A stretch of 64,000 nt of DNA, taken from the NCBI GenBank assembly GCA_040753435.1, contig JBFMEN010000052.1, positions 129 through 64,128 on the forward strand. Reading direction: 5' to 3'. Positions 1 through 64,000 of the stretch are shown one piece after another. A program made the translations under genes and the position numbers. Origin of the DNA: Candidatus Omnitrophota bacterium (GTDB taxonomy: Bacteria > Omnitrophota > Gorgyraeia > Zapsychrales > JANLHA01). Under the pieces are notes generated by a model. It saw only the letters and a list, made by a program, of their open reading frames with translations. It made no database searches and was not told the DNA's origin. Every line of letters starts with the position of its first letter. Within the stretch, counting starts at the first letter, position 1.

Positions 1-3000
1 GCAGCGACAGCAGATCAGGCAATGATCGTCAACGCCCAGGCAGCGCAGGCGATCAAGGTAATGAAACCAACGGTCGTCGAAGCAACGATTGTTGAAGTTG
101 AGCCGACGATAAATAGAACAGCATTAAACGAAGATTTAAGGAAAGTTGAAGCGAATCCTTCGTTAATTGATGGTGCTGATGTTGAGACCCGACTTCCGGT
201 GTTAAGCCAGGCGTTGAAGAACCCGGCGGTAAATGAGGCCGTGATCGAAATAGCCCGGACGGTGGTGGCGGACGTGTTAACGGAGACATCGGAAGACGCA
301 GGCATGAGCGCCGCGCGCTTGAGGACCGTTTCTGATATGGCCGACCGGATCAAGAAAGGACAGCCTGTTCAGAATGTTTGGCGCGGCCGTGCCGTCGAAA
401 CGAAAATGGATGTTGCCCGGCAAACGTTGATCGAAGAGACAGCGGGAGACCAAGGTCTTTATGTTATTCCCGGTAAGGCCTTCTCAATGAAAAACATCGA
501 GACCTGGGTGCGCAATAATCCTGATACCGGAGTTTATATCGCCAATCTCAGTGAAGATCAGCCTTATGTCGAAAAAGTTACGGTGAATACGTCGAGCGGA
601 AATATTGAGCATCAACAGGTGGAAAAAATCAGTTCCGGGATAGTTCTCGTTTTAAGCGGTGCATTGAGTCCGCACAATATGGCCGCCCGAAGTCTTCACA
701 AAATGTACGACGGGTACGGCAAGGTGGTTTTCGATTCCAATTTCTCTATCGGAGATCGACAAACGGTTACGATGCAAGCCAGGCGGTCGCTTGTTATGGT
801 CAAGCCCGGGGATTCTATAGCTGTTCGCCAACTGGCGGTTGTTACAGGGTTAAGTGTTTCCGATATTAAAAAAGAGTTCAAGAAGTTCCAGGAAGATTAC
901 CAGAAAGCAAGGGAAGCCAAAGGCGTCTTGATGGCTGATGAATTGGAGGCGATTATTCCGGACGGATTGGCTGCGTCGATTAAAGATAATCAACAGGCCG
1001 CGGTAGTTTTAGCCGGAATGTCCGGCGTAGATCGGCGAGCATATCAAAAAATTTCATGGGTCGTTCCGGTCAAAGCAGAAAATGATGGATTGATTTTTAT
1101 TCGAAATGTTTATATCGAGACTGCGGCCCTCGACGGCAGCATGATTAAGGATGAAAGTCTCGGGGTTCTCGGGAAGGCGCTGGCCAGCTTAATTGAGCGC
1201 GGAGAAGATTTTGATGTTGTTCATCTCGTTGATCCAAGTACGGTTCAGACTAATGAAGCGATGATCAGAGAGACAGAAGATGGCATCAGGATTCTGGAAC
1301 TGGACCGCAATCTGTTTAATCGCGACGCACGGGGTCTTGTGAGTTATATTTCAGAAGAAATGAAACAGGGGGGTGGTTTCGTTTCGCAGAAAGTCGGCGA
1401 ATTGCTTTCAAGAATTTCGGTGACCCATGAAGAGGTGCATCAACCGGCTGCGGCTTTGATGAGAGACGGCGGAAAGGCTTTGGGTGTTTTGGAAACGCGT
1501 CCGATTTCCGCGGAAGATAACCTTAAACTGGTGAACGCCCAGGCTCAAAGAGCCGGGGAAGTTTTAGCGGGGACATCCGTTCCTCAGCCAGACCCATTCA
1601 TAAGGACAACACCTCCGGCTCTGCAATCACGAGCGGCTTCTGATCAATCTATGCTGCCGAAAATTTCAAAAGAAAACGCCGGGGATGCGGATGTCGTACA
1701 AACGGTAGTAGAAGGGCCTTCTTTCTCTGATGAGGCGATTCTGTCGGCATCAGAACAAAAAACGAAAATGCTTCAGGAGATTGTGACAGCGTTACCGGCA
1801 GAAGCGGCGAAAGAGACGATCGCTCGGACTAATCCGGAAGCTGATCAGCTGGCGATTGAGAGGGAATTGGAGGAGGTCGTTTCGTTAAGATTGCGGGGAG
1901 GACAAGAGTCGCCGGATGTCCCGGAACTGAACAAAGCGTTAAATGATGCGAAGATTCAGCAATCGGTCGCAATGCAATTCCGGAATCAAGTATCCGGAAC
2001 CGCCGAAGAATTGGCGGACAAGATTTCGGCGTCGTTGGAAAATATAGAAGAAGCTTTATCGGGAATCGAGAACGCGCCGGATCAGGAAACAGCGAAACAG
2101 GCGGCCGACAAACTCTGGACAAACGGCAATGCAATTGTGACATCTGTCCGTGGAGTGATGAGTAAATCAGGCGCGATCGGATGGCGGCTTGGTCAAACGT
2201 TGACTCGAGGAGGCGGAGGGATTCTTTCCAAATATGACGTGGCAGCGTCTGCCCAGGTTTTGGCGGGAGCTGGTATGTTTTTGGGTGTGGACCGGAATAA
2301 TGAAAAGAGCCGGACGGATGTCAGGAATGAGATCGCGCGATTGAAGAATACGGTTTCGTTATTAAGAAGCGCAAAGAATGAAGATATTCAGATGGGTTCT
2401 CATAATGGCATTCCGGTCATGTTGTTTGGAGAAGCGCCCTCTGCAAAAGAGATAAAAGTTGAGGTCACGGTTTCACGATCGGCTGACGTGAGTGTTCCTT
2501 CCGAAGAACAGATAAAAATACCTGATGACCAGGCGATACTGACGACGCACAGAGGGCTGCCAGACGGGGCAATGATCACTGGGCCGCAAACACGGGCGGT
2601 TCATGAGATCGTGAGAGCCTTCTTGCAGCCGAAGGCGGCGGAAGAAATAATTGTACGTGCCGGCGCCGGAATTAATCCCGAATCACTTAGAGACGATTTG
2701 GCGAGGGTTGCCTCGTCTGTAACAGTTTCCGGGGATGCAGAGACACCGGCGGCAGATCTTCCCGAATTGAATAAAGCCCTGGAGAGTGAAGATGTGCGGA
2801 AGGCCCTCGCCGTACAATTCAGGGATGACTCGGTCAGGATTGCTGAAGGAATTGCCGCGAACTCGATGAATTTGCTTGAAGAGATCGAGGCCGAATTTGA
2901 CGTGATTGAAAAAAGCGAAGATCTTGTGAGTGCGAAACAAGCTGCCGGGAAGATTTTGGGTTACAGCAAAGATTTAGCCTCGTCGGTTCAAAGTTTATCA

Positions 3001-6000
3001 AATAAACCCGACGGCATTGAGCGCGGGATCGGGAGAACGATTTCAAAAGGAGGGGCTTTTGCGAAACTGGATATCGTCAGTCGCACGCAGAGCCTCATGT
3101 ATGCGGTCGAATTTCTGCAAATGAAGAATTTCAGCGATGACCAGAAAGAAGATGTTCGAAATAAAATTCAAGAGCTGAAGAACACTGTTTCATTGTTGAA
3201 AAATCCGGGGGCGCAAGACATTCATCTCGGGCATTATCAGGGATATCCTGTTGTTGTCTTTGGCGAAATGCCGTTTGATTCGAGGATACGGCACCTGGCT
3301 ACAGTTTCAGTTTCTTCGGAAATTATTATACCGGCTGCAACTCCGACCGCATCATCATTGCGGGATGAGGCAATATTATCATCTGATTTATTAAGGGCAA
3401 CTGCCTGGACCGGGACGAGAAATTTAGGCTTGGGCAAGGCCCTGATGAAAGAAAAAGATTTATTTGGAGGGAACTGGGCGGCTCTGACGACGGGAAGCGG
3501 CTCCGGTATACCGGCGGATTCCGCCATGCTCTCTTTTGATGAGGCTTCGGTCCAATTTAAGGCAGCCAGGGAAAGATTGGGAGAGATCAGGGATACTGTC
3601 AAAAGAATGGACAGCGATTTTCCCAAGTGGCAGGAAGCGCTGAACGGATTGACCGCGAGGGGGCCGGTGACCGATCAATCCAGAAGAAATGCGCAAAACC
3701 TTGACGCAAAAATCAAGGGAGCTATCGGTAAGCGCATCAAGCTCGACTCTGAGGCAAGCGAGAGGCGTGAAGAACTGTTGACTGCGTCAAATGAAATGGT
3801 CAGGAGATATCTGGAAGGAAATGTTCCGGAGACTCGGGAGGCCTATGACTTGACGCGCGAAGCCGCACAGATTCTCGGCGAGCATGCGCCTGACAGCAGA
3901 GAAATTCAAAACAGGATGTCTCTCCTGAAGAAAGAAAAATCAGACCTCCTGGAAAAGAAGCGCTTGTTGATCGAAGAAAAAGTTTCGCTTGATCGCAGCG
4001 AAGTTTCGTCATTGAAGCAGCTTGAGACGGCGCGCAAGCTTGCGGATGCAATTGAAAAGGATATTGAGGACCAGGAAAGAACGGGACGGCCTGTAGATAC
4101 ATTATATGGGCAATGGGAGCTCGCGCTTGAGAAGGTTGATGCCGGGCAAAAAATGATTGATCAGATGCGAGCGGGGAAAGACCGGACGATCGGCGCGATC
4201 AAGGCCGTTGATAAGGAAATAAGGAGCCTGGAATTCAAAGCGAGTGAAGTCGGAGCCGCGCCGACAAAAGAATATTATCAGAGAATGGCGGCGGAGATTA
4301 GAAGTCTTGCGGTAAATACTAAAGATGAAGCCATCCTGGTCCCGGCAGGTGCGTCTGCTGCAGCAAGGGTTCCGGCAGGGCGAATTTCCATGTCCGAAGA
4401 AAAAGCCCTGAATCTTGCCGGAATGAATCCGGTTAGCCTCGCGGCAGAATTTACGGCAACGCCTGTTAATTTGTGGGATGGCGAAGTTATTTCCTATCGT
4501 GAAAAATCAGCAAGACTTGATTCCGATTTACAACGTCAACAAGCTGAAAAATTGGCGGGCGAGTTAAAAACTTCTTTTGGCGAGGCGCCGATTAACATTA
4601 ACGAATATCCCGCGCGGCTGATGTCTCTTGATAGCGGAGAAAGTCAATACCGCGGCATTATCAGCTTTGATGATGTTCTGGCCGATCTTGATGTCAATAA
4701 AGTGAATACGTTTATTGCGCAATTGAAGGGCGCCCCCGTTCAAGGGAAACTGGCGCTGGCAACCGGGGCGACGAGTTTGAGCACGGATGAACATATTGTT
4801 TTCGTTGCCCGGGAATCGAAAGATGTGGAAACAGCGCTAATGATCGCGCACGAAGTATTTAAGCATAATCCTGCCGATTTAACGGCGCCGGTCCGGATGG
4901 AGGTTAGCCAGGATACCCCAGACGGGTCTTATCGGGACTTTTTGGTGAATGAGCTGAAACAGTCGGCGAGGGCCGGAAAAGATTTTGATATCAATGAGGT
5001 GCGCAAAAAATTAACTTCTCTTAATATTGTGCCGCCGATTGATTTTGTTCCCCGCAAGGTTGCGGACGCTGATGCTGCTATGCTCACTCAGATTGACGGG
5101 ACGACCAGGGTGAAATTCGATGAAGAAAGAAAGGTGTTTCCTTTTGTTTCCGGATTGGCCGTTTCCGAAATCCGCGGCAGAAAACCTGATGACATTCAGT
5201 CGATCTGGGAGAAATACTTAAAGGCATTGTCAGAGCTGAGGTTTAAAGAGGCCAAAAACAGTTTGTCGAGTTTGAGGGCTTTGTCCAGATCAAAAAGGCA
5301 GGTTTATCAGGAGATCTTTTCGCCGCAGAATATCCAGCGGGAAATCGAATGGATAGAAAAGCTTGAGCGTGATGAACGGTATTCTGGATCAGTTAATTAT
5401 CTTGTTGAGAAGAGATTGAAGCCTTTTGATCAGGGGGATAGCGATCGCGCCCCTGATATGGCCTTTAATTCAAAAGTATTGAAAAGCAATCTGGATATGG
5501 TTCAAGATTTCTCAAGTGGGGTTAACGAAAAAACCGGACAAACGGTAAAGAATTACTTTTTTGACAAGCTGCGCGGCGATTTTGTCAGTCTCTTGAGAAA
5601 GACAAAAGAAGAAACAGATCAGGACGGCCTTGTTTTGAAGGATTTGGAACCGTATTTTGACGATATGCGGATTACGTCGAGAACCAGGTCTCTGCTGCGT
5701 ATTTACATTGCCTTAAAAGACAAGGATGAATTGATTACTTCGCAAGTTTTGGCGCGAGAATACGGATTTCCTGACGAAGATTTTGAAGGCTTGTCTTTGA
5801 ATGAAAAGAGTGCCAGAAAACTTGAAATTATCGATCAGGAACTGAAGCAGAACCGGCCGATGCTTTCATTTATTCAGGATTTTCACGTCGAAGATGAGGC
5901 CGCTGTCCATCAACGATATAAAGCACAACTTGAAGAATTAGATCGCGAGATTGCGGAGTTGATTATTGAGGAGAATCCGGAAATTAGTCGGTACGATGAT

Positions 6001-9000
6001 TATGTCCGTGCGGTTGCGGATTTTGTTCAGGTAAAGATTCCCGGAATTGTTAAGGTTCGATTAAAAGAGCCGGACATCGGGATGACGCCGAAAGAATTTT
6101 TCAAAATTAAAGAGGCCGGAGACGCTAAAGCAAGTCAGGTTCAGGTTCCTTTGAAATTTAGCGTTACCAGAGACGGGGAAGAAGAACAATGGAATTTGGC
6201 CGTCATTCCCCATAGGAACTGGGTTGATTTAACCCAATTACAGAGAGATATTCAGAGATCGAATATAAGAGGAAAGATTGAGAATTTCCTGAAGCGGAGA
6301 GAACATCCAGAGTTTGCCCAGGCTTATGGGGTAACGATTAAGCGGATTCTTTTTGATCGGCAGACCAGAATGTACGTCAGGATTTTCGAAGAAGAAAAAA
6401 CAATGGTAATTTTTGGATATGGGGCCACAAAAGATTTTAAAAATGGTCATGACCAAATAGATCTCAAGCTGATTGAATATACGAATCAATATCTTGGAGA
6501 TCCGATGTCTCCGAATGGAAGGAGGTCATTGGCAGATCTTGCTGTTGAACCGCTAATGGTTCCAGGCGATCGAGCGATGCTGACGGAAGAGGATTTCAAA
6601 GAAGGATTAGCCGCTGTCGTAAATGAATTCAATAAAAAGACCGGAGCCGTGCCTTATGTGGCTGTTATTTCAGGGAAAGCCTCTTCCGATGAAAAGATTT
6701 ATCAAATGGCCGTGGCCCAGGGGATGCGGCCGGCCGATCAGGTTATAAGCCAGGAGGAATACGTTCAGAATCCTTCAAGGATAACGAATATTGTTGTATT
6801 TAATGAAGCCTTAAGTGCGGTCATTCCGACAGCGAATCAAATTGATTCGATTAGAGAGGCGGCTGCAACAGCCGGAATGTCAAAGATTGCTGTTTCAGTC
6901 GTTTCTCCTGTTGTTTCTTGGGATGCGGTTGAAGGTGTTCGAGAGGTATTCGCAAATGATCTTACCGTAGAGGTTGTTCTTTATACTCCGCAGATTTCGC
7001 AGTCCCCAGCGGCAGAAATTGTTCAACAAAAGCCTGGGTCTCAGCAGGCGGTTATTTTTGAAAACACATTTGATCAGGGATCTTCAGGTGAACGTAAGGA
7101 CCGGAATGGCATAAGGAAAGCCTTGCCAGCGCTGGTGTTTGGAATCACTCTCTTGATTAATTCCGCTTTTATCGGGGTTCCGGCTGGGTCAGTTCATGCC
7201 GGCATGGTTGCGACCTCCGCTCCCAAGGTTGTTCAGCAGATGTCTGAACCTCCGCCGGTTGTTACTCCTGAAATGAGAACTGTTTCTGTCCTGTCCGATC
7301 AGGCAAAGCGCAAGGCCGATGAGATGGCCAGACAAGCGGAAAAAGTTCTGAAAGGTCAGACTGTCGGCGCGTCAGAACAGGCAGCCAGGAAGGCCAGGGC
7401 TGTCATAGAAAGGGCCGAAAAATCAGCACAAATTTCTACTCCGTCTATTATTGAGGAAGACAAGGCTGTTCTTCCTGGTCAAACCACGTTAGATTTTCTG
7501 GGTGAAGAAGATGCTAAACCGGCAACAACTCGTGAAATAATACCTGTCGAACCCATATTGGATGTCCCCGTCTTTAATATAATGGCGCCTTCTTTGAACC
7601 TTCCGATGGCGCCAGTTATGCCGTTAGCTTCTAATAAACAGAGTGATTGGACTCCTTTAACAGGAAGAGATTATAAAGCTATTCCTGTTTCAGCGCAGAA
7701 CCATGTTCCTGAACCTGCTGCAGAGCCTGATGGAGGTTCGGGTGATGGGACCGGTTCAACTAAAGCGGGCAACAAGGCAGGATCAACGCCATTTGTCCAG
7801 TTAGCACGGCAAATGCAGCCATTAACAAAAGATGCCCGGCTGGTTGATGAAAGCAATTTAAAAGAAACACAAGCCGATTTTATTCGAACAGATGGTGATA
7901 AAGCAAACAGAACTCGTTTTAATTCTTCTGGTACGAGTCCGACGATTTCTGTCTCTGTCGCCCTTTCCACAAAGGGTCAGACAGATGGAGCAGTAGAGTG
8001 GAACAGACTTGAAGAATCAAATGTTGTAACAGCAGTAGAAGGTGTTGTTTTTGAAAATGTGGCTAACTTGTTAAGTAGCAAAGCTTTAGTTAGAGCGGCG
8101 CTTAGCGAGGGAGAAGCAGGTGCGCAGACTGTATCTTTCGAGATGAAACTTGCGCAAGCAGTAGATACAGAAGCAGAAGTAGAAGTAATAGTAGCAAAAG
8201 GACAAAATGAGGTTGTTGGTGGAGCTTATGGTAGCGTAAGAACGGGTACGAAGCTTAATGGGGAAGAAACAGCAGCGTTGGCTGTGCGCTTTGGCGCAGA
8301 AAACACGCAAGTAGTAGAAACACATGTAGTAGAAGTGCCTGTTGAGACGGTTGTAAGAAGTAATCGTGGTAGAAGTAGTCGTTCTTTAGAGAATCCGAGC
8401 GTTGTAGCTATGATCCGGTCTTCAGATATATTGGAGGCAGGGGAGCTCATTGCGGAGGTTCTGATCAGTACAGTCAGTGCAGTTGTTGATGTTGTTAAAG
8501 GCGGCGTATTAGGTTCTAGAAGTGTACCCTCTAGCGATAGAGAGAATACATCTAGAGAACAAGCGTTACCTGTGGTTCTTATCGTGTGGAACTTGGCTGG
8601 CAATAAAGGATCCAAGGGTAAGAATCGAAAAGTAGTACGAGATGCTGCGATGATTGCTCAAGTGAAAGCTTGGGTTAAACATGCGGCAAAATATGCTGAG
8701 ACGGTTGTAAGAAGTATCGGTAGAAGTACTCGCTCTGCTGGAAACAAACGAGAAACAAGAAGTGCTCCTGCTGAATCTGATAGCAGTGATGCTGATGACG
8801 ATGCGGAAGGTTCTCGAAGTTTGGATTCCAATAAAGATGAAAGTGAAACAGTAAGTGGCAGAAAAGCATTGAGATCTGCCAAAGCTAATGTTCCTGAAGT
8901 TTATGCTGAAAAGCAAGAATTTAGGAATGTAACTGTTGAGAATAAATATAGAGAAGATACGAAGGAAGCTGAAGTAAAGGCTTCTGATAATCCTGAGTTG

Positions 9001-12000
9001 CGAAAAGAAAGAAAAGCAGCCCAGGATAAATCTCTACCACAAGTACCGGTTGTGAACATAACCAGAAGGATATCCGAGTCGAAAGATAAGGATATGAAGT
9101 TCTGGAAGTTTGTACGTGAAGCAATCGGTCAAGCCACAAAAGCATCTCAAGAGATCCTCAGAAGGATACGCGGTGCTTGGTTTGCGTTTGTAATCGAGAA
9201 AATCAAGTACAGTATCTCTATTCGTGCGTCCAATTCAGTAGAAAATAACATTAACCATAATATTCAAAAGAGCCCGATTGAAGGCGTCTTTGGCATTGCT
9301 AAAGCTGTCTTTAATCGGGCTTCTTGGTTTGTTGCTTCTAAACAACAAGCCGAAAACAAAGGAGGCGCAAAATGGTTATCGTCAATACTCGAAGGGCTGA
9401 AGACATTGAATTCAAGTATTTCCTTGAAATTCCACGCAGCAATTGCACGTTCTGCTCTTGCAGAGACAGGGGTACAGGCCGAAGCAAGCTATACCTTATC
9501 TTTACCACAGGTAACTTCAGGGTTTATGAAAGAAACGGGCTCAAAGGAACCTGGGAACGTGTTACTGAAGATGAGCAAAGACGAATCCATGCTTTCTTCA
9601 CCCAGGCAGCCTGCAGCAGACAAGTCCCTCATTTCAGCAACAACCGTTTCCAGGAAATCCTTAACCTCAACTAACGGTGAAGATGAGGAAAAAACGTCTT
9701 CATCAGAGCAATCCGAAAAAGCTCAAGATTCAGCCTCTGTTTCCAGAAAAGTCTTAACAGGCATATTCCTTGCCGTTGTCGCATTATCAGGCGCATTAAT
9801 GGCTATAGGAATGGGTACGGCTGAATTCTGGGCGATTTTCGCGATTGCTCTGATCAGCGGCGGCTTTATAGCCAGTCGAATTTTCAATGATATTAAAAAA
9901 TTCGAAGCCGAAAAACGAAGGCCTTCTGATAAAGATAAACAGAAGGAATTAAAGTCTAAATATGGACCAGTGTTCCAGGCCGTTAAGATTGAGGCTGCTT
10001 TGTCAGAAGCCGTTGCCCGGTTACATGCGGCGGCTGCTTTGGTTGATAAAGAGGAAGCAATCAATCTGCGCAAGCAGGCAAAGCTGATCGAAGACGGGCA
10101 ATACGAATCAGTGATTGATGAGCACGCTTCTTCAGAGGAAATCGTCAGCCTTCTTTTGACCATAGCCCTAAGGAAGGCAGGATTAAGCAAAGTTGATCAG
10201 ATGGTCCGCGATCTTATGCGGATTCAGGTAGAAGTTTCTGATGTTTTAGGGAAATACAGCCAAACATCAGTTAGCGGACAGGTACGGGAATATGTTCAAC
10301 ATGAATTTGGGTATGCGGTATCCGATGATATGTTGAGCAAGGCCAGATCCAGAGCCCGGAAAGTTTATGAATTGTTCCAGGGCCGTCTGCAGAAAACAGA
10401 AAAGCTTCTTAAGATCCTTCAGACTTTGGAGCAGCAGAGACAGGGAATTGAAGACAGGCAGAAAGCGTTTAATGCAAAGCATCCGAAACCCGTTTCCCGC
10501 GAGCTTAAACAGATCAAAAAGGAATACCAGAAGAGAGCCGTTGCGATTAATCGCAAAATCAACGCTGTTTCTAAAGATATTGAGTATTTGCGGCTGAACA
10601 CCCTGTTCGGTTCTTATTTAAGAATAATAATTACGGAAGTTGTCCGTGAAGCCCGTTTGCAGGCATTACGCGATCATGGAGAACAAGCTAACAGGCTTTT
10701 CGCTGCCAGGACCAGACTTGAGAAGCTTGAGAAAAAGACAGCCGGAAAGACAGGAAAAGCCAGGGCCGCTGTAGATGCCGAGATCATTGTCCTGAAAAAC
10801 GAGATTCGTATTCTGCAAAACGCGATCGATTCATTTGATGCCGAAACAGAAACGATGGCCGGGAAGGCCAGGAAGGATATCGCTAATGAATTCGGTCCTG
10901 TTGAAATGCCCGCGTCGGTTGAAACTCCTGTTCAAATGCTGGCCAAAGCCGCGGGGACCAGGGCTGAGAGGACTTATCTGCGGGGATTATGGTCCGAAAT
11001 TTCCGGCGAGACGATTGTTCCTGAAGAAGAAATCGAGGATGCCGGGGCAAAAGACTTTTTAAGCTGGAAGTTCCTCGCCCGGGTGTTCTCATTCGGATTA
11101 TTATTGAGCCTGGCCGCGCTTGCTGTCTTCCCGTCGGATGCCCAGGGACAGGATAACGATTCAGACGCGGATGAAAACAAAGCCGCCGATCCCTCTATCA
11201 GCAAAGTTGCAAAATCGTCCGCTTACGCAATGGCAGTTTCCATGATGCAACCGGATACTTCCGCCGATGAAAAATCACATTCCCGTTACGGGGAACCGCA
11301 AAAGCGCGGAGCCGAATCAGCCGGGAATCCCGGGCTTCAGGCCGGCAGCGCAATCCATTCTTACCGGGTCGTTGACGCTGTTTACCTTGATTTCGAGAAG
11401 GACGGCAAGAGCCTGAATATCGTTCAATCGAACGGCGAAGCGATGCCGGATATGATGACAGCTTATTTAGGAGAAGGAAACGAGGCGGATCAATTAGTTA
11501 TCGTTACTTCTGATGGAACGAATTTTGCGATCAATATCGAAAATATCTTGAGCGCGCGGGAGAAAGGCGAATTGTTCGTCTCGGTCCGCGACTCTGCTTC
11601 GCAGATTGCCACTATGCCCGTGGCTGCGCTTGCCGACGTACTGTCCGCCCTGGACGGCAGGACCGGAGCCGAAGCCGGAATGGTCTTTATTATCAACAAA
11701 AATTTGAAACAGGACGGCACACCTTTTGAAAAGACCTTGTTGAATTTACTCAGAGCGGTTGCCGGGAAAGAAGACAAACCTTTGATGAAGACAAGGTTTA
11801 CTTACTTCCCCGGGTTCAACGTTTCCCGTTTTGATCACGGCCGTGATTTCTCGGGCGACGTCAAATGCAGGCGCTTTGATGTGTCCGGGATGCTGGCTGA
11901 AATGGCCGGGGATGAATACCGTGTTAAATCCGGAATCAGCGGAAAAGTTGTTAATGTCGAGCGGAAAAAAGACGGGGTTGAGGTAACGGTCGCGGGAGAT

Positions 12001-15000
12001 GGCGGCAACCATGTTTATCGTGGCTTGAAAACTGCTTATGTTCAAAAGGGCGACAAGGTTAAACCTGATCAGAAGATCGGGCGCAGCAGCAATAAGGAAT
12101 CCGTGAAGCCGGTTGTCCTTACCCTGGAACAGAAGGTGCAGAAGGCGGAAAAGACGATTCAGAAGTTAAAAGAAGGCGCCAGGAAAGAAGAGGCGCGGGT
12201 CGAATCGTTTAACAGGAATTTTGAAGAAACAAAAGAAGCCGTTCAAATGTCTATTGACACGAAGGGAAGGATTTATGAAGACAAGGACGTAAAAGAAAGC
12301 GCCGGTAACTATACTTTAGCCCTTATTGGAGAAGAAGAGCAGACGCAGGACAATCAATTAAAGAATATTGAGACGCTGGTAAAGAACATGAATCCGGAGC
12401 AAGATGAAGATGGCGGCCTGCGGATCACTTTGGGACTTGCGCCTCAAGGCCAGGGATTCAGCGGGTCCATTCCGGGATTACAAACCAGGGTCGGCGGCTT
12501 TGAGTTGGGCGCGTCCAGCAAAAACGCATTTACTTCGACGAATGATATTTTCAATACCCTTGTCAAGCCGGACGAATTATTTAACGGAAGCATCGAAAGC
12601 GTAGTGGCAGGATCATTGTATGCCATGCATGTCGGGACGGAGTTCTGGAATTCAGCGATGAGGGAGAAACATCACGGCGACAGGCAGCATGGAATGATCG
12701 TCATGCCGAAACGCGGAGGACAGTGGGTCGCCTTACCGGTAAGCAAGATTGATACGGAAATCGCTGAGCGGCGCATCGTTCTTAACGACCAGGGCGAATA
12801 TAAATTTGTCGGCGATGATGTTCCCAATGAAACCTATGTTCAATTGGAAGACAACTGGTTTGAATTATACAGCGATGCCATTCGAAAACTTTTCGGTCGG
12901 ATGCCGCTTATCGGAAAGATGTTCGGCGATTATGACGCAGACACGGTTATTGAGCGTTACAAAAAGAATATGAATTTTTATATTCCGGGCGATATCGAGA
13001 GACTGTTCTATCTGAAGGCCCTGATGCGCTCCAAGGACAGCAAGGAGATCTGGAGAGTGCAGCGCAAAGGCGAATACCTGCACGGATATGTGTTTAATCA
13101 GGATAATCCCAAAGAAGTGCGCGAGTATTTCCGTACGCGCATTTTTGCAAAAGAACTGAAAGACTGGAGAGAGACCACTCCTGAAGGCCAGGCGATGACC
13201 GGCAACATGAACGATGGAGATGTCTTTGATTATCCTTCTATCGAGCGCTTGATCGCAAACGGCGAAGACGCCCGAAAGGCATCAATATACGGCGGCATCT
13301 TTGATCCGGTAGCGAACAAATTTATCGCTGTTCTGAGCGGCGGCCGCGTTCTTCCGGTGACCCATAATGTTCAATTGACCCTGAGAACCGACGACATCAT
13401 TCGTCTCGGCAAGACCGCGGAAACGGCTGTTGTGCCGATCCGTGTCGGACATTATCTGGATGATAAAAATACTCCGGCCTACGGGATCTTCATCGCAGGT
13501 ACTCAGAACGCGCTGCTTGATTTCTGGCTGAAATATGGAATCCAGCCCGAACAGTACAACAATGTTGCCGGCGTTATGAATGTTTACACTGTCCGCCAGG
13601 GCGATAATCAGGATTATCTTGAGCACGTCGGATATGAGGAAAGGCAGGAAGCTCCGGCCGAAAACGATTTTGTGAAGGTTCAGTATCGCGAAGAAAAGAA
13701 TATGCGCGGCGAAACCGTCAAGCTGCCGTTAATGCTGCAATACCAGGCTAAACAATCCAGGATTTCTTCAATACCGGCAGAACGCCATATTCCTGAAGGC
13801 ATGAAGGTCGTCGTCCTTGAGCCGGTAAAGAAAGACGGCAAGACGATTGCGACAAAGGTCGGGTTCTGGATTCCGAAACCGGGCAGGATGCCGGTCAAGA
13901 GATTTATCACCGAGACCCAGGTTTTCTATCAATTCGCCGGCGAACCTATGCCCGGGGATATCAGCGGATTCCTTGACGCGGGCGAGATCGATAAAGTCGA
14001 GCGCTTCTGGAATTTCGGCAGCGACAAGGAAAAGGTCGATTTGAAGCCGGTTTTTGACCGCAACGATCCAGAAGATCCGAAAAAGAAATTTACCAGGCTG
14101 GCCGTCTATGTTAATCCCGCGACCGGCAAGAAAGAGATTGCGGTTGTGGACTTCGGCGAAAACGCTCCGAAACTGGCTCCTGAAGTTCAGGAAAAGAATT
14201 ACTTCACAAAGAGCTCCGGATATGGCAACAGCAAGCCCGTGGACGGCGTTCCTGTCCTCGTCTCCGTCGAAAAACCGGTGCCGAACCTGGGGCCTTCTTC
14301 AGATGTCATGACGAACATCGTTAATAATCCATATATCAATGATCTTGAAACTTTAAAAGCAAAAATCACGGCGATTAAAGACTGGCCGGCATCTTTGAAG
14401 AACAACCTCATCGCACAGATTGAAAAGGTTCAGGCTCAGTCGCGCGAGATTGAAGCCCACAAAGACGGCTTCAAGGTTTACGGCAAAATCTACCAGACCA
14501 TGATCAAAGAGTTGAACCGCGCTTACCTGCAGGAAGGCCAGTTGTGGACTGAACGCGCCAGGCAGTTATTTGAGATGTTCAAGGAAGACGCCCAGATTGA
14601 TGTGTTGATGAGCTCCGGTGAAATGCTCATTAATGTCCTGAGAAATATTGCCGCCAGCAAGAACATGAAGCCCGAAGATTATGTTGCCATGCTTGAGGCG
14701 ACAGGGAACCTTGAGCAGGCTGTTTATCATGCGATTGGAGAGCATTATCTAATGAATATGGTCCTCGGAGATGACGCGTTTGAGACCTCACATGCCCGGC
14801 TGAAAGCCATCGATGACTATATTGCCAGACTTAACCTGGTCGGGATTGAACGTAGCACCTTGTTTGATACGGAACTGAAATTCGGAGAAAACGGCCGGAT
14901 CCAGAGCCTTGAACAGATCCTTGAATACAATGAGAGAAAGATTGATGAATTTGAAGCGATGAAGACGAACTTGCAGGACATGCTGGCAGCCCGGGACTAT

Positions 15001-18000
15001 TCAAATATGCTGGAAGAAGAGTCGTCCCTGCGCGCGGAGCGGGTTGCCGCGGAAGCGGATATCAAAGAGCTGACAATATTGATTGGCGGGCTTGAAAACG
15101 AGATCTTGCTCGCGGGAAGCAATGACGCGCTGGCGGCCGCGAGAGAAGAGCAGATCAGACTGGCCCGGGAACAAAAAGCTATTCTGGAGGACAGGATTGT
15201 AAATATCGATAAACAGCTTTGGATTTATGATGTTAAACGGATCAATCCGGAGCTGTATGAAGACGCCCTGAACCAGATGGCTTCCGAATTTATTACAAGA
15301 AGCATTGATCTTCTTGACAGAATGATCGCCTTGCAAAAAGAGCAGTCTGAATTCGCGGTCAGCTCAACAACCACTCCTGTTGTCGATTTCGGCGGGCTCG
15401 ACAATGTTTATCTCGTCGATCCGGCCAAGGCAAGGATATATGCCGGTCAATTATTGAGCGACGGCGAAAAAGAGATCGAGGGAATCAGGAAGGCGATGGA
15501 AGAGAACAAGGCTGTTTTAACTCCGGAAACGGTCTTGTTGTACGATCGTTATGTCAAAGAGTTCTTCCCGCTGCGCGATGCTTATGCCGCCGCCCTGAAA
15601 GAAGCGGCAAATGCCGTTACCTCGGGAGTTCCCGAAGATATTCTCGAAGCCCACAAGAAACTGGCTTTGGCTGAAAAAGCGATGGAGAGCAAACGCGAAG
15701 AAATCTTCGGGCAACTGGAACAACTGCTGGTTAACGGAAATTATTACACGCCGGAACACACTGCTGAAGTCATGAAATGGCTGACGTTCCAGAAAGAATT
15801 GGCGATTGAAGCCGCGAGAAAATTCTTCGCCCGGCGCGGCGCCAACAATCCTCATTTCCACTTGTTGAACGCCATGACAGCGATGGCCAGGACCAATATC
15901 GGGGCCGTTAATGCCGCCAGCGCCGTTCTTGACAAACGGATGGATTTAAAGAGCCTGGAGCGCGATGTCGAAAAAGAACAGCGCAAGTCGGTAGCCTTGA
16001 TCGCCGAATATAACAGGCAGCTCCAGGATCTTGAATCGCTGCTGAAGAATGCCGCCGGCAAGACGTCAACAACAAAGTTGTCGCCGGATCAGGAGAAAGA
16101 AATAAAGACATTTGTCCGTCGTTTCCACAAGGATGAGAATTCGGTTCAGGTCGTCGGGAGCCAGCTCTTCGTCAACGGGAAACCTGTTGACGAGGCCTGG
16201 ATGCCGAAGAACGGGCGAGTGACCCAGTTCATGTCGTCTGAATTTGCCAAGGGGCAGGACGGGGTTTCCAATCCTAACAGCATTGCCGCCTGGATCAACC
16301 GGAACACCGGAATCAACACATATGTAGTCACGACAAACGCGGGCGAGGGCGAAGCTGAAAAGCAGATCTTCTTTATTGAGGTGCCTTTGAGCAGGGATGC
16401 GATTAATAAATTCGAGCACACATTCGGGGCCGGGGTCGAACAGTCCGGAAGTTTTGAAGTCCATACTCCTGACGGCCAGGGCGAATATAAAGTCGAGCGA
16501 AGCCTGATCGGCGTGGACAGCATTACAAAGGTGGGCGACAGGATAGAGTTCAGCGTTGTGGCTTTTGGAAAATTATCCGCGGAAAAAGACGGGACGAACA
16601 CGGCCGCTTTGGCCGGCACGGTCACTTACTATATGACGGATGATAAAGAAAAAGGCGTTCGTCTGGTTGCCGATTTCGGGGCCGCCGCATCCAATAAAGA
16701 TTCAGGCGACATTGAAATGTTCGACAGGGAAGGAAGAAGCATGGGGACCACCTCGTTTGATACATTTGACAGCGCCAAATATCTGAAATTCAAATTCGTA
16801 AAGCCGGTTGCCGAAGGCGTTGCCGTCGGTCTTGGCGGAGAGATCATCAGAGAAGGGGATTTCTCGGGATTGATTAAGGGCGAACAGAAGATGTACCCGG
16901 TCACAAGCGTTGACATCGATCATATTTTGAATTCCGAGACGGCAAAAGCCAGGGCCGAATATGCCGCGCAACTCGCGGTGAAGGGTATTCCTGACAGCAA
17001 TAGAAAGCAGGAACTTTATAACCAGGTATATCAGCACGTTTTGAGCAAAGAACAAATCAGAATCAAGGCCTCACTGGAGCAGGCTCTCGGCTTTGATGTC
17101 ACCCGGTTCCAGGCAAGCGTCGGACGGGTTTGGGCCAGGTATCAACGGACGGAAGGGGCCCAGTCTTACGGAGCGGGAGCAGACATTATCGATAATGGAA
17201 CGGTAAACATGGGAGCAGGAGTCTCGGTCGATCGCTTTGGCAGGCCCAATGTTACGTTTAACGGCGGATACAATGACTGGCTTTCATTCAACGCAGGGTT
17301 CAACAGCCGCACTCCCGCCCTGGCGCTGACCGTCGATCTCTTTAAACTGGTCAGCGGTCTTGGCGGCGATACTGACAGCACTGCTTTGAAAGCGCTCCAG
17401 ACTTCTGATGAATTCGGCTTCCTGTTCGCGATGAGAAAGGCCGGGGTCGACAATCCTGAAGAGGTCGTCGGGGCCATTAAAGAGTTGCGCGAAGTGTTCC
17501 TGAAGGCGGGCAGCCTGGAGGAAGCCCTCGATCATGAGGCGGTCCGGCAGAGAGGGCTTGCCCAAATATTGCGCAAGGGTGAAGTGATCCGCGCCCTGGC
17601 CATCGTTGCCAATGGAGAAGAACAATATGTGAAACATGATATTAATGAGTTTCCGGAAGCTTTCAGAGCGACGCTGTCCGTGCCCGAAGAACACACTCCG
17701 CTTAAAGAAGTGGAGACAAAAGTGACGATGACGAAGGAAAGCGCGCGTCTTAACATGGATCATGTAAGGGAAGACAGGGACCTCTTTGATTCGCCCATCT
17801 ATACATATCAGGCCACGCTGAAAATGATGAGACTCGAAGCCGATATTCAAAATAACGATAATTTCACAAGCATCTTTAGGTTCATCGGCGATCTTCCCCA
17901 GGGCGGGAACAGGACCCAGAGGAGTTTCGCCCGGACTCTCGGCAGCCTGGATGAAAACGAAAGAAAAGAGCTTTCGATCCTGAAGGACGGCAGCCGCTAT

Positions 18001-21000
18001 GGCCTGAGGTTGACCCGTGGAGGAGAGACCAGGGTCCTTCCGCTTGGCGGAGATGACACCCTTGTGATCACTCCTGAAGACGCCGAGAAAGCCGGCATCA
18101 GAAATACGACGGGCTTGCCGATCATTGTTGAAGACAAATCCATTCTGATGAACGAACTGGCGGGCTATCTTGAAAAAGGCCAGGAGGGCTATTATATCGT
18201 TCCGGGAGAAGGAATTTTCGCGATTGAAGACAGGCATCTCAATGATGATTTGACTGATGGCAATGATCTGACTGACGGCGCCATCCCGTTTGTCGACAAA
18301 GATAATGACGGCGAAAATGATGTTGTAGTTGAATTCTCTCCCGGCGCCCTGGCCAGGGTTCATAAACTGCATAACCAGATCGTCGACGGCAAAGTGGTCT
18401 TCATGACGGATGATCAGGTGTTGTGGCGGCTGCTGATTGTTAGCCCGAAGGATGTTGCCCGTGCCGATATGGCAAAGAAGGGTCTGACTCCGCCGCAGAT
18501 CGAGGAAGAGGTCCGCAAGGCCAAACAGAGCCCGCTGGTTAACATGAAGAATTATGATCCGGAGATCAAGGCGCCTTATGTGCTGGTCACCAAAGCCACA
18601 GCGGACAAGATCAGAGAAAAGATTTCAGCCAATGAAAAGGTAGATTCGTTGCGCAAGAATCTGACCGGCGAGGGCGGGATGAAGAAATCAGTCAGGGCTG
18701 CGCATGTTGAAGCGGAAATTATCTCGGCGGTAAACGACAGCATGTTCAACGAAACCAAAAAGGCTTTGGAGAACGGCGTCGGATACAAGTTCCGGTCAAA
18801 GAATGTTTCGACAGACGCTGTTGATTGCAGTGGATGGGTAAGACATCTTCTCAAAAACGCGTCCGAAACTGTCAATTTCGTCTCCGGCGCCAGTATTTTT
18901 GATACCACAAACATGCCCGTTTATGCCGCGGGTATTATCGAACACATCGCGGCCATGGCTCCTCAACCGGTTCTTTCAAATGAAGAAATAAGCGTTGAAA
19001 ACATGAGAGAAGGCATGGTGGTTGGAATAGACACTGGCCGCAAGAGCTGGGATGCCGGCCGGGAACGGGGCATTGATCATATCGCGGTCGTTTTAAGAAA
19101 TCCGGATACCGGCGAGATGATCGTTTCGGAAAGCCGTTCACAAATGGGCGTTATGACAATGGGAGCCGAAGAATGGCTTGCGGAACAAAACGCGGAAGGT
19201 CACAAGCTTTTTGCCGTTAACTTATTTGTCCCGTTAGACAGAAGAGCGGTCAAGCAAGGATTTGAAGACAGAGTTCCGAAGGCCGGGGTCAGCGATTATC
19301 CCGGGACATCAAGCGCGTTTGAAACGAAGGCGGCAAAAATTGCTGTTGACCTCGGGATGAATCCGGACGACCTGATGTCTATCATGTCCTTTGAATCCGG
19401 GTTGAATCCGAAAGCCAGAAACAGGAACGGATCAGGGGCGACGGGCTTGATTCAATTCATGCCTTCTACAGCCAGGGATCTCGGCACGACAACCCAAGCC
19501 CTCGCCGCGATGTCGGACATTGAACAGCTGGATTTCGTTTATGAATATCTGAAGCCGTTCAGAGGACAATTAGGGACAATCGAAGACGCTTATATGGCTG
19601 TCCTTTATCCGAAAGCAGTCGGGCAGGGACCAGAGTATACGCTCTTTACCGAAGAGACGGCCGCTTATAGACAGAACAGGGGATTGGACATAGACAGGAA
19701 CGGCAGCATTACTGCCGGCGAAGCGGTTGACGTCATGCTTCGTGTCAGCAAGAACCGCAGAGTCCTGGGCGGTTTTGAAACATCTCTGCCGGTCAAGGCG
19801 GGACAGGTTTATGACCTTGCCGCGGTTCAGAGAAAAGGTATGATCGGGTATTCCGGCGAGTCGATTAGCAGCAAACAAGACGGGATGACTGCGGAAACTG
19901 TCGGGAATGAGGCTGAAGAATTATCGTCAACAGAGGCCGATCCGGCAGCAGAAGTCATGGAAGCGGAAAAAGACGTGACCGGGGCTGAATTGCGCAAAGA
20001 GCTGAAAACAAAAGAAAACGAGCTTGAGGCCGTCGAGCAGGAGATTTTGAAAGGACAAAACAGGAAGGCGCTTGAACAGGATGCCGGGGAGTTGAATGAT
20101 CGACGGAAAGAAGTTGATGATGAGATTAGATTGCTTGAGGAACAGTTGAGAAAAATTTCTCTAAACAGCCGCCAGGGGAACGCGCAGCCCGCCGGCGCTT
20201 CCGCCGCTATTGCCGGCATGGTTGGAGAATTGTTATCGCCGGCCTCCGCGTTCGCGCAGAACTCGCCGTCTGCCGACGCCAGCGCAGACGCGATCAGAGC
20301 CGAACTCGACAGGAAAGTTCCGGTTCGCGGGGTGACATATTCTCCGGTTCCAGAAGGCGGAGAGAAGATGGAAGGCATTAACTGGGATAATCATTTGAGC
20401 GACATCACCTTATTGAAACAGATGGGCGTTAATACGATCCGTACGTATTATCCGATCACATCGAAAAAATTCCTCGACGCTTTGGCGAAGAATAATATCA
20501 AGGCGATTGTTAATATTCCGAATTATGATGACCGAAGAGTTTCCGGTCCGGATATCAGTACCGGCACTTATAAAAATTATATTAAACAGTTTAAGGATCA
20601 TCCGGCCATCCTGATGTGGGAATTCGGTAATGAGTATAATTATCATCCGGAATGGTTTGGCGGAAATATCAATAACTGGTACAGGATTCTGGAAAATGCT
20701 GCGCAGACCGCGAAACAAATCGATCCGACCCGTAAAGTGGCAACGGCTCACGGCGAACTTCCGGATGCCGGTGCGGTTAAAATGGCTCCGTCAGTCGATG
20801 TCTGGGGAGTAAACGTATACAGAAACGGTGATCCGACGGAAATTTATGATGCCTGGAAGCGCATGCAGGCCGGCAATCAGATCAGGAAAGGACTTCAGTT
20901 ATATATTTCCGAAACGGGAACGGACGCTTTCGACAGCAGATTCGGCAGTGAAGATCAGAGAAATCAGGCAGAGACGGCCAGGCAGATCTGGCAGAACATT

Positions 21001-24000
21001 TTCGCAAAGGCCGATCCTCAAATCTTCCTCGGCGTGACATTTATGACATTCGCCGATGAATGGTGGAAGTCCGGGAACGCTTCGACGCATGATACGCACG
21101 GCTCCGATTTAAGCGTCTCCGGAGACGGCCAGACCAATGAAGAATGGTGGGGATTCGTCGATGTGAACCGTAATCCTCGCCGGGTTTTCGAAGAATTCAG
21201 GAAGTTGTGGGGCGGTTTGGGCGAAGAGAAGAAAGATCTTGATGCGATGTCGAAGGCCGGGATCGAGAAGAGACTGGAACAGTTAAAGGCCCAGCGCGCG
21301 GATCTGGTCAAACAACAGGCGGAAAAAGCGGCCGAGCTGAAGAAAACCGAGCCGGTTGATGTTTCCAGCCTTGAAGCCAAACAGCGGATACGGCAGACGC
21401 TCAGGGCTGAAATTGAGGACATTCGTCAGAAATTATCCGCCGAAGAAAGAGAAGCCCGGCCAATCATAGGCGAACCCGATGACGGCGACGAAGAAAAAAC
21501 TCCGTCCGCGGCTTACAGCATTCCCGCGGTTGAGGAGTTTATGCGGGATAAATTCGCTGTTCCCGGTGAAAACGGAATCGAATATCTCAGACAGGAAGAA
21601 GCCGAAGCGCTTTTAGGTAAAAAGCTTAACTGGGAGCCTGGAGATACAGCTGCTAGCGACTGGAAGTTAAAAAACAAGGCGGGGGAGATTATCGGATTAT
21701 CTCAGCAGCTGCTTGATCTTAGCGCGGCTTTCAAGGCAGGCAAGTTATATTATGATGCGAAGGGCAACTTCTCATATACAGGCAATCCGGAAGACAGGGT
21801 TGTCGCAACAATCAATAATAATATGCAATTCTTCCTTCCGTTCACGCCGAGGATGATTAAAGACTATCGTGAAAAAGGCATGTACCGGTTAGACCGGCAC
21901 GAAATATTTAAATTCAACACCAAGTATGTTTACTTCCTTGATAAGAATATGAACGATCGAGGCGACGAAGGCGAGTTTAAGTATAGTGACATTCAAGAAA
22001 AGGATGAAAAATTGCTGGCGCAGGGATACCAACCCTTAAGAACCGCCAAGGTCAAAAATATTCCGATCTATGATGAAGACGGAAACTTTACTGGAGAAGT
22101 TGATACAAAGGAATACCCGATTACGATGAATGATGAAGGCCGTGCGATTTTTGATCAATGGGACAACATTCTAAGAGGCGGCAGACAAGTCTGGCACGGA
22201 GGGCTGACGTTGGCTCCGATCGGCAAGAAGTCGTATGCGGATTTGGACGGCGGCGGCGAAAAGCTTGATGAAATAACTCCGAGAGCTGTCGATGCCGAGT
22301 TTATCAGAAAGGATTACAGAGAAACCGATAATAAATATGTTTATTACCAAATCCTCGAAATCCAGAACCGTTTTAACGGCGAAGTTCGTCAGGAAATTCA
22401 GAAGATTCGCAAAGATCCGGATCATCCTGGGACAAACTATTCACGGCTAGTGAGAAAATATGAAGGCGTCTACAAAAACGGCAGCTTTGTCCCGAGGAAG
22501 GTGACGGTTTTCGGTTACAACGGATTCCATAATGTCCCAAGTACATCAACGACATATTTCACAAATGGAGAGGGTGTCATCACGGATGCTAAAGGAAATA
22601 TTCTTGATGAGAAGGATTTGAAAACAGAGTTCGATTCTCGGGCAACGACATTGGAGAAAACAGAAGCAAAGAAAAATACCGAAGGCCACATTTTCTCTAA
22701 TATTGAAAATAAGACAATCAACTTGAGTCTGGAAGAAGAAAAGGATCGGCAAGGACGCGTGATCAGAACTGTCGAAGGTGATAAAGTTTCTACTTTGTTC
22801 TATGAAGGTCCGGCCGGCGCGATTGATCTTTCATACAAAGGCGAAACCCGCGTCAATGGAAGGCTGATTGATGAAAACCTTCTCTATTATGCCAGTGGCG
22901 ACCGGATTAAAGATATCAGTAAAGCGGATGTTTATAGATTATTTAACGGTGAACATATCATCTTTTATCGTGGTTACAAGTATTATCAGATTTCTTCTGA
23001 GGAAGGGGAAGAGGTAACCATTGCCGTTCCTTATCAGCAGATCAAGAACGCGAAAGGTCAGATTATCGAGACGCGTCTTGGAAGCGGGGAATGGGAAGAC
23101 TTTGCTCCGTCAGAAAAAGGCGCCAAATTGATGAGGCCGGGAGAGCCCTTCAGCAATACATACACGACCTATAGTTTCTACCTTGATGAACTGGGCAAAG
23201 GCGCTGTTCACTGTTTTGATTCGCCGGATGTCGCTATTAAGACAGTCCGGACAGTGACCCAAAACGGAGTCGAGGAGATCGAAGCTTTTGCCAACACGAC
23301 AAGGCTGGTGGATGGAATTATCCGTTATAAAACTAAGCGCGGGCTTGTTGAAGACAGCGTTAACCAAAAGTTTGCCCAGGCAGAAGATAAGCGCAAGTGG
23401 TTATTGGATTATTTGAAAGACAGCAAGCATGAAGGAGACATTCCTTTTGGATATATTATGGAATCCAAGGATGAACGCAAAGACGGCGAAGGGCAGCTTA
23501 AGATCCTTTTGACAGACGCCAGGGAATTCAATCAATTCGGGTTTCAGAAAGACGGCGCGATCAAGTACATTACATTCCTGGATTATCCGGCTAAAGGCGA
23601 TGACCGTGTTGTCATATCCAGTGTGACGTATGAAGTAAAGCGTGACGAAGGCGGGATCATAGAGGACAGGGGCGCATATGCGGATGAAAAACAGATCGTT
23701 ACGGATGGCAATTCCCGTATAGTGATTGCAACTGTACTCGAGATTAATCGTGAAGGCCGAGAGGTTGCGGTTAAAGTTCCGGTTATTGTGACCAGTACGC
23801 ATGATGAGAGGCGTTCCAAGCAGAGCATTACGAACCGCGCGGTAAGACTTGATGATGGACGACTGCTCGCTGAATTCCATACCGGCAAGCCCCTGCGTGA
23901 TAATAAATTAATCGTGCTCTTTAATGGTCAGCAGTTGCCGGTTTCAACTGAACGCATTGATTGTTTAACTATGAAAAAGGGAGAGCCTGTTTTTGAACAC

Positions 24001-27000
24001 GGTCTCGAATCGATTAAAAACCGTTCCGCCTATAAGGAACATAAAACCGTATTGATCAAGGGCGAAACCGCTAAATATTGGGTTTATGATATTGATGCTC
24101 GCGATCATGTTGAATGGGGCGTCTACTCTTTCCGTGATAATACGGCCTTTATGGATAATGAGTTTGTGGCAGGTCATCAGATAAGGAAGGAAGTGCCATT
24201 TATTCAATTTATGGATGAAAAACAGGCAGAGGCCGTTGCTCAACGTAATGGAACATTGTATGAGAACGACATGCCGCAATTCCGTAAAGACAACCGCTAT
24301 ACTCCGCGGGTTTATTTACCGCAAAGTGAAAAGTTCAGTTCTTGGGAGTTTATTGAAAATCAAATTAATCATGTTAAGCACAACAGCTTCAGCACTAATT
24401 TCTCCTTCCGATTGCTTGATACATGGCTGACGTCGTTTAGTTTTATCTTAGGCGGCCTTGTCGGTATTCCGATTCTGACACTGATGCTGCTGCGAATGAC
24501 ATCACTCTTTATGGAACTGGTGATGAGGATTTTTGTCACTAGCAGAAAGGATGTTGTGCTGGCTAAGACAGCCAGGTTGCGGTATCGGTTGAGCGAATAT
24601 ACCAGAAAGACGATTCATGGCGAGACGAAAGAAGTTGCCAATTCTCAAGCAGCGTCGTCGCAGACAGTGACCCGCAAGGAACTGGAGGTGTGGGTTAGAG
24701 ATTTCAATTATGAGAAAACGTTTATCGATTATCTGGAAAGCAGAATTAATAGTGATGAGTTTAAAGACAAGAGCAAAGAAGAAAAGAAAAGCTTTGTTGA
24801 GAAGAGAGTGCGTTTTTGGACTAACCTGATTTGGTATCACGCCGGGCTTGGAGGCCTTTTTGTCCATATGAAATCAGGTCAGATGTATCTATTCCGTAAA
24901 GGTTTCATCTTCACTCCAACTGAATTGAAGTTCTTGATTCGATATCATAATGAAAAGGGACAAGATGTTGAGAATTTCAAGCTGAGAAACGGCCAGACTT
25001 TAGGTGAGCTGATCGAAATGGATATTTTTAAAGCCCCGATCTCGTCTATGGTCCCAGATCAACAGAAGTATTTGATCGAAGATATTGTTGACCTTATCCG
25101 CGCATATCTCCAGGAAAAATATGAAGAGAAGCGGGATGTTCGGATTCTAAAATGGACGTTTAGTGTGCGCACCAAGTTTACACTTTTCAAATATCCGATG
25201 ACTCGGATTTGGTTTAATTTTGTTACTTATCCGTCTCTGATTTTGCGCGTGTTCACATCCCGTAAGGAATTTAATAATAAAAAACTGACTGACTCTGAAC
25301 AGGCCAAGCTGAAAGTAGCCCGGCGCTTCTGGATGACGGGATTGAGTGAGTGGTTGCTTTTGAATGCTGTCCTGATTTGGGCTTCCGTTTATTTTGGCTT
25401 CGGCATTATCGACGGCTGGGTTTTTGTCGGTTCGGCCCTGATTCTGGGATTGCACCTGAAGTTGTCGTTCCGCGGCATTTTCTACTTGAATTATACGGCG
25501 GCTGAAAGGGTGCTGTCCAGAATTATGAAATACCGCGAAGTCAGAACCATGAAAGATGTTCGTCGCGTACTGCCGGAAATTCTTGAAACAGACGAAGGCC
25601 GAGAATTCTTTAATGAGGCGATCAAGTGGCTGGCCTCCGAGGGCTCATACACACATCAGCCGTATATCTCAAAAGAAAAAGTAGAGTTATTGGAAGGTAT
25701 TCTGGATGGAACGAGAAACATTGATGAGCTGAAGACGCTTGATGGTCCGGAATCAGGAGCAGGTCAATTGTTCAATGTTAAGAAGATCGGCGATGCTGAA
25801 GCGGATCAGTATCTAATTAACTGGATTAATATGTATCTCATTGATCAGATCGATATTACCTCCGAAGATCAGGTCCATCCGTTCACCATCCAGCTTTCCG
25901 GGTTTAATGAATTTGCGCGGATACGTTTTAAGGTAAAGAGCAAGGAAGATCTGAAGGTGATGAGCCGTCAAGAGTTGGAAGCGCTCAAAGAAAACAAGGA
26001 GAGGTTTGACGAGTATGTTAAAAATTTAAGCAATGACCTTGATGCTTTGGTTAGCCGAGGCTCGGTCGGAGGTATGAAGGGGGTTTTCCTTGTAGAAACC
26101 AAGTTTACCCGCATTAAGAAAACCCATATGAATCAATGGCAGTATTTTCTTGAATCCTTGGCGGAAAAAGCCGGAAAGTCAATTCCTAAAGAAGAGTACA
26201 AAGAATTGCTTGCTGTGGAGACTTCTGCGGCAGAGACATGGAGAATTCTTAATAAATTATTCAATGAGGAGGCCGAAGAGGGCAAGAAGATTAAAAATAT
26301 CGATTTTCTCATGGAAGAATTTGCGAACTTCCGCACAGAGAACTATTACAAAACTATCATGACAACGTATCAGTCAATCATCCAGCGATATCGTGTCTTG
26401 GCGCGAAGATTATTGGCTAAGAAATATTCAATAAACCTAAAAGATGTCAGTGAAGACGAGATTAACAAATGGGTTCGTTCCAGGATTCAAATGACGGTTT
26501 ATATGGATGGAGGGGCTTTCCCAGAAGATTTGGCTGGGATTTGGGCTGAACATCAGGAGGACACTCTGGAAGGTGGTTTCCGATGGACATTCGATCACCA
26601 GAAGAATTTCATGCTTATCTGGGAGAAAGCGACAGGATTATCAGCAGGAACAGAGATAGAGAGAGAATCTCTGGGGAATCCGGGAAAGACAACTTGGGAA
26701 GATCTAAAGAAAGCACTATTGAATATTATTGAAAAAGAAGAAGTTGCGAAAAATAAGAAAGACGCATTAGTTAAACTAACAAAACAATATTATAGTAATT
26801 TTGCCACTCCAGAAAACCCGGGTGACATTGTGCTTATTCAGGGTAATTTCCCGTTAATGGGAACCAAGTTCAACGGATGGGCTCAGCGTAAACCTTACAC
26901 CAAACATGAGCTCATGTTCGCTCTTGACGTTGGTCATCGTATCACGATCGGTGATATGTGGGGCCTGCCTAATGAGTTCCGCAAGTTTGAGGATCCGAAG

Positions 27001-30000
27001 CTGGCCTGGCTCTCGTTTGATTACGCGACCTACGGCGAACGATGGGGCTGGGTGACCAAGATCACGGCTTTGTCTGAACATGGGTTCAATACGATTGTCC
27101 GCGCCGCTAAAGACCTGGTCGATACGGATGTGAATGTGGGTAAAGGTCTTATGAGAAAGAGCGCTTTTGATGATATGGCCGGCCGCGAATATACCTCTGA
27201 AGATACGGCCATGAGCAATAATCAAGTCCCGGCAGGCAAGCAGTCACACTACACCCACAAGATCCGCATCATGCAGTCGGTTGAAAAGACACAAATGGAG
27301 GCCCATGGGTTTATTACCCGTTTCGGTTCGTCAGTTGTTGAAATGTTGATCAGCGGCATTCCATATCAGAAGTTCCTGAGTTCAGCGGCTCACTGGACAG
27401 TCAAGCTCGGAACGCTGTTTAGCCACGGTTTTTATGTGAACGAGACCTGGATCATCTGGGCCAATATCGTAATGGTCATTGCCGCGTATTTTCTGCCGCT
27501 TAATATTTACGCTTACCTGGCATTGCCGTATTTCGGTATCGGGCTTGGTCTTTCTCTCGCTAACGCCATCAACGCCTCCGCGCAATCGCTTCATACATAC
27601 AGATTCGGATGGTTACGCGGTGCTGTTGTTTACTTCGCCTTCTTCTGGTTGTACCTTGCCTATTACACAGCCTTCATTCCGGTGCATGATCAGAAGGTAA
27701 TGGAAGGATTGAAGCGCCAGGTTATTTTCTCTCTCAGTCCGCGTATCAGTGATTCGATACGTCATCCTGCTAAAGAAGTTTATAAGCGCTTTAAGCCTTC
27801 GATTCAGAAGGGAATTATAATTTGGGCGTTCCTGCTGTTGGCGCCGTTCCATCCCGTGGCAACTGTTATTAATATTTTCTTCTTTACCATGACCTTAAGC
27901 TGGATCTTCGCGCCGTTCCTGTTTAACTACCATCCGAAGTTATTGGCACGAATAGGGCTGGGATTGAGAGATTCTGTTTTGGGAATCTGTTTCGCGTTAA
28001 AGGATATGCCCTTCGATTTATATGCAAGGGTTAAGAAAATGATAAATGACAAGAGGTTTAGAAAACTGGTTGCAAGGAAGGCAGAAGATAATAAAAATAA
28101 AAAAGAAATAAAAGAAATTTTTGCTAAGAAAGATCCGCTGATTTTTGCCAAAAAGATGAAAGAAAAGGCAGCAGAGATTTGGAATGGTTTGGAAACAAAA
28201 GAACAGATAATTGTTGAATTAAAGATGTGTGATACGGAGGGAAAAGCTATAAAAGGTCAGAAAGAAATGATGATCCGCAACTTCTTCTTTGAACTCGTTG
28301 ATCATATTGATCAAGATGGATTGCTGCGCGATGCCGGACAAGTTTTTGACCACGCCGAAGATGCAATCATGAAGCCGGAAGGCAGAGACGCCGGGAAAGA
28401 CGCGAAGAAAGGCTCTGATACAACGCTTCGTTCCTTCGCGCTTCCGGCTGCGCTGATCACCTATGGCATGACGACCGCCAACACCAACGTCGTCGCGGCC
28501 GGTCTCTTGAGCCTCATCGCCTTCGCCGCCTGGTTCGCGCTCAGGACTCCGCTCAGATCGTTCCGGTCGATGAGTTTTGTCAAAGCGCTCTTCTCCCAGT
28601 TCGCTTTCATTTATGAACAGGGGGTCCTCAAGATCCGCGTAGAGACGACCGGGGAAGCCGATGAGACCATTGCCCGGCAAGAGAAAGCGGCCAGGGAAGC
28701 CGAAGCGGCTTTACAGACAGCATTTGCTCAGCGCCGAACGGGATCATCGCCCGTCGGCTCCGTTGTTCACACATCTGCTTCTTCCAGGAAAGAGTTAGCC
28801 TTAAGGGTCTGGCGAGATTACTTTGAAGGAAAGGTCGGGCAGGATCCGGCCATGCTGGCCGAGGTAATTGAGCTTCTCAACGCCCAGCCGGAAGTCCGCG
28901 ACGCCGCCATGATCGCCGGACCCGACAGTGAATACAGCGAGTTCTGGAGAAACGCAGCCCGCAAGGCCGCTGAAGCCGCCACCGCCGCCCAGCCGGAAGA
29001 TGACGATCAGAATCAAGAAGATAGCCGCGTTGGGCACATTAATGCTGAAACCGAAAAAGCTTTTTCGATGGAACAATCCGATAACGCCATGGTGACTGAA
29101 TCTTCTGACATTGAGTCGGACAAGAGGACGCAGGCCAAGGTTCAAGAACCGCCAATCCTTGAAGGGTATAGAAAAATTTATGAGGAGATATACAAGAAAT
29201 CAATTTCGAGGCCGTTTGGAACTAATCCTGAAAATCCGGAATTGGCGACAGACTGGTTCTTGACCGAAGAAGCTGCACTGCCGCACTTTGCTATTTTTGT
29301 TAATCCCTCACCTGAACTTGCGCAAAAAATCTTGTCCATTCAGCAGGAGTTTTTCCTTCGGTTACCGCGATCGATACAGCAAAAATTCGTCCTTATACAG
29401 CCGCATGATTTCCATGTTACGTTTACAGGCGTAAACTTTTTTAATGAAGCAACTGATTCTGAAAAAGCAGTTCGGGCGGCAGCAGAGATTGTTCAGAAAA
29501 GACAGGGATTGACGCCGTTTGAGTTGAAGCGCATTGGGGTGTTTGAAGGCGGAGCTATTATGATTGAGGCCTATCCCAAATCTGATGAATCTTTGCGTGC
29601 CTTAACAGCAATTCATCAAGAGCTGCAGCGCTCCTTAAATCGACAACCGATGTTTGCCTTGCCGTTGTTCCATCTGACCCTTGGATATATAACGACGCGT
29701 CTGACACAGGAAGAACATCAAGAATTAGTAAACATTATTGAACAGTATCGAGGGGATTTTAATTTAGAGTTTGCTTTTGATAGAGCGATGACTTACAGAT
29801 GGGATATTGACCCCGATGTGAAATCGGGAAGAGCCGCGATAACAAAAGAGAAATTTTTTGATGTGAAAGAACTGTCTGTGATCGAGATCGGGAAAGAGAA
29901 TATCAAAAATGATTCAGAAAAGAATTTTAACAACGGTTCGACGGTTCTTTCCTTCGCGTTGCCGACCGCGGTGATCGCTGCCGGAATGACAACCGCCGAC

Positions 30001-33000
30001 ACCGGGGTCGTTGCCGCGGGCCTCTTGAGCCTCAGTGCTTTCGCCGCCTGGTTCGCGTTCAAGACTCCGTTGAGAACATTCAGCCCGTTGAGTTTTGCCA
30101 AAGCGCTTTTCTCCAAATTTGCCTTCATCTATGAACAGGGAGTCCTCAAGATTCGCGTTCAGACTTCCGGCAAAGTCGACCTGGCCGCCGATGAAGCCGA
30201 GCGCAATAAAGTGGACAACTCCATAGTATCTACAGCAACGCCTTCCATTAACAAACAAACGCCTGTCGGATCGGTCGTTCATACGTCCGCTTCGTCCAGA
30301 AAAGAGTTGGCCTTAAGGGTCTGGCGCGATTACTTTGAAGGAAAGGTCGAGCAGGATCCGTCCATGATGTCCGAAGTTATCGAGCTTCTTAACGCCCAGC
30401 CGGAAGTCCGCGACTCCGCTATGATGGCCGGACCTGACAGTGAATACAGCGAGTTCTGGAGAAATGTAGCACGAAAAGCGAAAGGCGAAGAGCGAACGGC
30501 GAAGAGCGAAACGCGAAAAGATGATTCAATATCGGCCGCCGCACCTGATGATGAAGAGATCAAAGGGGAAACGATTCCGGCTGCCACCAACACCGCCATT
30601 AACACAAACACTGACACAATCACTGACACTAACACTATTCCCTCCGACGCCGCGATGATTTCCGCGATTGAAGAAAATGCAGCCGCGCTCACCGCCCAGC
30701 CGAGGGTCATTATCGTTGCGGGCGTCTCCACCGCAGTCAAGAGCAGATGCATCAACAGTCTTCTTAAGGAATTTCAGGATCGGTTTATTTCGCCTCTCCC
30801 GGTCCGCGATCAATCCATGCTTTCGAAATTAAATTCTGTTGAGGCCGTGAGACCAGTCACTGCAGCGAACACTTCCGTGGCTGGAAACTCCAAAGGGACC
30901 GGGTCCGCGGCCTCGCCGATGATTACGGGAACGGACAAAGTTGAAATCAGCGTCGAGGCAAAGATTCTGCACAGGGCCGGTCAACTGCTCGCCGGACGGC
31001 CCGCGGCGCCGGATATTGATGAACTTGTTCGTTTGTTAATGAACGATCCGGTTGTCCTGAGTCTGGCCGGATCAATGGAAGCGGCCCGCCAGATCCTTGC
31101 CGCGATGAAGGAACCGTTGAGAAAGGTTCCGGAAAATAAAACCCGAAAGGTGGAACCTGTCGAGCGGACCGATGCGGAAAGATCTTTTGATTCTGCCCGC
31201 CGCGACCAAGCCATGGTCTCGCAGGTCGCGACCGGAATTGATAAAAATAATATTGTTCAATCGGACATAACGGAGGAAAGTCCATGGAAACATTCAATGA
31301 AATTCAGGTCCGAAGCGTCTTTGATGGAAGCGAGGGACGATTTGTGGCCGCCAGTTACGATGGATGGACCTACGAGTACAGGTTCTTTATTCATCAGAAC
31401 GGCGAGATCAAAGGAAGGACGTCCGGTGATTCCTGGGTCGACATCAGCTCAAACACGGCCGGGATCATCAGATCAAAGGTGGACCGGTATCTCGGATTTA
31501 ACCCGGAAGAACAGGACGCCTGAAACATTATTCACGCGGCTTTTGAAAATAAAGTCCCGGAGTGATGAGGCGGTGTTAAGTGATTTCAGGAGCTGGAGGA
31601 TCGAAGGGTTCAGACAGGCTCCCGGATACAAGATCCAAGAAACCGGCGGCGATGCAGCGATACTCGCGGACGGAAAAGAAAGAAAAGAGGGATTGTTTGA
31701 TCTGCGAGATCGCCTGGTAAGGGAATTGGGCGAGGTTTCAACTCTTCTGGAAAGGGTCCCTCCGGCCGTCAGCATTTTCGGCGGAAACAATAGCGGGGAA
31801 AAACTTTACCTGTTAAGTTCAATCCTGGGATTTAATTTGGCCCGGCGAGGGTTCACTCTTCGGACGGGAGGCGGACCTGGAGTTATGGAAGGTCCTCTTC
31901 TGGGCGCCATCCAGGCAAGAGGAGCCTCTCTCCCGGTTAAAATAAGACTTTCTGTCGCAAGAACGCTGCTGCCGTTCCTGAAGTACGTCCCGCCGTCTGT
32001 TTCTCAACGAATTCTGTCGGGGCAAAACCAGGGATTCAAGATATACATTCCCGACCAGCCGCTGAGTCCGCATGTCGAGATTCCAGCGCATTTCACGCAT
32101 TTTATTCCGAGAAAGATTTCGTTAATGCGTGCGGTTAAAGCGATCGTTGTTTTGTCCGGTGGTTTTGGGACATTAGACGAGCTTTTTGAGTCCATGCGGA
32201 CCGACGGGCATATCGTAGCCCTTCCCTTCTGGAAACCCGTTATTAAGCAGATTGAAAAAGCCTGGGCGAACCGCGGCTGGGGAGAGACGATATCAGAAGA
32301 GATTTCCTTCAGCGAGGACCCGGAAAAGAACGACGCCGGCGAGATCTCTGCTAACATTGTTGATCTGATTGGACAAATGGACTACGAATTCAATCAAAAG
32401 AATATGGAGCTTCCGTCCGATTTGAATTCATTAAAAGCGATGATCCGTGAAGCGCACCGGGCGCTGACCAGCTTGGCATCTTTCGAGAAGGGGATTGTTG
32501 TCGCGGGGAGTTCGAACCCTGCACATATTCATGAGATTGTAATTGCCCGGAAGCTTGGAGCGTGGGCGGCTAGAAACCAGATGCCGCTGCGCTTCGGCGG
32601 GACAGGCCCGGTCACAAAGGCCGCGATTGAGGGGATGGGAAGCTGGTATGGCCGGATTCAAGCCGTCCTCATAGATGAAGATACGGGCTGCTGCAGGGAT
32701 AAAGATGTTCTAAGGCAACTATATTGGAACGGTAAAGTTATTAAAACTATTGACCGGATCATCCATAAACTCTTGTTGAAGGAAAACGTCCTGGGTCATG
32801 TGATTTTCCCCGGGACGTGGGGAACCGTGGATCTTTTGACCGATATCATGGATGTGCGGCATATTCATTATTTCTCGAACAAGAGGGTCTGGCCCCAAAC
32901 GCCGCTGATTCTGGTTGGGAGAAGGTTCTGGAATCCGATCATGGAAACCGTTTTTCAAACTCTCGAGTCCTATTTCTCGCCGGGAGGCCGCGAGATTGTA

Positions 33001-36000
33001 CAGATTGTCGACACCAGCGATGAATTACTTGCGAGACTAAATATTCTTTCTCGGGGATCGAAGGTCTTTGCTCAAACGGCAGATCTCGCTGACGAAACGG
33101 CCGGGAGAGTTCGGCAGAACATCCGCGGCGATGCAGCGATACTCGCGGACGATAAAAATTCCCGGAACACAAACGGGCCTGGATCATTTGTTCATGAAAA
33201 ACAGATGGTATGGGAATATGGAAATTCTGAAATCATGACTTCCCGCGCTCGCCGTGCCCGGAGCTTCATCGGGGAAAACCTGCAGAGAATATTGAACAAT
33301 GGATTTTATCCGCGCCCGGCGAAGGTGGTCAATCTGGGATCCGGGTTGGGAGAGTTTTCGGCTTCGCTGGCGGAGCTTGTTCCGGTCAGGATGTTTGATG
33401 TCGACATAACAAACTTTGCCGGGAGACATAACAAGTCTGTTCCCTTTGTCCAGGCGGATGAAAGACCGTCAAACAGCACGGATTTTGATAAAGATGACGA
33501 CACGCTTGTCATTCTGAAAAGATCGGCGCGGGAATGGGCGCTGAAACAGAGAACGGGATCTCTGGTTCTGCGCGGAAAGGTCCTGCCCTATGCCTATGGA
33601 ATTGTTCTCCAAAAGCCGTTGACTCAAGAGAACCGATCGTCGGATCCTGCCATCGCCGGTAGTGAGAGGCAAGCCGGAACAGACGCGGGCCTTTCAGATC
33701 TTGAACAGAACGCGAAAGACCGGGCGATGTTGACGAAGGGAGAAGAGAACGGAAAAGACGCGGCGACCGGATCCGTTAAAGGGCAGCGGACCGCAGGTAA
33801 CGACAGAAAGAAGATTGCGCTGGCGCTGAAGCTTATCGAGAACCCGGATATCAATATCATTGCAAGGCTTTTTGATGATCCTGATGAGGAGGTCCGCATC
33901 CTTGCGTCGATTGCGGGGGCCCGCTTTGTTGTTCAAAACCTGCAGGAGCTGATTGCTCATCATCTGCGCAATCCATTAACCGGTATGGGAGGTTTTATCA
34001 ACAGGATAGGAAACAAGGTCTCCCGTCCGGCAGAAACAACCGGTCCTGAGGCGATTGATCCTGACGCGGATATTCAAAGAGCCGCCAGCAAAACCAGGAT
34101 TGCCGGCAAGACGGCAGAGATTATCGGTGCCATGACCGATATCGAAAAAGATTTAAACGAAATCTGCCTCTATCAGGAAGAACAGGATGAATCGGCGCTG
34201 GATGCGTCGGTTATTTTCCTGTCGGGAGCGCTCAATGTCCTTTCGGAAAAATTCATCGCCATGGAGGGTATGCTGCGTGAGTTAAACGCGCAGGTCCTGG
34301 AATTAACGGCTCAAACCGCGCCAGCTTATATTAAGGAGAACGAGTCGATCACGAGGGCGATGGAAACGATAAACAGGGAACGCGGCCGGATCAAAGAAAT
34401 ATTCGATTCGTTGAGAGCGATGTCGGAATACAAGGATTTGGATTTTACGGAAACCAGCGTCGCGGATGTGGAGGAAGAAATCTCCGGCCTTGAAACGGAC
34501 GGCGTCAGGGAAGGGGCTCCCCTGGCCAAAAGGATTCTTTATGTCGATCCCAGGATCAGGACAGGAGAAAAACGAGTGATGGCGCCGAGAGCGCTTAAGG
34601 AGATATTGCTCCACTTCTTTAAAAATGCCGCGGAAGCAAACGCGTCAAATATCGGCCTTGCCTTCCGCGAGGAAGGGCGGCGGCTTATTGTTGAAGTTCT
34701 GGATGACGGCTCGGGCATCTCTGAGGCCGACGCACAAAGGCTCTTTTTGCCGTTGTATTCGCGGCTTTACACCAGGTCTCTTTTCCTGAGCAGACTTCAG
34801 TCTTCATTAAAAGCGATGGAAGGTAATTTGTCCGTTGATATTGCCGGCGCGGATCTTATTAGAAAATATTTTAGTGAAGCCTGGCCGCAGCCCGGTATTC
34901 ATGCGGCGATTGCCAGGGCGGCAAGGGGCAGGGAGGAAGCCCAGGACATCCTCCGCGTTCTGGTTTTGCGCGAACTTAATTACGATCAGCTTGTTGATCT
35001 CCTTGAAGGGAAAGTCAAAAACGTCGCGGACGTCGCCGAAAAAATTATCCAGAAGAGAGTATCCGTCAGATATGGAAGGAAGACAGGCAGGGAGATCCTC
35101 GGGGAATTTACGAGAAGCATTCCCGATCTTTCCGATTTTGAAATTCTGGCGCTCCTGGAAGAATCGGCGCAGTGGATGCTTCCGTCCCAGGCATTCCGGG
35201 CGATGTTGGCCTTCGGGCTTCGCGAGCTTAAAGAAGCAGAGATCTTCACGGCGCTTTCCGTTCCTCAAATCAGGGAAAAGATTATAAACAGCGGCGGGAC
35301 CGTTGATGCAGTTGTCGGGAAAATCCAGGAGTTGAGGCAAGGCGTCGCCGGTTACCATACCCGCTTCATTCTTGAGTTTCCTTTGATTTTCGACGATCCG
35401 GAACTCGTCGTCAATCTTTATGAGATGTCGAAAAATATCAACTCGTTCCATAGCGTGACGCAGAGACTCTTCGCGGGAGGGGCCGCGGAAGATATCAAGC
35501 CCGGGGAAATCAGGGATGTTCTCGAGGACATCACGCTCTTTGTCGGAGAGAGATTTGATTTCGGCCTTCGGTATTACAGCGACGCTTCGCTCAAAGGCAG
35601 CGCTGTTTATGATGAGGTTGTTTCCCATTTATCCGCGTTGCAGGATCGGCTGGAAGACTATCGCCGCGGGATTCTCAAAGGCCGGCAGCAGCCTGTTTAT
35701 GAGCAGATGAAACTGCTCGAAGATTTGCTGTTAAGGACACTTTCATTCGGGAAAAGGGCGCTGGGATGGCATTACGGCAACTCCATGAATTCTATGACAC
35801 CGTTTAAGGACATTGAACGAAGCGTCTCTTTTGCCAAAGAGCTGCTAGGATTTTCCGGCATCGATACCGGCAGTCTGAAGATCAATCTTGAGTTCGAGGA
35901 AGGGGAGCTTCCATATATTCCTGTTTTCTCATATCCCGACATCATCATGACGATTATTGAAGAGCTTTTATCGGGAGGAGTGAAGCGTGGAAGCGCGACG

Positions 36001-39000
36001 GAGATAAACATCAGGGTCGGAATGAAAAAGAACATTCTGACCGTAGAGTTCTCGGATAACCGCAAGAAGGTTTCTTATATTGATCCGAAATGCATGTTTT
36101 TGCAGAGATCCATGGGGCGCGGGCGAGGGACGGGCTTTGGTATTTTTGCCCTTCGACGGATCGTTGAGGGCGTGCTCGGAACCATGAGCATCGAAAACAG
36201 GGGCGTGACGACCAAGTTTATCGTCAGTCTTCCGGTAAGCGCGCAGCCGGCCGTTCTCGGGCTGCCGTTGTCGAAACAGTCGGGCACTTACATGTTAAGC
36301 GGCGAAGATGCCCCGGTCAAGAAGGCGCTGGCCCGATACCTGTCCGGAGCGCTCGGTTTAAGGTATATCAACGCACGCTTCCTTGAAGAGGCGGTCATTT
36401 ATGTTCTGATCGAAGAATTGCTTTTGCCGGAAATAAAGAAGGCCGGAATCAGCATGGATAATGAAAACGCGATTGATGCGTTTATTACAGAGAAAATCAA
36501 CGAGATCGAAGATTTTGTCTCCGCTTATTTGAGAGAAGACGGTGTCGACTATAGCAGGGAACCGTTAAGGATCAAAATTCATGGAGAATACCGAAATAGT
36601 GAGGGGTTGTATCTGTCCGGAGTGTTGAAAGACGTCATTAAGGAATCTTACCGGCAGGATTCCGGAAGGAAAGTCATATTTGAAAGGGTCGTTCGAATGC
36701 CGTTCTTTAAGACATTGCTGGAAACATTTATGGTTGACGGGGGCGGGAAGATCCTTGAAAACGGAGGATTTAACGGGATCATTCTGCTCAACGGTGCGGT
36801 CATCGGAAACGGAGATCTTTTGGCCAAAAAAGAAAGCGGGGCGATCCGGTTACGCGTTGACGGTGAAAAGAAGAAAGGAACAGTCTCAAGGAAATTGACG
36901 GTCTGGGACGGGAATGAAACCGGAGTCTTTGCAGAAATTGATTTGAACGCGAAGAACAGAGAAAAGATCGCGGAGGCTGTTATTCATGCCCGGCAAAAAA
37001 TGGACGGGGCCATGCTGACGGGATTGCAGGAGAAGAGAGATGCGCAACCGGACAAGTCGACGGCGGCAATTTCTTCCGGTATTTCCGGTTCGCTTAAAGA
37101 TCAGGTGATTTTGGCTAATGGCGACAGGGCCATGATTGCCGAAGGTAACGATCCGGTATTTTCGCAGATTTTGACACCTTTTGAAAAAGAGAATGATGTC
37201 ATCGTTCCAAATGTTAAAACAGGACCTGCAATCAAGCTGATTTATCAAGTGGATCATATGACTATTTCCGGGATCGTAGGGTTGTCCGAAACCAGAGAGA
37301 CTACCGGAGATTTCTTGCTCATGTCCGGGACCACGGCGGTGCGTGAAACCAGGAAGCTTGCCAGAGATTCCTTCATGCCTTTTAATCGCAAGCTGGATCT
37401 CTGGACATATGCCCCTATCGGTCTCAACCCCGTTGGCAGATACAGGAACCGGGGCATCAGTGAGACATTTTTAGCCTGGCTGTCGTTGTTGGCGTTGAGA
37501 CAAGGCTTTGATGAAATTTCCTGCCGCACCAGAGGGGTTCATAACGCCTACGTCTTCCGGAAATTCTTTGCAGATAAAGTTGTCTTTCCGTCGGGTAAAA
37601 TAATTGACATGAAGTTTTTCCCCTATGCCCTGACCAAGGCTGATAACTCCCTGCTATGGAATAAAGATGCGTTTGAGTTTTTCGGTCGACCCAGGATACC
37701 TGCGAATGTTCATATGGCATGGGCTGATTACGCGATGATTGGTTCACAAAGAACAAATTTACCGTCGACCGATTTCCGAAAGTTCCTTCTTTCCCCCGCC
37801 ATCGAGACGCCTGTGCCGGATCAGGCTACGGTGAAAAACTTATCAGACAGCGAGCCGCGATCGGAATCCTCTTCCCGGGATAATGCTGTTCTTGGCGATG
37901 CAGAAGATGATACTGAGCCGAAATATTCTTTTGGCATCACAACCAGAGGCCCGGGAGTGAGACTGGCGGTCCCGGGCGCGCCTTATAACAGGACGGAAAA
38001 ACTTGCGGATTCGGCGATGGTTACGGAAAACACGAAGCCTTTTGTAAATGATTATGTTAATGAGGAAGGGATCCGCGACGATATTGATCGGGTTATATCT
38101 GCCCTGGACGGCCTTCTGCTCAGGGATTTCTGTTCGGACTGCATGAGGAAAAAGATGCTCGCCCTGCTTGATTATCGTGGTCCCGGGGCGAATCTCGTGC
38201 GTAAGGCCGTACGGCAGGCCGTGTATTCAGCAGCCGCGTCTCTGCAAAACGGGAAACAAACAAAGGCGTCGAAAATACTCGGGATTTCAGGCGAGATATC
38301 AGGTCTTTATGAGGTCGTTATCAAGCGCGGGACGACACTGGAAGGGATTTATTTAGGGGAACTCTCGGATGTGAACGGAATCATCCGGGTGGGCGGCGTG
38401 GCGGTCAAAGAATTCGACGCGATCAGCAATAATACGGTCTTTGAATTTAAGTTCCACCTGACCCTCAGAAAACTGTACCAGCAGGTTTTCGGAATCGATT
38501 CCGCCGGCGCGTCTCATTTAAAGATTATCCGCAAGGCCGGACGGTTCCATAACATCAGAAACATTGTTTATTTCGGCGAAGTGGACTACGGGTTTGTGTC
38601 CAGGGCGATCCATGCGTTCCTGGTGAACAGGCGTCATCTCTTGCCGCGCGTTAACATTGTGAACAAGGGGTTGTCGGTAAAGTTTTCGTTAAACGAAATT
38701 AATGACTTTTTAACGAGCGAAGACGTCCTGAAACTGGTTAATGAAGAATCACGGGCCCAGGGAGCCCGCCATTATCTCGGCGACGTGATCCGGGAAAGAA
38801 AGAATATTATTACAAGGGGGATTCGAAGATTTCAGAAGGAGTTGCCGGCGTCAGCGAAGTTCGATGTAATCATCGCGATGAGTAATGCGCCGAAAGATGT
38901 TTTGAAAGATATTTCGAAACTGAAGCAAAAAACGAAGAGGCGCGATCATGCCATGTTAGTCAGGGCGACCGGCGGCGATGGATTCATGAAAACTTTTGCG

Positions 39001-41643: not shown

Positions 41644-41649
41644 TTTTGA

Positions 41650-41890
41650 TGATTGGTCCGGGGGGGGGGTATGTTTATGGTGGTGAAAAAATTTAATGTA
41701 GAGACGTCTTGGCGGGATGTCTCCAGGCAAGAGGGTAATGGCGTCGTCGATGCAGAGATGACCCGGCGGGTCATCTCAAACGGCAATGAGTCGGTTCTTC
41801 CGACGGAGACGTCTCATCGGGACGGGGCACAGGAGATTGCTGGAAGGGAGACGTTGGGCAGGAGGAGTCTGAAACGGAACTTCAGTTGAT
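41650..41890. repeat. Palindrome-rich intergenic repeat element, copy 1, containing a G10 homopolymer at 41660-41669
   Basis: gatgattggtccgggg...gagacgtct/agacgtctc inverted repeats...atgacccggcgggtcatctcaaacggcaatgagtcggttcttccgacggagacgtctcatcgggacggggcac.ggagattgctggaagggagacg. The same string (about 90% identical) recurs at 55812-56050. Confidence 0.85.
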
Positions 41891-41976
41891 GGGTTATGGC
41901 GTATAGCCAGGAAGAAGATCTTGATGGTGTTACTGAGTGGATTAGAAAAAAACAATATTAAAGACTGGAGGAAAAA

Positions 41977-42039
41977 ATGATTAAGAAGCCGAATTTGAAA
42001 GGGCATGGCAAGGTTGAATCTTTATTAACATTATTTTAA
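41977..42039 (+). CDS. Small ORF (20 aa, MIKKPNLKGHGKVESLLTLF) with a strong RBS in the AT-rich leader of the paralog operon. It may be a leader peptide or spurious
   Basis: ggagg sits 8 nt upstream of ATG at 41977. The ORF lies in the 600-nt intergenic/promoter region before 42238. Confidence 0.2.
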   Translation: MIKKPNLKGHGKVESLLTLF

Positions 42040-42237
42040 CTAAATTTGTTATAAACATATGATTTTATTATATTTATATATTTTATTAAATTTGCCAATT
42101 TGTTCTATATCTTTTATACTTATATCAGAGAAAAAAAGAAATCTCCCGCTCTATTTCTTTCAATTCAAATCTGATTTTTATATATTTTGCGACTTGGGAA
42201 AGTTTATTTCTTACTATAAGAAGACGAGGAGAAACTA

Positions 42238-45200
42238 ATGAGACACCCTAAAAAGGCAAACACCTATAATTTTTTCCAACGGTTAGTTTCTGGTTTTTTA
42301 GTTTTTGTATTTAGCTTGGGAGTAACATTTCCTCCCGATATCGCTCGAGCTCAAATATTACCGGACCTTTTGTCGCCAGGAATGATGGTCTCTCAAAGCT
42401 CCGGTTATGCCCCTGTTTTAATCAAAGGCATTACCGTCCATCCTGAGAATCCGTTAGCGTTTGATTTTATTATAGATACAGGCGATTCTGGCATTGAACT
42501 TAAAAGTCAGAGGTTCAGGCAGGAATCCTTGCGTCTGGTGAAATACTTTTTGGCGTCGTTAACTGTTCCGGCTAATGAGCTTTGGGTTAACTTGTCTCCT
42601 TATGAAGAAGATCGAGTGATTCCCCAGTCTTTCGGACTGACAGAAATGGGCATCGATTTGCTGGCGCAAGATTATATGTTGAAGCAGTTGACAGCGAGTC
42701 TGACGTATCCGGAAGATGAACTCGGAAAGAAATTCTGGAAAAGGGTTTATGAGCGCGCTTATAAAGAGTTAGGAACAACTTCCGTACCTTTCGACAATTT
42801 TCATAAAGTTTGGATTGTGCCTCAGGAAGCACTGGTCTATCAGAAAGACAATCAAGCATTTGTTGTTCGTAACAAATTAAAAGTGATGATGGAGGAGGAT
42901 TATTACGCGTTTCGACGGGCGCATGGTTATGGGTATGATATAGAGAAAAAATCAGCAGAATCTGACAACAGGTTGACCAGACTTCAAGCTAAAGTGATGA
43001 GGGAAATCATCCTTCCTGAAATCGAGAAAGAGGTTAATGAGGGAAAGAACTTCGCTCAACTTCGTCAGATTTTTCAAAGCATGATTTTAGCCACCTGGTT
43101 TAAGAAGAATCTTAAGGAAAGTCTTCTCGGACAGGTATATGCGGATCAGAAAAAAGTTAAGGGTGTGGATGTTGACGATCCGCAAGTTAAAGAAGAAATC
43201 TACCGGCAGTATGTGAAGGCTTTTGAACACGGTGTTTATAACTATATTAAAGAAGATTATGATCCGAATTTTCAAAAGATTGTTCCTCGTCACTATTTTT
43301 CTGGAGGGGCTTATGGTGGGAACATGCCTGCTGTACAGCAAACAGTTTATGCCGGAACAAGGCAGGACACCGCAGCATTACGTAATGAAGTTGCTGATGT
43401 TATAGAGGGTGATGGCAAGATTGGTGATGCTTCTATTGTTTTAGCGGAAACAAAGAACGAGGCTGCCTCCATAGAGGAAAAGGCAAAGAAGTTTGCAGGC
43501 CAGGGTGATGCGGCGATGCTTTCGGAGTATAAACCGGTGGTCGTTGCCTTTGGCGGTCCTGACGGCGTATTGTTTGAGTATGACCGATGGCACAAGACAT
43601 CTTTCGAAGATGCGGTCACTTTTAACAAGTTTTTGCAACTGCTTAATAAAGGGGTTGATGTTGTTATTATCAGCGATCAACGTTATTTTGATTGGATGAA
43701 AATTCCCGATGAGGTTTTGGAGTACAAGTTGGTTGAATTAGTCAATAAAAAGAAACCTGAATTAGGCAAAGCTTTAAGCGCCCAAGGGTGGAACTTTAGT
43801 GATTCCCAAGCGTCGGAAGTGATCACAATAATAAACAACAACGAAAAAGATTTTTTGAATAGCTTGAAAGATTGGGGGGATCAGTCTAAAAAAATCCTTG
43901 AAATGGATCTGCGTCCTAACTTTGTTGAGTTGGTTCGAAAGAAGAATCCTGATCTGTTAACGAATCTTGTGGGGGAGAAAGGACTGAAAGCTCGACTTGT
44001 TGAGCCCCTGCGAAAAGCGGCACCAGGCGCATTACAAAATTTAACGGTATATGCGTCAGCAGGAACTTTTAAAATAACTTTTGATGAAAACGGTGAGGAA
44101 ATAGAGGATCGTTCTTATAATATCCGCAACTCTATGGATTCCCGAAGCGCCGAAAAGATAAAACAAGCTATTGAAGCTATTGTGAAGGAAGTGTATTGGA
44201 GCGATTATCAGAAGCGGCCTCATGATTACCGTGAGGCTTATCCTGCTTATACCTTTGAAGGGTATGAACCCCAGGTTGTCCTGCACAAGAATGGTGATTA
44301 TGTTCAGGGGTTGACTGTCTTGTATTTACCTTCAGCTTTACTTGGAGCTCATAATCCATCAGAAAATAAGGGCATAGGAGATATTAGGAAAAAAGTTTTT
44401 GAAGTTATTAAGGAGAGGCTTTCTAAAGAGATTCATCCGTATATATGGGCCCATGGGCAATATACTCAAAATATGCGCGGGATGGTTTCCATTGATCTCC
44501 GACGCAGGAACACCGGGAAGGATTTTGCTCTTCGGGAGTACATGATGGAAAAAGGGGTTCTACCATCACAGATAATATCCTTCTGGAGTTTGGATGAGTA
44601 TTCGGGTGATCAGCCAATGAGCTATGTTGAAGAGATTACTCGATTTATCAATTCAAAAAGACAGGGGGATGAATTTTTTAAATCGCTGGGGATAGGGTTA
44701 GGCGGTATTTACTACTGGCTTCATTTTCTTTTACAGAAACATCTTGGAAGTGTTAGCGAGATAGTGACCGCTTATAATGAAGAAACAGCCCGGCACCCAT
44801 CGTTAGTAGGAGCTAAAAAATATATTGAAGAGAGCAAAAATGGACAAAAGTTCCCAAGAGAAACAGAAGATGCCATAGAGAATCTTTATGAGATTTATCG
44901 AAGTTTTGCGTTGACATTTTCTGAGGCGCCTGCGCCCTGGACGGCTATTTATACAGAAGCCTTCGAATTATCTGATAAAGTGAAAGACGCATTGAATGAA
45001 TTTAGTGATGTGTTTTATAAAGTTGAGAGTGTTGAAAGTTTGTTCAAAGAGGCGGATATAATTTTTTACAAGAGGGATGTTGATTTTAAGACGTTTTACC
45101 AAGGGGTTGATCCTCGAGCCGCGCGAAACATTAATACCTTGCTAAAGGCCTATAACGGCGACGAAGAAAGACTTAAGAATGATGTGATAGCGGCTGCAAA

Positions 45201-47196
45201 TTCGATGAATATTAGTATAGCTAGGGTCTTGAGCGGCTACTATCAGGATCGGTACGTTTTTCGGTACAAAACTCCATTATTTGAAACGCTTAAATCAAGA
45301 GCGCCTCCGGTGGATTCGAAAGTTGTTTATTTAGGTGGTGGCGGTGTGGCCACGACAACTCTTCTTCAAAAATTTATGGAAAAAAAATTCAAAGAACTCG
45401 CCTGTATTATTTCTTCTTCTGATGATGGTGGATCTTCCAAAGACATTATGATGAGTTTGTTTAAGAGATTCGGATTTTATTTTATTCCCCCAGGGGATGA
45501 CGCAGGATTGAACATCTTTTTATCGAATGATAATTTTAAAATTTTTACACTATTCTGGTTGGAATCACAAGGAAAAGATCTTCCGGACGAGGTCTTAATT
45601 AGTGCCCAAAAGAAAGACCTCGGGAAATTTCGTATAACTGCGGATTCCATCTATCCGGCATGGAGAGAAAGAGTTTTAAAGGAACTGGAAGCATTGCGCG
45701 ATCCAGCGAAGAAACAAGAGATTGAGAAAGCACTGGCAAAGTCTTTGGGACTTGGTGAAATTAATATTGATTATAAGAGTCAACGCCACCTGGTATTTTT
45801 GACAAGTCTGCTGTCTTTGGGCGATCTTGTAGATCGAGACTTGGTTACCCCCGGGATTGTTGGTTTGAATAATGCCTCGACAGCGAATCTGCTGATGATA
45901 GGTGATGCATACGATTCCAGGGTTATTCGTGAAGGAATGCCGGTTGATAAAGATTCCAGACAGTTTCTTCTTCATCAAATGTTAGAGCTAGGAGATGCTC
46001 AGCCTGTTCCTGTAAGTTATGATTATGAGCGTAGCGCGTTGATTGCTTTTGATAAAGGCGGAGAGGTTCTTGAAACAACTCAGACCAGGATTACTGATAA
46101 GGCGCATAATAAGCTTACCCATGATCTTTATTTTTCTCATCGGACAGCAGAAGAGCGAATGAAGCGGTTTGATTCTTCAGATGATCAATCTTATCCCAAA
46201 GCAGCTCAAAAGGCTGTTGAGATTATCCAAAATTCAGAAATGCTGGTTTCAGGGAATGGATCATTGTGGACATCTTTGATGCCGGTTTTGATGTATAAGG
46301 ATGTGGCGCAGGCAGTACTTGATAAACGCGCAGAAGGAGCGCCTGTAGTGTTTATTGCGAAGATCAAGAGTGATTTGGAGACGGCCGCCATCAAAATGAA
46401 CGATTCAGGGGAAGCAGAGGTTTTGGAGCGAGATGGAAAATTAGTTCTTAATTTAGAGCAGATGAATCTTGTTGAGCAGCTGAAGGCCGTAGTTCGTCAT
46501 ATAAGACGTTCGGTCGGCAGGGATGATATTGAGCTTAAAGATGTTTTTTCCCATGCCATTATTGCGAATCTAAGCAAGGAGGCGATTCGGATTTTGAAAG
46601 AGAAAGAGAGTTTGACAGAAAAAGAGATTGGTGCCTTAAGAGAAGGTGGTGCCCAGGTAAGCAAGCTCCTGAAAGGGATTCAGCCTGTAGTTACTCAGGA
46701 AGAAAAAGAATATGTAATGAATCAGGGGTTGAAGATTATAGAAATCAGCGATAAGGATATCACTGGGATTGAAAAAGGGAAACCCTTGTATGATAACGAT
46801 AATTTATACGAGGTGTTAAAGAGTATTAAGCCTGAGGTCTTTGCTGATTCTGCCATGTTGACAAAAGAATCGTTACAGGTGACACCGGTAAAGGCCGGAG
46901 ATCAAAAAGCAGTAAAAACAGGGGGAGAGCAAGTCGGCGGTATTGATCTTAATCCGGACTATCTAGATCTTAGGATTAAGCGCGATGGAAATGGCGTGCC
47001 GCTTCCCATGTCTCAGCAATCTATTGAGCAACTGCGCCAGATCGATGGATTTCTGCCTGTGATTATTAATGTGACTCCGATCCAGAATTTTCCGATGGCG
47101 CTGGGTCTTGATGTGAGTTCTGAAAATGAGGATGGGACGACCAATAATCGTTTAAGCCATCTGGATGTCTTTGATAAGATGGCAAGGTTGAATTGA
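42238..47196 (+). CDS. Secreted modular paralog 1 (1652 aa): signal peptide, shared N-terminal domain, CofD/YvcK-like (UPF0052) core, shared C-terminal module
   Basis: RBS aggag is followed by ATG 42238. The N-terminal hydrophobic signal is LVSGFLVFVFSLGVTFPPDIARAQ. About 360 aa are homologous to the N-termini of the next two genes. VVYLGGGGVATTTLLQKF...LACIISSSDDGGSSKDIM...FIPPGDDAGLNIFLS (about 45320-45530) matches the YvcK/CofD GGGTG, DDGGSSG and PPGD motifs. The C-terminal module is GGIDLNPDYL...LPVIINVTPIQNFP. Confidence 0.9.
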   Translation: MRHPKKANTYNFFQRLVSGFLVFVFSLGVTFPPDIARAQILPDLLSPGMMVSQSSGYAPVLIKGITVHPENPLAFDFIIDTGDSGIELKSQRFRQESLRLVKYFLASLTVPANELWVNLSPYEEDRVIPQSFGLTEMGIDLLAQDYMLKQLTASLTYPEDELGKKFWKRVYERAYKELGTTSVPFDNFHKVWIVPQEALVYQKDNQAFVVRNKLKVMMEEDYYAFRRAHGYGYDIEKKSAESDNRLTRLQAKVMREIILPEIEKEVNEGKNFAQLRQIFQSMILATWFKKNLKESLLGQVYADQKKVKGVDVDDPQVKEEIYRQYVKAFEHGVYNYIKEDYDPNFQKIVPRHYFSGGAYGGNMPAVQQTVYAGTRQDTAALRNEVADVIEGDGKIGDASIVLAETKNEAASIEEKAKKFAGQGDAAMLSEYKPVVVAFGGPDGVLFEYDRWHKTSFEDAVTFNKFLQLLNKGVDVVIISDQRYFDWMKIPDEVLEYKLVELVNKKKPELGKALSAQGWNFSDSQASEVITIINNNEKDFLNSLKDWGDQSKKILEMDLRPNFVELVRKKNPDLLTNLVGEKGLKARLVEPLRKAAPGALQNLTVYASAGTFKITFDENGEEIEDRSYNIRNSMDSRSAEKIKQAIEAIVKEVYWSDYQKRPHDYREAYPAYTFEGYEPQVVLHKNGDYVQGLTVLYLPSALLGAHNPSENKGIGDIRKKVFEVIKERLSKEIHPYIWAHGQYTQNMRGMVSIDLRRRNTGKDFALREYMMEKGVLPSQIISFWSLDEYSGDQPMSYVEEITRFINSKRQGDEFFKSLGIGLGGIYYWLHFLLQKHLGSVSEIVTAYNEETARHPSLVGAKKYIEESKNGQKFPRETEDAIENLYEIYRSFALTFSEAPAPWTAIYTEAFELSDKVKDALNEFSDVFYKVESVESLFKEADIIFYKRDVDFKTFYQGVDPRAARNINTLLKAYNGDEERLKNDVIAAANSMNISIARVLSGYYQDRYVFRYKTPLFETLKSRAPPVDSKVVYLGGGGVATTTLLQKFMEKKFKELACIISSSDDGGSSKDIMMSLFKRFGFYFIPPGDDAGLNIFLSNDNFKIFTLFWLESQGKDLPDEVLISAQKKDLGKFRITADSIYPAWRERVLKELEALRDPAKKQEIEKALAKSLGLGEINIDYKSQRHLVFLTSLLSLGDLVDRDLVTPGIVGLNNASTANLLMIGDAYDSRVIREGMPVDKDSRQFLLHQMLELGDAQPVPVSYDYERSALIAFDKGGEVLETTQTRITDKAHNKLTHDLYFSHRTAEERMKRFDSSDDQSYPKAAQKAVEIIQNSEMLVSGNGSLWTSLMPVLMYKDVAQAVLDKRAEGAPVVFIAKIKSDLETAAIKMNDSGEAEVLERDGKLVLNLEQMNLVEQLKAVVRHIRRSVGRDDIELKDVFSHAIIANLSKEAIRILKEKESLTEKEIGALREGGAQVSKLLKGIQPVVTQEEKEYVMNQGLKIIEISDKDITGIEKGKPLYDNDNLYEVLKSIKPEVFADSAMLTKESLQVTPVKAGDQKAVKTGGEQVGGIDLNPDYLDLRIKRDGNGVPLPMSQQSIEQLRQIDGFLPVIINVTPIQNFPMALGLDVSSENEDGTTNNRLSHLDVFDKMARLN

Positions 47197-47286
47197 TTCA
47201 ATCTTTACTGGTATAGGGTAAAAAAGCGTTTTTAATTTAAATGATTCATTAAGAACACCAAAAACATTTTAGGGAGAATCTGTCTT

Positions 47287-49881
47287 ATGACATACAGAAG
47301 AACGAGAGCCTATAGGTTATTGTCAATGTGTTTAAGTTTGATCTTGGCGTTGTCCTTTTCGGTTCCGGTTCAGGCTCAAGGCACATTTTTAACCGGGCTC
47401 AATTTACCTGCTATCGGGACAAAAGTTGTTCCAAGTGCGGCTTATCATCCGCCACTTATGGCCGGAATGACAATTTATCCCGAAGATCCCTTGAAATTTG
47501 ACTTCATCGTCACAACGGGAGATGACAATCTGGAAGGAGAGGCGTTTAAGAAGGAGGCGCAGCGGTTGATTAACTATTTTCTGGCCACATTGACTGTCCC
47601 CGACGATGAAATGTGGGTTAATCTTTCTCCGTATGAAAAAGACCGCATTATTGCAGATGGTTTGGGGACGACGGAGATGGGTCGTGACATGCTCGTTCAA
47701 GACTATATATTGAAACAGCTGACTGCGTCATTAATGTATCCTGAAGAGGAATTAGGAGAAAAATTTTGGAAAAGGGTCTATGAAAAAACAAAGTCAAGAT
47801 TTGGCGCTACGGAAATTTCTGCGAACACCTTCAACAAAGTTTGGATTGTTCCGGAGGAAGCTGTTGTTTATGTGAATGGGGCGAATGTTTTTGTCAATAA
47901 AAGCCATCTTAAAGTAATGCTGGAGGAGGACTATTTGGCTCTGGAAAGCAATCAAGAGAGCACACGCCATGGCTTGGGACAGATGACAAAGGACGATATT
48001 GAGGCTATAAGTCAGGACGCCAAGGAAATCCTTAAGGAAATAATTCTTCCTGAAATAGAACGGGAGGTTAATGAGGGTAAAAATTTTGCAAACCTCCGCC
48101 AGATTTATTATTCAATGATATTGGCGACATGGTACAAGAAGAATTTAAAAAAGAGCATTCTGGGCAAGGTATACATTGATAAGAACAAGATTGACGGTAT
48201 CGATCTTGACGATAAAGACGTTAAAGAAAAAATCTATGATAGATATATCCAGGCGTTCAAGCAAGGTGTTTACAATTATATTAAAGAAGACTTTGATGAA
48301 AGGACACAGGAAGTGGTTCCAAGAAGATATTTTTCCGGCGGCCTCAGGGGACAAAAAGATGTTGTTGCGGGTAAAGATTTATCATCAACCGCTGAAATCT
48401 CCCGTGCGCAAAGAGGAGAAATTGGTGCCAGGAAAGTGGCGTTTAACGCAGAGTTAAAAAATCATGACGCAGCTATGTTAACCGATACAGTCATTCCCGC
48501 GGAGATGAAAGATGCCATGGTACGGGAGGGCGGCAAGGCCATACGAAATTTCCTTGGAGGGCTTGTTCCCTATGTTGGTAATCGTGAGAGTTCTCCTTTT
48601 GCTGATATCGCTAAAGTTGAGCCTTTATGGGAGGCGGCGCAAAAGTTTGAAGCCAATCCAGACAATTTTACGGATGAAAAGTTGATTCAAGAGAAGACGG
48701 GAATCCCCCGCATTGAATTGAGGGATTTGAACCCTGAAACAGGGGAAGTCGCGCAGGTCGCGATTATAGGTATTCCTGGGAATTACCGATCGGTTCCTCT
48801 GGAAGGCTTTCAATCAATCGATCAGGCAGATTCGTTGTCAATCAGAATGGGCGGTTTTATGACGCTTGAAGCGAATGTAGGAGGTGTCAATAAATCGTTA
48901 CCTTTAAACTATCTTGCCCAGCATTTCAATGAAATTCTTGACATGTTGGGATATACCCCGGGAACATATATTGATGCGCGTGCCACGCGAACAGTTATTG
49001 CAACGGACGGCGACGGGACATTATATGGCAAGCCAACGGCAACAGAAAATCCGATTTTAAATGATAGCGCTGCTTATGATAATTTAATGGAATATTTAAG
49101 GGTTGGCGGGTTTTATGTCTTAACATCAGGGAATGACATTCAATTGACAAGAGAAAGACTCCTGGCCGGCAGGGGGATACCTGTTGAAGTGCGAAACAGG
49201 TTTCTTATCGTTGGAAATGGCGGTGCGAATATGGGTTATTTAAATGCGAATGGCGATCTCGTCGAGATAGATCAATATAAACGTCAGTCATTGTTAGAAA
49301 ACAGTGCGGATGAAATTACGGATTTGGATGTCGTTTATGTGGGAGATGATGAAAAGCTGGCTGGTAATGATATGCCCGGGTTTAGAAAAGTCGGCCTGAG
49401 CCAGGCAATCAGCGTCTCCTCAAAAGATTTCCAGAATAATCCTGTGGAACTGCGCAAAAATTATATTGGTAATATGGAGCAAGGGACGAGTGCTTTATTT
49501 GGCGCAATTATTGCCCGGGTTAAACAGTCACCGTTTACGCCTCTTTTTGAGGAAAAGACGCTTCAATCAATTATCTTAAAAGCCCGGGAATCTTTTTCGA
49601 ACACGATTTACGACTCGGCTATGTTAGGGGAAGGATCATTGGCTGACCGTTCTGCCAAGAACGGCGGTATTGATTTTAATTCCAATAATATGAGACTTGA
49701 TGAAGTAGGGGATGAAATTGATTTTCAACTTGATGAAACAAGTTTAAAAAATATCGATGTGAATACCATTGAAGGGATCATTCCTATGATCATCAACATT
49801 ACGCCGATCGTTGATTTTTTCCCTCTTTTGAGTCGTGCAGAGGGGATAGTGGATGACCCGCAGTTGTCTGCGCGGAATTAA
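47287..49881 (+). CDS. Secreted modular paralog 2 (864 aa): signal peptide, shared N-terminal domain, HAD-superfamily phosphatase-like core, shared C-terminal module
   Basis: Signal peptide LLSMCLSLILALSFSVPVQAQG. The N-terminal domain is colinear with paralogs 1 and 3. HAD motif I is VIATDGDGTLYG (about 49005), motif II is YVLTSGN and motif IV is VVYVGDDEKLAGNDMPGF (about 49341). The C-terminal module is GGIDFNSNNMRLD...IIPMIINITPIVDFFP. Confidence 0.9.
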   Translation: MTYRRTRAYRLLSMCLSLILALSFSVPVQAQGTFLTGLNLPAIGTKVVPSAAYHPPLMAGMTIYPEDPLKFDFIVTTGDDNLEGEAFKKEAQRLINYFLATLTVPDDEMWVNLSPYEKDRIIADGLGTTEMGRDMLVQDYILKQLTASLMYPEEELGEKFWKRVYEKTKSRFGATEISANTFNKVWIVPEEAVVYVNGANVFVNKSHLKVMLEEDYLALESNQESTRHGLGQMTKDDIEAISQDAKEILKEIILPEIEREVNEGKNFANLRQIYYSMILATWYKKNLKKSILGKVYIDKNKIDGIDLDDKDVKEKIYDRYIQAFKQGVYNYIKEDFDERTQEVVPRRYFSGGLRGQKDVVAGKDLSSTAEISRAQRGEIGARKVAFNAELKNHDAAMLTDTVIPAEMKDAMVREGGKAIRNFLGGLVPYVGNRESSPFADIAKVEPLWEAAQKFEANPDNFTDEKLIQEKTGIPRIELRDLNPETGEVAQVAIIGIPGNYRSVPLEGFQSIDQADSLSIRMGGFMTLEANVGGVNKSLPLNYLAQHFNEILDMLGYTPGTYIDARATRTVIATDGDGTLYGKPTATENPILNDSAAYDNLMEYLRVGGFYVLTSGNDIQLTRERLLAGRGIPVEVRNRFLIVGNGGANMGYLNANGDLVEIDQYKRQSLLENSADEITDLDVVYVGDDEKLAGNDMPGFRKVGLSQAISVSSKDFQNNPVELRKNYIGNMEQGTSALFGAIIARVKQSPFTPLFEEKTLQSIILKARESFSNTIYDSAMLGEGSLADRSAKNGGIDFNSNNMRLDEVGDEIDFQLDETSLKNIDVNTIEGIIPMIINITPIVDFFPLLSRAEGIVDDPQLSARN

Positions 49882-49886
49882 ACACT

Positions 49887-52800
49887 ATGAAAAATCCCAA
49901 ATCAACAATTTACCGCGTAGTTTCTGCTTGTTTAATCGTTATTCTGGCAGTGACGCTTTCTGTCCCAGCTCAGGCTCAGAGCGCGCTTACCCCAAGCGTC
50001 ATCGAAGGGCTTAATCTGCCTGCTCCAGGGACAATGATTTCATTAAGTAGTGCCTACAACCCCCCTATAATCAAAGGCATCACCATTTATCCCGATAATC
50101 CATTGAAGTTTGATTTTATTGTTTCTCCTGGTGATGACAATCTTAAGGGTGATGCATTGAAGAAAGAAGCGGACAAGCTCATTAAATACTTTATGGCGTC
50201 TTTAACTGTTCCGGCCGATGAAATGTGGGTGAATCTTTCGCCGTATGAAAAAGATCGCATTATCGCAGATGGATTAAGCCAAACAGAATTAGGGCGGGAT
50301 TTGCTGGCCCAGGATTATATTCTCAAGCAGGTCACCGCTTCTTTAATGTATCCAGAAGAAAAGCTGGGAGATGATTTTTGGAAAATGGTTTACGCGAAAG
50401 CACAGGTTCAATTTGGCACGACGGAAATACCGGTGAACACATTTAATAAGGTTTGGATTGTTCCGGAGAAGGCGAATGTCTACGTTCATGGCAATAATAT
50501 TTTTGTTGTCGATAGCTATCTAAAAGTCATGTTGGAAGAGGATTACTTGGCATTAGAAACGAATTTGAAGCATGCTAATCATGGCGTGGGAATAATTCCT
50601 AAAGACCAAATAGAAGAAACCAGTGATGTATCTAGACAAGTCATTCGGGAAATCTTAATTCCAGAAATTGAGAAAGAAGTGAATCAGGGGAAGAATTTCG
50701 CAAGCCTAAGACAAATATTTAATTCTATGATCCTGGCGACTTGGTATAAGAAGAATCTGAAAGAAAGTTTGCTCGGACAGGTTTATGTGAATCAGAATAA
50801 AGTTGAGGGCGTTGACTTGAAGGATAAACAAGTTAAAGAAAAGATTTACAATCAATATGTGAAAGCGCTTGAAAAAGGGGTATTTGATTTTATCAGAGAG
50901 GATGATGACCCAATTGCGCAGGAAAGAATCCCGAGGAGATATTTTTCTGGTGGAATTCAAGGAGCTGATAATGTAGGGGAAAGGATTATGTCTTATGCGG
51001 AAATAGAAAAGGTTTTTGTTGGGGATGAAGCGCTGATTACTGTTGAACTAAGAAATCCTAAAAATCCAAGTGAAAGATTGGTTGATACCGGCGCAACAAT
51101 GAAGAAGCTGTGGACGAAAATAAAAAAAATAAGCGTTAGTGACAACGACAGATGGTTTTTGAGAGACGGAAATTTATCTCATTGGGAACAAATTATTGAT
51201 GGTCAGGTTGAGTTTGATAAAGAAAAAATGGTTATAACTTTTAGCGTAGGAAACAATAAAGGAGAAACTCAGAGAATAAGCGTAAAGGTTAAAAAAGTTG
51301 TTAGTAAAAATGAGATTGTCAAAGGTGCACATCTAGAAGCTGGAGCGCTTAGGTTTCTGGGCGTGGCTGATTGGTATGATACTAAATTTCAGGGAGAAAC
51401 AGTTTTGCTGGAAGAAAATCCTTATAATATCAACTATATTTCTACAGATAGCATAATTGGCGTCTCAGAATTTTTATTTCAAAACGAGCCTTCTTCGATC
51501 GCTTATCCTATCATTGAAACAGCAATAAAAAGCGATCGAAAGTTTTTTGCCCAAGCTGCAAATCGGAGCGGTGATGAAGTTCGCGGCTGGATATCGAAAG
51601 CCCTTGGGTATTTCCCTTTTCAATCGTTGGATTGGGAAAGTGTACCCAAACAGTTTCTTGCTAAAGCATTAGCCAGAAATGAATTAACCAGATATGAAAA
51701 CATTCTAAGACTCGAAGATGTCTTATTCGCCGGCCAAATCGATGTCAATGAAAAGACAAATTCGAATGCAAAAGCGTTGTTTAGCTTAAATCCAGTACGA
51801 CGCTTAAGAGCATATATGGCGCTTAAACAAACGAATGACTTGGAAGAAGCAAAGCTATTGAAGGAAATGTATCCAAGGGCGAGTATTGCTATGAAAAAAT
51901 TAGTTCGTTTTTTATTCTATTGGGTTACCAGAGAGGAAGCGATGGTTACAGGCGAATATTACGGAATAACAAGGAAAGGAAACAGTCGGCTGAAAGATAC
52001 GAAGGAAAGATTGGATCAGTTATTGCCGACCTTGTTGGAACGATTTCCGAATGAAGTATTGAGGATACGTGATGAAGGTGTATCAACAGGAACTCTTTCT
52101 GAAAATCTTTTTCGTCATGTCGCCTCAAAGACAAAAGAATTTAAATATATTGCTACTGATTTGGTTACAAAGTTGATTTATATTACGAATTCAGAAAAGG
52201 GATATACGGCCGTTTTTACCGATGAACAAGATGGCCATACGGATAATTTTATTCAGATTAAACAGGGTAACCGAATTTATACTCCTCAAGGAGTAAATAG
52301 AGTTGTTCGTGTTCTGGGGGAAGACGCTGCGTCGTTTACCGCAGAGGTTCGGAGTGCGTTTGAAATGTATAAACAAGAAGGTGGATTATCAGATAAGTAT
52401 GTGACTGAAGAAGTTGGGCTTTTTGATTTTGAAGTCGAAAAATTAGCAAAGACTGATGAGCGCTTTGAGTTGTCTCAACATAACATCTTCCAAAAAGTGC
52501 CGACTCAAGAGCAGGGGCATTTAACAATACTTTCAAATGTATTAGTTCCTACTTATTATAGCCAGAGTGAATTAGTTGAGGGTATTAAGTCTGCGGGGTT
52601 AAATACGGTCGAAGGTGGTTTGGTGTTGGTCATTAATGAATCATATCTTGGAACTGGTCTTGGACCTGTATCAGACGGTATTTATGTTCATCCTTTTTCA
52701 GTTTTTGAAAGAAGAGGAAATCAGCTAGTTCGCCTATTTTTTTCTTCGATAGGACCACAAAAAGGATTTAATCGCGCCATGAAGGCTGAGGACATAGAAA

Positions 52801-53036
52801 GTGTAAACTTGGGAGACAGGGAGGTTATTAGTAGTGACGTTGGAGGCATTGACTTAAATTCTAACAATTTAGAACTAAATGTTCAGGGTGATGAGGTAAA
52901 GATGAGCCCTTATCCCGGAATTTTAAATGAAATTTCCGTTAATGGATTTGTTCCCGTTATCATTGATGTCGCTCCAATTTCAAACGTTCCAATATTACTT
53001 GGTATTCAATCAGTTGAAACCACCGGCGTTAGATAA
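49887..53036 (+). CDS. Secreted modular paralog 3 (1049 aa): signal peptide, shared N-terminal domain, divergent middle with a methyltransferase-like motif, shared C-terminal module
   Basis: It starts 5 nt after the stop of the previous gene (translational coupling). Signal peptide VVSACLIVILAVTLSVPAQAQS. The N-terminal domain is conserved (ITIYPDNPLKFDFIVSPGDDNLKGDALKKEADKLIKYFMASLTVPADEMWVNLSPYEKDRIIADGL...). VLRIRDEGVSTGTLSENLF...KYIATDL (about 52060-52170) resembles SAM-MTase motifs I and II. The C-terminal module is GGIDLNSNNLELN...FVPVIIDVAPISNVP. Confidence 0.9.
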   Translation: MKNPKSTIYRVVSACLIVILAVTLSVPAQAQSALTPSVIEGLNLPAPGTMISLSSAYNPPIIKGITIYPDNPLKFDFIVSPGDDNLKGDALKKEADKLIKYFMASLTVPADEMWVNLSPYEKDRIIADGLSQTELGRDLLAQDYILKQVTASLMYPEEKLGDDFWKMVYAKAQVQFGTTEIPVNTFNKVWIVPEKANVYVHGNNIFVVDSYLKVMLEEDYLALETNLKHANHGVGIIPKDQIEETSDVSRQVIREILIPEIEKEVNQGKNFASLRQIFNSMILATWYKKNLKESLLGQVYVNQNKVEGVDLKDKQVKEKIYNQYVKALEKGVFDFIREDDDPIAQERIPRRYFSGGIQGADNVGERIMSYAEIEKVFVGDEALITVELRNPKNPSERLVDTGATMKKLWTKIKKISVSDNDRWFLRDGNLSHWEQIIDGQVEFDKEKMVITFSVGNNKGETQRISVKVKKVVSKNEIVKGAHLEAGALRFLGVADWYDTKFQGETVLLEENPYNINYISTDSIIGVSEFLFQNEPSSIAYPIIETAIKSDRKFFAQAANRSGDEVRGWISKALGYFPFQSLDWESVPKQFLAKALARNELTRYENILRLEDVLFAGQIDVNEKTNSNAKALFSLNPVRRLRAYMALKQTNDLEEAKLLKEMYPRASIAMKKLVRFLFYWVTREEAMVTGEYYGITRKGNSRLKDTKERLDQLLPTLLERFPNEVLRIRDEGVSTGTLSENLFRHVASKTKEFKYIATDLVTKLIYITNSEKGYTAVFTDEQDGHTDNFIQIKQGNRIYTPQGVNRVVRVLGEDAASFTAEVRSAFEMYKQEGGLSDKYVTEEVGLFDFEVEKLAKTDERFELSQHNIFQKVPTQEQGHLTILSNVLVPTYYSQSELVEGIKSAGLNTVEGGLVLVINESYLGTGLGPVSDGIYVHPFSVFERRGNQLVRLFFSSIGPQKGFNRAMKAEDIESVNLGDREVISSDVGGIDLNSNNLELNVQGDEVKMSPYPGILNEISVNGFVPVIIDVAPISNVPILLGIQSVETTGVR

Positions 53037-53401
53037 AAAATAGCTGATGTTTTTGGAACTCTTCAGGAACAAATATATAATTTCTATATTTCTATGTCAT
53101 CTTTCCAATGAAAACTTCCTGAGTTCAAACGGCAATTCCCAAAAATATAAAATTTGACTTAATTTGAAGGTGGATAGGCCGGCTCCCTTGGGGGTTTGAG
53201 TCCTACAAATATAAATCTCCTTGCCTAAATTCATGAATTTTTCTATGATATACGAACATTTTTTATAAATTTTTATTATGGCCATCTCGCAGCTTCCGTC
53301 TTGGCGGATTATCTTGTAGACGGAGCAGACGGCTGCTAGCAAACAAAAGGCCTTTTGGGATTGTGAGTTTTGAGTTAACGACCGGCTAAAAAGGAGCTGA
53401 A

Positions 53402-54352
53402 ATGTACAGACCACAAATACGCGTTTTTGATTGCACCATTCGGGATGGCGGACTGATGAATAATCATTTGTTTGATCATGATTTTGTGCGTGCGGTTTAT
53501 CAGGGCTTGTCCGAAGCCGGTGTGGATTACGTGGAATTGGGGTATAAAAATTCCAAGGAACTATTTTCGCCGGAGGAATACGGCGCCTGGAAATTTTGTG
53601 AGGACGAGGAAATTTTTAAAATTACCGACGGCGTTGAAAACGGAGCCAGGGTTTCGGTCATGGTCGATATCGGCCGGGTCAGGATGGAAGACGTCAAGCC
53701 GAAAAGCCAGAGTCCGGTCGATATGATTCGGGTCGCGTGCTATGTTAAAGAAGTGGACAAGGCGATCGTTATGGTTAATGAGTTTCATGACAAGGGATAT
53801 GAAACCACGATCAACATCATGGCGATTTCCCGTGATCAGGGGCCGGAACTGGAAGCGGCGCTGCATCAGATCGAAAAAGAAAGCAGGGCCGACGTGGTTT
53901 ATATCGTCGACAGCTTTGGATATTTCTATCAGGAGAACATCGAGTATCTTGTTAAATTATACAAGGGTATCATGAAAACGCGTGAGATTGGTTTTCACGG
54001 GCACAATAACCAGCAGCTTGCCTTCGGGAACACAATCGAAGCGATCATTCACGGCGCGAATTATCTGGACGCCACGGTTTACGGGATTGGCCGGGCGGCA
54101 GGGAATTGTCCTCTTGAGCTTTTGATCGGGTTTTTAAAAAATCCGAAATTTGATATTCGTCCCATTCTCGATCTTATCTCAACGCGGTTTGTTCCTCTTC
54201 GTGAGCAGATCGAGTGGGGATACATTATTCCTCACGCGATCGCCGGAATGCTCAACGAGCATCCCCGCGCGGCCCTGGCCCTGCGCAAGACTGAACGTAA
54301 AGAAAATTACAGGGACTTTTATGAAAGCCTGACGAATACGGGACTGGATTAA
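53402..54352 (+). CDS. HMGL-like (DRE-TIM metallolyase) aldolase family protein, 4-hydroxy-2-oxovalerate-aldolase-like
   Basis: RBS aaggag. N-terminus RVFDCTIRDGG matches the TLRDG motif. GFHGHNNQQLAFGNTIEAIIHGANYLDATVYGIGRAAGNCPLE matches the HxHNxxGxAxANxLxAxxAGAxxVDxTxxGxGxxAGNxxLE signature. Confidence 0.85.
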   Translation: MYRPQIRVFDCTIRDGGLMNNHLFDHDFVRAVYQGLSEAGVDYVELGYKNSKELFSPEEYGAWKFCEDEEIFKITDGVENGARVSVMVDIGRVRMEDVKPKSQSPVDMIRVACYVKEVDKAIVMVNEFHDKGYETTINIMAISRDQGPELEAALHQIEKESRADVVYIVDSFGYFYQENIEYLVKLYKGIMKTREIGFHGHNNQQLAFGNTIEAIIHGANYLDATVYGIGRAAGNCPLELLIGFLKNPKFDIRPILDLISTRFVPLREQIEWGYIIPHAIAGMLNEHPRAALALRKTERKENYRDFYESLTNTGLD

Positions 54353-54384
54353 ATTTAGCACATGCGACGCCCGAAGAGTATCTC

Positions 54385-54447
54385 TCCTGGTTAGCAGCAA
54401 AGATTATTGTGATGCGGCTCCGGAGAATCTGGTGGGGCTTTGGGGTT
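54385..54447. repeat. Upstream duplicate of the pilin gene 3' end (partner at 54944-55003)
   Basis: ggttagcagcaaagattattgtgatgcggctccggagaatctggtggggct matches ggttagcagcaaagattattgtgatgttccggagaatttggtgggact inside the pilin CDS. Translated in the pilin frame, the upstream copy gives LVSSKDYCDAAPENLVGLWGF, matching the pilin C-terminus RSVSSKDYCDVPENLVGLGFG. Confidence 0.8.
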
Positions 54448-54493
54448 TTAAAATATAGCAGGAAAGAAAACGCCTGATGAACAGCAAAATAAT

Positions 54494-55048
54494 ATGAAAA
54501 ATGGGTTCACATTATTAGAGCTGGTTATTGTCGTCATCATTATCGGGGTATTGGCCTCGCTGGCCTTGCCGCGGATGGTTTCAATGATTGAGGGATCGCG
54601 TTCTGCGGAGGCGATTTCAGCGCTGACGTCAATTCGCAGCGCGTTGGAGCGGTATTACCTGATGCATCCGGGTGAGGAGGTCTTTGCATCTTCAGACCAG
54701 ACGGAGACTTTTGAAATGCTGGGACTGGATGATCCCGGATCTTCACCCGGGTCGAATTTTGGTTACCTGGCAAGTATTAGTATGATAGGCGGTGAAGCGT
54801 CTTTTTTTTCTGCGGCAGTGCGTAATTATAACAATAATGGCAGTCCTTATAGTGGGGCACTTTTATTGGAAAATATTAATTTTATTTATTTGGGAGTCAA
54901 TGAGACAATGATCGCCTTGTGCGGGTTTGGAAATTTCAGATCGGTTAGCAGCAAAGATTATTGTGATGTTCCGGAGAATTTGGTGGGACTCGGGTTTGGA
55001 ACCGTCTCAACGATCACTGCGCTCGGATATCTTGCCACGAATATGTAG
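54494..55048 (+). CDS. Type IV pilin / pseudopilin-like protein (prepilin-type N-terminal cleavage/methylation domain)
   Basis: N-terminus MKNGFTLLELVIVVIIIGVLASLALP. It has the G|FTLLE class III signal with Glu+5 and a hydrophobic alpha1 helix. The C-terminal Cys pair (LCGFG...DYCDV) is typical of the pilin D-region. Confidence 0.85.
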   Translation: MKNGFTLLELVIVVIIIGVLASLALPRMVSMIEGSRSAEAISALTSIRSALERYYLMHPGEEVFASSDQTETFEMLGLDDPGSSPGSNFGYLASISMIGGEASFFSAAVRNYNNNGSPYSGALLLENINFIYLGVNETMIALCGFGNFRSVSSKDYCDVPENLVGLGFGTVSTITALGYLATNM

Positions 55049-55098
55049 GGTGGTGAAGAACCTTCCCGAAAACCGGGCTTAGTCTGAAATAAAGCGCC

Positions 55099-55728
55099 AT
55101 GAAAATTCAGGACTTTAAAAACCTTCCTATCCTCGGGATTCTTCGCGGAATTTCTACCGGAGAGATTTCTCCTGTTGTTGAAACCTGTGTTTTGTCCGGT
55201 CTGAAAACGATCGAGATTACCATGAATACCGACGGCGCTCCCACCCTGATAAAAAAAATGATTCAGGAAGCCGCGGGGAGATTGACTATCGGCGCCGGAA
55301 CGGTGTTGTCGGTCGAAGATGCTCAAAAAGCAAAAGATGCAGGCGCGGCATTTATCGTTGCTCCCAATCTTAATCCTGGCGTCGCTGATTTTTGCAAAAA
55401 ACAAAGACTTCTTTTTTTCCCCGGCGCGTTAACCCCCGGGGAGATTTTTCAGGCCTGGGAGGCCGGCGCCGCCATGGTCAAAGTTTTTCCTTCCGGTTTC
55501 TTCGGCCCGGAATATTTTAAAGAGATCAAGGGGCCGTTTAATCAAATCGAACTTCTTGCCTGCGGCGGGGTTAATGCTGATAATATCGGCGAGTTTTTCC
55601 GCTGCGGCGCATCTGCCGTTGCCTTCGGCGCGAGTGTGTTTAAAAAAGAATGGCTGCGGGAAAAATCTTTCGACAAGATCGGGAATGAGATTCAGAAATT
55701 GGTAAAGGCGTATCAGAATCGTGCGTAG
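55099..55728 (+). CDS. eda: 2-dehydro-3-deoxyphosphogluconate (KDPG) / 4-hydroxy-2-oxoglutarate aldolase
   Basis: LPILGILRG...GLKTIEITMNT...IGAGTVL...AGAAFIVAPN...FFPGALTPGEI...AMVKVFPSG (Schiff-base Lys)...GPF...LLACGGV. The match is colinear with Eda family signatures. Confidence 0.92.
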   Translation: MKIQDFKNLPILGILRGISTGEISPVVETCVLSGLKTIEITMNTDGAPTLIKKMIQEAAGRLTIGAGTVLSVEDAQKAKDAGAAFIVAPNLNPGVADFCKKQRLLFFPGALTPGEIFQAWEAGAAMVKVFPSGFFGPEYFKEIKGPFNQIELLACGGVNADNIGEFFRCGASAVAFGASVFKKEWLREKSFDKIGNEIQKLVKAYQNRA

Positions 55729-55806
55729 AGACGAGGCGATGCCTGCCTGTAGGCTGGCCTCGTCTATACAGGTGAGCAATTTTTAAAAACATAAAATATA
55801 AAAATC

Positions 55807-55840
55807 CCCGGATGATGATTGGTCCGGGGTTTTTTTGTGA
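55807..55840 (+). terminator. Rho-independent terminator after eda
   Basis: aaaatccccggatgatgattggtccggggttttttt has the stem ccccgga/tccgggg followed by T7. Confidence 0.7.
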
Positions 55841-56050
55841 GTTGTACGGAGACATCCCCTGCCGGCAGGCGGGCCAGCCTACCGGCAGGCGACGGGACGT
55901 CTTCAGGCAAGAGGGCAATGGCGTCGATGTAGAGATGACCCGGCGGGTCATCTCAAACGGCAATGAGTCGGTTCTTCCGACGGAGACGTCTCATCGTGAC
56001 GGGGCACGGGAGATTGCTGGAAGGGAGACGTCCCATCGGGACGTCTCTAC
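55812..56050. repeat. Palindrome-rich intergenic repeat element, copy 2 (direct orientation relative to copy 1)
   Basis: gatgattggtccgggg...caagagggcaatggcgtcg...atgacccggcgggtcatctcaaacggcaatgagtcggttcttccgacggagacgtctcatcgtgacggggcacgggagattgctggaagggagacgtcccatcgggacgtctc. It contains several gacgtc-centred palindromes. Confidence 0.85.
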
Positions 56051-56180
56051 ATGGGGATAAACGAACCCTTGTCGAAAATTCATCATGAATAATCCGGCGA
56101 ATTGGGGAAGGGATGAAATGTATCGGAAAATGCAGAGACGCGGCATGGTTTGGCTTGGCTCACCATAAATTGCCTCGTCT

Positions 56181-57995
56181 CTACGTACGAAGAAACTGTT
56201 TATCCAGAAAATCAGATGTGATTTCAACGACCACCGGCCGGCCGTGCGGACACGTAAATGGATCGCGGCATTGTAAAAGTTGTTCGCGCTGGAATTCAGC
56301 CTGTTGACGGTTTAAAGGATCGCCGGCCATGACAGAAGCGCGGCAGGCGCGCCGGGCGATCGATTCATGATCAACCCGTGAAATTTGGCCGCCGGCGAGA
56401 AGTTCGCGCACGGCATCAATGGGATTTTTAATCAGGGCAGGATGGCTTTGGATAGCGATAGTTTCATCGTCGAACTGGTTTGTATCAAATCCCAGGGCCG
56501 ACAGCTCCTGCTGATTATCGCGCCATGACAAAAGATCTTGCGGAGATGCTTTAAGCAAATATGGCGCCAGCAGATTTTGAACTTCAAGCCGGCTTTCCTT
56601 AAGTTGGACGATGAATTGTTCAAACATAATCCTTTCCTGTGCGGCATGCTGATCGACAACCAGGAGATTTTTTCCGGTTTCAAAGAAAATATATTTGTTC
56701 ATAAAGCTGCCGACATAGACAGAGCTGCCCAATTTATCTTTTAATGTCTGCCGTTTCTGTTGAAACAAAAGTCCGGTAAAATCTTCGGCTGTCTGGTCCT
56801 GCGGATAGGAATATTGTTCGGTCAAGGGCTGTTGCTGCTGTGAAGTGAAAAATTCATCGGCGGTCTTTTCGAAAACAGCCTCCTGTTTTCCGCGTTCCTT
56901 AATGGCCTCATCGATCATCCGGCGTATTCCCGGACGGGGCGAGTCTTTGGAATTCTCCAGCGGCTCCCAGATCTGCTTAGGTTTTCCGGCGCTCATTAAC
57001 GCCCCTTCGCATATGCGGCGCAACAACTTCCCGAGCTCCTGCTCGTCTCTGATTTTAACCTCGCGTTTGGTAGGATGGATATTGACATCAATATCTTTGG
57101 GAGGCATATCGATCATGAGGCAGAAGAACGGATGATGCCTCGGCGGAAGGATCAGGCGGTAAACATCATTCAGGTGAAATGAAATGTTTTTGTTTTCAAC
57201 GGGTCGTCCATTGATGAAAATAAACTGAAGGTCGCGTTTGGCGCGGATGATGTTGATGTCCCCCAGGATCATGCGGACACCAGTTCCCTGTTCTGAAAAT
57301 TCACGGGATGTTTCAAGTAAAAATTTTTCTTCAAGATTTAACACGTCCGCGATCCTGGCCTTGAGATCCGCCAAAGGTTCCAGATTCAGAATGTTTTTCC
57401 TGTCACTCATTAACTGAAAGCGGCATTCGGGATTGAGAAGGGTGTAGGGAATGACGGTATTCAGGATTTGCTTAATTTCGCCCGAGTCGGATTTTAAGAA
57501 TTTTTTTCTGGCAGGCGTATTGAAAAAAAGCTCTTTGACCTCGATTTCAGTTCCGTCGTGCAAAGAACAGGGCGAGAGGTTTAGCTGCTCTCCTCCCCGC
57601 ATGTGAATTTCCCAACCCGAGCCGGTTTTTGGGCCGCGTTCCTGTTCATTTGATCTGCTGCGAAGAATGATGTCGGAGACGGCACAAATGCTGTAAAGGG
57701 CTTCTCCCCGGAAACCCAGCGAATGGATATCGAATAAATCTTCCGCGGACCGGATCTTGCTGGTGGAATGACGGAGGAAAATCTTTGTCATATCCTCTTC
57801 TGCTATTCCGGCGCCGTTGTCCTTGACCCTGATTAACTTTTTCCCGCTGTCTTCAAGTTCTATCGAGATTGAATTCGCGCCCGCATCGATTGAATTCTCG
57901 ATCAATTCCTTTATAACGGAAGCGGGACGGTCAATGACCTCGCCGGCGGCGATCTTGCTGATAATGTCAGGCGTGAGAATATTAATTTTTGGCAT
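56181..57995 (-). CDS. mutL: DNA mismatch repair protein MutL
   Basis: The track ORF is 56181..58079 (-). The canonical N-terminus MPKINILTPDIISKIAAGEVIDRPASVIKELIENSIDAGA starts at the Met encoded 57993-57995, so the true start is probably there. GHKL ATPase motifs are DNGAGI and GFRGEAL. The C-terminal dimerisation region is present. Confidence 0.93.
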   Translation of the reverse strand: MPKINILTPDIISKIAAGEVIDRPASVIKELIENSIDAGANSISIELEDSGKKLIRVKDNGAGIAEEDMTKIFLRHSTSKIRSAEDLFDIHSLGFRGEALYSICAVSDIILRSRSNEQERGPKTGSGWEIHMRGGEQLNLSPCSLHDGTEIEVKELFFNTPARKKFLKSDSGEIKQILNTVIPYTLLNPECRFQLMSDRKNILNLEPLADLKARIADVLNLEEKFLLETSREFSEQGTGVRMILGDINIIRAKRDLQFIFINGRPVENKNISFHLNDVYRLILPPRHHPFFCLMIDMPPKDIDVNIHPTKREVKIRDEQELGKLLRRICEGALMSAGKPKQIWEPLENSKDSPRPGIRRMIDEAIKERGKQEAVFEKTADEFFTSQQQQPLTEQYSYPQDQTAEDFTGLLFQQKRQTLKDKLGSSVYVGSFMNKYIFFETGKNLLVVDQHAAQERIMFEQFIVQLKESRLEVQNLLAPYLLKASPQDLLSWRDNQQELSALGFDTNQFDDETIAIQSHPALIKNPIDAVRELLAGGQISRVDHESIARRACRASVMAGDPLNRQQAEFQREQLLQCRDPFTCPHGRPVVVEITSDFLDKQFLRT

Positions 57996-58110
57996 GGTTT
58001 TAATTTTTAAAGGAAAAAGGAAATGCGAAAAGTGAAAAAATTTAAGGTTTGAAATCGCCTTGTCATTCGAAAGATGCATTTAAAGTGAAACGATTTTTAA
58101 ACAAGACAAG

Positions 58111-60708
58111 TTATTTGCGATTGGTTTTTTCGCTTTTCGTTCTTTCCCTTTCGCTTTTCGTTTTTAATAGGTTTAAAAAAGTCAGCGCCTCCAGAGGCGT
58201 CATGGTGTTTAAGTCGGCTGCTTCGATTTGTTTTTTTAACTCTTCAGCCACCGGGTCTCCTGGATGTAAAAATAAATCAAACTGGGGGTTTTGGGCTTCC
58301 TGATCCGTTGCCCCGACGGCCCCCCGGACGTCCTGGCTCCACTCGAGCTTTGTTAAAATCTTTTTTGCCCTTAAAATGATCGGTTGAGGGATGCCGGCGA
58401 GTTTGGCGACATAAATCCCGTAACTGTCGTCAGTCCCTCCCGGAACGATTTTATGCAAAAAAACAATTTGATCTTCCCATTCTTTCACGGCCACGTTATA
58501 GTTTTTTACCCCCGGGAGATCTTCGGCAAGAGCTGTTAATTCATGAAAATGAGTGGCAAATAAAGTCCGCGCTTTCGTCTGGTGCAGATATTCGGCAAGG
58601 GCCCAGGCCAGGCTAAGCCCGTCACAGGTAGACGTCCCCCGTCCGATTTCATCAAGGATTACAAGACTGCGGTCAGTGAGATTGTTGATAATGTCCGCCA
58701 TCTCGTTCATTTCCACCATAAATGTGCTTTGGCCTTTGGCGATGTCATCATGCGCCCCGATCCTGGTAAAGATTTTGTCGACGCAGCCGATTGTGGCAGA
58801 GGTCGCAGGAATGTAACTCCCCATTTGGGCCAGGATAACAAGAATCGCGGTCTGGCGGATATACGTGGATTTACCGGCCATATTCGGGCCTGTCAGAATG
58901 ACAAGATGATTCTCTGCGCGATCGAGCAGCGTATCATTCGGGACAAACGGAGTGTCGAGTCTTTTTTCGACGACAGGATGACGGCCGTCTTTGATATCGA
59001 TAACGGTCGTATCATTGATATCCGGAGCTGTGTAGCCGGCAAGGCCTGATAAAACGCTCAATGAGTACAAGGCGTCGACTTGTCCCGCCTGCCTGGCGAA
59101 TTCATGAAGAGCGTCGCTTTGTTCAAGGATCCGGGCGCGAAGCCGGAGTATGATTTCATCCTCGATCTTCAAAATCCGGTCCTGGGCGTTGAGGATTTTG
59201 TCTTCATATTCTTTAAGTTCCTGGATGATAAAACGCTCTCCGTTAACCAGGGTTTGTTTGCGAATATAGTTCTGGGGAACGGCGGCAAGATTGGCTTTGG
59301 TAATTTCAATATAATATCCGAAGATCTTGTTAAATCCGACCTTCAGGGAATTAATGCCTGTCCGTTGAATTTCTTTCTGCTGGAAATTTCTCAGCCATTC
59401 CCGTCCGTGTTCCTGAATCTCGCGCAGCTCGTCCAGCTCGGCATTATATCCTTTATGAATGACCTTGCCTTCGTGCTTTGTGAGCGGCATATCCGGATTA
59501 ACGGCTTTTTCCAGGAGGGAACGAAGATCCTCAATGTCATTGATCCGGAAAAGATTGTTATCTGTTTCAACATTTTTCAGGATTTCCCGTAACTCGGGAA
59601 TGAGATTCAGGGCGTTACGCACCGATAAAATGTCTTTGGGATTGATATAGCCGCATGATAAACGTGAAATACTCTTTTCGAGATCAGGCATTCGGCTTAA
59701 AGTTTCCCGAAGCCTTTTACAGGCATGCGAATTATTTTTTAATACGGTCACGGCATCCTGTCGATTGAGGATCGCGGCCGGCTCCCTGAGCGGATGAAGA
59801 AGCCAGAATTTCAATGTTCGTTTACCGACAGGAGAAAGGGTGTTATTGATCGTTTCGAAAAGGGATTCGATTTCAAGACCGTAAACGGCTGCCGGCGAGA
59901 TATAAGCGTAATCTGAATCGGAATAAAGGGATATCCGGTCGACATGACGCAGCGGCTGCCGGTTCATTTGTTTCAGATATTCGAGAAGGGCGCCGCAGCT
60001 TGATACCGCCGTTCGCATATCCTGGATCCCGAATCCGTGCAGATTAGCAAGGCGGAAATGTTCCCTCAGATTTTTGTCCGCAATCTCCGCGTTAAAGCAC
60101 CAGTCCTCATGGGCGGTTAACATAAGATGTTTTGTTTTGAAGCGGGGATGATTGACAAAAAGCTTTTTGATCTTTTCATCAAAGGAAATTGGATAAATAC
60201 ACTCATAAACAGGAAGCCGGGAAAGGATTTCCAGGCATTGACGGATATCGCGATATTGATTGGTGTAAATGGTCCCTGTTGCCGGATCGATAAAGGCAAT
60301 GCCTGTTTCCTTTTCTCCCGGACTGAGACATAAAAGATATCGGGTATCGGAGGACTGCTCATCCAGATATGTCCCGCTGGAAATAACCCGGATAACGTCA
60401 CGCCTGACAATATCTTTTGCTAACGCAGGATCCTCAACCTGTTCACAAATAGCGACTTTTAATCCTGATTTGATCAACCTGGCAATGTAATTATCGGCGG
60501 CATGGTAAGGGATACCGCACATGGGAACATTGGATGGGCCCTTTCCGCGGGAAGTCAGGACAAGATCGAGCAGACGGCTGGCGGTTTTAGCGTCCTCATA
60601 AAACATTTCATAGAAATCACCAAGGCGGAAAAACAAAATGCAATCATTGTGCCTTGCTTTGATCTGCCGGTACTGCTTCAGCATCGGGGTTTCTGTTTCA
60701 ACAGGCAT
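58111..60708 (-). CDS. mutS: DNA mismatch repair protein MutS
   Basis: N-terminus MPVETETPMLKQYRQIKARHNDCILFFRLGDFYEMFYEDA is the mismatch-binding domain. The Walker A motif is GPNMAGKSTYIRQ and the ABC signature is ILDEIGRGTST. The gene lies immediately upstream of mutL on the same strand. Confidence 0.95.
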   Translation of the reverse strand: MPVETETPMLKQYRQIKARHNDCILFFRLGDFYEMFYEDAKTASRLLDLVLTSRGKGPSNVPMCGIPYHAADNYIARLIKSGLKVAICEQVEDPALAKDIVRRDVIRVISSGTYLDEQSSDTRYLLCLSPGEKETGIAFIDPATGTIYTNQYRDIRQCLEILSRLPVYECIYPISFDEKIKKLFVNHPRFKTKHLMLTAHEDWCFNAEIADKNLREHFRLANLHGFGIQDMRTAVSSCGALLEYLKQMNRQPLRHVDRISLYSDSDYAYISPAAVYGLEIESLFETINNTLSPVGKRTLKFWLLHPLREPAAILNRQDAVTVLKNNSHACKRLRETLSRMPDLEKSISRLSCGYINPKDILSVRNALNLIPELREILKNVETDNNLFRINDIEDLRSLLEKAVNPDMPLTKHEGKVIHKGYNAELDELREIQEHGREWLRNFQQKEIQRTGINSLKVGFNKIFGYYIEITKANLAAVPQNYIRKQTLVNGERFIIQELKEYEDKILNAQDRILKIEDEIILRLRARILEQSDALHEFARQAGQVDALYSLSVLSGLAGYTAPDINDTTVIDIKDGRHPVVEKRLDTPFVPNDTLLDRAENHLVILTGPNMAGKSTYIRQTAILVILAQMGSYIPATSATIGCVDKIFTRIGAHDDIAKGQSTFMVEMNEMADIINNLTDRSLVILDEIGRGTSTCDGLSLAWALAEYLHQTKARTLFATHFHELTALAEDLPGVKNYNVAVKEWEDQIVFLHKIVPGGTDDSYGIYVAKLAGIPQPIILRAKKILTKLEWSQDVRGAVGATDQEAQNPQFDLFLHPGDPVAEELKKQIEAADLNTMTPLEALTFLNLLKTKSERERTKSEKTNRK

Positions 60709-60852
60709 AAGGCAATTATGAAATCACAAAATGGGAGGCAAATATTTGATTTTGCCGGCATTCCGGATTCATTTTAAGAATAAGGGGTTGAAATTTGCGC
60801 CTATCATACCATAAAAAGAGAAAAAGAGGAAACAACAAAGATAGCGTACAGG

Positions 60853-60881
60853 TTGAATTAAAAACAGCCCGATGATATAAT
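60853..60881 (+). promoter_or_regulatory. Near-consensus sigma70 promoter (TTGAAT, 17 nt spacer, TG-n-TATAAT) for the downstream + strand gene
   Basis: ttgaat at 60853-60858, tgatataat at 60873-60881 (extended -10), RBS aaggaagg before ATG 60925. It sits in the 216-nt divergent intergenic region shared with mutS. Confidence 0.55.
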
Positions 60882-60924
60882 CCATTTAAATTTAATAAGT
60901 TATAATTTTAAAAAAAGGAAGGTC

Positions 60925-62307
60925 ATGAATCCTTTTAATACCAGTAAGGTTGGGATATTTGAATGGGCAGTATTTGTCTGTTGCTTTCTTTTTTTGACCG
61001 GTAACTGTCTCGCTCAAAAAAGTTTGGTGGCGGAGGACCTGATCAGAAGCGGAAAAAAATATTATGAAAACGGGTATCATGATAAAGCCATCCATCAATT
61101 CAGCAAAGCGCTTCTGATTGAGCCGAAAAATCAGGAAGCACTGGAATATTTAGGAAAAATGGGTTTAAGCGGCGGCGTTTATGGCCAACCGGAATCTCAA
61201 CTGGACAAGATTCATGAATTGAGCGAGGAAATAGCGGCCTATCAGACCCGGGTAGGGGAGTTGAGCGATCAGCAGGACGCTCTTTCGCTGCATCTTCAGG
61301 AAGAGAAACAGCGGTTGGAAAATCTTATTATTGAAAAAGAACGCGAAAAAGAACTTTTATTGAATGATCATGAAGAACTGCGGGCTGTAGCTGAAATGAA
61401 GCTGAAAGAACAGCAGGAACAGCTGGCCGTTTTAGCAGCAAGCGAAGAGGCGAAAACCCGGGAAATAGTCAAGCTGCATACAAATTTATATTCCCTCAAA
61501 AATGAGTTAAGCGGAGGACTCGACGAACTTATTAATAAAAAACAGGAAATGGAACAGATCAGGATTGAATTCGAACAATATAAAAAAGATGAGGAATCCG
61601 CGGAGAAAGAATACCGTCAGGTTCAGATGAATATCGAACAAGAGCGGCTGGCTCTTGAAAAAGAGAGGGATGACTTGAAACATGAGGTGTTTACGGTCGA
61701 GAACGATAAACAACAAAAGATGAAAGCATTTGAGGATGTTCTGCGACAAAAAAATGCTGAACTCTTTTTGGAGAAAAATAAATCTGTCGCTAATTCTTAT
61801 GAATTGGCGAAACAGCGGCAGAATGTCCTTGATTTACGCACTAAACTGGAAAGTCTCCGGCAGGAGAAAAGCCGGCTTTCGCAGGAATCAGACGATCTGA
61901 AAGAGCAGATACATAAAATAAAATTGGCAAAGAAGCAAACCCCTGTCAAAATCAATGGCGATCAGTGGATTGATCATATAAAACGGCAGGATGACATAAT
62001 TGTTAATTTAAAGAGCCGGCTGATTATCCTTAAAGACGAAGTCGCTTCTTTTGCTGAAAGCGATAATAGCGGGCAGGTCCTGGAACTGACGAATCAAATC
62101 GAATCTTTGAAAAAAGAAATCCAGGAGAAGGAAGAAGAACTTAAATTTTCAGGGCAAAAGCAGGATATGCTGAAAATGAGGCTGGAAGAACACCAGAAAC
62201 GCTTAAAGATTGTCGACGAAATGATTCGTGAAAAGGAAGAGCACATTCTTTTCCTTGAAGAACAGGTGGGCCTTTATTCCAACGCCCCCGTTTATGGGGA
62301 GAAATAA
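60925..62307 (+). CDS. Secreted/membrane-anchored TPR plus long coiled-coil protein
   Basis: N-terminal hydrophobic segment WAVFVCCFLFLTGNCLA. TPR-like segment YYENGYHDKAIHQFSKALLIEPKNQEALEYLGKMG. About 350 aa follow with heptad-rich E/K/Q/L composition. Confidence 0.75.
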   Translation: MNPFNTSKVGIFEWAVFVCCFLFLTGNCLAQKSLVAEDLIRSGKKYYENGYHDKAIHQFSKALLIEPKNQEALEYLGKMGLSGGVYGQPESQLDKIHELSEEIAAYQTRVGELSDQQDALSLHLQEEKQRLENLIIEKEREKELLLNDHEELRAVAEMKLKEQQEQLAVLAASEEAKTREIVKLHTNLYSLKNELSGGLDELINKKQEMEQIRIEFEQYKKDEESAEKEYRQVQMNIEQERLALEKERDDLKHEVFTVENDKQQKMKAFEDVLRQKNAELFLEKNKSVANSYELAKQRQNVLDLRTKLESLRQEKSRLSQESDDLKEQIHKIKLAKKQTPVKINGDQWIDHIKRQDDIIVNLKSRLIILKDEVASFAESDNSGQVLELTNQIESLKKEIQEKEEELKFSGQKQDMLKMRLEEHQKRLKIVDEMIREKEEHILFLEEQVGLYSNAPVYGEK

Positions 62308-62311
62308 ATCG

Positions 62312-63064
62312 ATGAGTTTTGACAGAGAAGCTATCATTCAAAAAATAAATGACTTGATGCAGCGCTCTTTGACTGCCCAGCAAGTTTATGAATGGGCCCT
62401 GAGCGCGGCGCTAACAGCAGATTTTGAAGATTTTTCAGAGAAAGATGCGGTGGGCAGCAAAGCCATCAAAATGCTGGTGGATATAAATGAGGATCGGAAG
62501 GTTAGTGATCATGAGCTGAAAGTCCTGGAATATTATCGGCAGTGTCTTGGCGGAAAACGCGAGTTTCGCGATTCTTGCAGCGAAGAGGATCTTCCCGATG
62601 TGGATCCGGCCATATTGCTTAAATGGAAGGACGCTCAAGCTCCTGCATTGGAAATGGAGACTAAAACAACCAGGGATAAAATCCTTCACCAACTACGGAT
62701 TTATGTCTATGTCTATGCCAGTTTTCTTTTATTTATTAATTTAGCCATGCTTGTGGCTCTGGGAGGGCCATGGTCTGATAAACGCTCTGAAGCGATCATG
62801 ACTTTCCCTTTTTTTATTTATGGGCTTTTTTTGCTGTTGCCCATGGGAGTTATCTCCGGCGCCAGGATGTTTTTGGCATCAATGCCGTTATTTATTATGG
62901 GAATGGCTTATTTTTGGTTTAAGTTTTTTCAGACTTTATTTTTCCTCCCTGTTCATTGGGGAAATTTATTCATGTATTTTTTTATGGGAGCAATCCCCGC
63001 ATCAATGGCTGTCGGGCTTTTGGTTTATGAAAAGTTTATGAAGAATAAGCAAGCCGCCGACTGA
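62312..63064 (+). CDS. Polytopic inner-membrane protein of unknown function
   Basis: The track ORF 62228..63064 overlaps the upstream gene. ATG at 62312 lies 5 nt after the upstream TAA and gives MSFDREAIIQKINDLMQRS... C-terminal half has at least 4 TM helices (IYVYVYASFLLFINLAMLVALGG, FPFFIYGLFLLLPMGVISGA, MPLFIMGMAYFWFKFF, LFMYFFMGAIPASMAVGLLVY). Confidence 0.65.
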   Translation: MSFDREAIIQKINDLMQRSLTAQQVYEWALSAALTADFEDFSEKDAVGSKAIKMLVDINEDRKVSDHELKVLEYYRQCLGGKREFRDSCSEEDLPDVDPAILLKWKDAQAPALEMETKTTRDKILHQLRIYVYVYASFLLFINLAMLVALGGPWSDKRSEAIMTFPFFIYGLFLLLPMGVISGARMFLASMPLFIMGMAYFWFKFFQTLFFLPVHWGNLFMYFFMGAIPASMAVGLLVYEKFMKNKQAAD

Positions 63065-63080
63065 CAGTCAGGAGAGTATA

Positions 63081-63446
63081 ATGGGAAAGAAAATTTTAAT
63101 TATAGAAGATGATCAGGATATCGTGAGCCTTCTTGAATACAGGCTGATTTCCCAGGGATATGAAGTTTTGACCGCATTTGACGGCGCCAAGGGTTTGGAA
63201 CTGGCGAAAAACGCGATGCCTGACCTGATCACGCTGGATATTAATTTACCCGAAGTCAACGGATTCACGGTCTGCAGCATGCTCAAAGCAGATGAAGTTT
63301 ATCACTCCATCCCCATTATTGTCATTACCGCTAGAGACGGGTATGCGGACAACGTTTTTGATGAAACGGTCAAGCCTGAGGCGTATGTGACAAAGCCGTT
63401 TGATATGAATGAATTAATTGAGAAGATTGAAGCTCTGATCCATTAA
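63081..63446 (+). CDS. Single-domain CheY-like response regulator (receiver domain)
   Basis: RBS aggaga. KILIIEDDQDIVSLL...PDLITLDINLPEVNGF...IPIIVITARDGYADNV...YVTKPFDMNEL has the receiver Asp pair (EDD), the phospho-acceptor Asp in LDINLP, and the T and K positions. Confidence 0.9.
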   Translation: MGKKILIIEDDQDIVSLLEYRLISQGYEVLTAFDGAKGLELAKNAMPDLITLDINLPEVNGFTVCSMLKADEVYHSIPIIVITARDGYADNVFDETVKPEAYVTKPFDMNELIEKIEALIH

Positions 63447-63513
63447 TACCACGAATGCGTTTCTTTCGGCTGTCTGCAGACGGACAGGCTTGATGCTTCG
63501 AAGTTTGGGACTT

Positions 63514-63990
63514 GGTTTTTATTATGCGTCTTACTTTCTTAGGTTTGGGTTGGGAGCAGCTTGGGCTCGCCCAGCTTTCCGCAATTGCCCGGGAACACGG
63601 GCACCAGACCGGCCTTGCTTTCAGCGCCGGTCTTTTTAATGATCGTTATAATTTACACATCCCTCTTCTTGCCGCCTGTTTTAATGATGACGCCGATGTC
63701 GTTTCAGAAATCATCCGTCAGAAACCCGATGCCCTCGTTTGTTCGCCTTTAACTTCCACATATCAATGGACGCTTGAGATTGTTAAAGAAGTCCGTCTTG
63801 TACTGCCGGGAGTGAAAACGATTTTCGGCGGAGTTCATGTCAGCGCCGTCCCCGAGCGGGTTATCTTGCGGGATGAGGTTGATTATCTTTGTGTCGGGGA
63901 GGGGGATCGTGCCTTCCTGCGAATCCTTGAAGCTGTTTCCAGGAACGGATCGCAGACGCCGATTGAAAATGTCTGGTTTAAAACTTCTGG
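63514..63990 (+). CDS. B12-binding-domain radical SAM-like protein, N-terminal part (3' end outside window)
   Basis: The frame from ATG 63514 is open to the window end: MRLTFLGLGWEQLGLAQLSAIAREHGHQTGLAFS...KTIFGGVHVSAVPERVILRDEVDYLCVGEGDRAFLRILEAV. It matches the cobalamin-binding domain signature GG.H.S..PE..L....DY...GEGE..F of class B radical SAM enzymes. The track ORF 63561..63752 is in a different frame. Confidence 0.6.
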
Positions 63991-64000
63991 CGGCGCCGTG

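Follow-up and report, generated by a model that had tools for sequence, protein, structure and literature searches.

What is the palindrome-rich sequence that stands, in two copies of the same orientation, at either end of a 14-kb block of genes in an uncultured Omnitrophota bacterium? The copies lie on a 74-kb contig of an NCBI Omnitrophota MAG, 64 kb of which was analysed (the window); between them are three paralogous genes (par1-3), an aldolase gene, a pilin gene and eda, with a giant gene (13,873 aa, 41.6 kb) on one side and mutL on the other. Such an arrangement might mark the limits of an inserted element, or it might reflect only where a family of intergenic repeats happens to fall. 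We find that the repeat is a two-copy palindrome cluster at the 3' ends of two genes, not the border of a 14-kb inserted island, and that it is probably a composite, of low copy number, in which GTAG-headed REP-like units are ordered as in a BIME or a REPIN.

The preliminary description had proposed direct repeats of about 230 nt, and their existence is well founded: the two copies share an orientation and are similar far above chance (blastn, E=1e-57). Their borders had to be redrawn, as the similarity stops sharply at 41854 and 56031, not at 41890 and 56050. Comparison of the giant/par1 spacer with the window by blastn pairs a core at 41713-41854 with one at 55893-56031 (93.7% over 142 nt, E=1e-57), and a repeat search within the window gives 97% identity over 110 nt (41745-41854 versus 55922-56031). 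An exact 17-mer, TGATGATTGGTCCGGGG, lies 5' of each core (41647-41663 and 55813-55829), separated from it by 49 nt in copy 1 and 63 nt in copy 2, gaps that align no better than shuffles. The copies differ at about 8 positions and by one 3-nt indel, their left and right junctions are distinct and unique to each, and conservation of the core is far above that of the surrounding sequence. The motif GAGACGTC occurs seven times in the window against 1.3 expected, always inside the two copies.

Copy 1 follows the stop codon of the giant gene (TAA, 41641-41643), its 17-nt module beginning 4 nt past the stop on the plus strand. This module corresponds to the loop and 3' arm of the terminator hairpin of copy 2; the 5' arm is absent, and alignment of the copies places a G10 tract (41660-41669, plus strand) where copy 2 has its T7 tail, a replacement that had been noticed before and is borne out. 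With both the 5' arm and the T-run missing on inspection of the sequence, copy 1 has no intrinsic terminator. Sequence, motif and blastn comparison then identify a REP-like unit, U1 (41698-41724, plus strand), in which a GTAG head precedes AGACGTCT/tggc/GGGATGTCT; its 3' arm provides the core's first 12 nt, and U1 and the inverted unit U4 of copy 2 are 83% similar (41696-41724 versus 56052-56024). The 142-nt core itself (41713-41854, plus strand; repeat search, alignment and blastn) is edged by inverted arms, GGGAYGTCTYC and GGGAGACGT, and contains U2 (41752-41777), in which a GCAG head is joined to a perfect palindrome of 11 bp, then the hairpin GTCGGttcttCCGAC (41790-41804) and, last, a degenerate unit, U3 (41805-41824). 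It folds at -56.4 kcal/mol (z=-2.5 versus shuffles).

Copy 2 lies in the convergent eda/mutL spacer, which is built of such units from end to end. At its eda side, stem search and sequence reveal U0 (55725-55769, plus strand), GTAGAGACGAGGC...GCCTCGTCTATAC, with a 13-bp stem and a GTAG head that contains the eda stop codon TAG (55726-55728). A canonical terminator had been placed at the start of copy 2, and the hairpin CCCCGGA-tgatgattgg-TCCGGGG with its T7 tail (55806-55829 plus the T-run, to 55836; plus strand), which includes the 17-nt module, is indeed the best intrinsic-terminator match of the region; it is preceded by an A-rich run and so could act in both directions. Beyond it, U1' (55844-55904, plus strand; sequence, stem search and blastn) has a GTAC head and arms GGAGACATCCCC and CGGGACGTCTTC, its loop enlarged by a nested palindrome, CCTGCCGGCAGGC..GCCTACCGGCAGG (55858-55889). 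The 139-nt core (55893-56031, plus strand; repeat search, alignment and blastn) encloses U2 (55929-55954; GTAG at 55929-55932, palindrome at 55932-55954), a hairpin (55967-55981) and U3 (55982-56001), and folds at -64.9 kcal/mol (z=-4.0), with a z of -5.3 for the whole copy-2 region. Sequence and stem search place two further units on the minus strand: U4 (56023-56050), GTAGAGACGTCCC-gat-GGGACGTCTCCC, whose tail-side arm coincides with the core's final 9 nt, and U5 (56134-56184), GTAGAGACGAGGCA...TGCCGCGTCTCT, whose GTAG head includes the stop codon of mutL (56181-56183). The order is thus U0(+) U1'(+) U2(+) U3(-) U4(-) U5(-), heads outward, and U0 and U5 form an inverted pair that encloses the entire eda/mutL spacer, their GTAG heads supplying both stop codons.

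Reduced to its plan, the composite consists of two inverted REP hairpins, GTAGAGACGTCCC-N3-GGGACGTCTCC, with GTAG heads outward; the spacer between them, about 118 nt long, is conserved and holds further hairpins. The left REP is intact in copy 1, where the right head arm is lost; the right REP is intact in copy 2, where the left is disrupted.

REPs are described as units of about 20-40 bp with stems of 6-13 bp and an unpaired GTAG at one end, a head that may degenerate to GYAG or GTRG; they form HH and TT dimers and clusters with conserved 20-100 bp spacers, sometimes containing small stem-loops, and are found chiefly 3' of ORFs, where the neighbouring genes are unidirectional or convergent (PMC3733652). 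The sequences seen here resemble this description closely. The cores and their surroundings are made of palindromes headed by GTAGAGA(C/T)G, in units of the GTAGAGACG type, and five GTAGAGA[CT]G motifs fall within the 718 nt of the giant/par1 and eda/mutL spacers against one in the remaining 63 kb (Poisson P=1.6e-12), with nine GAGAC[AG]TC against 0.05 expected. GTAG-headed units are found at 41698-41724, 55725-55769, 55929-55954, 56023-56050(-) and 56134-56184(-), degenerate heads at 41752 (GCAG) and 55844 (GTAC), and stems of 10-13 bp at 41755, 55725, 55858, 55930, 56025 and 56134. All units are extragenic: they lie 3' of the giant-gene stop or between the convergent genes eda and mutL. The 5' and divergent spacers (53037-53401, 54353-54493 and 60709-60924) have none, and the window's other 3' spacers, those that follow the genes for par1, par3, the aldolase and the response regulator, lack them as well. 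Alternating orientation, conserved spacers and a closing stem of 9-11 bp formed by the core ends reproduce the architecture of a BIME, REP dimer or REPIN, and on either strand the folds of the two cores are significantly more stable than those of shuffled sequences (z -2.5 to -4.0).

Of the composite itself two copies are detectable in the collections searched, both on this contig. A 27-mer of the element matched none of 185,579 species genomes (the source MAG is absent from the genome, contig and gene-position collections), and a search of JGI metagenomes with a 21-mer returned the bare palindrome only; the exact palindrome GTAGAGATGACCCGGCGGGTCATCTCTAC is also present in unrelated contigs from metagenomes, with a GC of 38-60%. 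Neither the window nor the gene tables fetched for relatives contain a RAYT (Y1 tyrosine transposase). The suggestion of a REP- or MITE-like intergenic family stands as to kind, GTAG-headed palindromes clustered in 3' intergenic DNA, with a composite detected in just two copies; as for a MITE, the inverted ends GGGAYGTCTYC and GGGAGACGT are present, and a target-site duplication is seen at neither of the two copies. The related genome L040 has units of the same head class, TGTAGAGACGCAC-ggct-GTGCGTCTCTACA at 3499-3528, and GTAGGGACGTTGC-acg-GCAACGTCCCTGC 38 nt past its giant-gene stop.

If the copies delimited an inserted module, as the preliminary description had entertained, the enclosed genes should share a composition and a history. 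The region had been described as AT-rich, and this holds for the three paralogs (42238-53036; GC 0.39-0.43, GC3 0.34-0.42) and not for aldolase, pilin and eda, which resemble the flanks (GC3 0.50-0.56); the compositional break lies at about 53 kb and not at the repeat. Homologues of the paralogs in L038 and L044 likewise fall below their neighbours in GC3, and low GC is a property of the paralog family. Synteny across nine relatives points the same way. The order giant gene, aldolase, eda is kept in L046, L047, L043 and L038, down to 60% MutL identity, and is ancestral; the paralogs vary independently among relatives (0, 1 or 3 copies), and the pilin gene is found in this genome alone among those compared. 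L038, L046 and L047 carry genes of the block without flanking repeats, an observation named in advance as one that would count against a block-specific role, and Pfam and NCBIfam identify no integrase, transposase or recombinase in or beside the block. An integrated element or genomic island thus finds no support, the composition too being mismatched to the repeat borders.

A subtler connection between repeat and block would be recombination, the copies being a scar of Campbell-type integration or rearrangement, or a stretch of homology through which the genes that separate the giant gene from mutL could loop out; the element would then matter for genome plasticity and not for expression. Direct copies of 142 nt, 94-97% identical, are sufficient for homologous recombination, and the two that are detectable sit on the same contig, exactly flanking a variable region. 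The region is also a hot spot of rearrangement. The giant gene is followed by mutL with nothing between in L040 and L048, which is the predicted product of an exchange between copies 1 and 2, and a paralog is followed by mutL in L044; on a neighbour-joining tree of MutL, (L046,(window,((L038,L040),(L044,L043)))), these are independent losses. L043 has a repeat pair of its own around aldolase-eda, an unrelated 70-nt palindromic element right after the giant-gene stop and again right after eda (80% identity), together with a triplicated mutL 3' end. Yet no sequence related to the element occurs at the L040, L044 or L048 junctions, three relatives have the genes without the repeats, no recombinase accompanies the block, and the enclosed genes differ in history and composition; aldolase-eda beside the giant gene moreover predates the repeat, because the intergenic context is conserved in outgroups. 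We therefore regard a recombination scar or substrate as unlikely. Less likely again is the stronger form, in which the copies are a working pair for losing, and possibly regaining or amplifying, a paralog-aldolase-pilin-eda cassette; were it true, it would explain both the independent giant-mutL and paralog-mutL junctions in related Omnitrophota and the pair that L043 carries at the same two positions. It is possible, with three relatives lacking the intervening genes, that the two copies serve as a deletion substrate.

Other readings concern what the repeat encodes. NCBI annotates a hypothetical protein over each copy, AB1650_06505 (P0122, 70 aa; 41677-41889, plus strand) and AB1650_06540 (P0121, 82 aa; 55812-56060, plus strand), and the repeat could be the coding sequence of two small paralogous genes, given that one forward frame is open across the core in both copies, that the sole indel is 3 nt and in frame, and that three of eight substitutions are synonymous. 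Against this, the only homologue of either translation among 5.8 billion clusters and 1.84 billion representative proteins, the MAG's NCBI proteins included, is its twin; there is no Pfam match, no clear ribosome-binding site precedes either ATG, the termini of the twins are unrelated at both ends, and the copy-2 ORF begins within the terminator hairpin, cut off from the eda transcript. One of six frames would be open over 44 codons by chance about half the time, by our own estimate, and the sequence is a chain of palindromes. Genuine paralogous genes are thus very improbable, and both ORFs are probably spurious. A structured RNA, whether 3'-UTR element or small RNA gene, would place selection on the fold and not on palindromic DNA. 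The cores do fold better than shuffles and are much better conserved than their flanks, and the closing-stem substitutions (T/C at 41718, C/T at 41723) leave the plus-strand pairs intact as G-U or G-C; however, the minus strand folds equally well, Rfam 15 gives no match over either copy at E<=1, relatives have no homologue, plus-strand copy 2 sits behind a terminator, and two near-identical copies can yield no covariation signal. We rate this only marginally above the coding explanation, and still very doubtful. Least probable of all, indeed hardly credible, is a misassembly, in which the repeat induced a false join or a segment was collapsed or duplicated: the core spans roughly the length of one read, G10 resembles a poly-G artefact, and the same graph could be resolved instead into a circle plus the order giant gene, element, mutL, but the copies differ at several positions and by an indel, their junctions are unique on both sides, and gene order on either side agrees with relatives.

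The composite of REP-like units, our preferred reading, allows the following scenario. The copies may stem from copy-and-paste of the REP type; alternatively, a segment of a 3' spacer may have been duplicated locally or spread by gene conversion. Because the complete terminator hairpin occurs in copy 2 alone, the parent would be copy 2 or a sequence similar to it. High copy number is a hallmark of REPs, and only two composite copies were detected; the 17-mer common to both copies makes up one half of a terminator hairpin and is not a REP, so a segmental copy fits better than REP mobilisation. Whether as RNA or as single-stranded or supercoiled DNA, the cluster would fold into stable 3' hairpins. 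Its most likely role, by analogy with what has been described for REPs elsewhere, is as a 3' hairpin cluster that could end or protect the transcripts of the giant gene and of convergent eda and mutL. Copy 2 lies downstream of the strong eda-side terminator, and that strand may therefore go untranscribed. Bracketing of the 14 kb would be a by-product of where 3' ends fall, not the mark of an insertion.

These observations place GTAG-headed, REP/BIME-like palindrome clusters in the uncultured phylum Omnitrophota, both directly 3' of a 41.6-kb giant gene and across a whole convergent spacer beside mutL, stop codons included. They reveal no new kind of mobile element or island. For annotation, they suggest that AB1650_06505 and AB1650_06540 are probably repeat artefacts, and they should be useful in judging MAG assemblies and genome plasticity near giant genes, given that the region between the two repeats has been rearranged repeatedly among relatives.

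Among known systems, attL/attR or Campbell-type direct repeats resemble the pair in that same-orientation repeats flank genes variably present among relatives; unlike them, it comes with no integrase, tRNA/tmRNA target or mobility genes, and encloses genes that are largely ancestral at the site and heterogeneous in composition. REPINs (Bertels & Rainey 2011, PMC3116915) likewise comprise two inverted REPs able to pair as a long hairpin, but number tens to hundreds per genome alongside a single RAYT gene, and are typically shorter than this element. Escherichia coli BIMEs (PMC2817692), mosaics of REPs or palindromic units and other motifs, share the combination of palindromic units that alternate in orientation with non-palindromic modules in 3' extragenic DNA, with proposed roles in mRNA 3' protection and termination; the element has no sequence relation to them, and binding of IHF, gyrase or Pol I is a trait of BIMEs. 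The closest likeness is to the GTAG-tagged REPs (Di Nocera, De Gregorio & Rocco 2013, PMC3733652), a survey in which Omnitrophota is not among the phyla covered. Here at least nine units fall in two spacers and the composite has only two copies, the spacer that separates the outer units, about 118 nt, lies at or beyond the top of the reported range of 20-100 bp, and, unlike in those REPs, GTAG pairs with CTAC in some units. What the two share is the GTAG-ended palindrome with a stem of 9-13 bp, the coexistence of several stem types, the location downstream of ORFs and between unidirectional or convergent genes, and, as in HH dimers, opposed units with heads outward around a conserved spacer that carries small stem-loops.

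The direct repeat reported at the two ends of the 14-kb block (three paralogs par1–3, an aldolase, a pilin and eda) is real: a repeat finder aligned 41745–41854 with 55922–56031 at 97% identity, and blastn matched 41713–41854 to 55893–56031 (93.7% over 142 nt, one 3-nt indel, E=1e-57), an interval we call the core. An exact 17-mer, TGATGATTGGTCCGGGG, lies 5' of each core, at 41647–41663 and 55813–55829. In copy 2, in the eda–mutL spacer, it forms the loop and 3' arm of a hairpin, CCCCGGA..TCCGGGG plus T7, which is the region's top intrinsic-terminator match, so that this copy does begin with a terminator as the preliminary description had it; in copy 1, 3' of the giant gene, the 5' arm is missing and, again as described, a G10 tract (41660–41669), 17 nt after the giant-gene stop, stands where copy 2 has its T7. 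The tract could be slippage-prone, or a poly-G artefact of sequencing or assembly; that the repeat itself is an assembly artefact is highly improbable. Similarity between copies does not exceed that of shuffles either in the segments from 17-mer to core (49 nt in copy 1, 63 nt in copy 2) or in the flanks right of 41854 and 56031; by eye, their layout is alike but for indels, among which is a nested palindrome of 32 nt that copy 2 has as an insertion. What had been taken for a single element of about 230 nt is thus a mosaic of two conserved modules, ~210–225 nt in total. Since the terminator hairpin is complete in copy 2 and copy 1 begins within its loop, comparison of the two indicates that copy 1 derived from a copy-2-like sequence via a partial copy.

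Both spacers that hold a copy are dense in palindromes with a GTAGAGA(C/T)G start: GTAGAGA[CT]G occurs five times in their 718 nt and once in the other 63 kb (P=1.6e-12), and GAGAC[AG]TC nine times against 0.05 expected. The consensus of the REP-like units is GTAGAGACG-N(8-45)-CGTCTCTAC; GTAGAGACG also occurs at 28639, within the giant gene, where it belongs to no palindrome. U1 (41698–41724) reads GTAG-AGACGTCT-tggc-GGGATGTCT, U2, present in both cores, joins G(T/C)AG to a perfect 11-1-11 palindrome, GAGATGACCCGgCGGGTCATCTC, U3 is truncated, and U4 (56023–56050, minus strand), GTAGAGACGTCCC-gat-GGGACGTCTCCC, is 83% similar to inverted U1. U0 (55725–55769) and U5 (56134–56184, minus strand) both start GTAGAGACGAGGC, an inverted pair enclosing the whole 460-nt eda/mutL spacer, and their GTAG heads (55725–55728 and 56181–56184) include the stop codons of eda (TAG, 55726–55728) and mutL (TAG, 56181–56183, minus strand). 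The order in copy 2, where U1' is its form of U1, is U0(+) U1'(+) U2(+) / U3(−) U4(−) U5(−), so that the heads face outward. The core's ends pair, the first 11 nt (GGGAYGTCTYC) with the last 9–12 nt (GGGAGACGT[CCC]), and each core, on both strands, has a more stable fold than shuffled sequence (z −2.5 to −4.0); for the whole copy-2 region z=−5.3. Because only the left outer hairpin (U1) is intact in copy 1, which lacks the right head arm, and only the right one (U4) in copy 2, where the left is disrupted, the copies look like differently decayed forms of one ancestor, REP(+) – ~118-nt spacer – REP(−).

No copy beyond these two was found in the collections searched. An exact core 27-mer had no match in 185,579 species genomes, two other core segments had none in IMG/VR, and blastn with both copies found none in phage and plasmid collections or in 12 related loci; an exact 21-mer hit 35 loci in JGI metagenomes, none extending into the element, each being either the bare 23–29-nt palindrome or a chance match in coding sequence of a high-GC genome. 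In the NCBI annotation an ORF overlies copy 1, AB1650_06505 (70 aa), and another copy 2, AB1650_06540 (82 aa); the 82-aa product matched only these two proteins among 5.8 billion clusters and again among 1.84 billion representatives searched without a word index. As the MAG's proteins belong to the searched collection, the assembled MAG is unlikely to hold more intact copies; a copy that has diverged, or was left unannotated or unassembled, would escape such a search. That the copies encode small proteins is quite unlikely, and we rejected a protein-coding reading: the ORFs have no domains and no homologue beyond each other, their termini are unrelated and the copy-2 start falls within the terminator hairpin, so both annotations are probably spurious. 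A structured RNA is likewise unlikely, Rfam at E<=1 returning only two weak, unrelated matches, neither of them over a copy: CRISPR-DR60 at 42157–42193 and a tmRNA fragment at 55392–55444, both judged chance.

The contig of which the window shows 64 kb is 74,257 bp long and belongs to an NCBI MAG labelled Candidatus Omnitrophota; the window's MutL is MEW5895397.1 (100% identity). The giant ORF (22–41643; 13,873 aa), with 633-nt tandem repeats at 39.3–41.3 kb, is followed by the large paralogous genes par1 (42238–47196), par2 (47287–49881) and par3 (49887–53036), an HMGL-type aldolase (53402–54352), a prepilin-type protein (54494–55048) and eda (KDPG/KHG aldolase; 55099–55728), convergent to which lie the minus-strand genes mutL (56181–58079) and mutS (58111–60708); beyond them come genes for a TPR protein, a 278-aa protein and a response regulator. 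The par family comprises large proteins (864–1938 aa) present in 0–3 copies between giant gene and aldolase (window 42238–53036, L038 13892–19708, L044 9100–12912); par1 residues 1302–1397 form a CofD/YvcK-like domain, and the L038 member has a GDPGP1 match on record. In the aldolase–pilin spacer, 51 nt (54389–54439) match the pilin gene near its 3' end (54943–54990) at 88% identity and may be the remnant of a second pilin copy.

Nine related loci, obtained via MutL homologues at 60–66% identity and compared by tblastn, vary in the same interval. In L046 the giant gene (33,383 aa) is followed by aldolase, eda, four genes and mutL, and in L047 (19,246 aa) by aldolase, eda, a 510-aa gene, three genes and mutL; L049, its upstream part cut, has aldolase–eda as in L047. 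L043 runs from the giant C-terminus through aldolase and eda to a convergent mutL, and L038/L039 do so from a giant-like gene with one paralog (1938 aa) before the aldolase. In L040/L041 and L048 the giant gene directly meets the convergent mutL, and in L044 a paralog does. The paralogs thus number 0 to 3, and the pilin occurs in the window only, being missing between aldolase and eda in L038, L043, L046 and L047. Judged from a MutL NJ tree, (L046,(window,((L038,L040),(L044,L043)))), on which a pairwise check was made, aldolase–eda 3' of the giant gene is ancestral and was lost from this site at least twice, in non-sister lineages. The window's aldolase is 84–90% identical to those of L038, L043, L046, L047 and L049, across which MutL reaches just 60–66% and eda 54–67%, reflecting unusually strong conservation or exchange between lineages.

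The preliminary description had also called the enclosed region AT-rich, which holds for the paralogs (GC3 0.34–0.42) but not for aldolase, pilin and eda, which, like mutL and mutS, lie at 0.50–0.56. Low GC is a property of the paralog family, since the homologues in L038 and L044 likewise fall below their neighbours in GC3, and the compositional break lies at ~53 kb, off the repeat boundary. Pfam and NCBIfam searches found no recombinase in or beside the block, and L038, L046 and L047 carry block genes while their corresponding spacers share no repeat, an arrangement that the preliminary description had named as refuting; by that criterion a block-specific insertion module is refuted. Integron attC or dif-like sites were also considered and rejected: conserved motifs typical of such sites, and their spacer geometry, appear to be absent, and there is no recombinase.

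A recombination scar or substrate is a possibility, if a doubtful one. In its favour, the composite element has just two detectable copies, direct, 142 nt long and 94–97% identical; what varies among relatives is precisely the stretch between them; and recombination between them would yield a giant-to-mutL junction, as in L040 and L048. The junctions of L040, L044 and L048 bear no trace of the window element, which is expected at such divergence and weighs neither way. The closest relative, L043, has its own unrelated repeat pair of the same topology, 3 nt after the giant-gene stop and directly after eda: a 70-nt palindromic element of 9-nt periodic GTTCATGGC-like units, its copies (3208–3277 and 5328–5397) 80% identical. 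It may be that each genome has a palindromic repeat of its own that colonises or serves these 3' ends; or repeat pairs located there may drive the rearrangements. The L043 mutL 3' end is also triplicated, its last ~75 nt (...PHGRP...LDKQFLRT*) recurring twice downstream (2918–3202, 102–108-nt spacing), and L040 has shorter remnants at 11816–11880; the 3' boundary of mutL has the look of a recombination hot spot.

The element is a REP/BIME-like cluster that lies in 3' intergenic DNA only, and we think it probable that such a cluster, with a hairpin role at 3' ends, is the right reading. Its hairpins would form in the transcribed RNA, or in DNA when it is single-stranded or supercoiled, and would act as terminators or 3'-exonuclease barriers for the 41.6-kb giant-gene message, whose 3' end showed no canonical terminator in the intrinsic-terminator search, and play the same part for the messages of eda and mutL, which converge; such a role is proposed for REPs of other bacteria (PMC3733652). 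The repeat is real yet no island marker, and what is new is a REP/BIME-class element in a phylum where none was noted before, the kind itself being ordinary.

Related palindromes occur elsewhere. L040 carries two of the same head class as the window units, TGTAGAGACGCAC-ggct-GTGCGTCTCTACA (3499–3528) and, 38 nt after the giant-gene stop, GTAGGGACGTTGC-acg-GCAACGTCCCTGC, and the exact palindrome GTAGAGATGACCCGGCGGGTCATCTCTAC is present in unrelated metagenome contigs of 38–60% GC. The exact palindrome (G/A)TAGAGATGACCCGGCGGGTCATCTCTAC is intergenic in contigs L006, L014, L021/L025/L033 and L029, and L025 has several other GTAG-headed palindromes, among them GTAGGGGCGTATTGCAATACGCCC and GTAGAGACACGCCATGGCGTGTCTC; distant genomes thus share GTAG-headed palindromes with identical stems. 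GTAG-tagged REPs (Di Nocera et al., PMC3733652) are short palindromes that carry GTAG at one end and have 6–13-bp stems, often arranged as head-head or tail-tail dimers, partners 20–100 bp apart, or in larger clusters; spacers of head-head dimers tend to be conserved, sometimes with small stem-loops, the sites lie mostly 3' of ORFs, where neighbouring genes are unidirectional or convergent, and several families may coexist per genome (PMC3733652). In structure and in position the window element matches this description throughout, and it is on anatomy and position, not on their two other defining traits, high copy number and an associated RAYT transposase, that we liken it to the GTAG-tagged REPs.

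Follow-up and report, generated by a model that had tools for sequence, protein, structure and literature searches.

Polymorphic toxin systems such as Rhs, CdiA and MafB place a variable toxin at the extreme C-terminus of the protein, with the immunity gene immediately downstream. In the MARTX toxins of Vibrio and its relatives, which carry glycine-rich RTX repeats at both ends, a cysteine protease domain (CPD) that autoprocesses the linkers and a type I secretion signal, conserved ends flank a central array of effectors that is exchanged between strains, and cutting of the linkers after Leu releases those effectors in the target cytosol. T9SS cargo combines an N-terminal Sec signal with a folded beta-sandwich CTD of 70-100 aa, and the cargo itself is of extracellular type and lacks a conserved N-domain; the CTD is represented by the models TIGR04183 and TIGR04131, and T9SS is a system of the Bacteroidota/FCB group that is not known from Omnitrophota. 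Cellulosomal enzymes are secreted and carry a short terminal dockerin, by which they dock onto receptors of a very large scaffold. Giant proteins of the dockerin type also exist in Omnitrophota. Members of this phylum have been proposed to be host-dependent or predatory, and their giant proteins bear signal peptides and have a multi-enzyme metabolic content (PMC10066038; bioRxiv 10.1101/2023.11.21.568195; bioRxiv 10.64898/2026.06.07.730766). These giants, which have been named 'Archaeovorins', include the 'multi-enzyme metabolic clusters' that form class 1 of Nielsen & Lui (2026) (see also West-Roberts et al., 2023); the threshold of the catalogue is >=10,000 aa, and many TM helices are usual.

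The three proteins described here, P1-P3, belong to a very large Omnitrophota-specific family whose conserved N-terminal domain (N-domain) and C-terminal peptide (C-module) are described in neither giant-protein preprint. They are encoded in a 64,000-nt stretch of DNA (GCA_040753435.1, JBFMEN010000052.1:129-64128; the window) by three + strand ORFs, exactly where the original prediction had placed them, and are annotated by NCBI in a Candidatus Omnitrophota MAG. P1 (42238..47196; 1652 aa; MEW5895390.1), as delimited by its ORF and by paralog alignment, consists of a signal peptide, the N-domain, a payload of ~1200 aa with a CofD/YvcK-like domain, and the C-module. The same order of parts is found in P2 (47287..49881; 864 aa; MEW5895391.1), where the payload is an orphan with HAD-like motifs, and in P3 (49887..53036; 1049 aa; MEW5895392.1), where it is a 630-aa orphan. 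P1 and P2 are separated by 90 nt, the stop codon of P2 and the start of P3 by 5 nt, and P3 is followed by 365 nt and then by a gene for an HMGL-like enzyme; it is plausible that the three genes form one operon. An AT-rich region upstream of P1 (42030..42237, + strand) is the probable promoter of the unit, judging from its sequence: a GAGGAG Shine-Dalgarno precedes P1, and the sigma-70-like hexamers at 42036-42120 are consensus matches only, whose number is not above shuffled expectation. The block was predicted to be AT-richer than its flanks, and this is what we find, with a GC of 0.39-0.43 and GC3 of 0.34-0.42 against 0.47-0.49 and 0.50-0.56 in neighbouring genes. Stretches at GC 0.42-0.44 also occur in the giant ORF upstream. 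The 64-kb window contains no secretion or translocation machinery linked to the family, the sole nearby candidate being a pilin-like gene 1.5 kb downstream.

The N-domain, which bears out the predicted N-terminal module shared by all three proteins, is alignable over ~312 aa with 56-66% identity and ends at YFSGG (aa 357, 352 and 356). By paralog alignment it spans aa 46-357 of P1 (42373..43308, +), aa 41-352 of P2 (47407..48342, +) and aa 45-356 of P3 (50019..50954, +). The AlphaFold2 (AF2) model of the P2 N-domain (window 47377-48480) is confident (pLDDT 78.4, pTM 0.75) and shows a single alpha/beta domain, for which no match was found in the PDB or BFVD. Neither the N-domain nor the C-module matches Pfam or NCBIfam, which agrees with the original statement that the conserved modules correspond to no nameable domain. 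A profile of the N-domain retrieves thousands of relatives at E<1e-30, so that the resemblance among P1-P3 is far beyond chance. At 50% identity the family forms 8,398 clusters. Throughout the best 150 of these, with proteins of 420-5312 aa, the N-domain occurs only once per protein and begins at roughly residue 1-20.

Ahead of the N-domain, each protein has the predicted layout of a Sec signal peptide with an AxA-type site: K/R residues are followed by ~18 uncharged residues and then by ARA, VQA or AQA and a Q. Judged by eye from sequence and from simple leader statistics, the putative signal peptides comprise aa 1-38 of P1 (42238..42351, +; predicted cleavage between ARA and Q), aa 1-30 of P2 (+; VQA and Q) and aa 1-28/30 of P3 (+). 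Across the family, 102 of 108 N-domain ORFs begin with K/R, continue with an uncharged stretch of ~18 residues and finish the leader with a PPxYAQ/AQAQ-type end, and in none is a lipobox positioned after the hydrophobic region. Since the positive charges precede the hydrophobic stretch, the downstream part is expected to be placed outside the cytoplasm.

At the other end, the predicted shared C-terminal module is likewise present in all three proteins as a module of ~55 aa (GGID...PVIINVTP...LLG) beginning at GGID. It lies at aa 1567-1623 of P1 (46936..47106, +; GGIDLNPDYLDLRIKRDGNGVPLP...GFLPVIINVTPIQNFPMALG, then a 29-aa acidic tail), aa 793-849 of P2 (49663..49833, +) and aa 986-1039 of P3 (52842..53003, +). 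Its consensus, GGI[DN]...G[FL]xPVIINxTPxxxxPxLLG, is proline-rich and hydrophobic, with one RDGNG-like turn only, and a short acidic tail comes after it. Modelled alone by AF2, the C-module has a core pLDDT of 70-83 with a pTM of 0.25, almost no secondary structure and no strands of >=3 residues, the pattern expected of a peptide whose folding depends on a partner. In ~28 of 70 members the Kyte-Doolittle 19-mer mean of the segment GFxPVIINxTPxxNLPLLLG rises to 1.6-2.0, and the C-module could therefore be membrane-associated. This hydrophobicity, and the extended peptide in need of a partner, fit an arrangement in which the Sec-exported enzymes stay with the producer for its own use, either periplasmic or surface-exposed within a 'coat', and are tethered through the N-domain and the hydrophobic C-terminal peptide or polymerised head to tail; there they would process host metabolites with no cell entry. 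The evidence of export and of conserved ends serves such an envelope-tethered display of enzymes as well as it serves delivery elsewhere; paralogs in tandem arrays, common in the family (three each in L014, L041, L045 and L071), are what would be expected for parts of one assembly, and a surface coat with giant surface proteins has been proposed for Velamenicoccus (PMC10066038). We nevertheless think this explanation rather unlikely: no anchor motif of known type (lipobox, LPXTG, PEP-CTERM or beta-barrel) was found, and the payloads, discussed below, fit it poorly.

The pattern of constant ends and variable cargo, predicted from three genes, holds well beyond them. At least 579 copies of the family are present in GTDB species genomes, all of them Omnitrophota. 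N-domain and C-module occur together in 70 complete ORFs from other Omnitrophota genomes and in 4 more that are frameshift-split; only 3 closed N-domain ORFs lack the C-module, ~95% of complete members end in it, and ORFs with the C-module only are all 5'-truncated or split. About 10 further ORFs exceed 3,700 aa and run to the ends of their loci. P1-P3 and 70/70 complete relatives all have the conserved C-module as their final ~55-90 aa and an internal variable part. Payloads of the 70 complete members range from 253 to 3268 aa, and payload homology of any kind is seen in only 25 of 2,211 member pairs. Two pairs of proteins show the exchange of payloads: in L006/L074 the ends are 84% and 85% identical, and in L019/L029, from the same MAG, 74% and 73%, with payloads that in both cases give no BLAST match even at E<=1. 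N- and C-module identities co-vary (Mantel r 0.34; the highest value among 1000 permutations was 0.22). The shared modules thus match no housekeeping family and the cargo does vary across homologues, the two points on which the original prediction could have failed.

That prediction went on to compare the arrangement with polymorphic effector or toxin families. In a classical system of this kind, a constant trafficking region delivers variable toxins against competitors and immunity proteins protect the producer, and the constant ends, the extreme diversity of the payloads and their clear exchange between near-identical ends would all suit it, as would a few possibly harmful payloads (a DRAT-like ADP-ribosyltransferase, NUDIX and several peptidases). 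We consider it very improbable indeed, because the C-terminus is conserved and the variable part internal; because the suggested search for adjacent immunity-like small ORFs found none in the 90-, 5- and 365-nt gaps after P1, P2 and P3; and because the scan of 114 payloads, one weak DRAT-like match (E 1.6e-6) aside, turned up no toxin family, their most frequent Pfam matches being complete housekeeping enzymes with no nuclease, deaminase or pore-forming family. Rhs, RHS-repeat, haemagglutinin, PT-TG and other pre-toxin modules were not found in P1-P3 either. The toxin reading is therefore not borne out, and it is possible that P1-P3 are effectors of another kind.

For the payloads of P1-P3 themselves, only one of the labels originally given was confirmed. 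The P1 payload matches Pfam PF01933 (E 3.3e-13, aa 1302-1397, 49.9 bits against a cut-off of 30), covering only profile positions 147-236 of 290, with LGGGGV, DDGGSS and PPGD upstream, and it matches PDB 2q7x (E 1.3e-10, aa 1316-1481). TIGR01826 (YvcK; E 5.8e-14, 52 bits) and TIGR01819 (CofD; 15 bits) score below their cut-offs of 196 and 257. By these sequence comparisons the domain is a divergent member of the CofD/YvcK superfamily, running from LGGGGV at aa 1032 through SDDGGSS (aa 1061) and IPPGDD (aa 1083) to ~aa 1480 (45331..46700, +, end approximate) with a ~200-aa insertion. The HAD-like label of P2 fares less well: its motifs (DGDGT, LTSGN and GDDxxxxGND) are indeed present, read from the sequence as ATDGDGTL at aa 572, LTSGND at aa 612 and VGDDEKLAGND at aa 685 (49000..49371, +), but the payload has no match in Pfam, NCBIfam or the PDB at E<=0.1-10. 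The methyltransferase proposed for P3 finds no support, as the payload has no match in Pfam, NCBIfam or the PDB, and 'IRDEGVSTG' bears only a loose resemblance to the GxGxG-type motif I. Both the P2 and the P3 payload are sequence orphans, with no homologues in a search of 5.8 billion proteins.

Elsewhere in the family the payload is either a single complete domain, enzymatic or regulatory, or a series of such domains joined by linkers with a D-x-A-M-[LIVM] motif, and the Pfam scan of 114 payloads returned mostly metabolic and regulatory families of cytoplasmic type. In L026 a full-length PGK is followed by a full-length enolase that is 44% identical to a canonical Omnitrophota enolase, and L076 carries malate synthase, FBA and isocitrate lyase. 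Further domains include TIM, FBPase, GDH, AlaDH, PGM/PMM, UDPGP, RmlD, CofD, NUDIX, radical SAM with a B12-binding domain, PPDK and ROK, as well as PP2C, SNF2/DEAD helicases, response regulators, HATPase, a J domain, HEAT and ankyrin repeats. The 114 include none of the typical extracellular enzymes, such as glycoside hydrolases, nucleases or lipases. This content counts against the display of enzymes in the envelope, since many payloads (the J domain, helicases, response regulators, radical SAM and ATP/NAD enzymes) need cofactors or partners found in cytoplasm. It could be taken to mean that there is no export at all, the hydrophobic stretch, N-domain and C-module being scaffolding tags that collect cytoplasmic enzymes in a membrane-associated complex or an internal compartment of the producer, or pro-domains of a polyprotein cut at DxAML. 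The fusion of consecutive pathway steps (PGK with enolase, isocitrate lyase with malate synthase) and the resemblance of the border motif to a processing site would agree with this, and predictions for giant relatives in the phylum have the chain crossing the membrane repeatedly, its helices alternating with cytoplasmic enzyme domains (bioRxiv 10.64898/2026.06.07.730766). In 17 of 70 members there is, moreover, one marginal hydrophobic segment in the payload, in some of them right after the N-domain, and in these the payload could return to the producer's cytoplasm. Retention in the cytoplasm is clearly improbable, however, in the light of the canonical n-h-c leaders described above, and of the other 53 of 70 members, P1-P3 included, which have no further TM-like segment. 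In L001, a canonical stand-alone enolase gene adjoins a family member, suggesting that the fused enzymes can be extra copies.

The border motif connects these proteins with their giant neighbour. In P1 it occurs as DAAML 67 aa past the N-domain (43507..43521, +) and as DSAML 30 aa ahead of the C-module (46846..46860, +), and in P2 as DAAML (48466..48480, +) and as DSAML 17 aa ahead of the C-module (49612..49626, +). Family ORFs contain the motif D-x-A-M-[LIVM] at a density of 7.2 per 10,000 residues, whereas the value for neighbouring ORFs outside the family is 0.4 (18-fold enrichment), and 76 copies are observed in the 70 complete members against 7.1 expected; in L026 the copies stand after the N-domain, at the PGK/enolase junction, after the enolase and before the C-module. 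Upstream of P1, a giant ORF of >13,880 aa that is open at the 5' end of the window (1..41643, +) contains 22 copies against 0.39 expected (57-fold), and neither N-domain nor C-module is present in its visible 13,880 aa. The shared motif suggests that small carriers and the giant multi-enzyme proteins of the phylum use a common processing or sorting machinery, and the giant ORF probably belongs to one biological system with P1-P3.

Taken together, the best explanation of these data, which we put forward tentatively and as falling a little short of probable, is that P1-P3 are Omnitrophota-specific, Sec-exported 'two-handle carrier' proteins, akin to the giant multi-enzyme proteins of the phylum, with a payload that is at work outside the cytoplasm of the producing cell. 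The predicted export and the head and tail recognised by sequence around an exchangeable payload point to a sorting or delivery route in suspected parasites. The N-domain and C-module would be handles for one common partner, which might be an envelope receptor, an outer-membrane device for export or translocation, or, for each handle, the other; if such a partner recognises both ends, then any insert between them would be routed to one destination outside the producer's cytoplasm. DxAML, the GG at ...YFSGG and the GG at GGID... are candidate processing sites at which the payload may be freed. Because these payloads depend on ATP, NAD, SAM, Fe-S clusters, Hsp70 or DNA, they would most likely act in the cytoplasm of another cell, host or prey, or in cytoplasm leaking from it, which the suspected parasites would exploit; the carriers may then be metabolic or regulatory effectors and not toxins. 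An awkward point for carriers of this kind is that Fe-S and cofactor enzymes, Sec-exported unfolded, would need maturation outside the cell. It is a bolder and distinctly doubtful step to propose that the N-domain and C-terminal peptide define a new Omnitrophota route for sorting or delivery, by which entire blocks of central metabolism and regulation are exported into or onto hosts and payloads are freed at DxAML-type linkers. If true, ultra-small host-dependent bacteria would export glycolytic, glyoxylate-shunt and sugar-nucleotide enzymes, chaperone co-factors and helicases, and the giant proteins of the phylum would be concatenated versions of the same principle.

How this family stands to the systems introduced above can be stated as follows. 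With T9SS cargo it shares a Sec signal, a short conserved C-terminal module on highly varied cargo, and numerous paralogs in each genome; it differs in that the C-module has no NCBIfam match, its AF2 model shows no beta-sandwich and a conserved N-domain is present, and no T9SS machinery genes (PorK/L/M/N, SprA) lie in the 64-kb window. Cellulosomal enzymes likewise join diverse catalytic parts to a short conserved terminal module, but the cargo here does not consist of CAZymes, the N-domain is additional, and P1-P3 show neither a match to dockerin PF00404 nor a duplicated Ca-binding F-hand. Polymorphic toxin systems resemble the family in that their trafficking parts are constant, their functional parts hypervariable and there are signs of cassette exchange; unlike them, P1-P3 have no C-terminal variable domain and no downstream immunity gene. 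The Omnitrophota giant proteins come from the same phylum and have an N-terminal signal peptide and several cytoplasm-type enzyme domains per polypeptide, with PGM/PMM, HAD, methyltransferase, HATPase, response regulator, NUDIX, HEAT, radical SAM, ROK and starch synthase among the Pfam families common to both; P1-P3 lie directly downstream of a giant ORF with which they share the DxAM[LIV] linker motif. Unlike the giants, family members measure 420-5312 aa (864-1652 aa in P1-P3), have no array of TM helices and are defined by the N-domain and C-terminal peptide. Finally, P1-P3 give no match to RTX/HemolysinCabind repeats, CPD (Peptidase_C80), C39 or other protease domains, and the carriers differ from MARTX toxins in their Sec signal peptide and metabolic-enzyme payloads and are unrelated to them in sequence or fold. 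In architecture only, however, conserved ends around an exchangeable centre make MARTX the closest analogy for a possible mode of action.

The three genes that the original prediction had read as a block of secreted paralogues with shared ends and different middles are P1 (42238-47196, 1652 aa, MEW5895390.1), P2 (47287-49881, 864 aa, MEW5895391.1) and P3 (49887-53036, 1049 aa, MEW5895392.1), all on the forward strand of a 74,257 bp contig from a Candidatus Omnitrophota MAG. NCBI names the first 'CofD family protein' and the other two hypothetical; each is a singleton at 90% identity. Our ORF calls, alignment, leader analysis, spacing and base composition confirm the block, and its architecture is genuine and not a product of chance. 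All three proteins open with a leader in which a basic n-region is followed by ~18 uncharged residues and then by ARA, VQA or AQA with Q next. The alignment delimits a conserved head module of ~312 aa (hereafter the N-domain; 57-66% identity among the paralogues) that ends at ...PR(R/H)YFSGG, and a final block of ~55 aa (the C-module) that runs from GGID(L/F)N through G(F/I)xP(V/M)II(N/D)(V/I)(T/A)PI and is followed by a 10-29-aa tail. The middles, or payloads, are unalignable with one another. P1 and P2 are separated by 90 nt containing the Shine-Dalgarno sequence AGGGAGA, and the gap between P2 and P3 measured 5 nt, just as had been claimed. The block is also AT-richer than its neighbours, with a GC content of 0.416, 0.429 and 0.388 for P1, P2 and P3 (GC3 0.39, 0.42 and 0.34) against 0.486 (GC3 0.52) for the giant ORF upstream of P1 and 0.465-0.486 (GC3 0.50-0.56) for the three genes downstream of P3. 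This 6.8-point deficit relative to the rest of the window is specific to the present locus, since members elsewhere (loci L003-L081) lie only ~1.4 points (median) below their own flanks. Horizontal transfer was rejected as the cause of the low GC on account of this small family-wide drop and because the GC of the giant ORF is itself heterogeneous.

The genes downstream of P3 are ordinary ones and encode an HMGL-like enzyme, a pilin-like protein, KDPG aldolase (Eda), MutL, MutS and a response regulator. The pilin-like gene (54494-55048, forward strand), 1.5 kb from P3, encodes a small protein that carries a prokaryotic N-terminal methylation motif and resembles a type IV pilin or pseudopilin. 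Two 94% identical copies of a 142-nt direct repeat follow the stop of the giant ORF (41713-41854) and the KDPG-aldolase gene (55893-56031), and by virtue of these positions the pair brackets a 14.2-kb block comprising P1-P3 and the HMGL-like, pilin-like and Eda genes. Within the repeat lie the palindrome GAGATGACCCGGCGGGTCATCTC and several others that resemble GAGACGTCTC, and its predicted fold has an energy of -69.9 kcal/mol (z -3.2). It has no Rfam match and no copy in 81 other loci, and an Rfam scan of the whole window returned no match. A run of ten G residues (CCGGGGGGGGGG, 41655-41668) lies 15 nt past the giant ORF stop codon, and the related GGTCCGGGG(T)7 is found at ~55820 near the second repeat copy; these may possibly be slippage-prone tracts or assembly artefacts. 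Another Omnitrophota locus (L009:9818-17874) is syntenic with the window: a member whose payload resembles that of P1 precedes one that resembles P2. The payload of the former, a protein of 2,169 aa, is 35% identical to that of P1 over ~990 aa, whereas its N-domain is closer to that of P2 (59% identity) than to that of P1 (50%), which hints at recombination between ends and payloads.

The family defined by leader, N-domain, payload and C-module extends far beyond these three genes and is restricted to Omnitrophota. A word-indexed search with a profile of the three N-domains returned 1,468 proteins, of which all the named ones belong to Candidatus Omnitrophota/Omnitrophica and none has a Pfam domain on the N-domain region. 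An HMMER scan of 1.84 billion representative proteins placed the N-domain in 8,398 clusters at 50% identity, of which 6,818 reach E<=1e-30. Throughout the best 150 clusters it is single-copy and starts within the first ~20 residues of proteins of 420-5,312 aa. Taking a single genome for each GTDB species, we confirmed at least 579 copies, every one of them in an Omnitrophota MAG, with up to five copies per MAG among the best 80 alone. Some of these MAGs are mislabelled 'uncultured Planctomycetales'. We called stop-to-stop ORFs in 79 loci and scanned them with HMMs of both modules. An N-domain is present in 113 ORFs. Complete ORFs, which carry the N-domain first and the C-module last, number 70; in four others a frameshift has left the C-module in the following ORF, and a closed ORF without a C-module was seen just three times. 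Wherever a C-module occurs without an N-domain, the ORF is a 5'-truncated or frameshift-split product. Pairing of the two ends is therefore nearly obligatory, and the 70 complete relatives with their diverse payloads show that the layout noted at first, constant ends with variable cargo, holds beyond the window. The sequence identities of N-domain and C-module also co-vary (Mantel r 0.34; the highest value among 1000 permutations was 0.22), and thus the two ends are inherited, or evolve, together. Same-strand tandem arrays like P1-P3 are common, with three members each in L014, L041, L045 and L071.

The signal-peptide layout is the same in 102 of 108 N-domain ORFs and the leader itself is conserved as ...YR(I/L)LSxF(I/V)AxTF(I/V)FSxVxPPxYAQ. 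A lipoprotein scaffold was ruled out, as no leader has a lipobox after the hydrophobic region. An arrangement in which the proteins are a scaffold or polyprotein that is not exported at all has to be set both against this leader and beside the cytoplasm-type payloads described below, and we regard it as unlikely.

Gene calls within the family need care. An apparent cargo-less subfamily of ~400-540-aa homologues was rejected, since it consists of contig-end fragments, frameshifted ORFs and one IS66 insertion. In the latter case (L082:10001-13752, and also L083) a member is broken after ~449 aa by an IS66-family element with TnpB_IS66 and a DDE transposase. Likewise, P0188, which looked like a J-domain protein that had a C-module but lacked a signal peptide, proved to be a truncated gene call: the ORF at L001:5319-8462 encodes 1,047 aa with the full architecture and a payload of ~90-aa repeats and a DnaJ J domain, of which the public annotation covers the last 153 aa only ('J domain-containing protein'). 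It illustrates how members of the family are systematically mis-called. On one long-read contig (L002:1-8348) a single member is spread over ~10 ORFs by frameshifts, in the order N-domain, PGI-like, nucleotidyltransferase-like, HEAT, PGM/PMM and, after further segments, C-module. In nine loci (L007, L011, L015, L020, L024, L030, L036, L042 and L052) N-domain-first ORFs starting from ~9,800 exceed 3,680 aa and reach the end of the analysed segment, so that some members of the family may be very long or even giant.

Neither constant module matches a Pfam or NCBIfam family. The AF2 model of the N-domain (65 sequences) has a mean pLDDT of 78.4, with a core above 90, and a pTM of 0.75; it predicts a mixed alpha/beta fold with two long beta-hairpins and several long helices. 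Foldseek returned no structural neighbour among 350,542 PDB chains (best E 0.28) or in BFVD (best E 0.057 at TM 0.11), and on the basis of this model the domain appears to be a new fold. Most of the residues that never vary in it are aromatic or charged (WVNLSPYE, QDYxLKQ, FNKVWIVP, EVNxGxxFAxLRQ, PRKYFSGG), with no obvious catalytic triad among them. The C-module has the family consensus GGI(D/N)(L/F)NPxxLDLQIKRDGNGVPLPxxxQPxxxMxIxGFxPVIINITPVxNLPLLLGL; a second subtype, which includes P2 and P3, is without the IKRDGNGVPLP stretch. Modelled alone (77 sequences) it has practically no secondary structure, a core pLDDT of 70-83 and a pTM of 0.25, as would a peptide that acquires its fold on binding a partner. 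In ~28 of 70 members the hydrophobic half of the module attains a Kyte-Doolittle 19-mer mean of 1.6-2.0, but it has three prolines inside. The linker string SSP(V/I/L) often precedes the module.

The payloads are extremely diverse. They range from 253 to 3,268 aa in the 70 complete members, and only 25 of 2,211 member pairs have homologous payloads at BLASTP E<1e-6. Direct evidence that payloads are exchanged between constant ends comes from members with closely similar ends and payloads with no BLAST match even at E<=1. ORFs L006_300 and L074_1278 are 84% identical in the N-domain and 85% in the C-module and carry payloads of 419 and 1,750 aa; the N-domains of L063 and L079 are 82% identical; and L019 and L029, from the same MAG, have ends that are 74% and 73% identical. 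Pfam scans of 114 payloads found enzymes of central metabolism (phosphoglycerate kinase at E 1e-107, enolase, class I fructose-bisphosphate aldolase, triosephosphate isomerase, FBPase, isocitrate lyase, malate synthase, glutamate and alanine dehydrogenases, PPDK), of sugar and sugar-nucleotide metabolism (PGM/PMM, UDP-glucose pyrophosphorylase, RmlD/epimerase, ROK kinase, starch synthase, CofD) and of other kinds (NUDIX, PP2C, metallophosphoesterase, radical SAM with a B12-binding domain, proline dehydrogenase, HAD (Hydrolase_3), methyltransferase, and M3, M20, M28 and M48 peptidases), together with SNF2 and DEAD helicases, response-regulator receivers, HATPase_c, DnaJ J domains, and HEAT and ankyrin repeats. 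One member (L026, 2,819 aa) has full-length PGK and then full-length enolase between its N-domain and C-module, the enolase being 44% identical to a canonical stand-alone Omnitrophota enzyme; another (L076, 3,031 aa) has malate synthase, FBA and isocitrate lyase. This is cytoplasm-type content, and 53 of the 70 payloads, including those of P1-P3, are without a TM-like segment. The cargo labels first given to the window genes stood in part. The CofD/YvcK-like assignment of P1 is supported (PF01933 at E 3.3e-13, above cut-off; PDB 2q7x at E 1.3e-10), that of P3 as a methyltransferase found no support, and the HAD-like label of P2 has motif strings as its basis; searches of both segments against the PDB at E<=10 gave noise only. 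In 5.8 billion proteins the P2 and P3 payloads retrieved only themselves and are thus sequence orphans. The architecture proposed for the block is right as to its layout, since constant ends with variable cargo occur phylum-wide, but wrong as to its being a toxin system. The frequent Pfam matches of the 114 payloads include no family of glycoside hydrolases, nucleases, deaminases or pore-forming toxins. Because three defining features of a classical polymorphic-toxin system were tested and none was found, we consider such a system highly improbable.

A further link is provided by a border motif, D-x-[AS]-M-[LIVM], which occurs at aa 424 and 1537 of P1 and aa 394 and 776 of P2, in each case once soon after the N-domain and once 17-30 aa before GGID. 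The 70 complete members have 76 copies where shuffling predicts 7.1, and family ORFs carry the motif 7.2 times per 10,000 residues, 18-fold more often than the non-family ORFs in the same loci (0.4). In the L026 protein the motifs coincide exactly with domain borders, falling behind the N-domain, at the PGK-enolase junction, behind enolase and ahead of the C-module. The motif is shared with the giant ORF (1-41643, forward strand; open at its 5' end, >13,880 aa), which ends 595 nt before P1, already reads ...ADQAMIV at the window start and has 22 copies of D-x-A-M-[LIVM], where 0.39 would be expected and 300 shuffles gave at most 3. An HMM scan found neither N-domain nor C-module in its visible part; its last 5,000 aa contain the cytoplasm-type domains LOG/SLOG, HATPase_c and 2H phosphoesterase, and it is of the Omnitrophota giant multi-enzyme type. 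We know of no description of the D-x-A-M-[LIVM] or SSP(V/I/L) linker strings.

Our tentative reading, to which we would give somewhat less than an even chance as a whole, is that the family proteins exit the cytoplasm through Sec and that the N-domain and C-module would be sorting or docking handles for one common partner. The border motifs and flanking GG pairs may be processing sites, and the payloads would act in a cytoplasm-like environment other than the producer's own, most plausibly that of a host or prey cell. The main rival shares the exported leader and the constant ends and holds that the payloads are displayed at the surface or in the periplasm for the cell's own use; this we judge rather doubtful.

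Omnitrophota are widespread uncultured nanobacteria whose giant multi-enzyme proteins with signal peptides pose the puzzle of where they go and why cytoplasmic enzymes should carry export signals. The present family makes this puzzle tractable, as it offers a 0.9-5 kb gene, two sharply defined constant modules, a border motif and thousands of variants. The N-domain, the C-terminal peptide and the DxAML sites are concrete handles for experiments on export, on the receptor or machinery and on processing, and the N-domain profile is a marker with which to catalogue the payloads exported across the phylum. Delivery of the payloads to hosts would make them a 'metabolic effector' arsenal of a new kind; retention on the producer would imply an unusual extracytoplasmic metabolism. 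Both modules deserve family definitions whichever reading is true.

The examined parts of the literature on giant Omnitrophota proteins (bioRxiv 10.1101/2023.11.21.568195; bioRxiv 10.64898/2026.06.07.730766; PMC10066038) ascribe signal peptides or TM helices to ~94% of these proteins, describe 'multi-enzyme metabolic' content drawn from the Pfam families also seen in the payloads here, frequent C39 peptidase domains and T2SS/T4P-like genes nearby, and propose predatory or host-dependent lifestyles. In those same parts we found neither constant module mentioned, nor the DxAML motif, nor a family of kilobase-sized carriers, and the family appears to be undescribed. The modules that define MARTX toxins, T9SS cargo, dockerin enzymes and polymorphic toxins set each of these systems apart from it. 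As to how it may work, the closest analogy is with MARTX toxins, which have constant ends, an exchangeable central array and linker processing. In kind, its closest relatives are the giant multi-enzyme proteins of the same phylum, and we regard the family as a variant of these.
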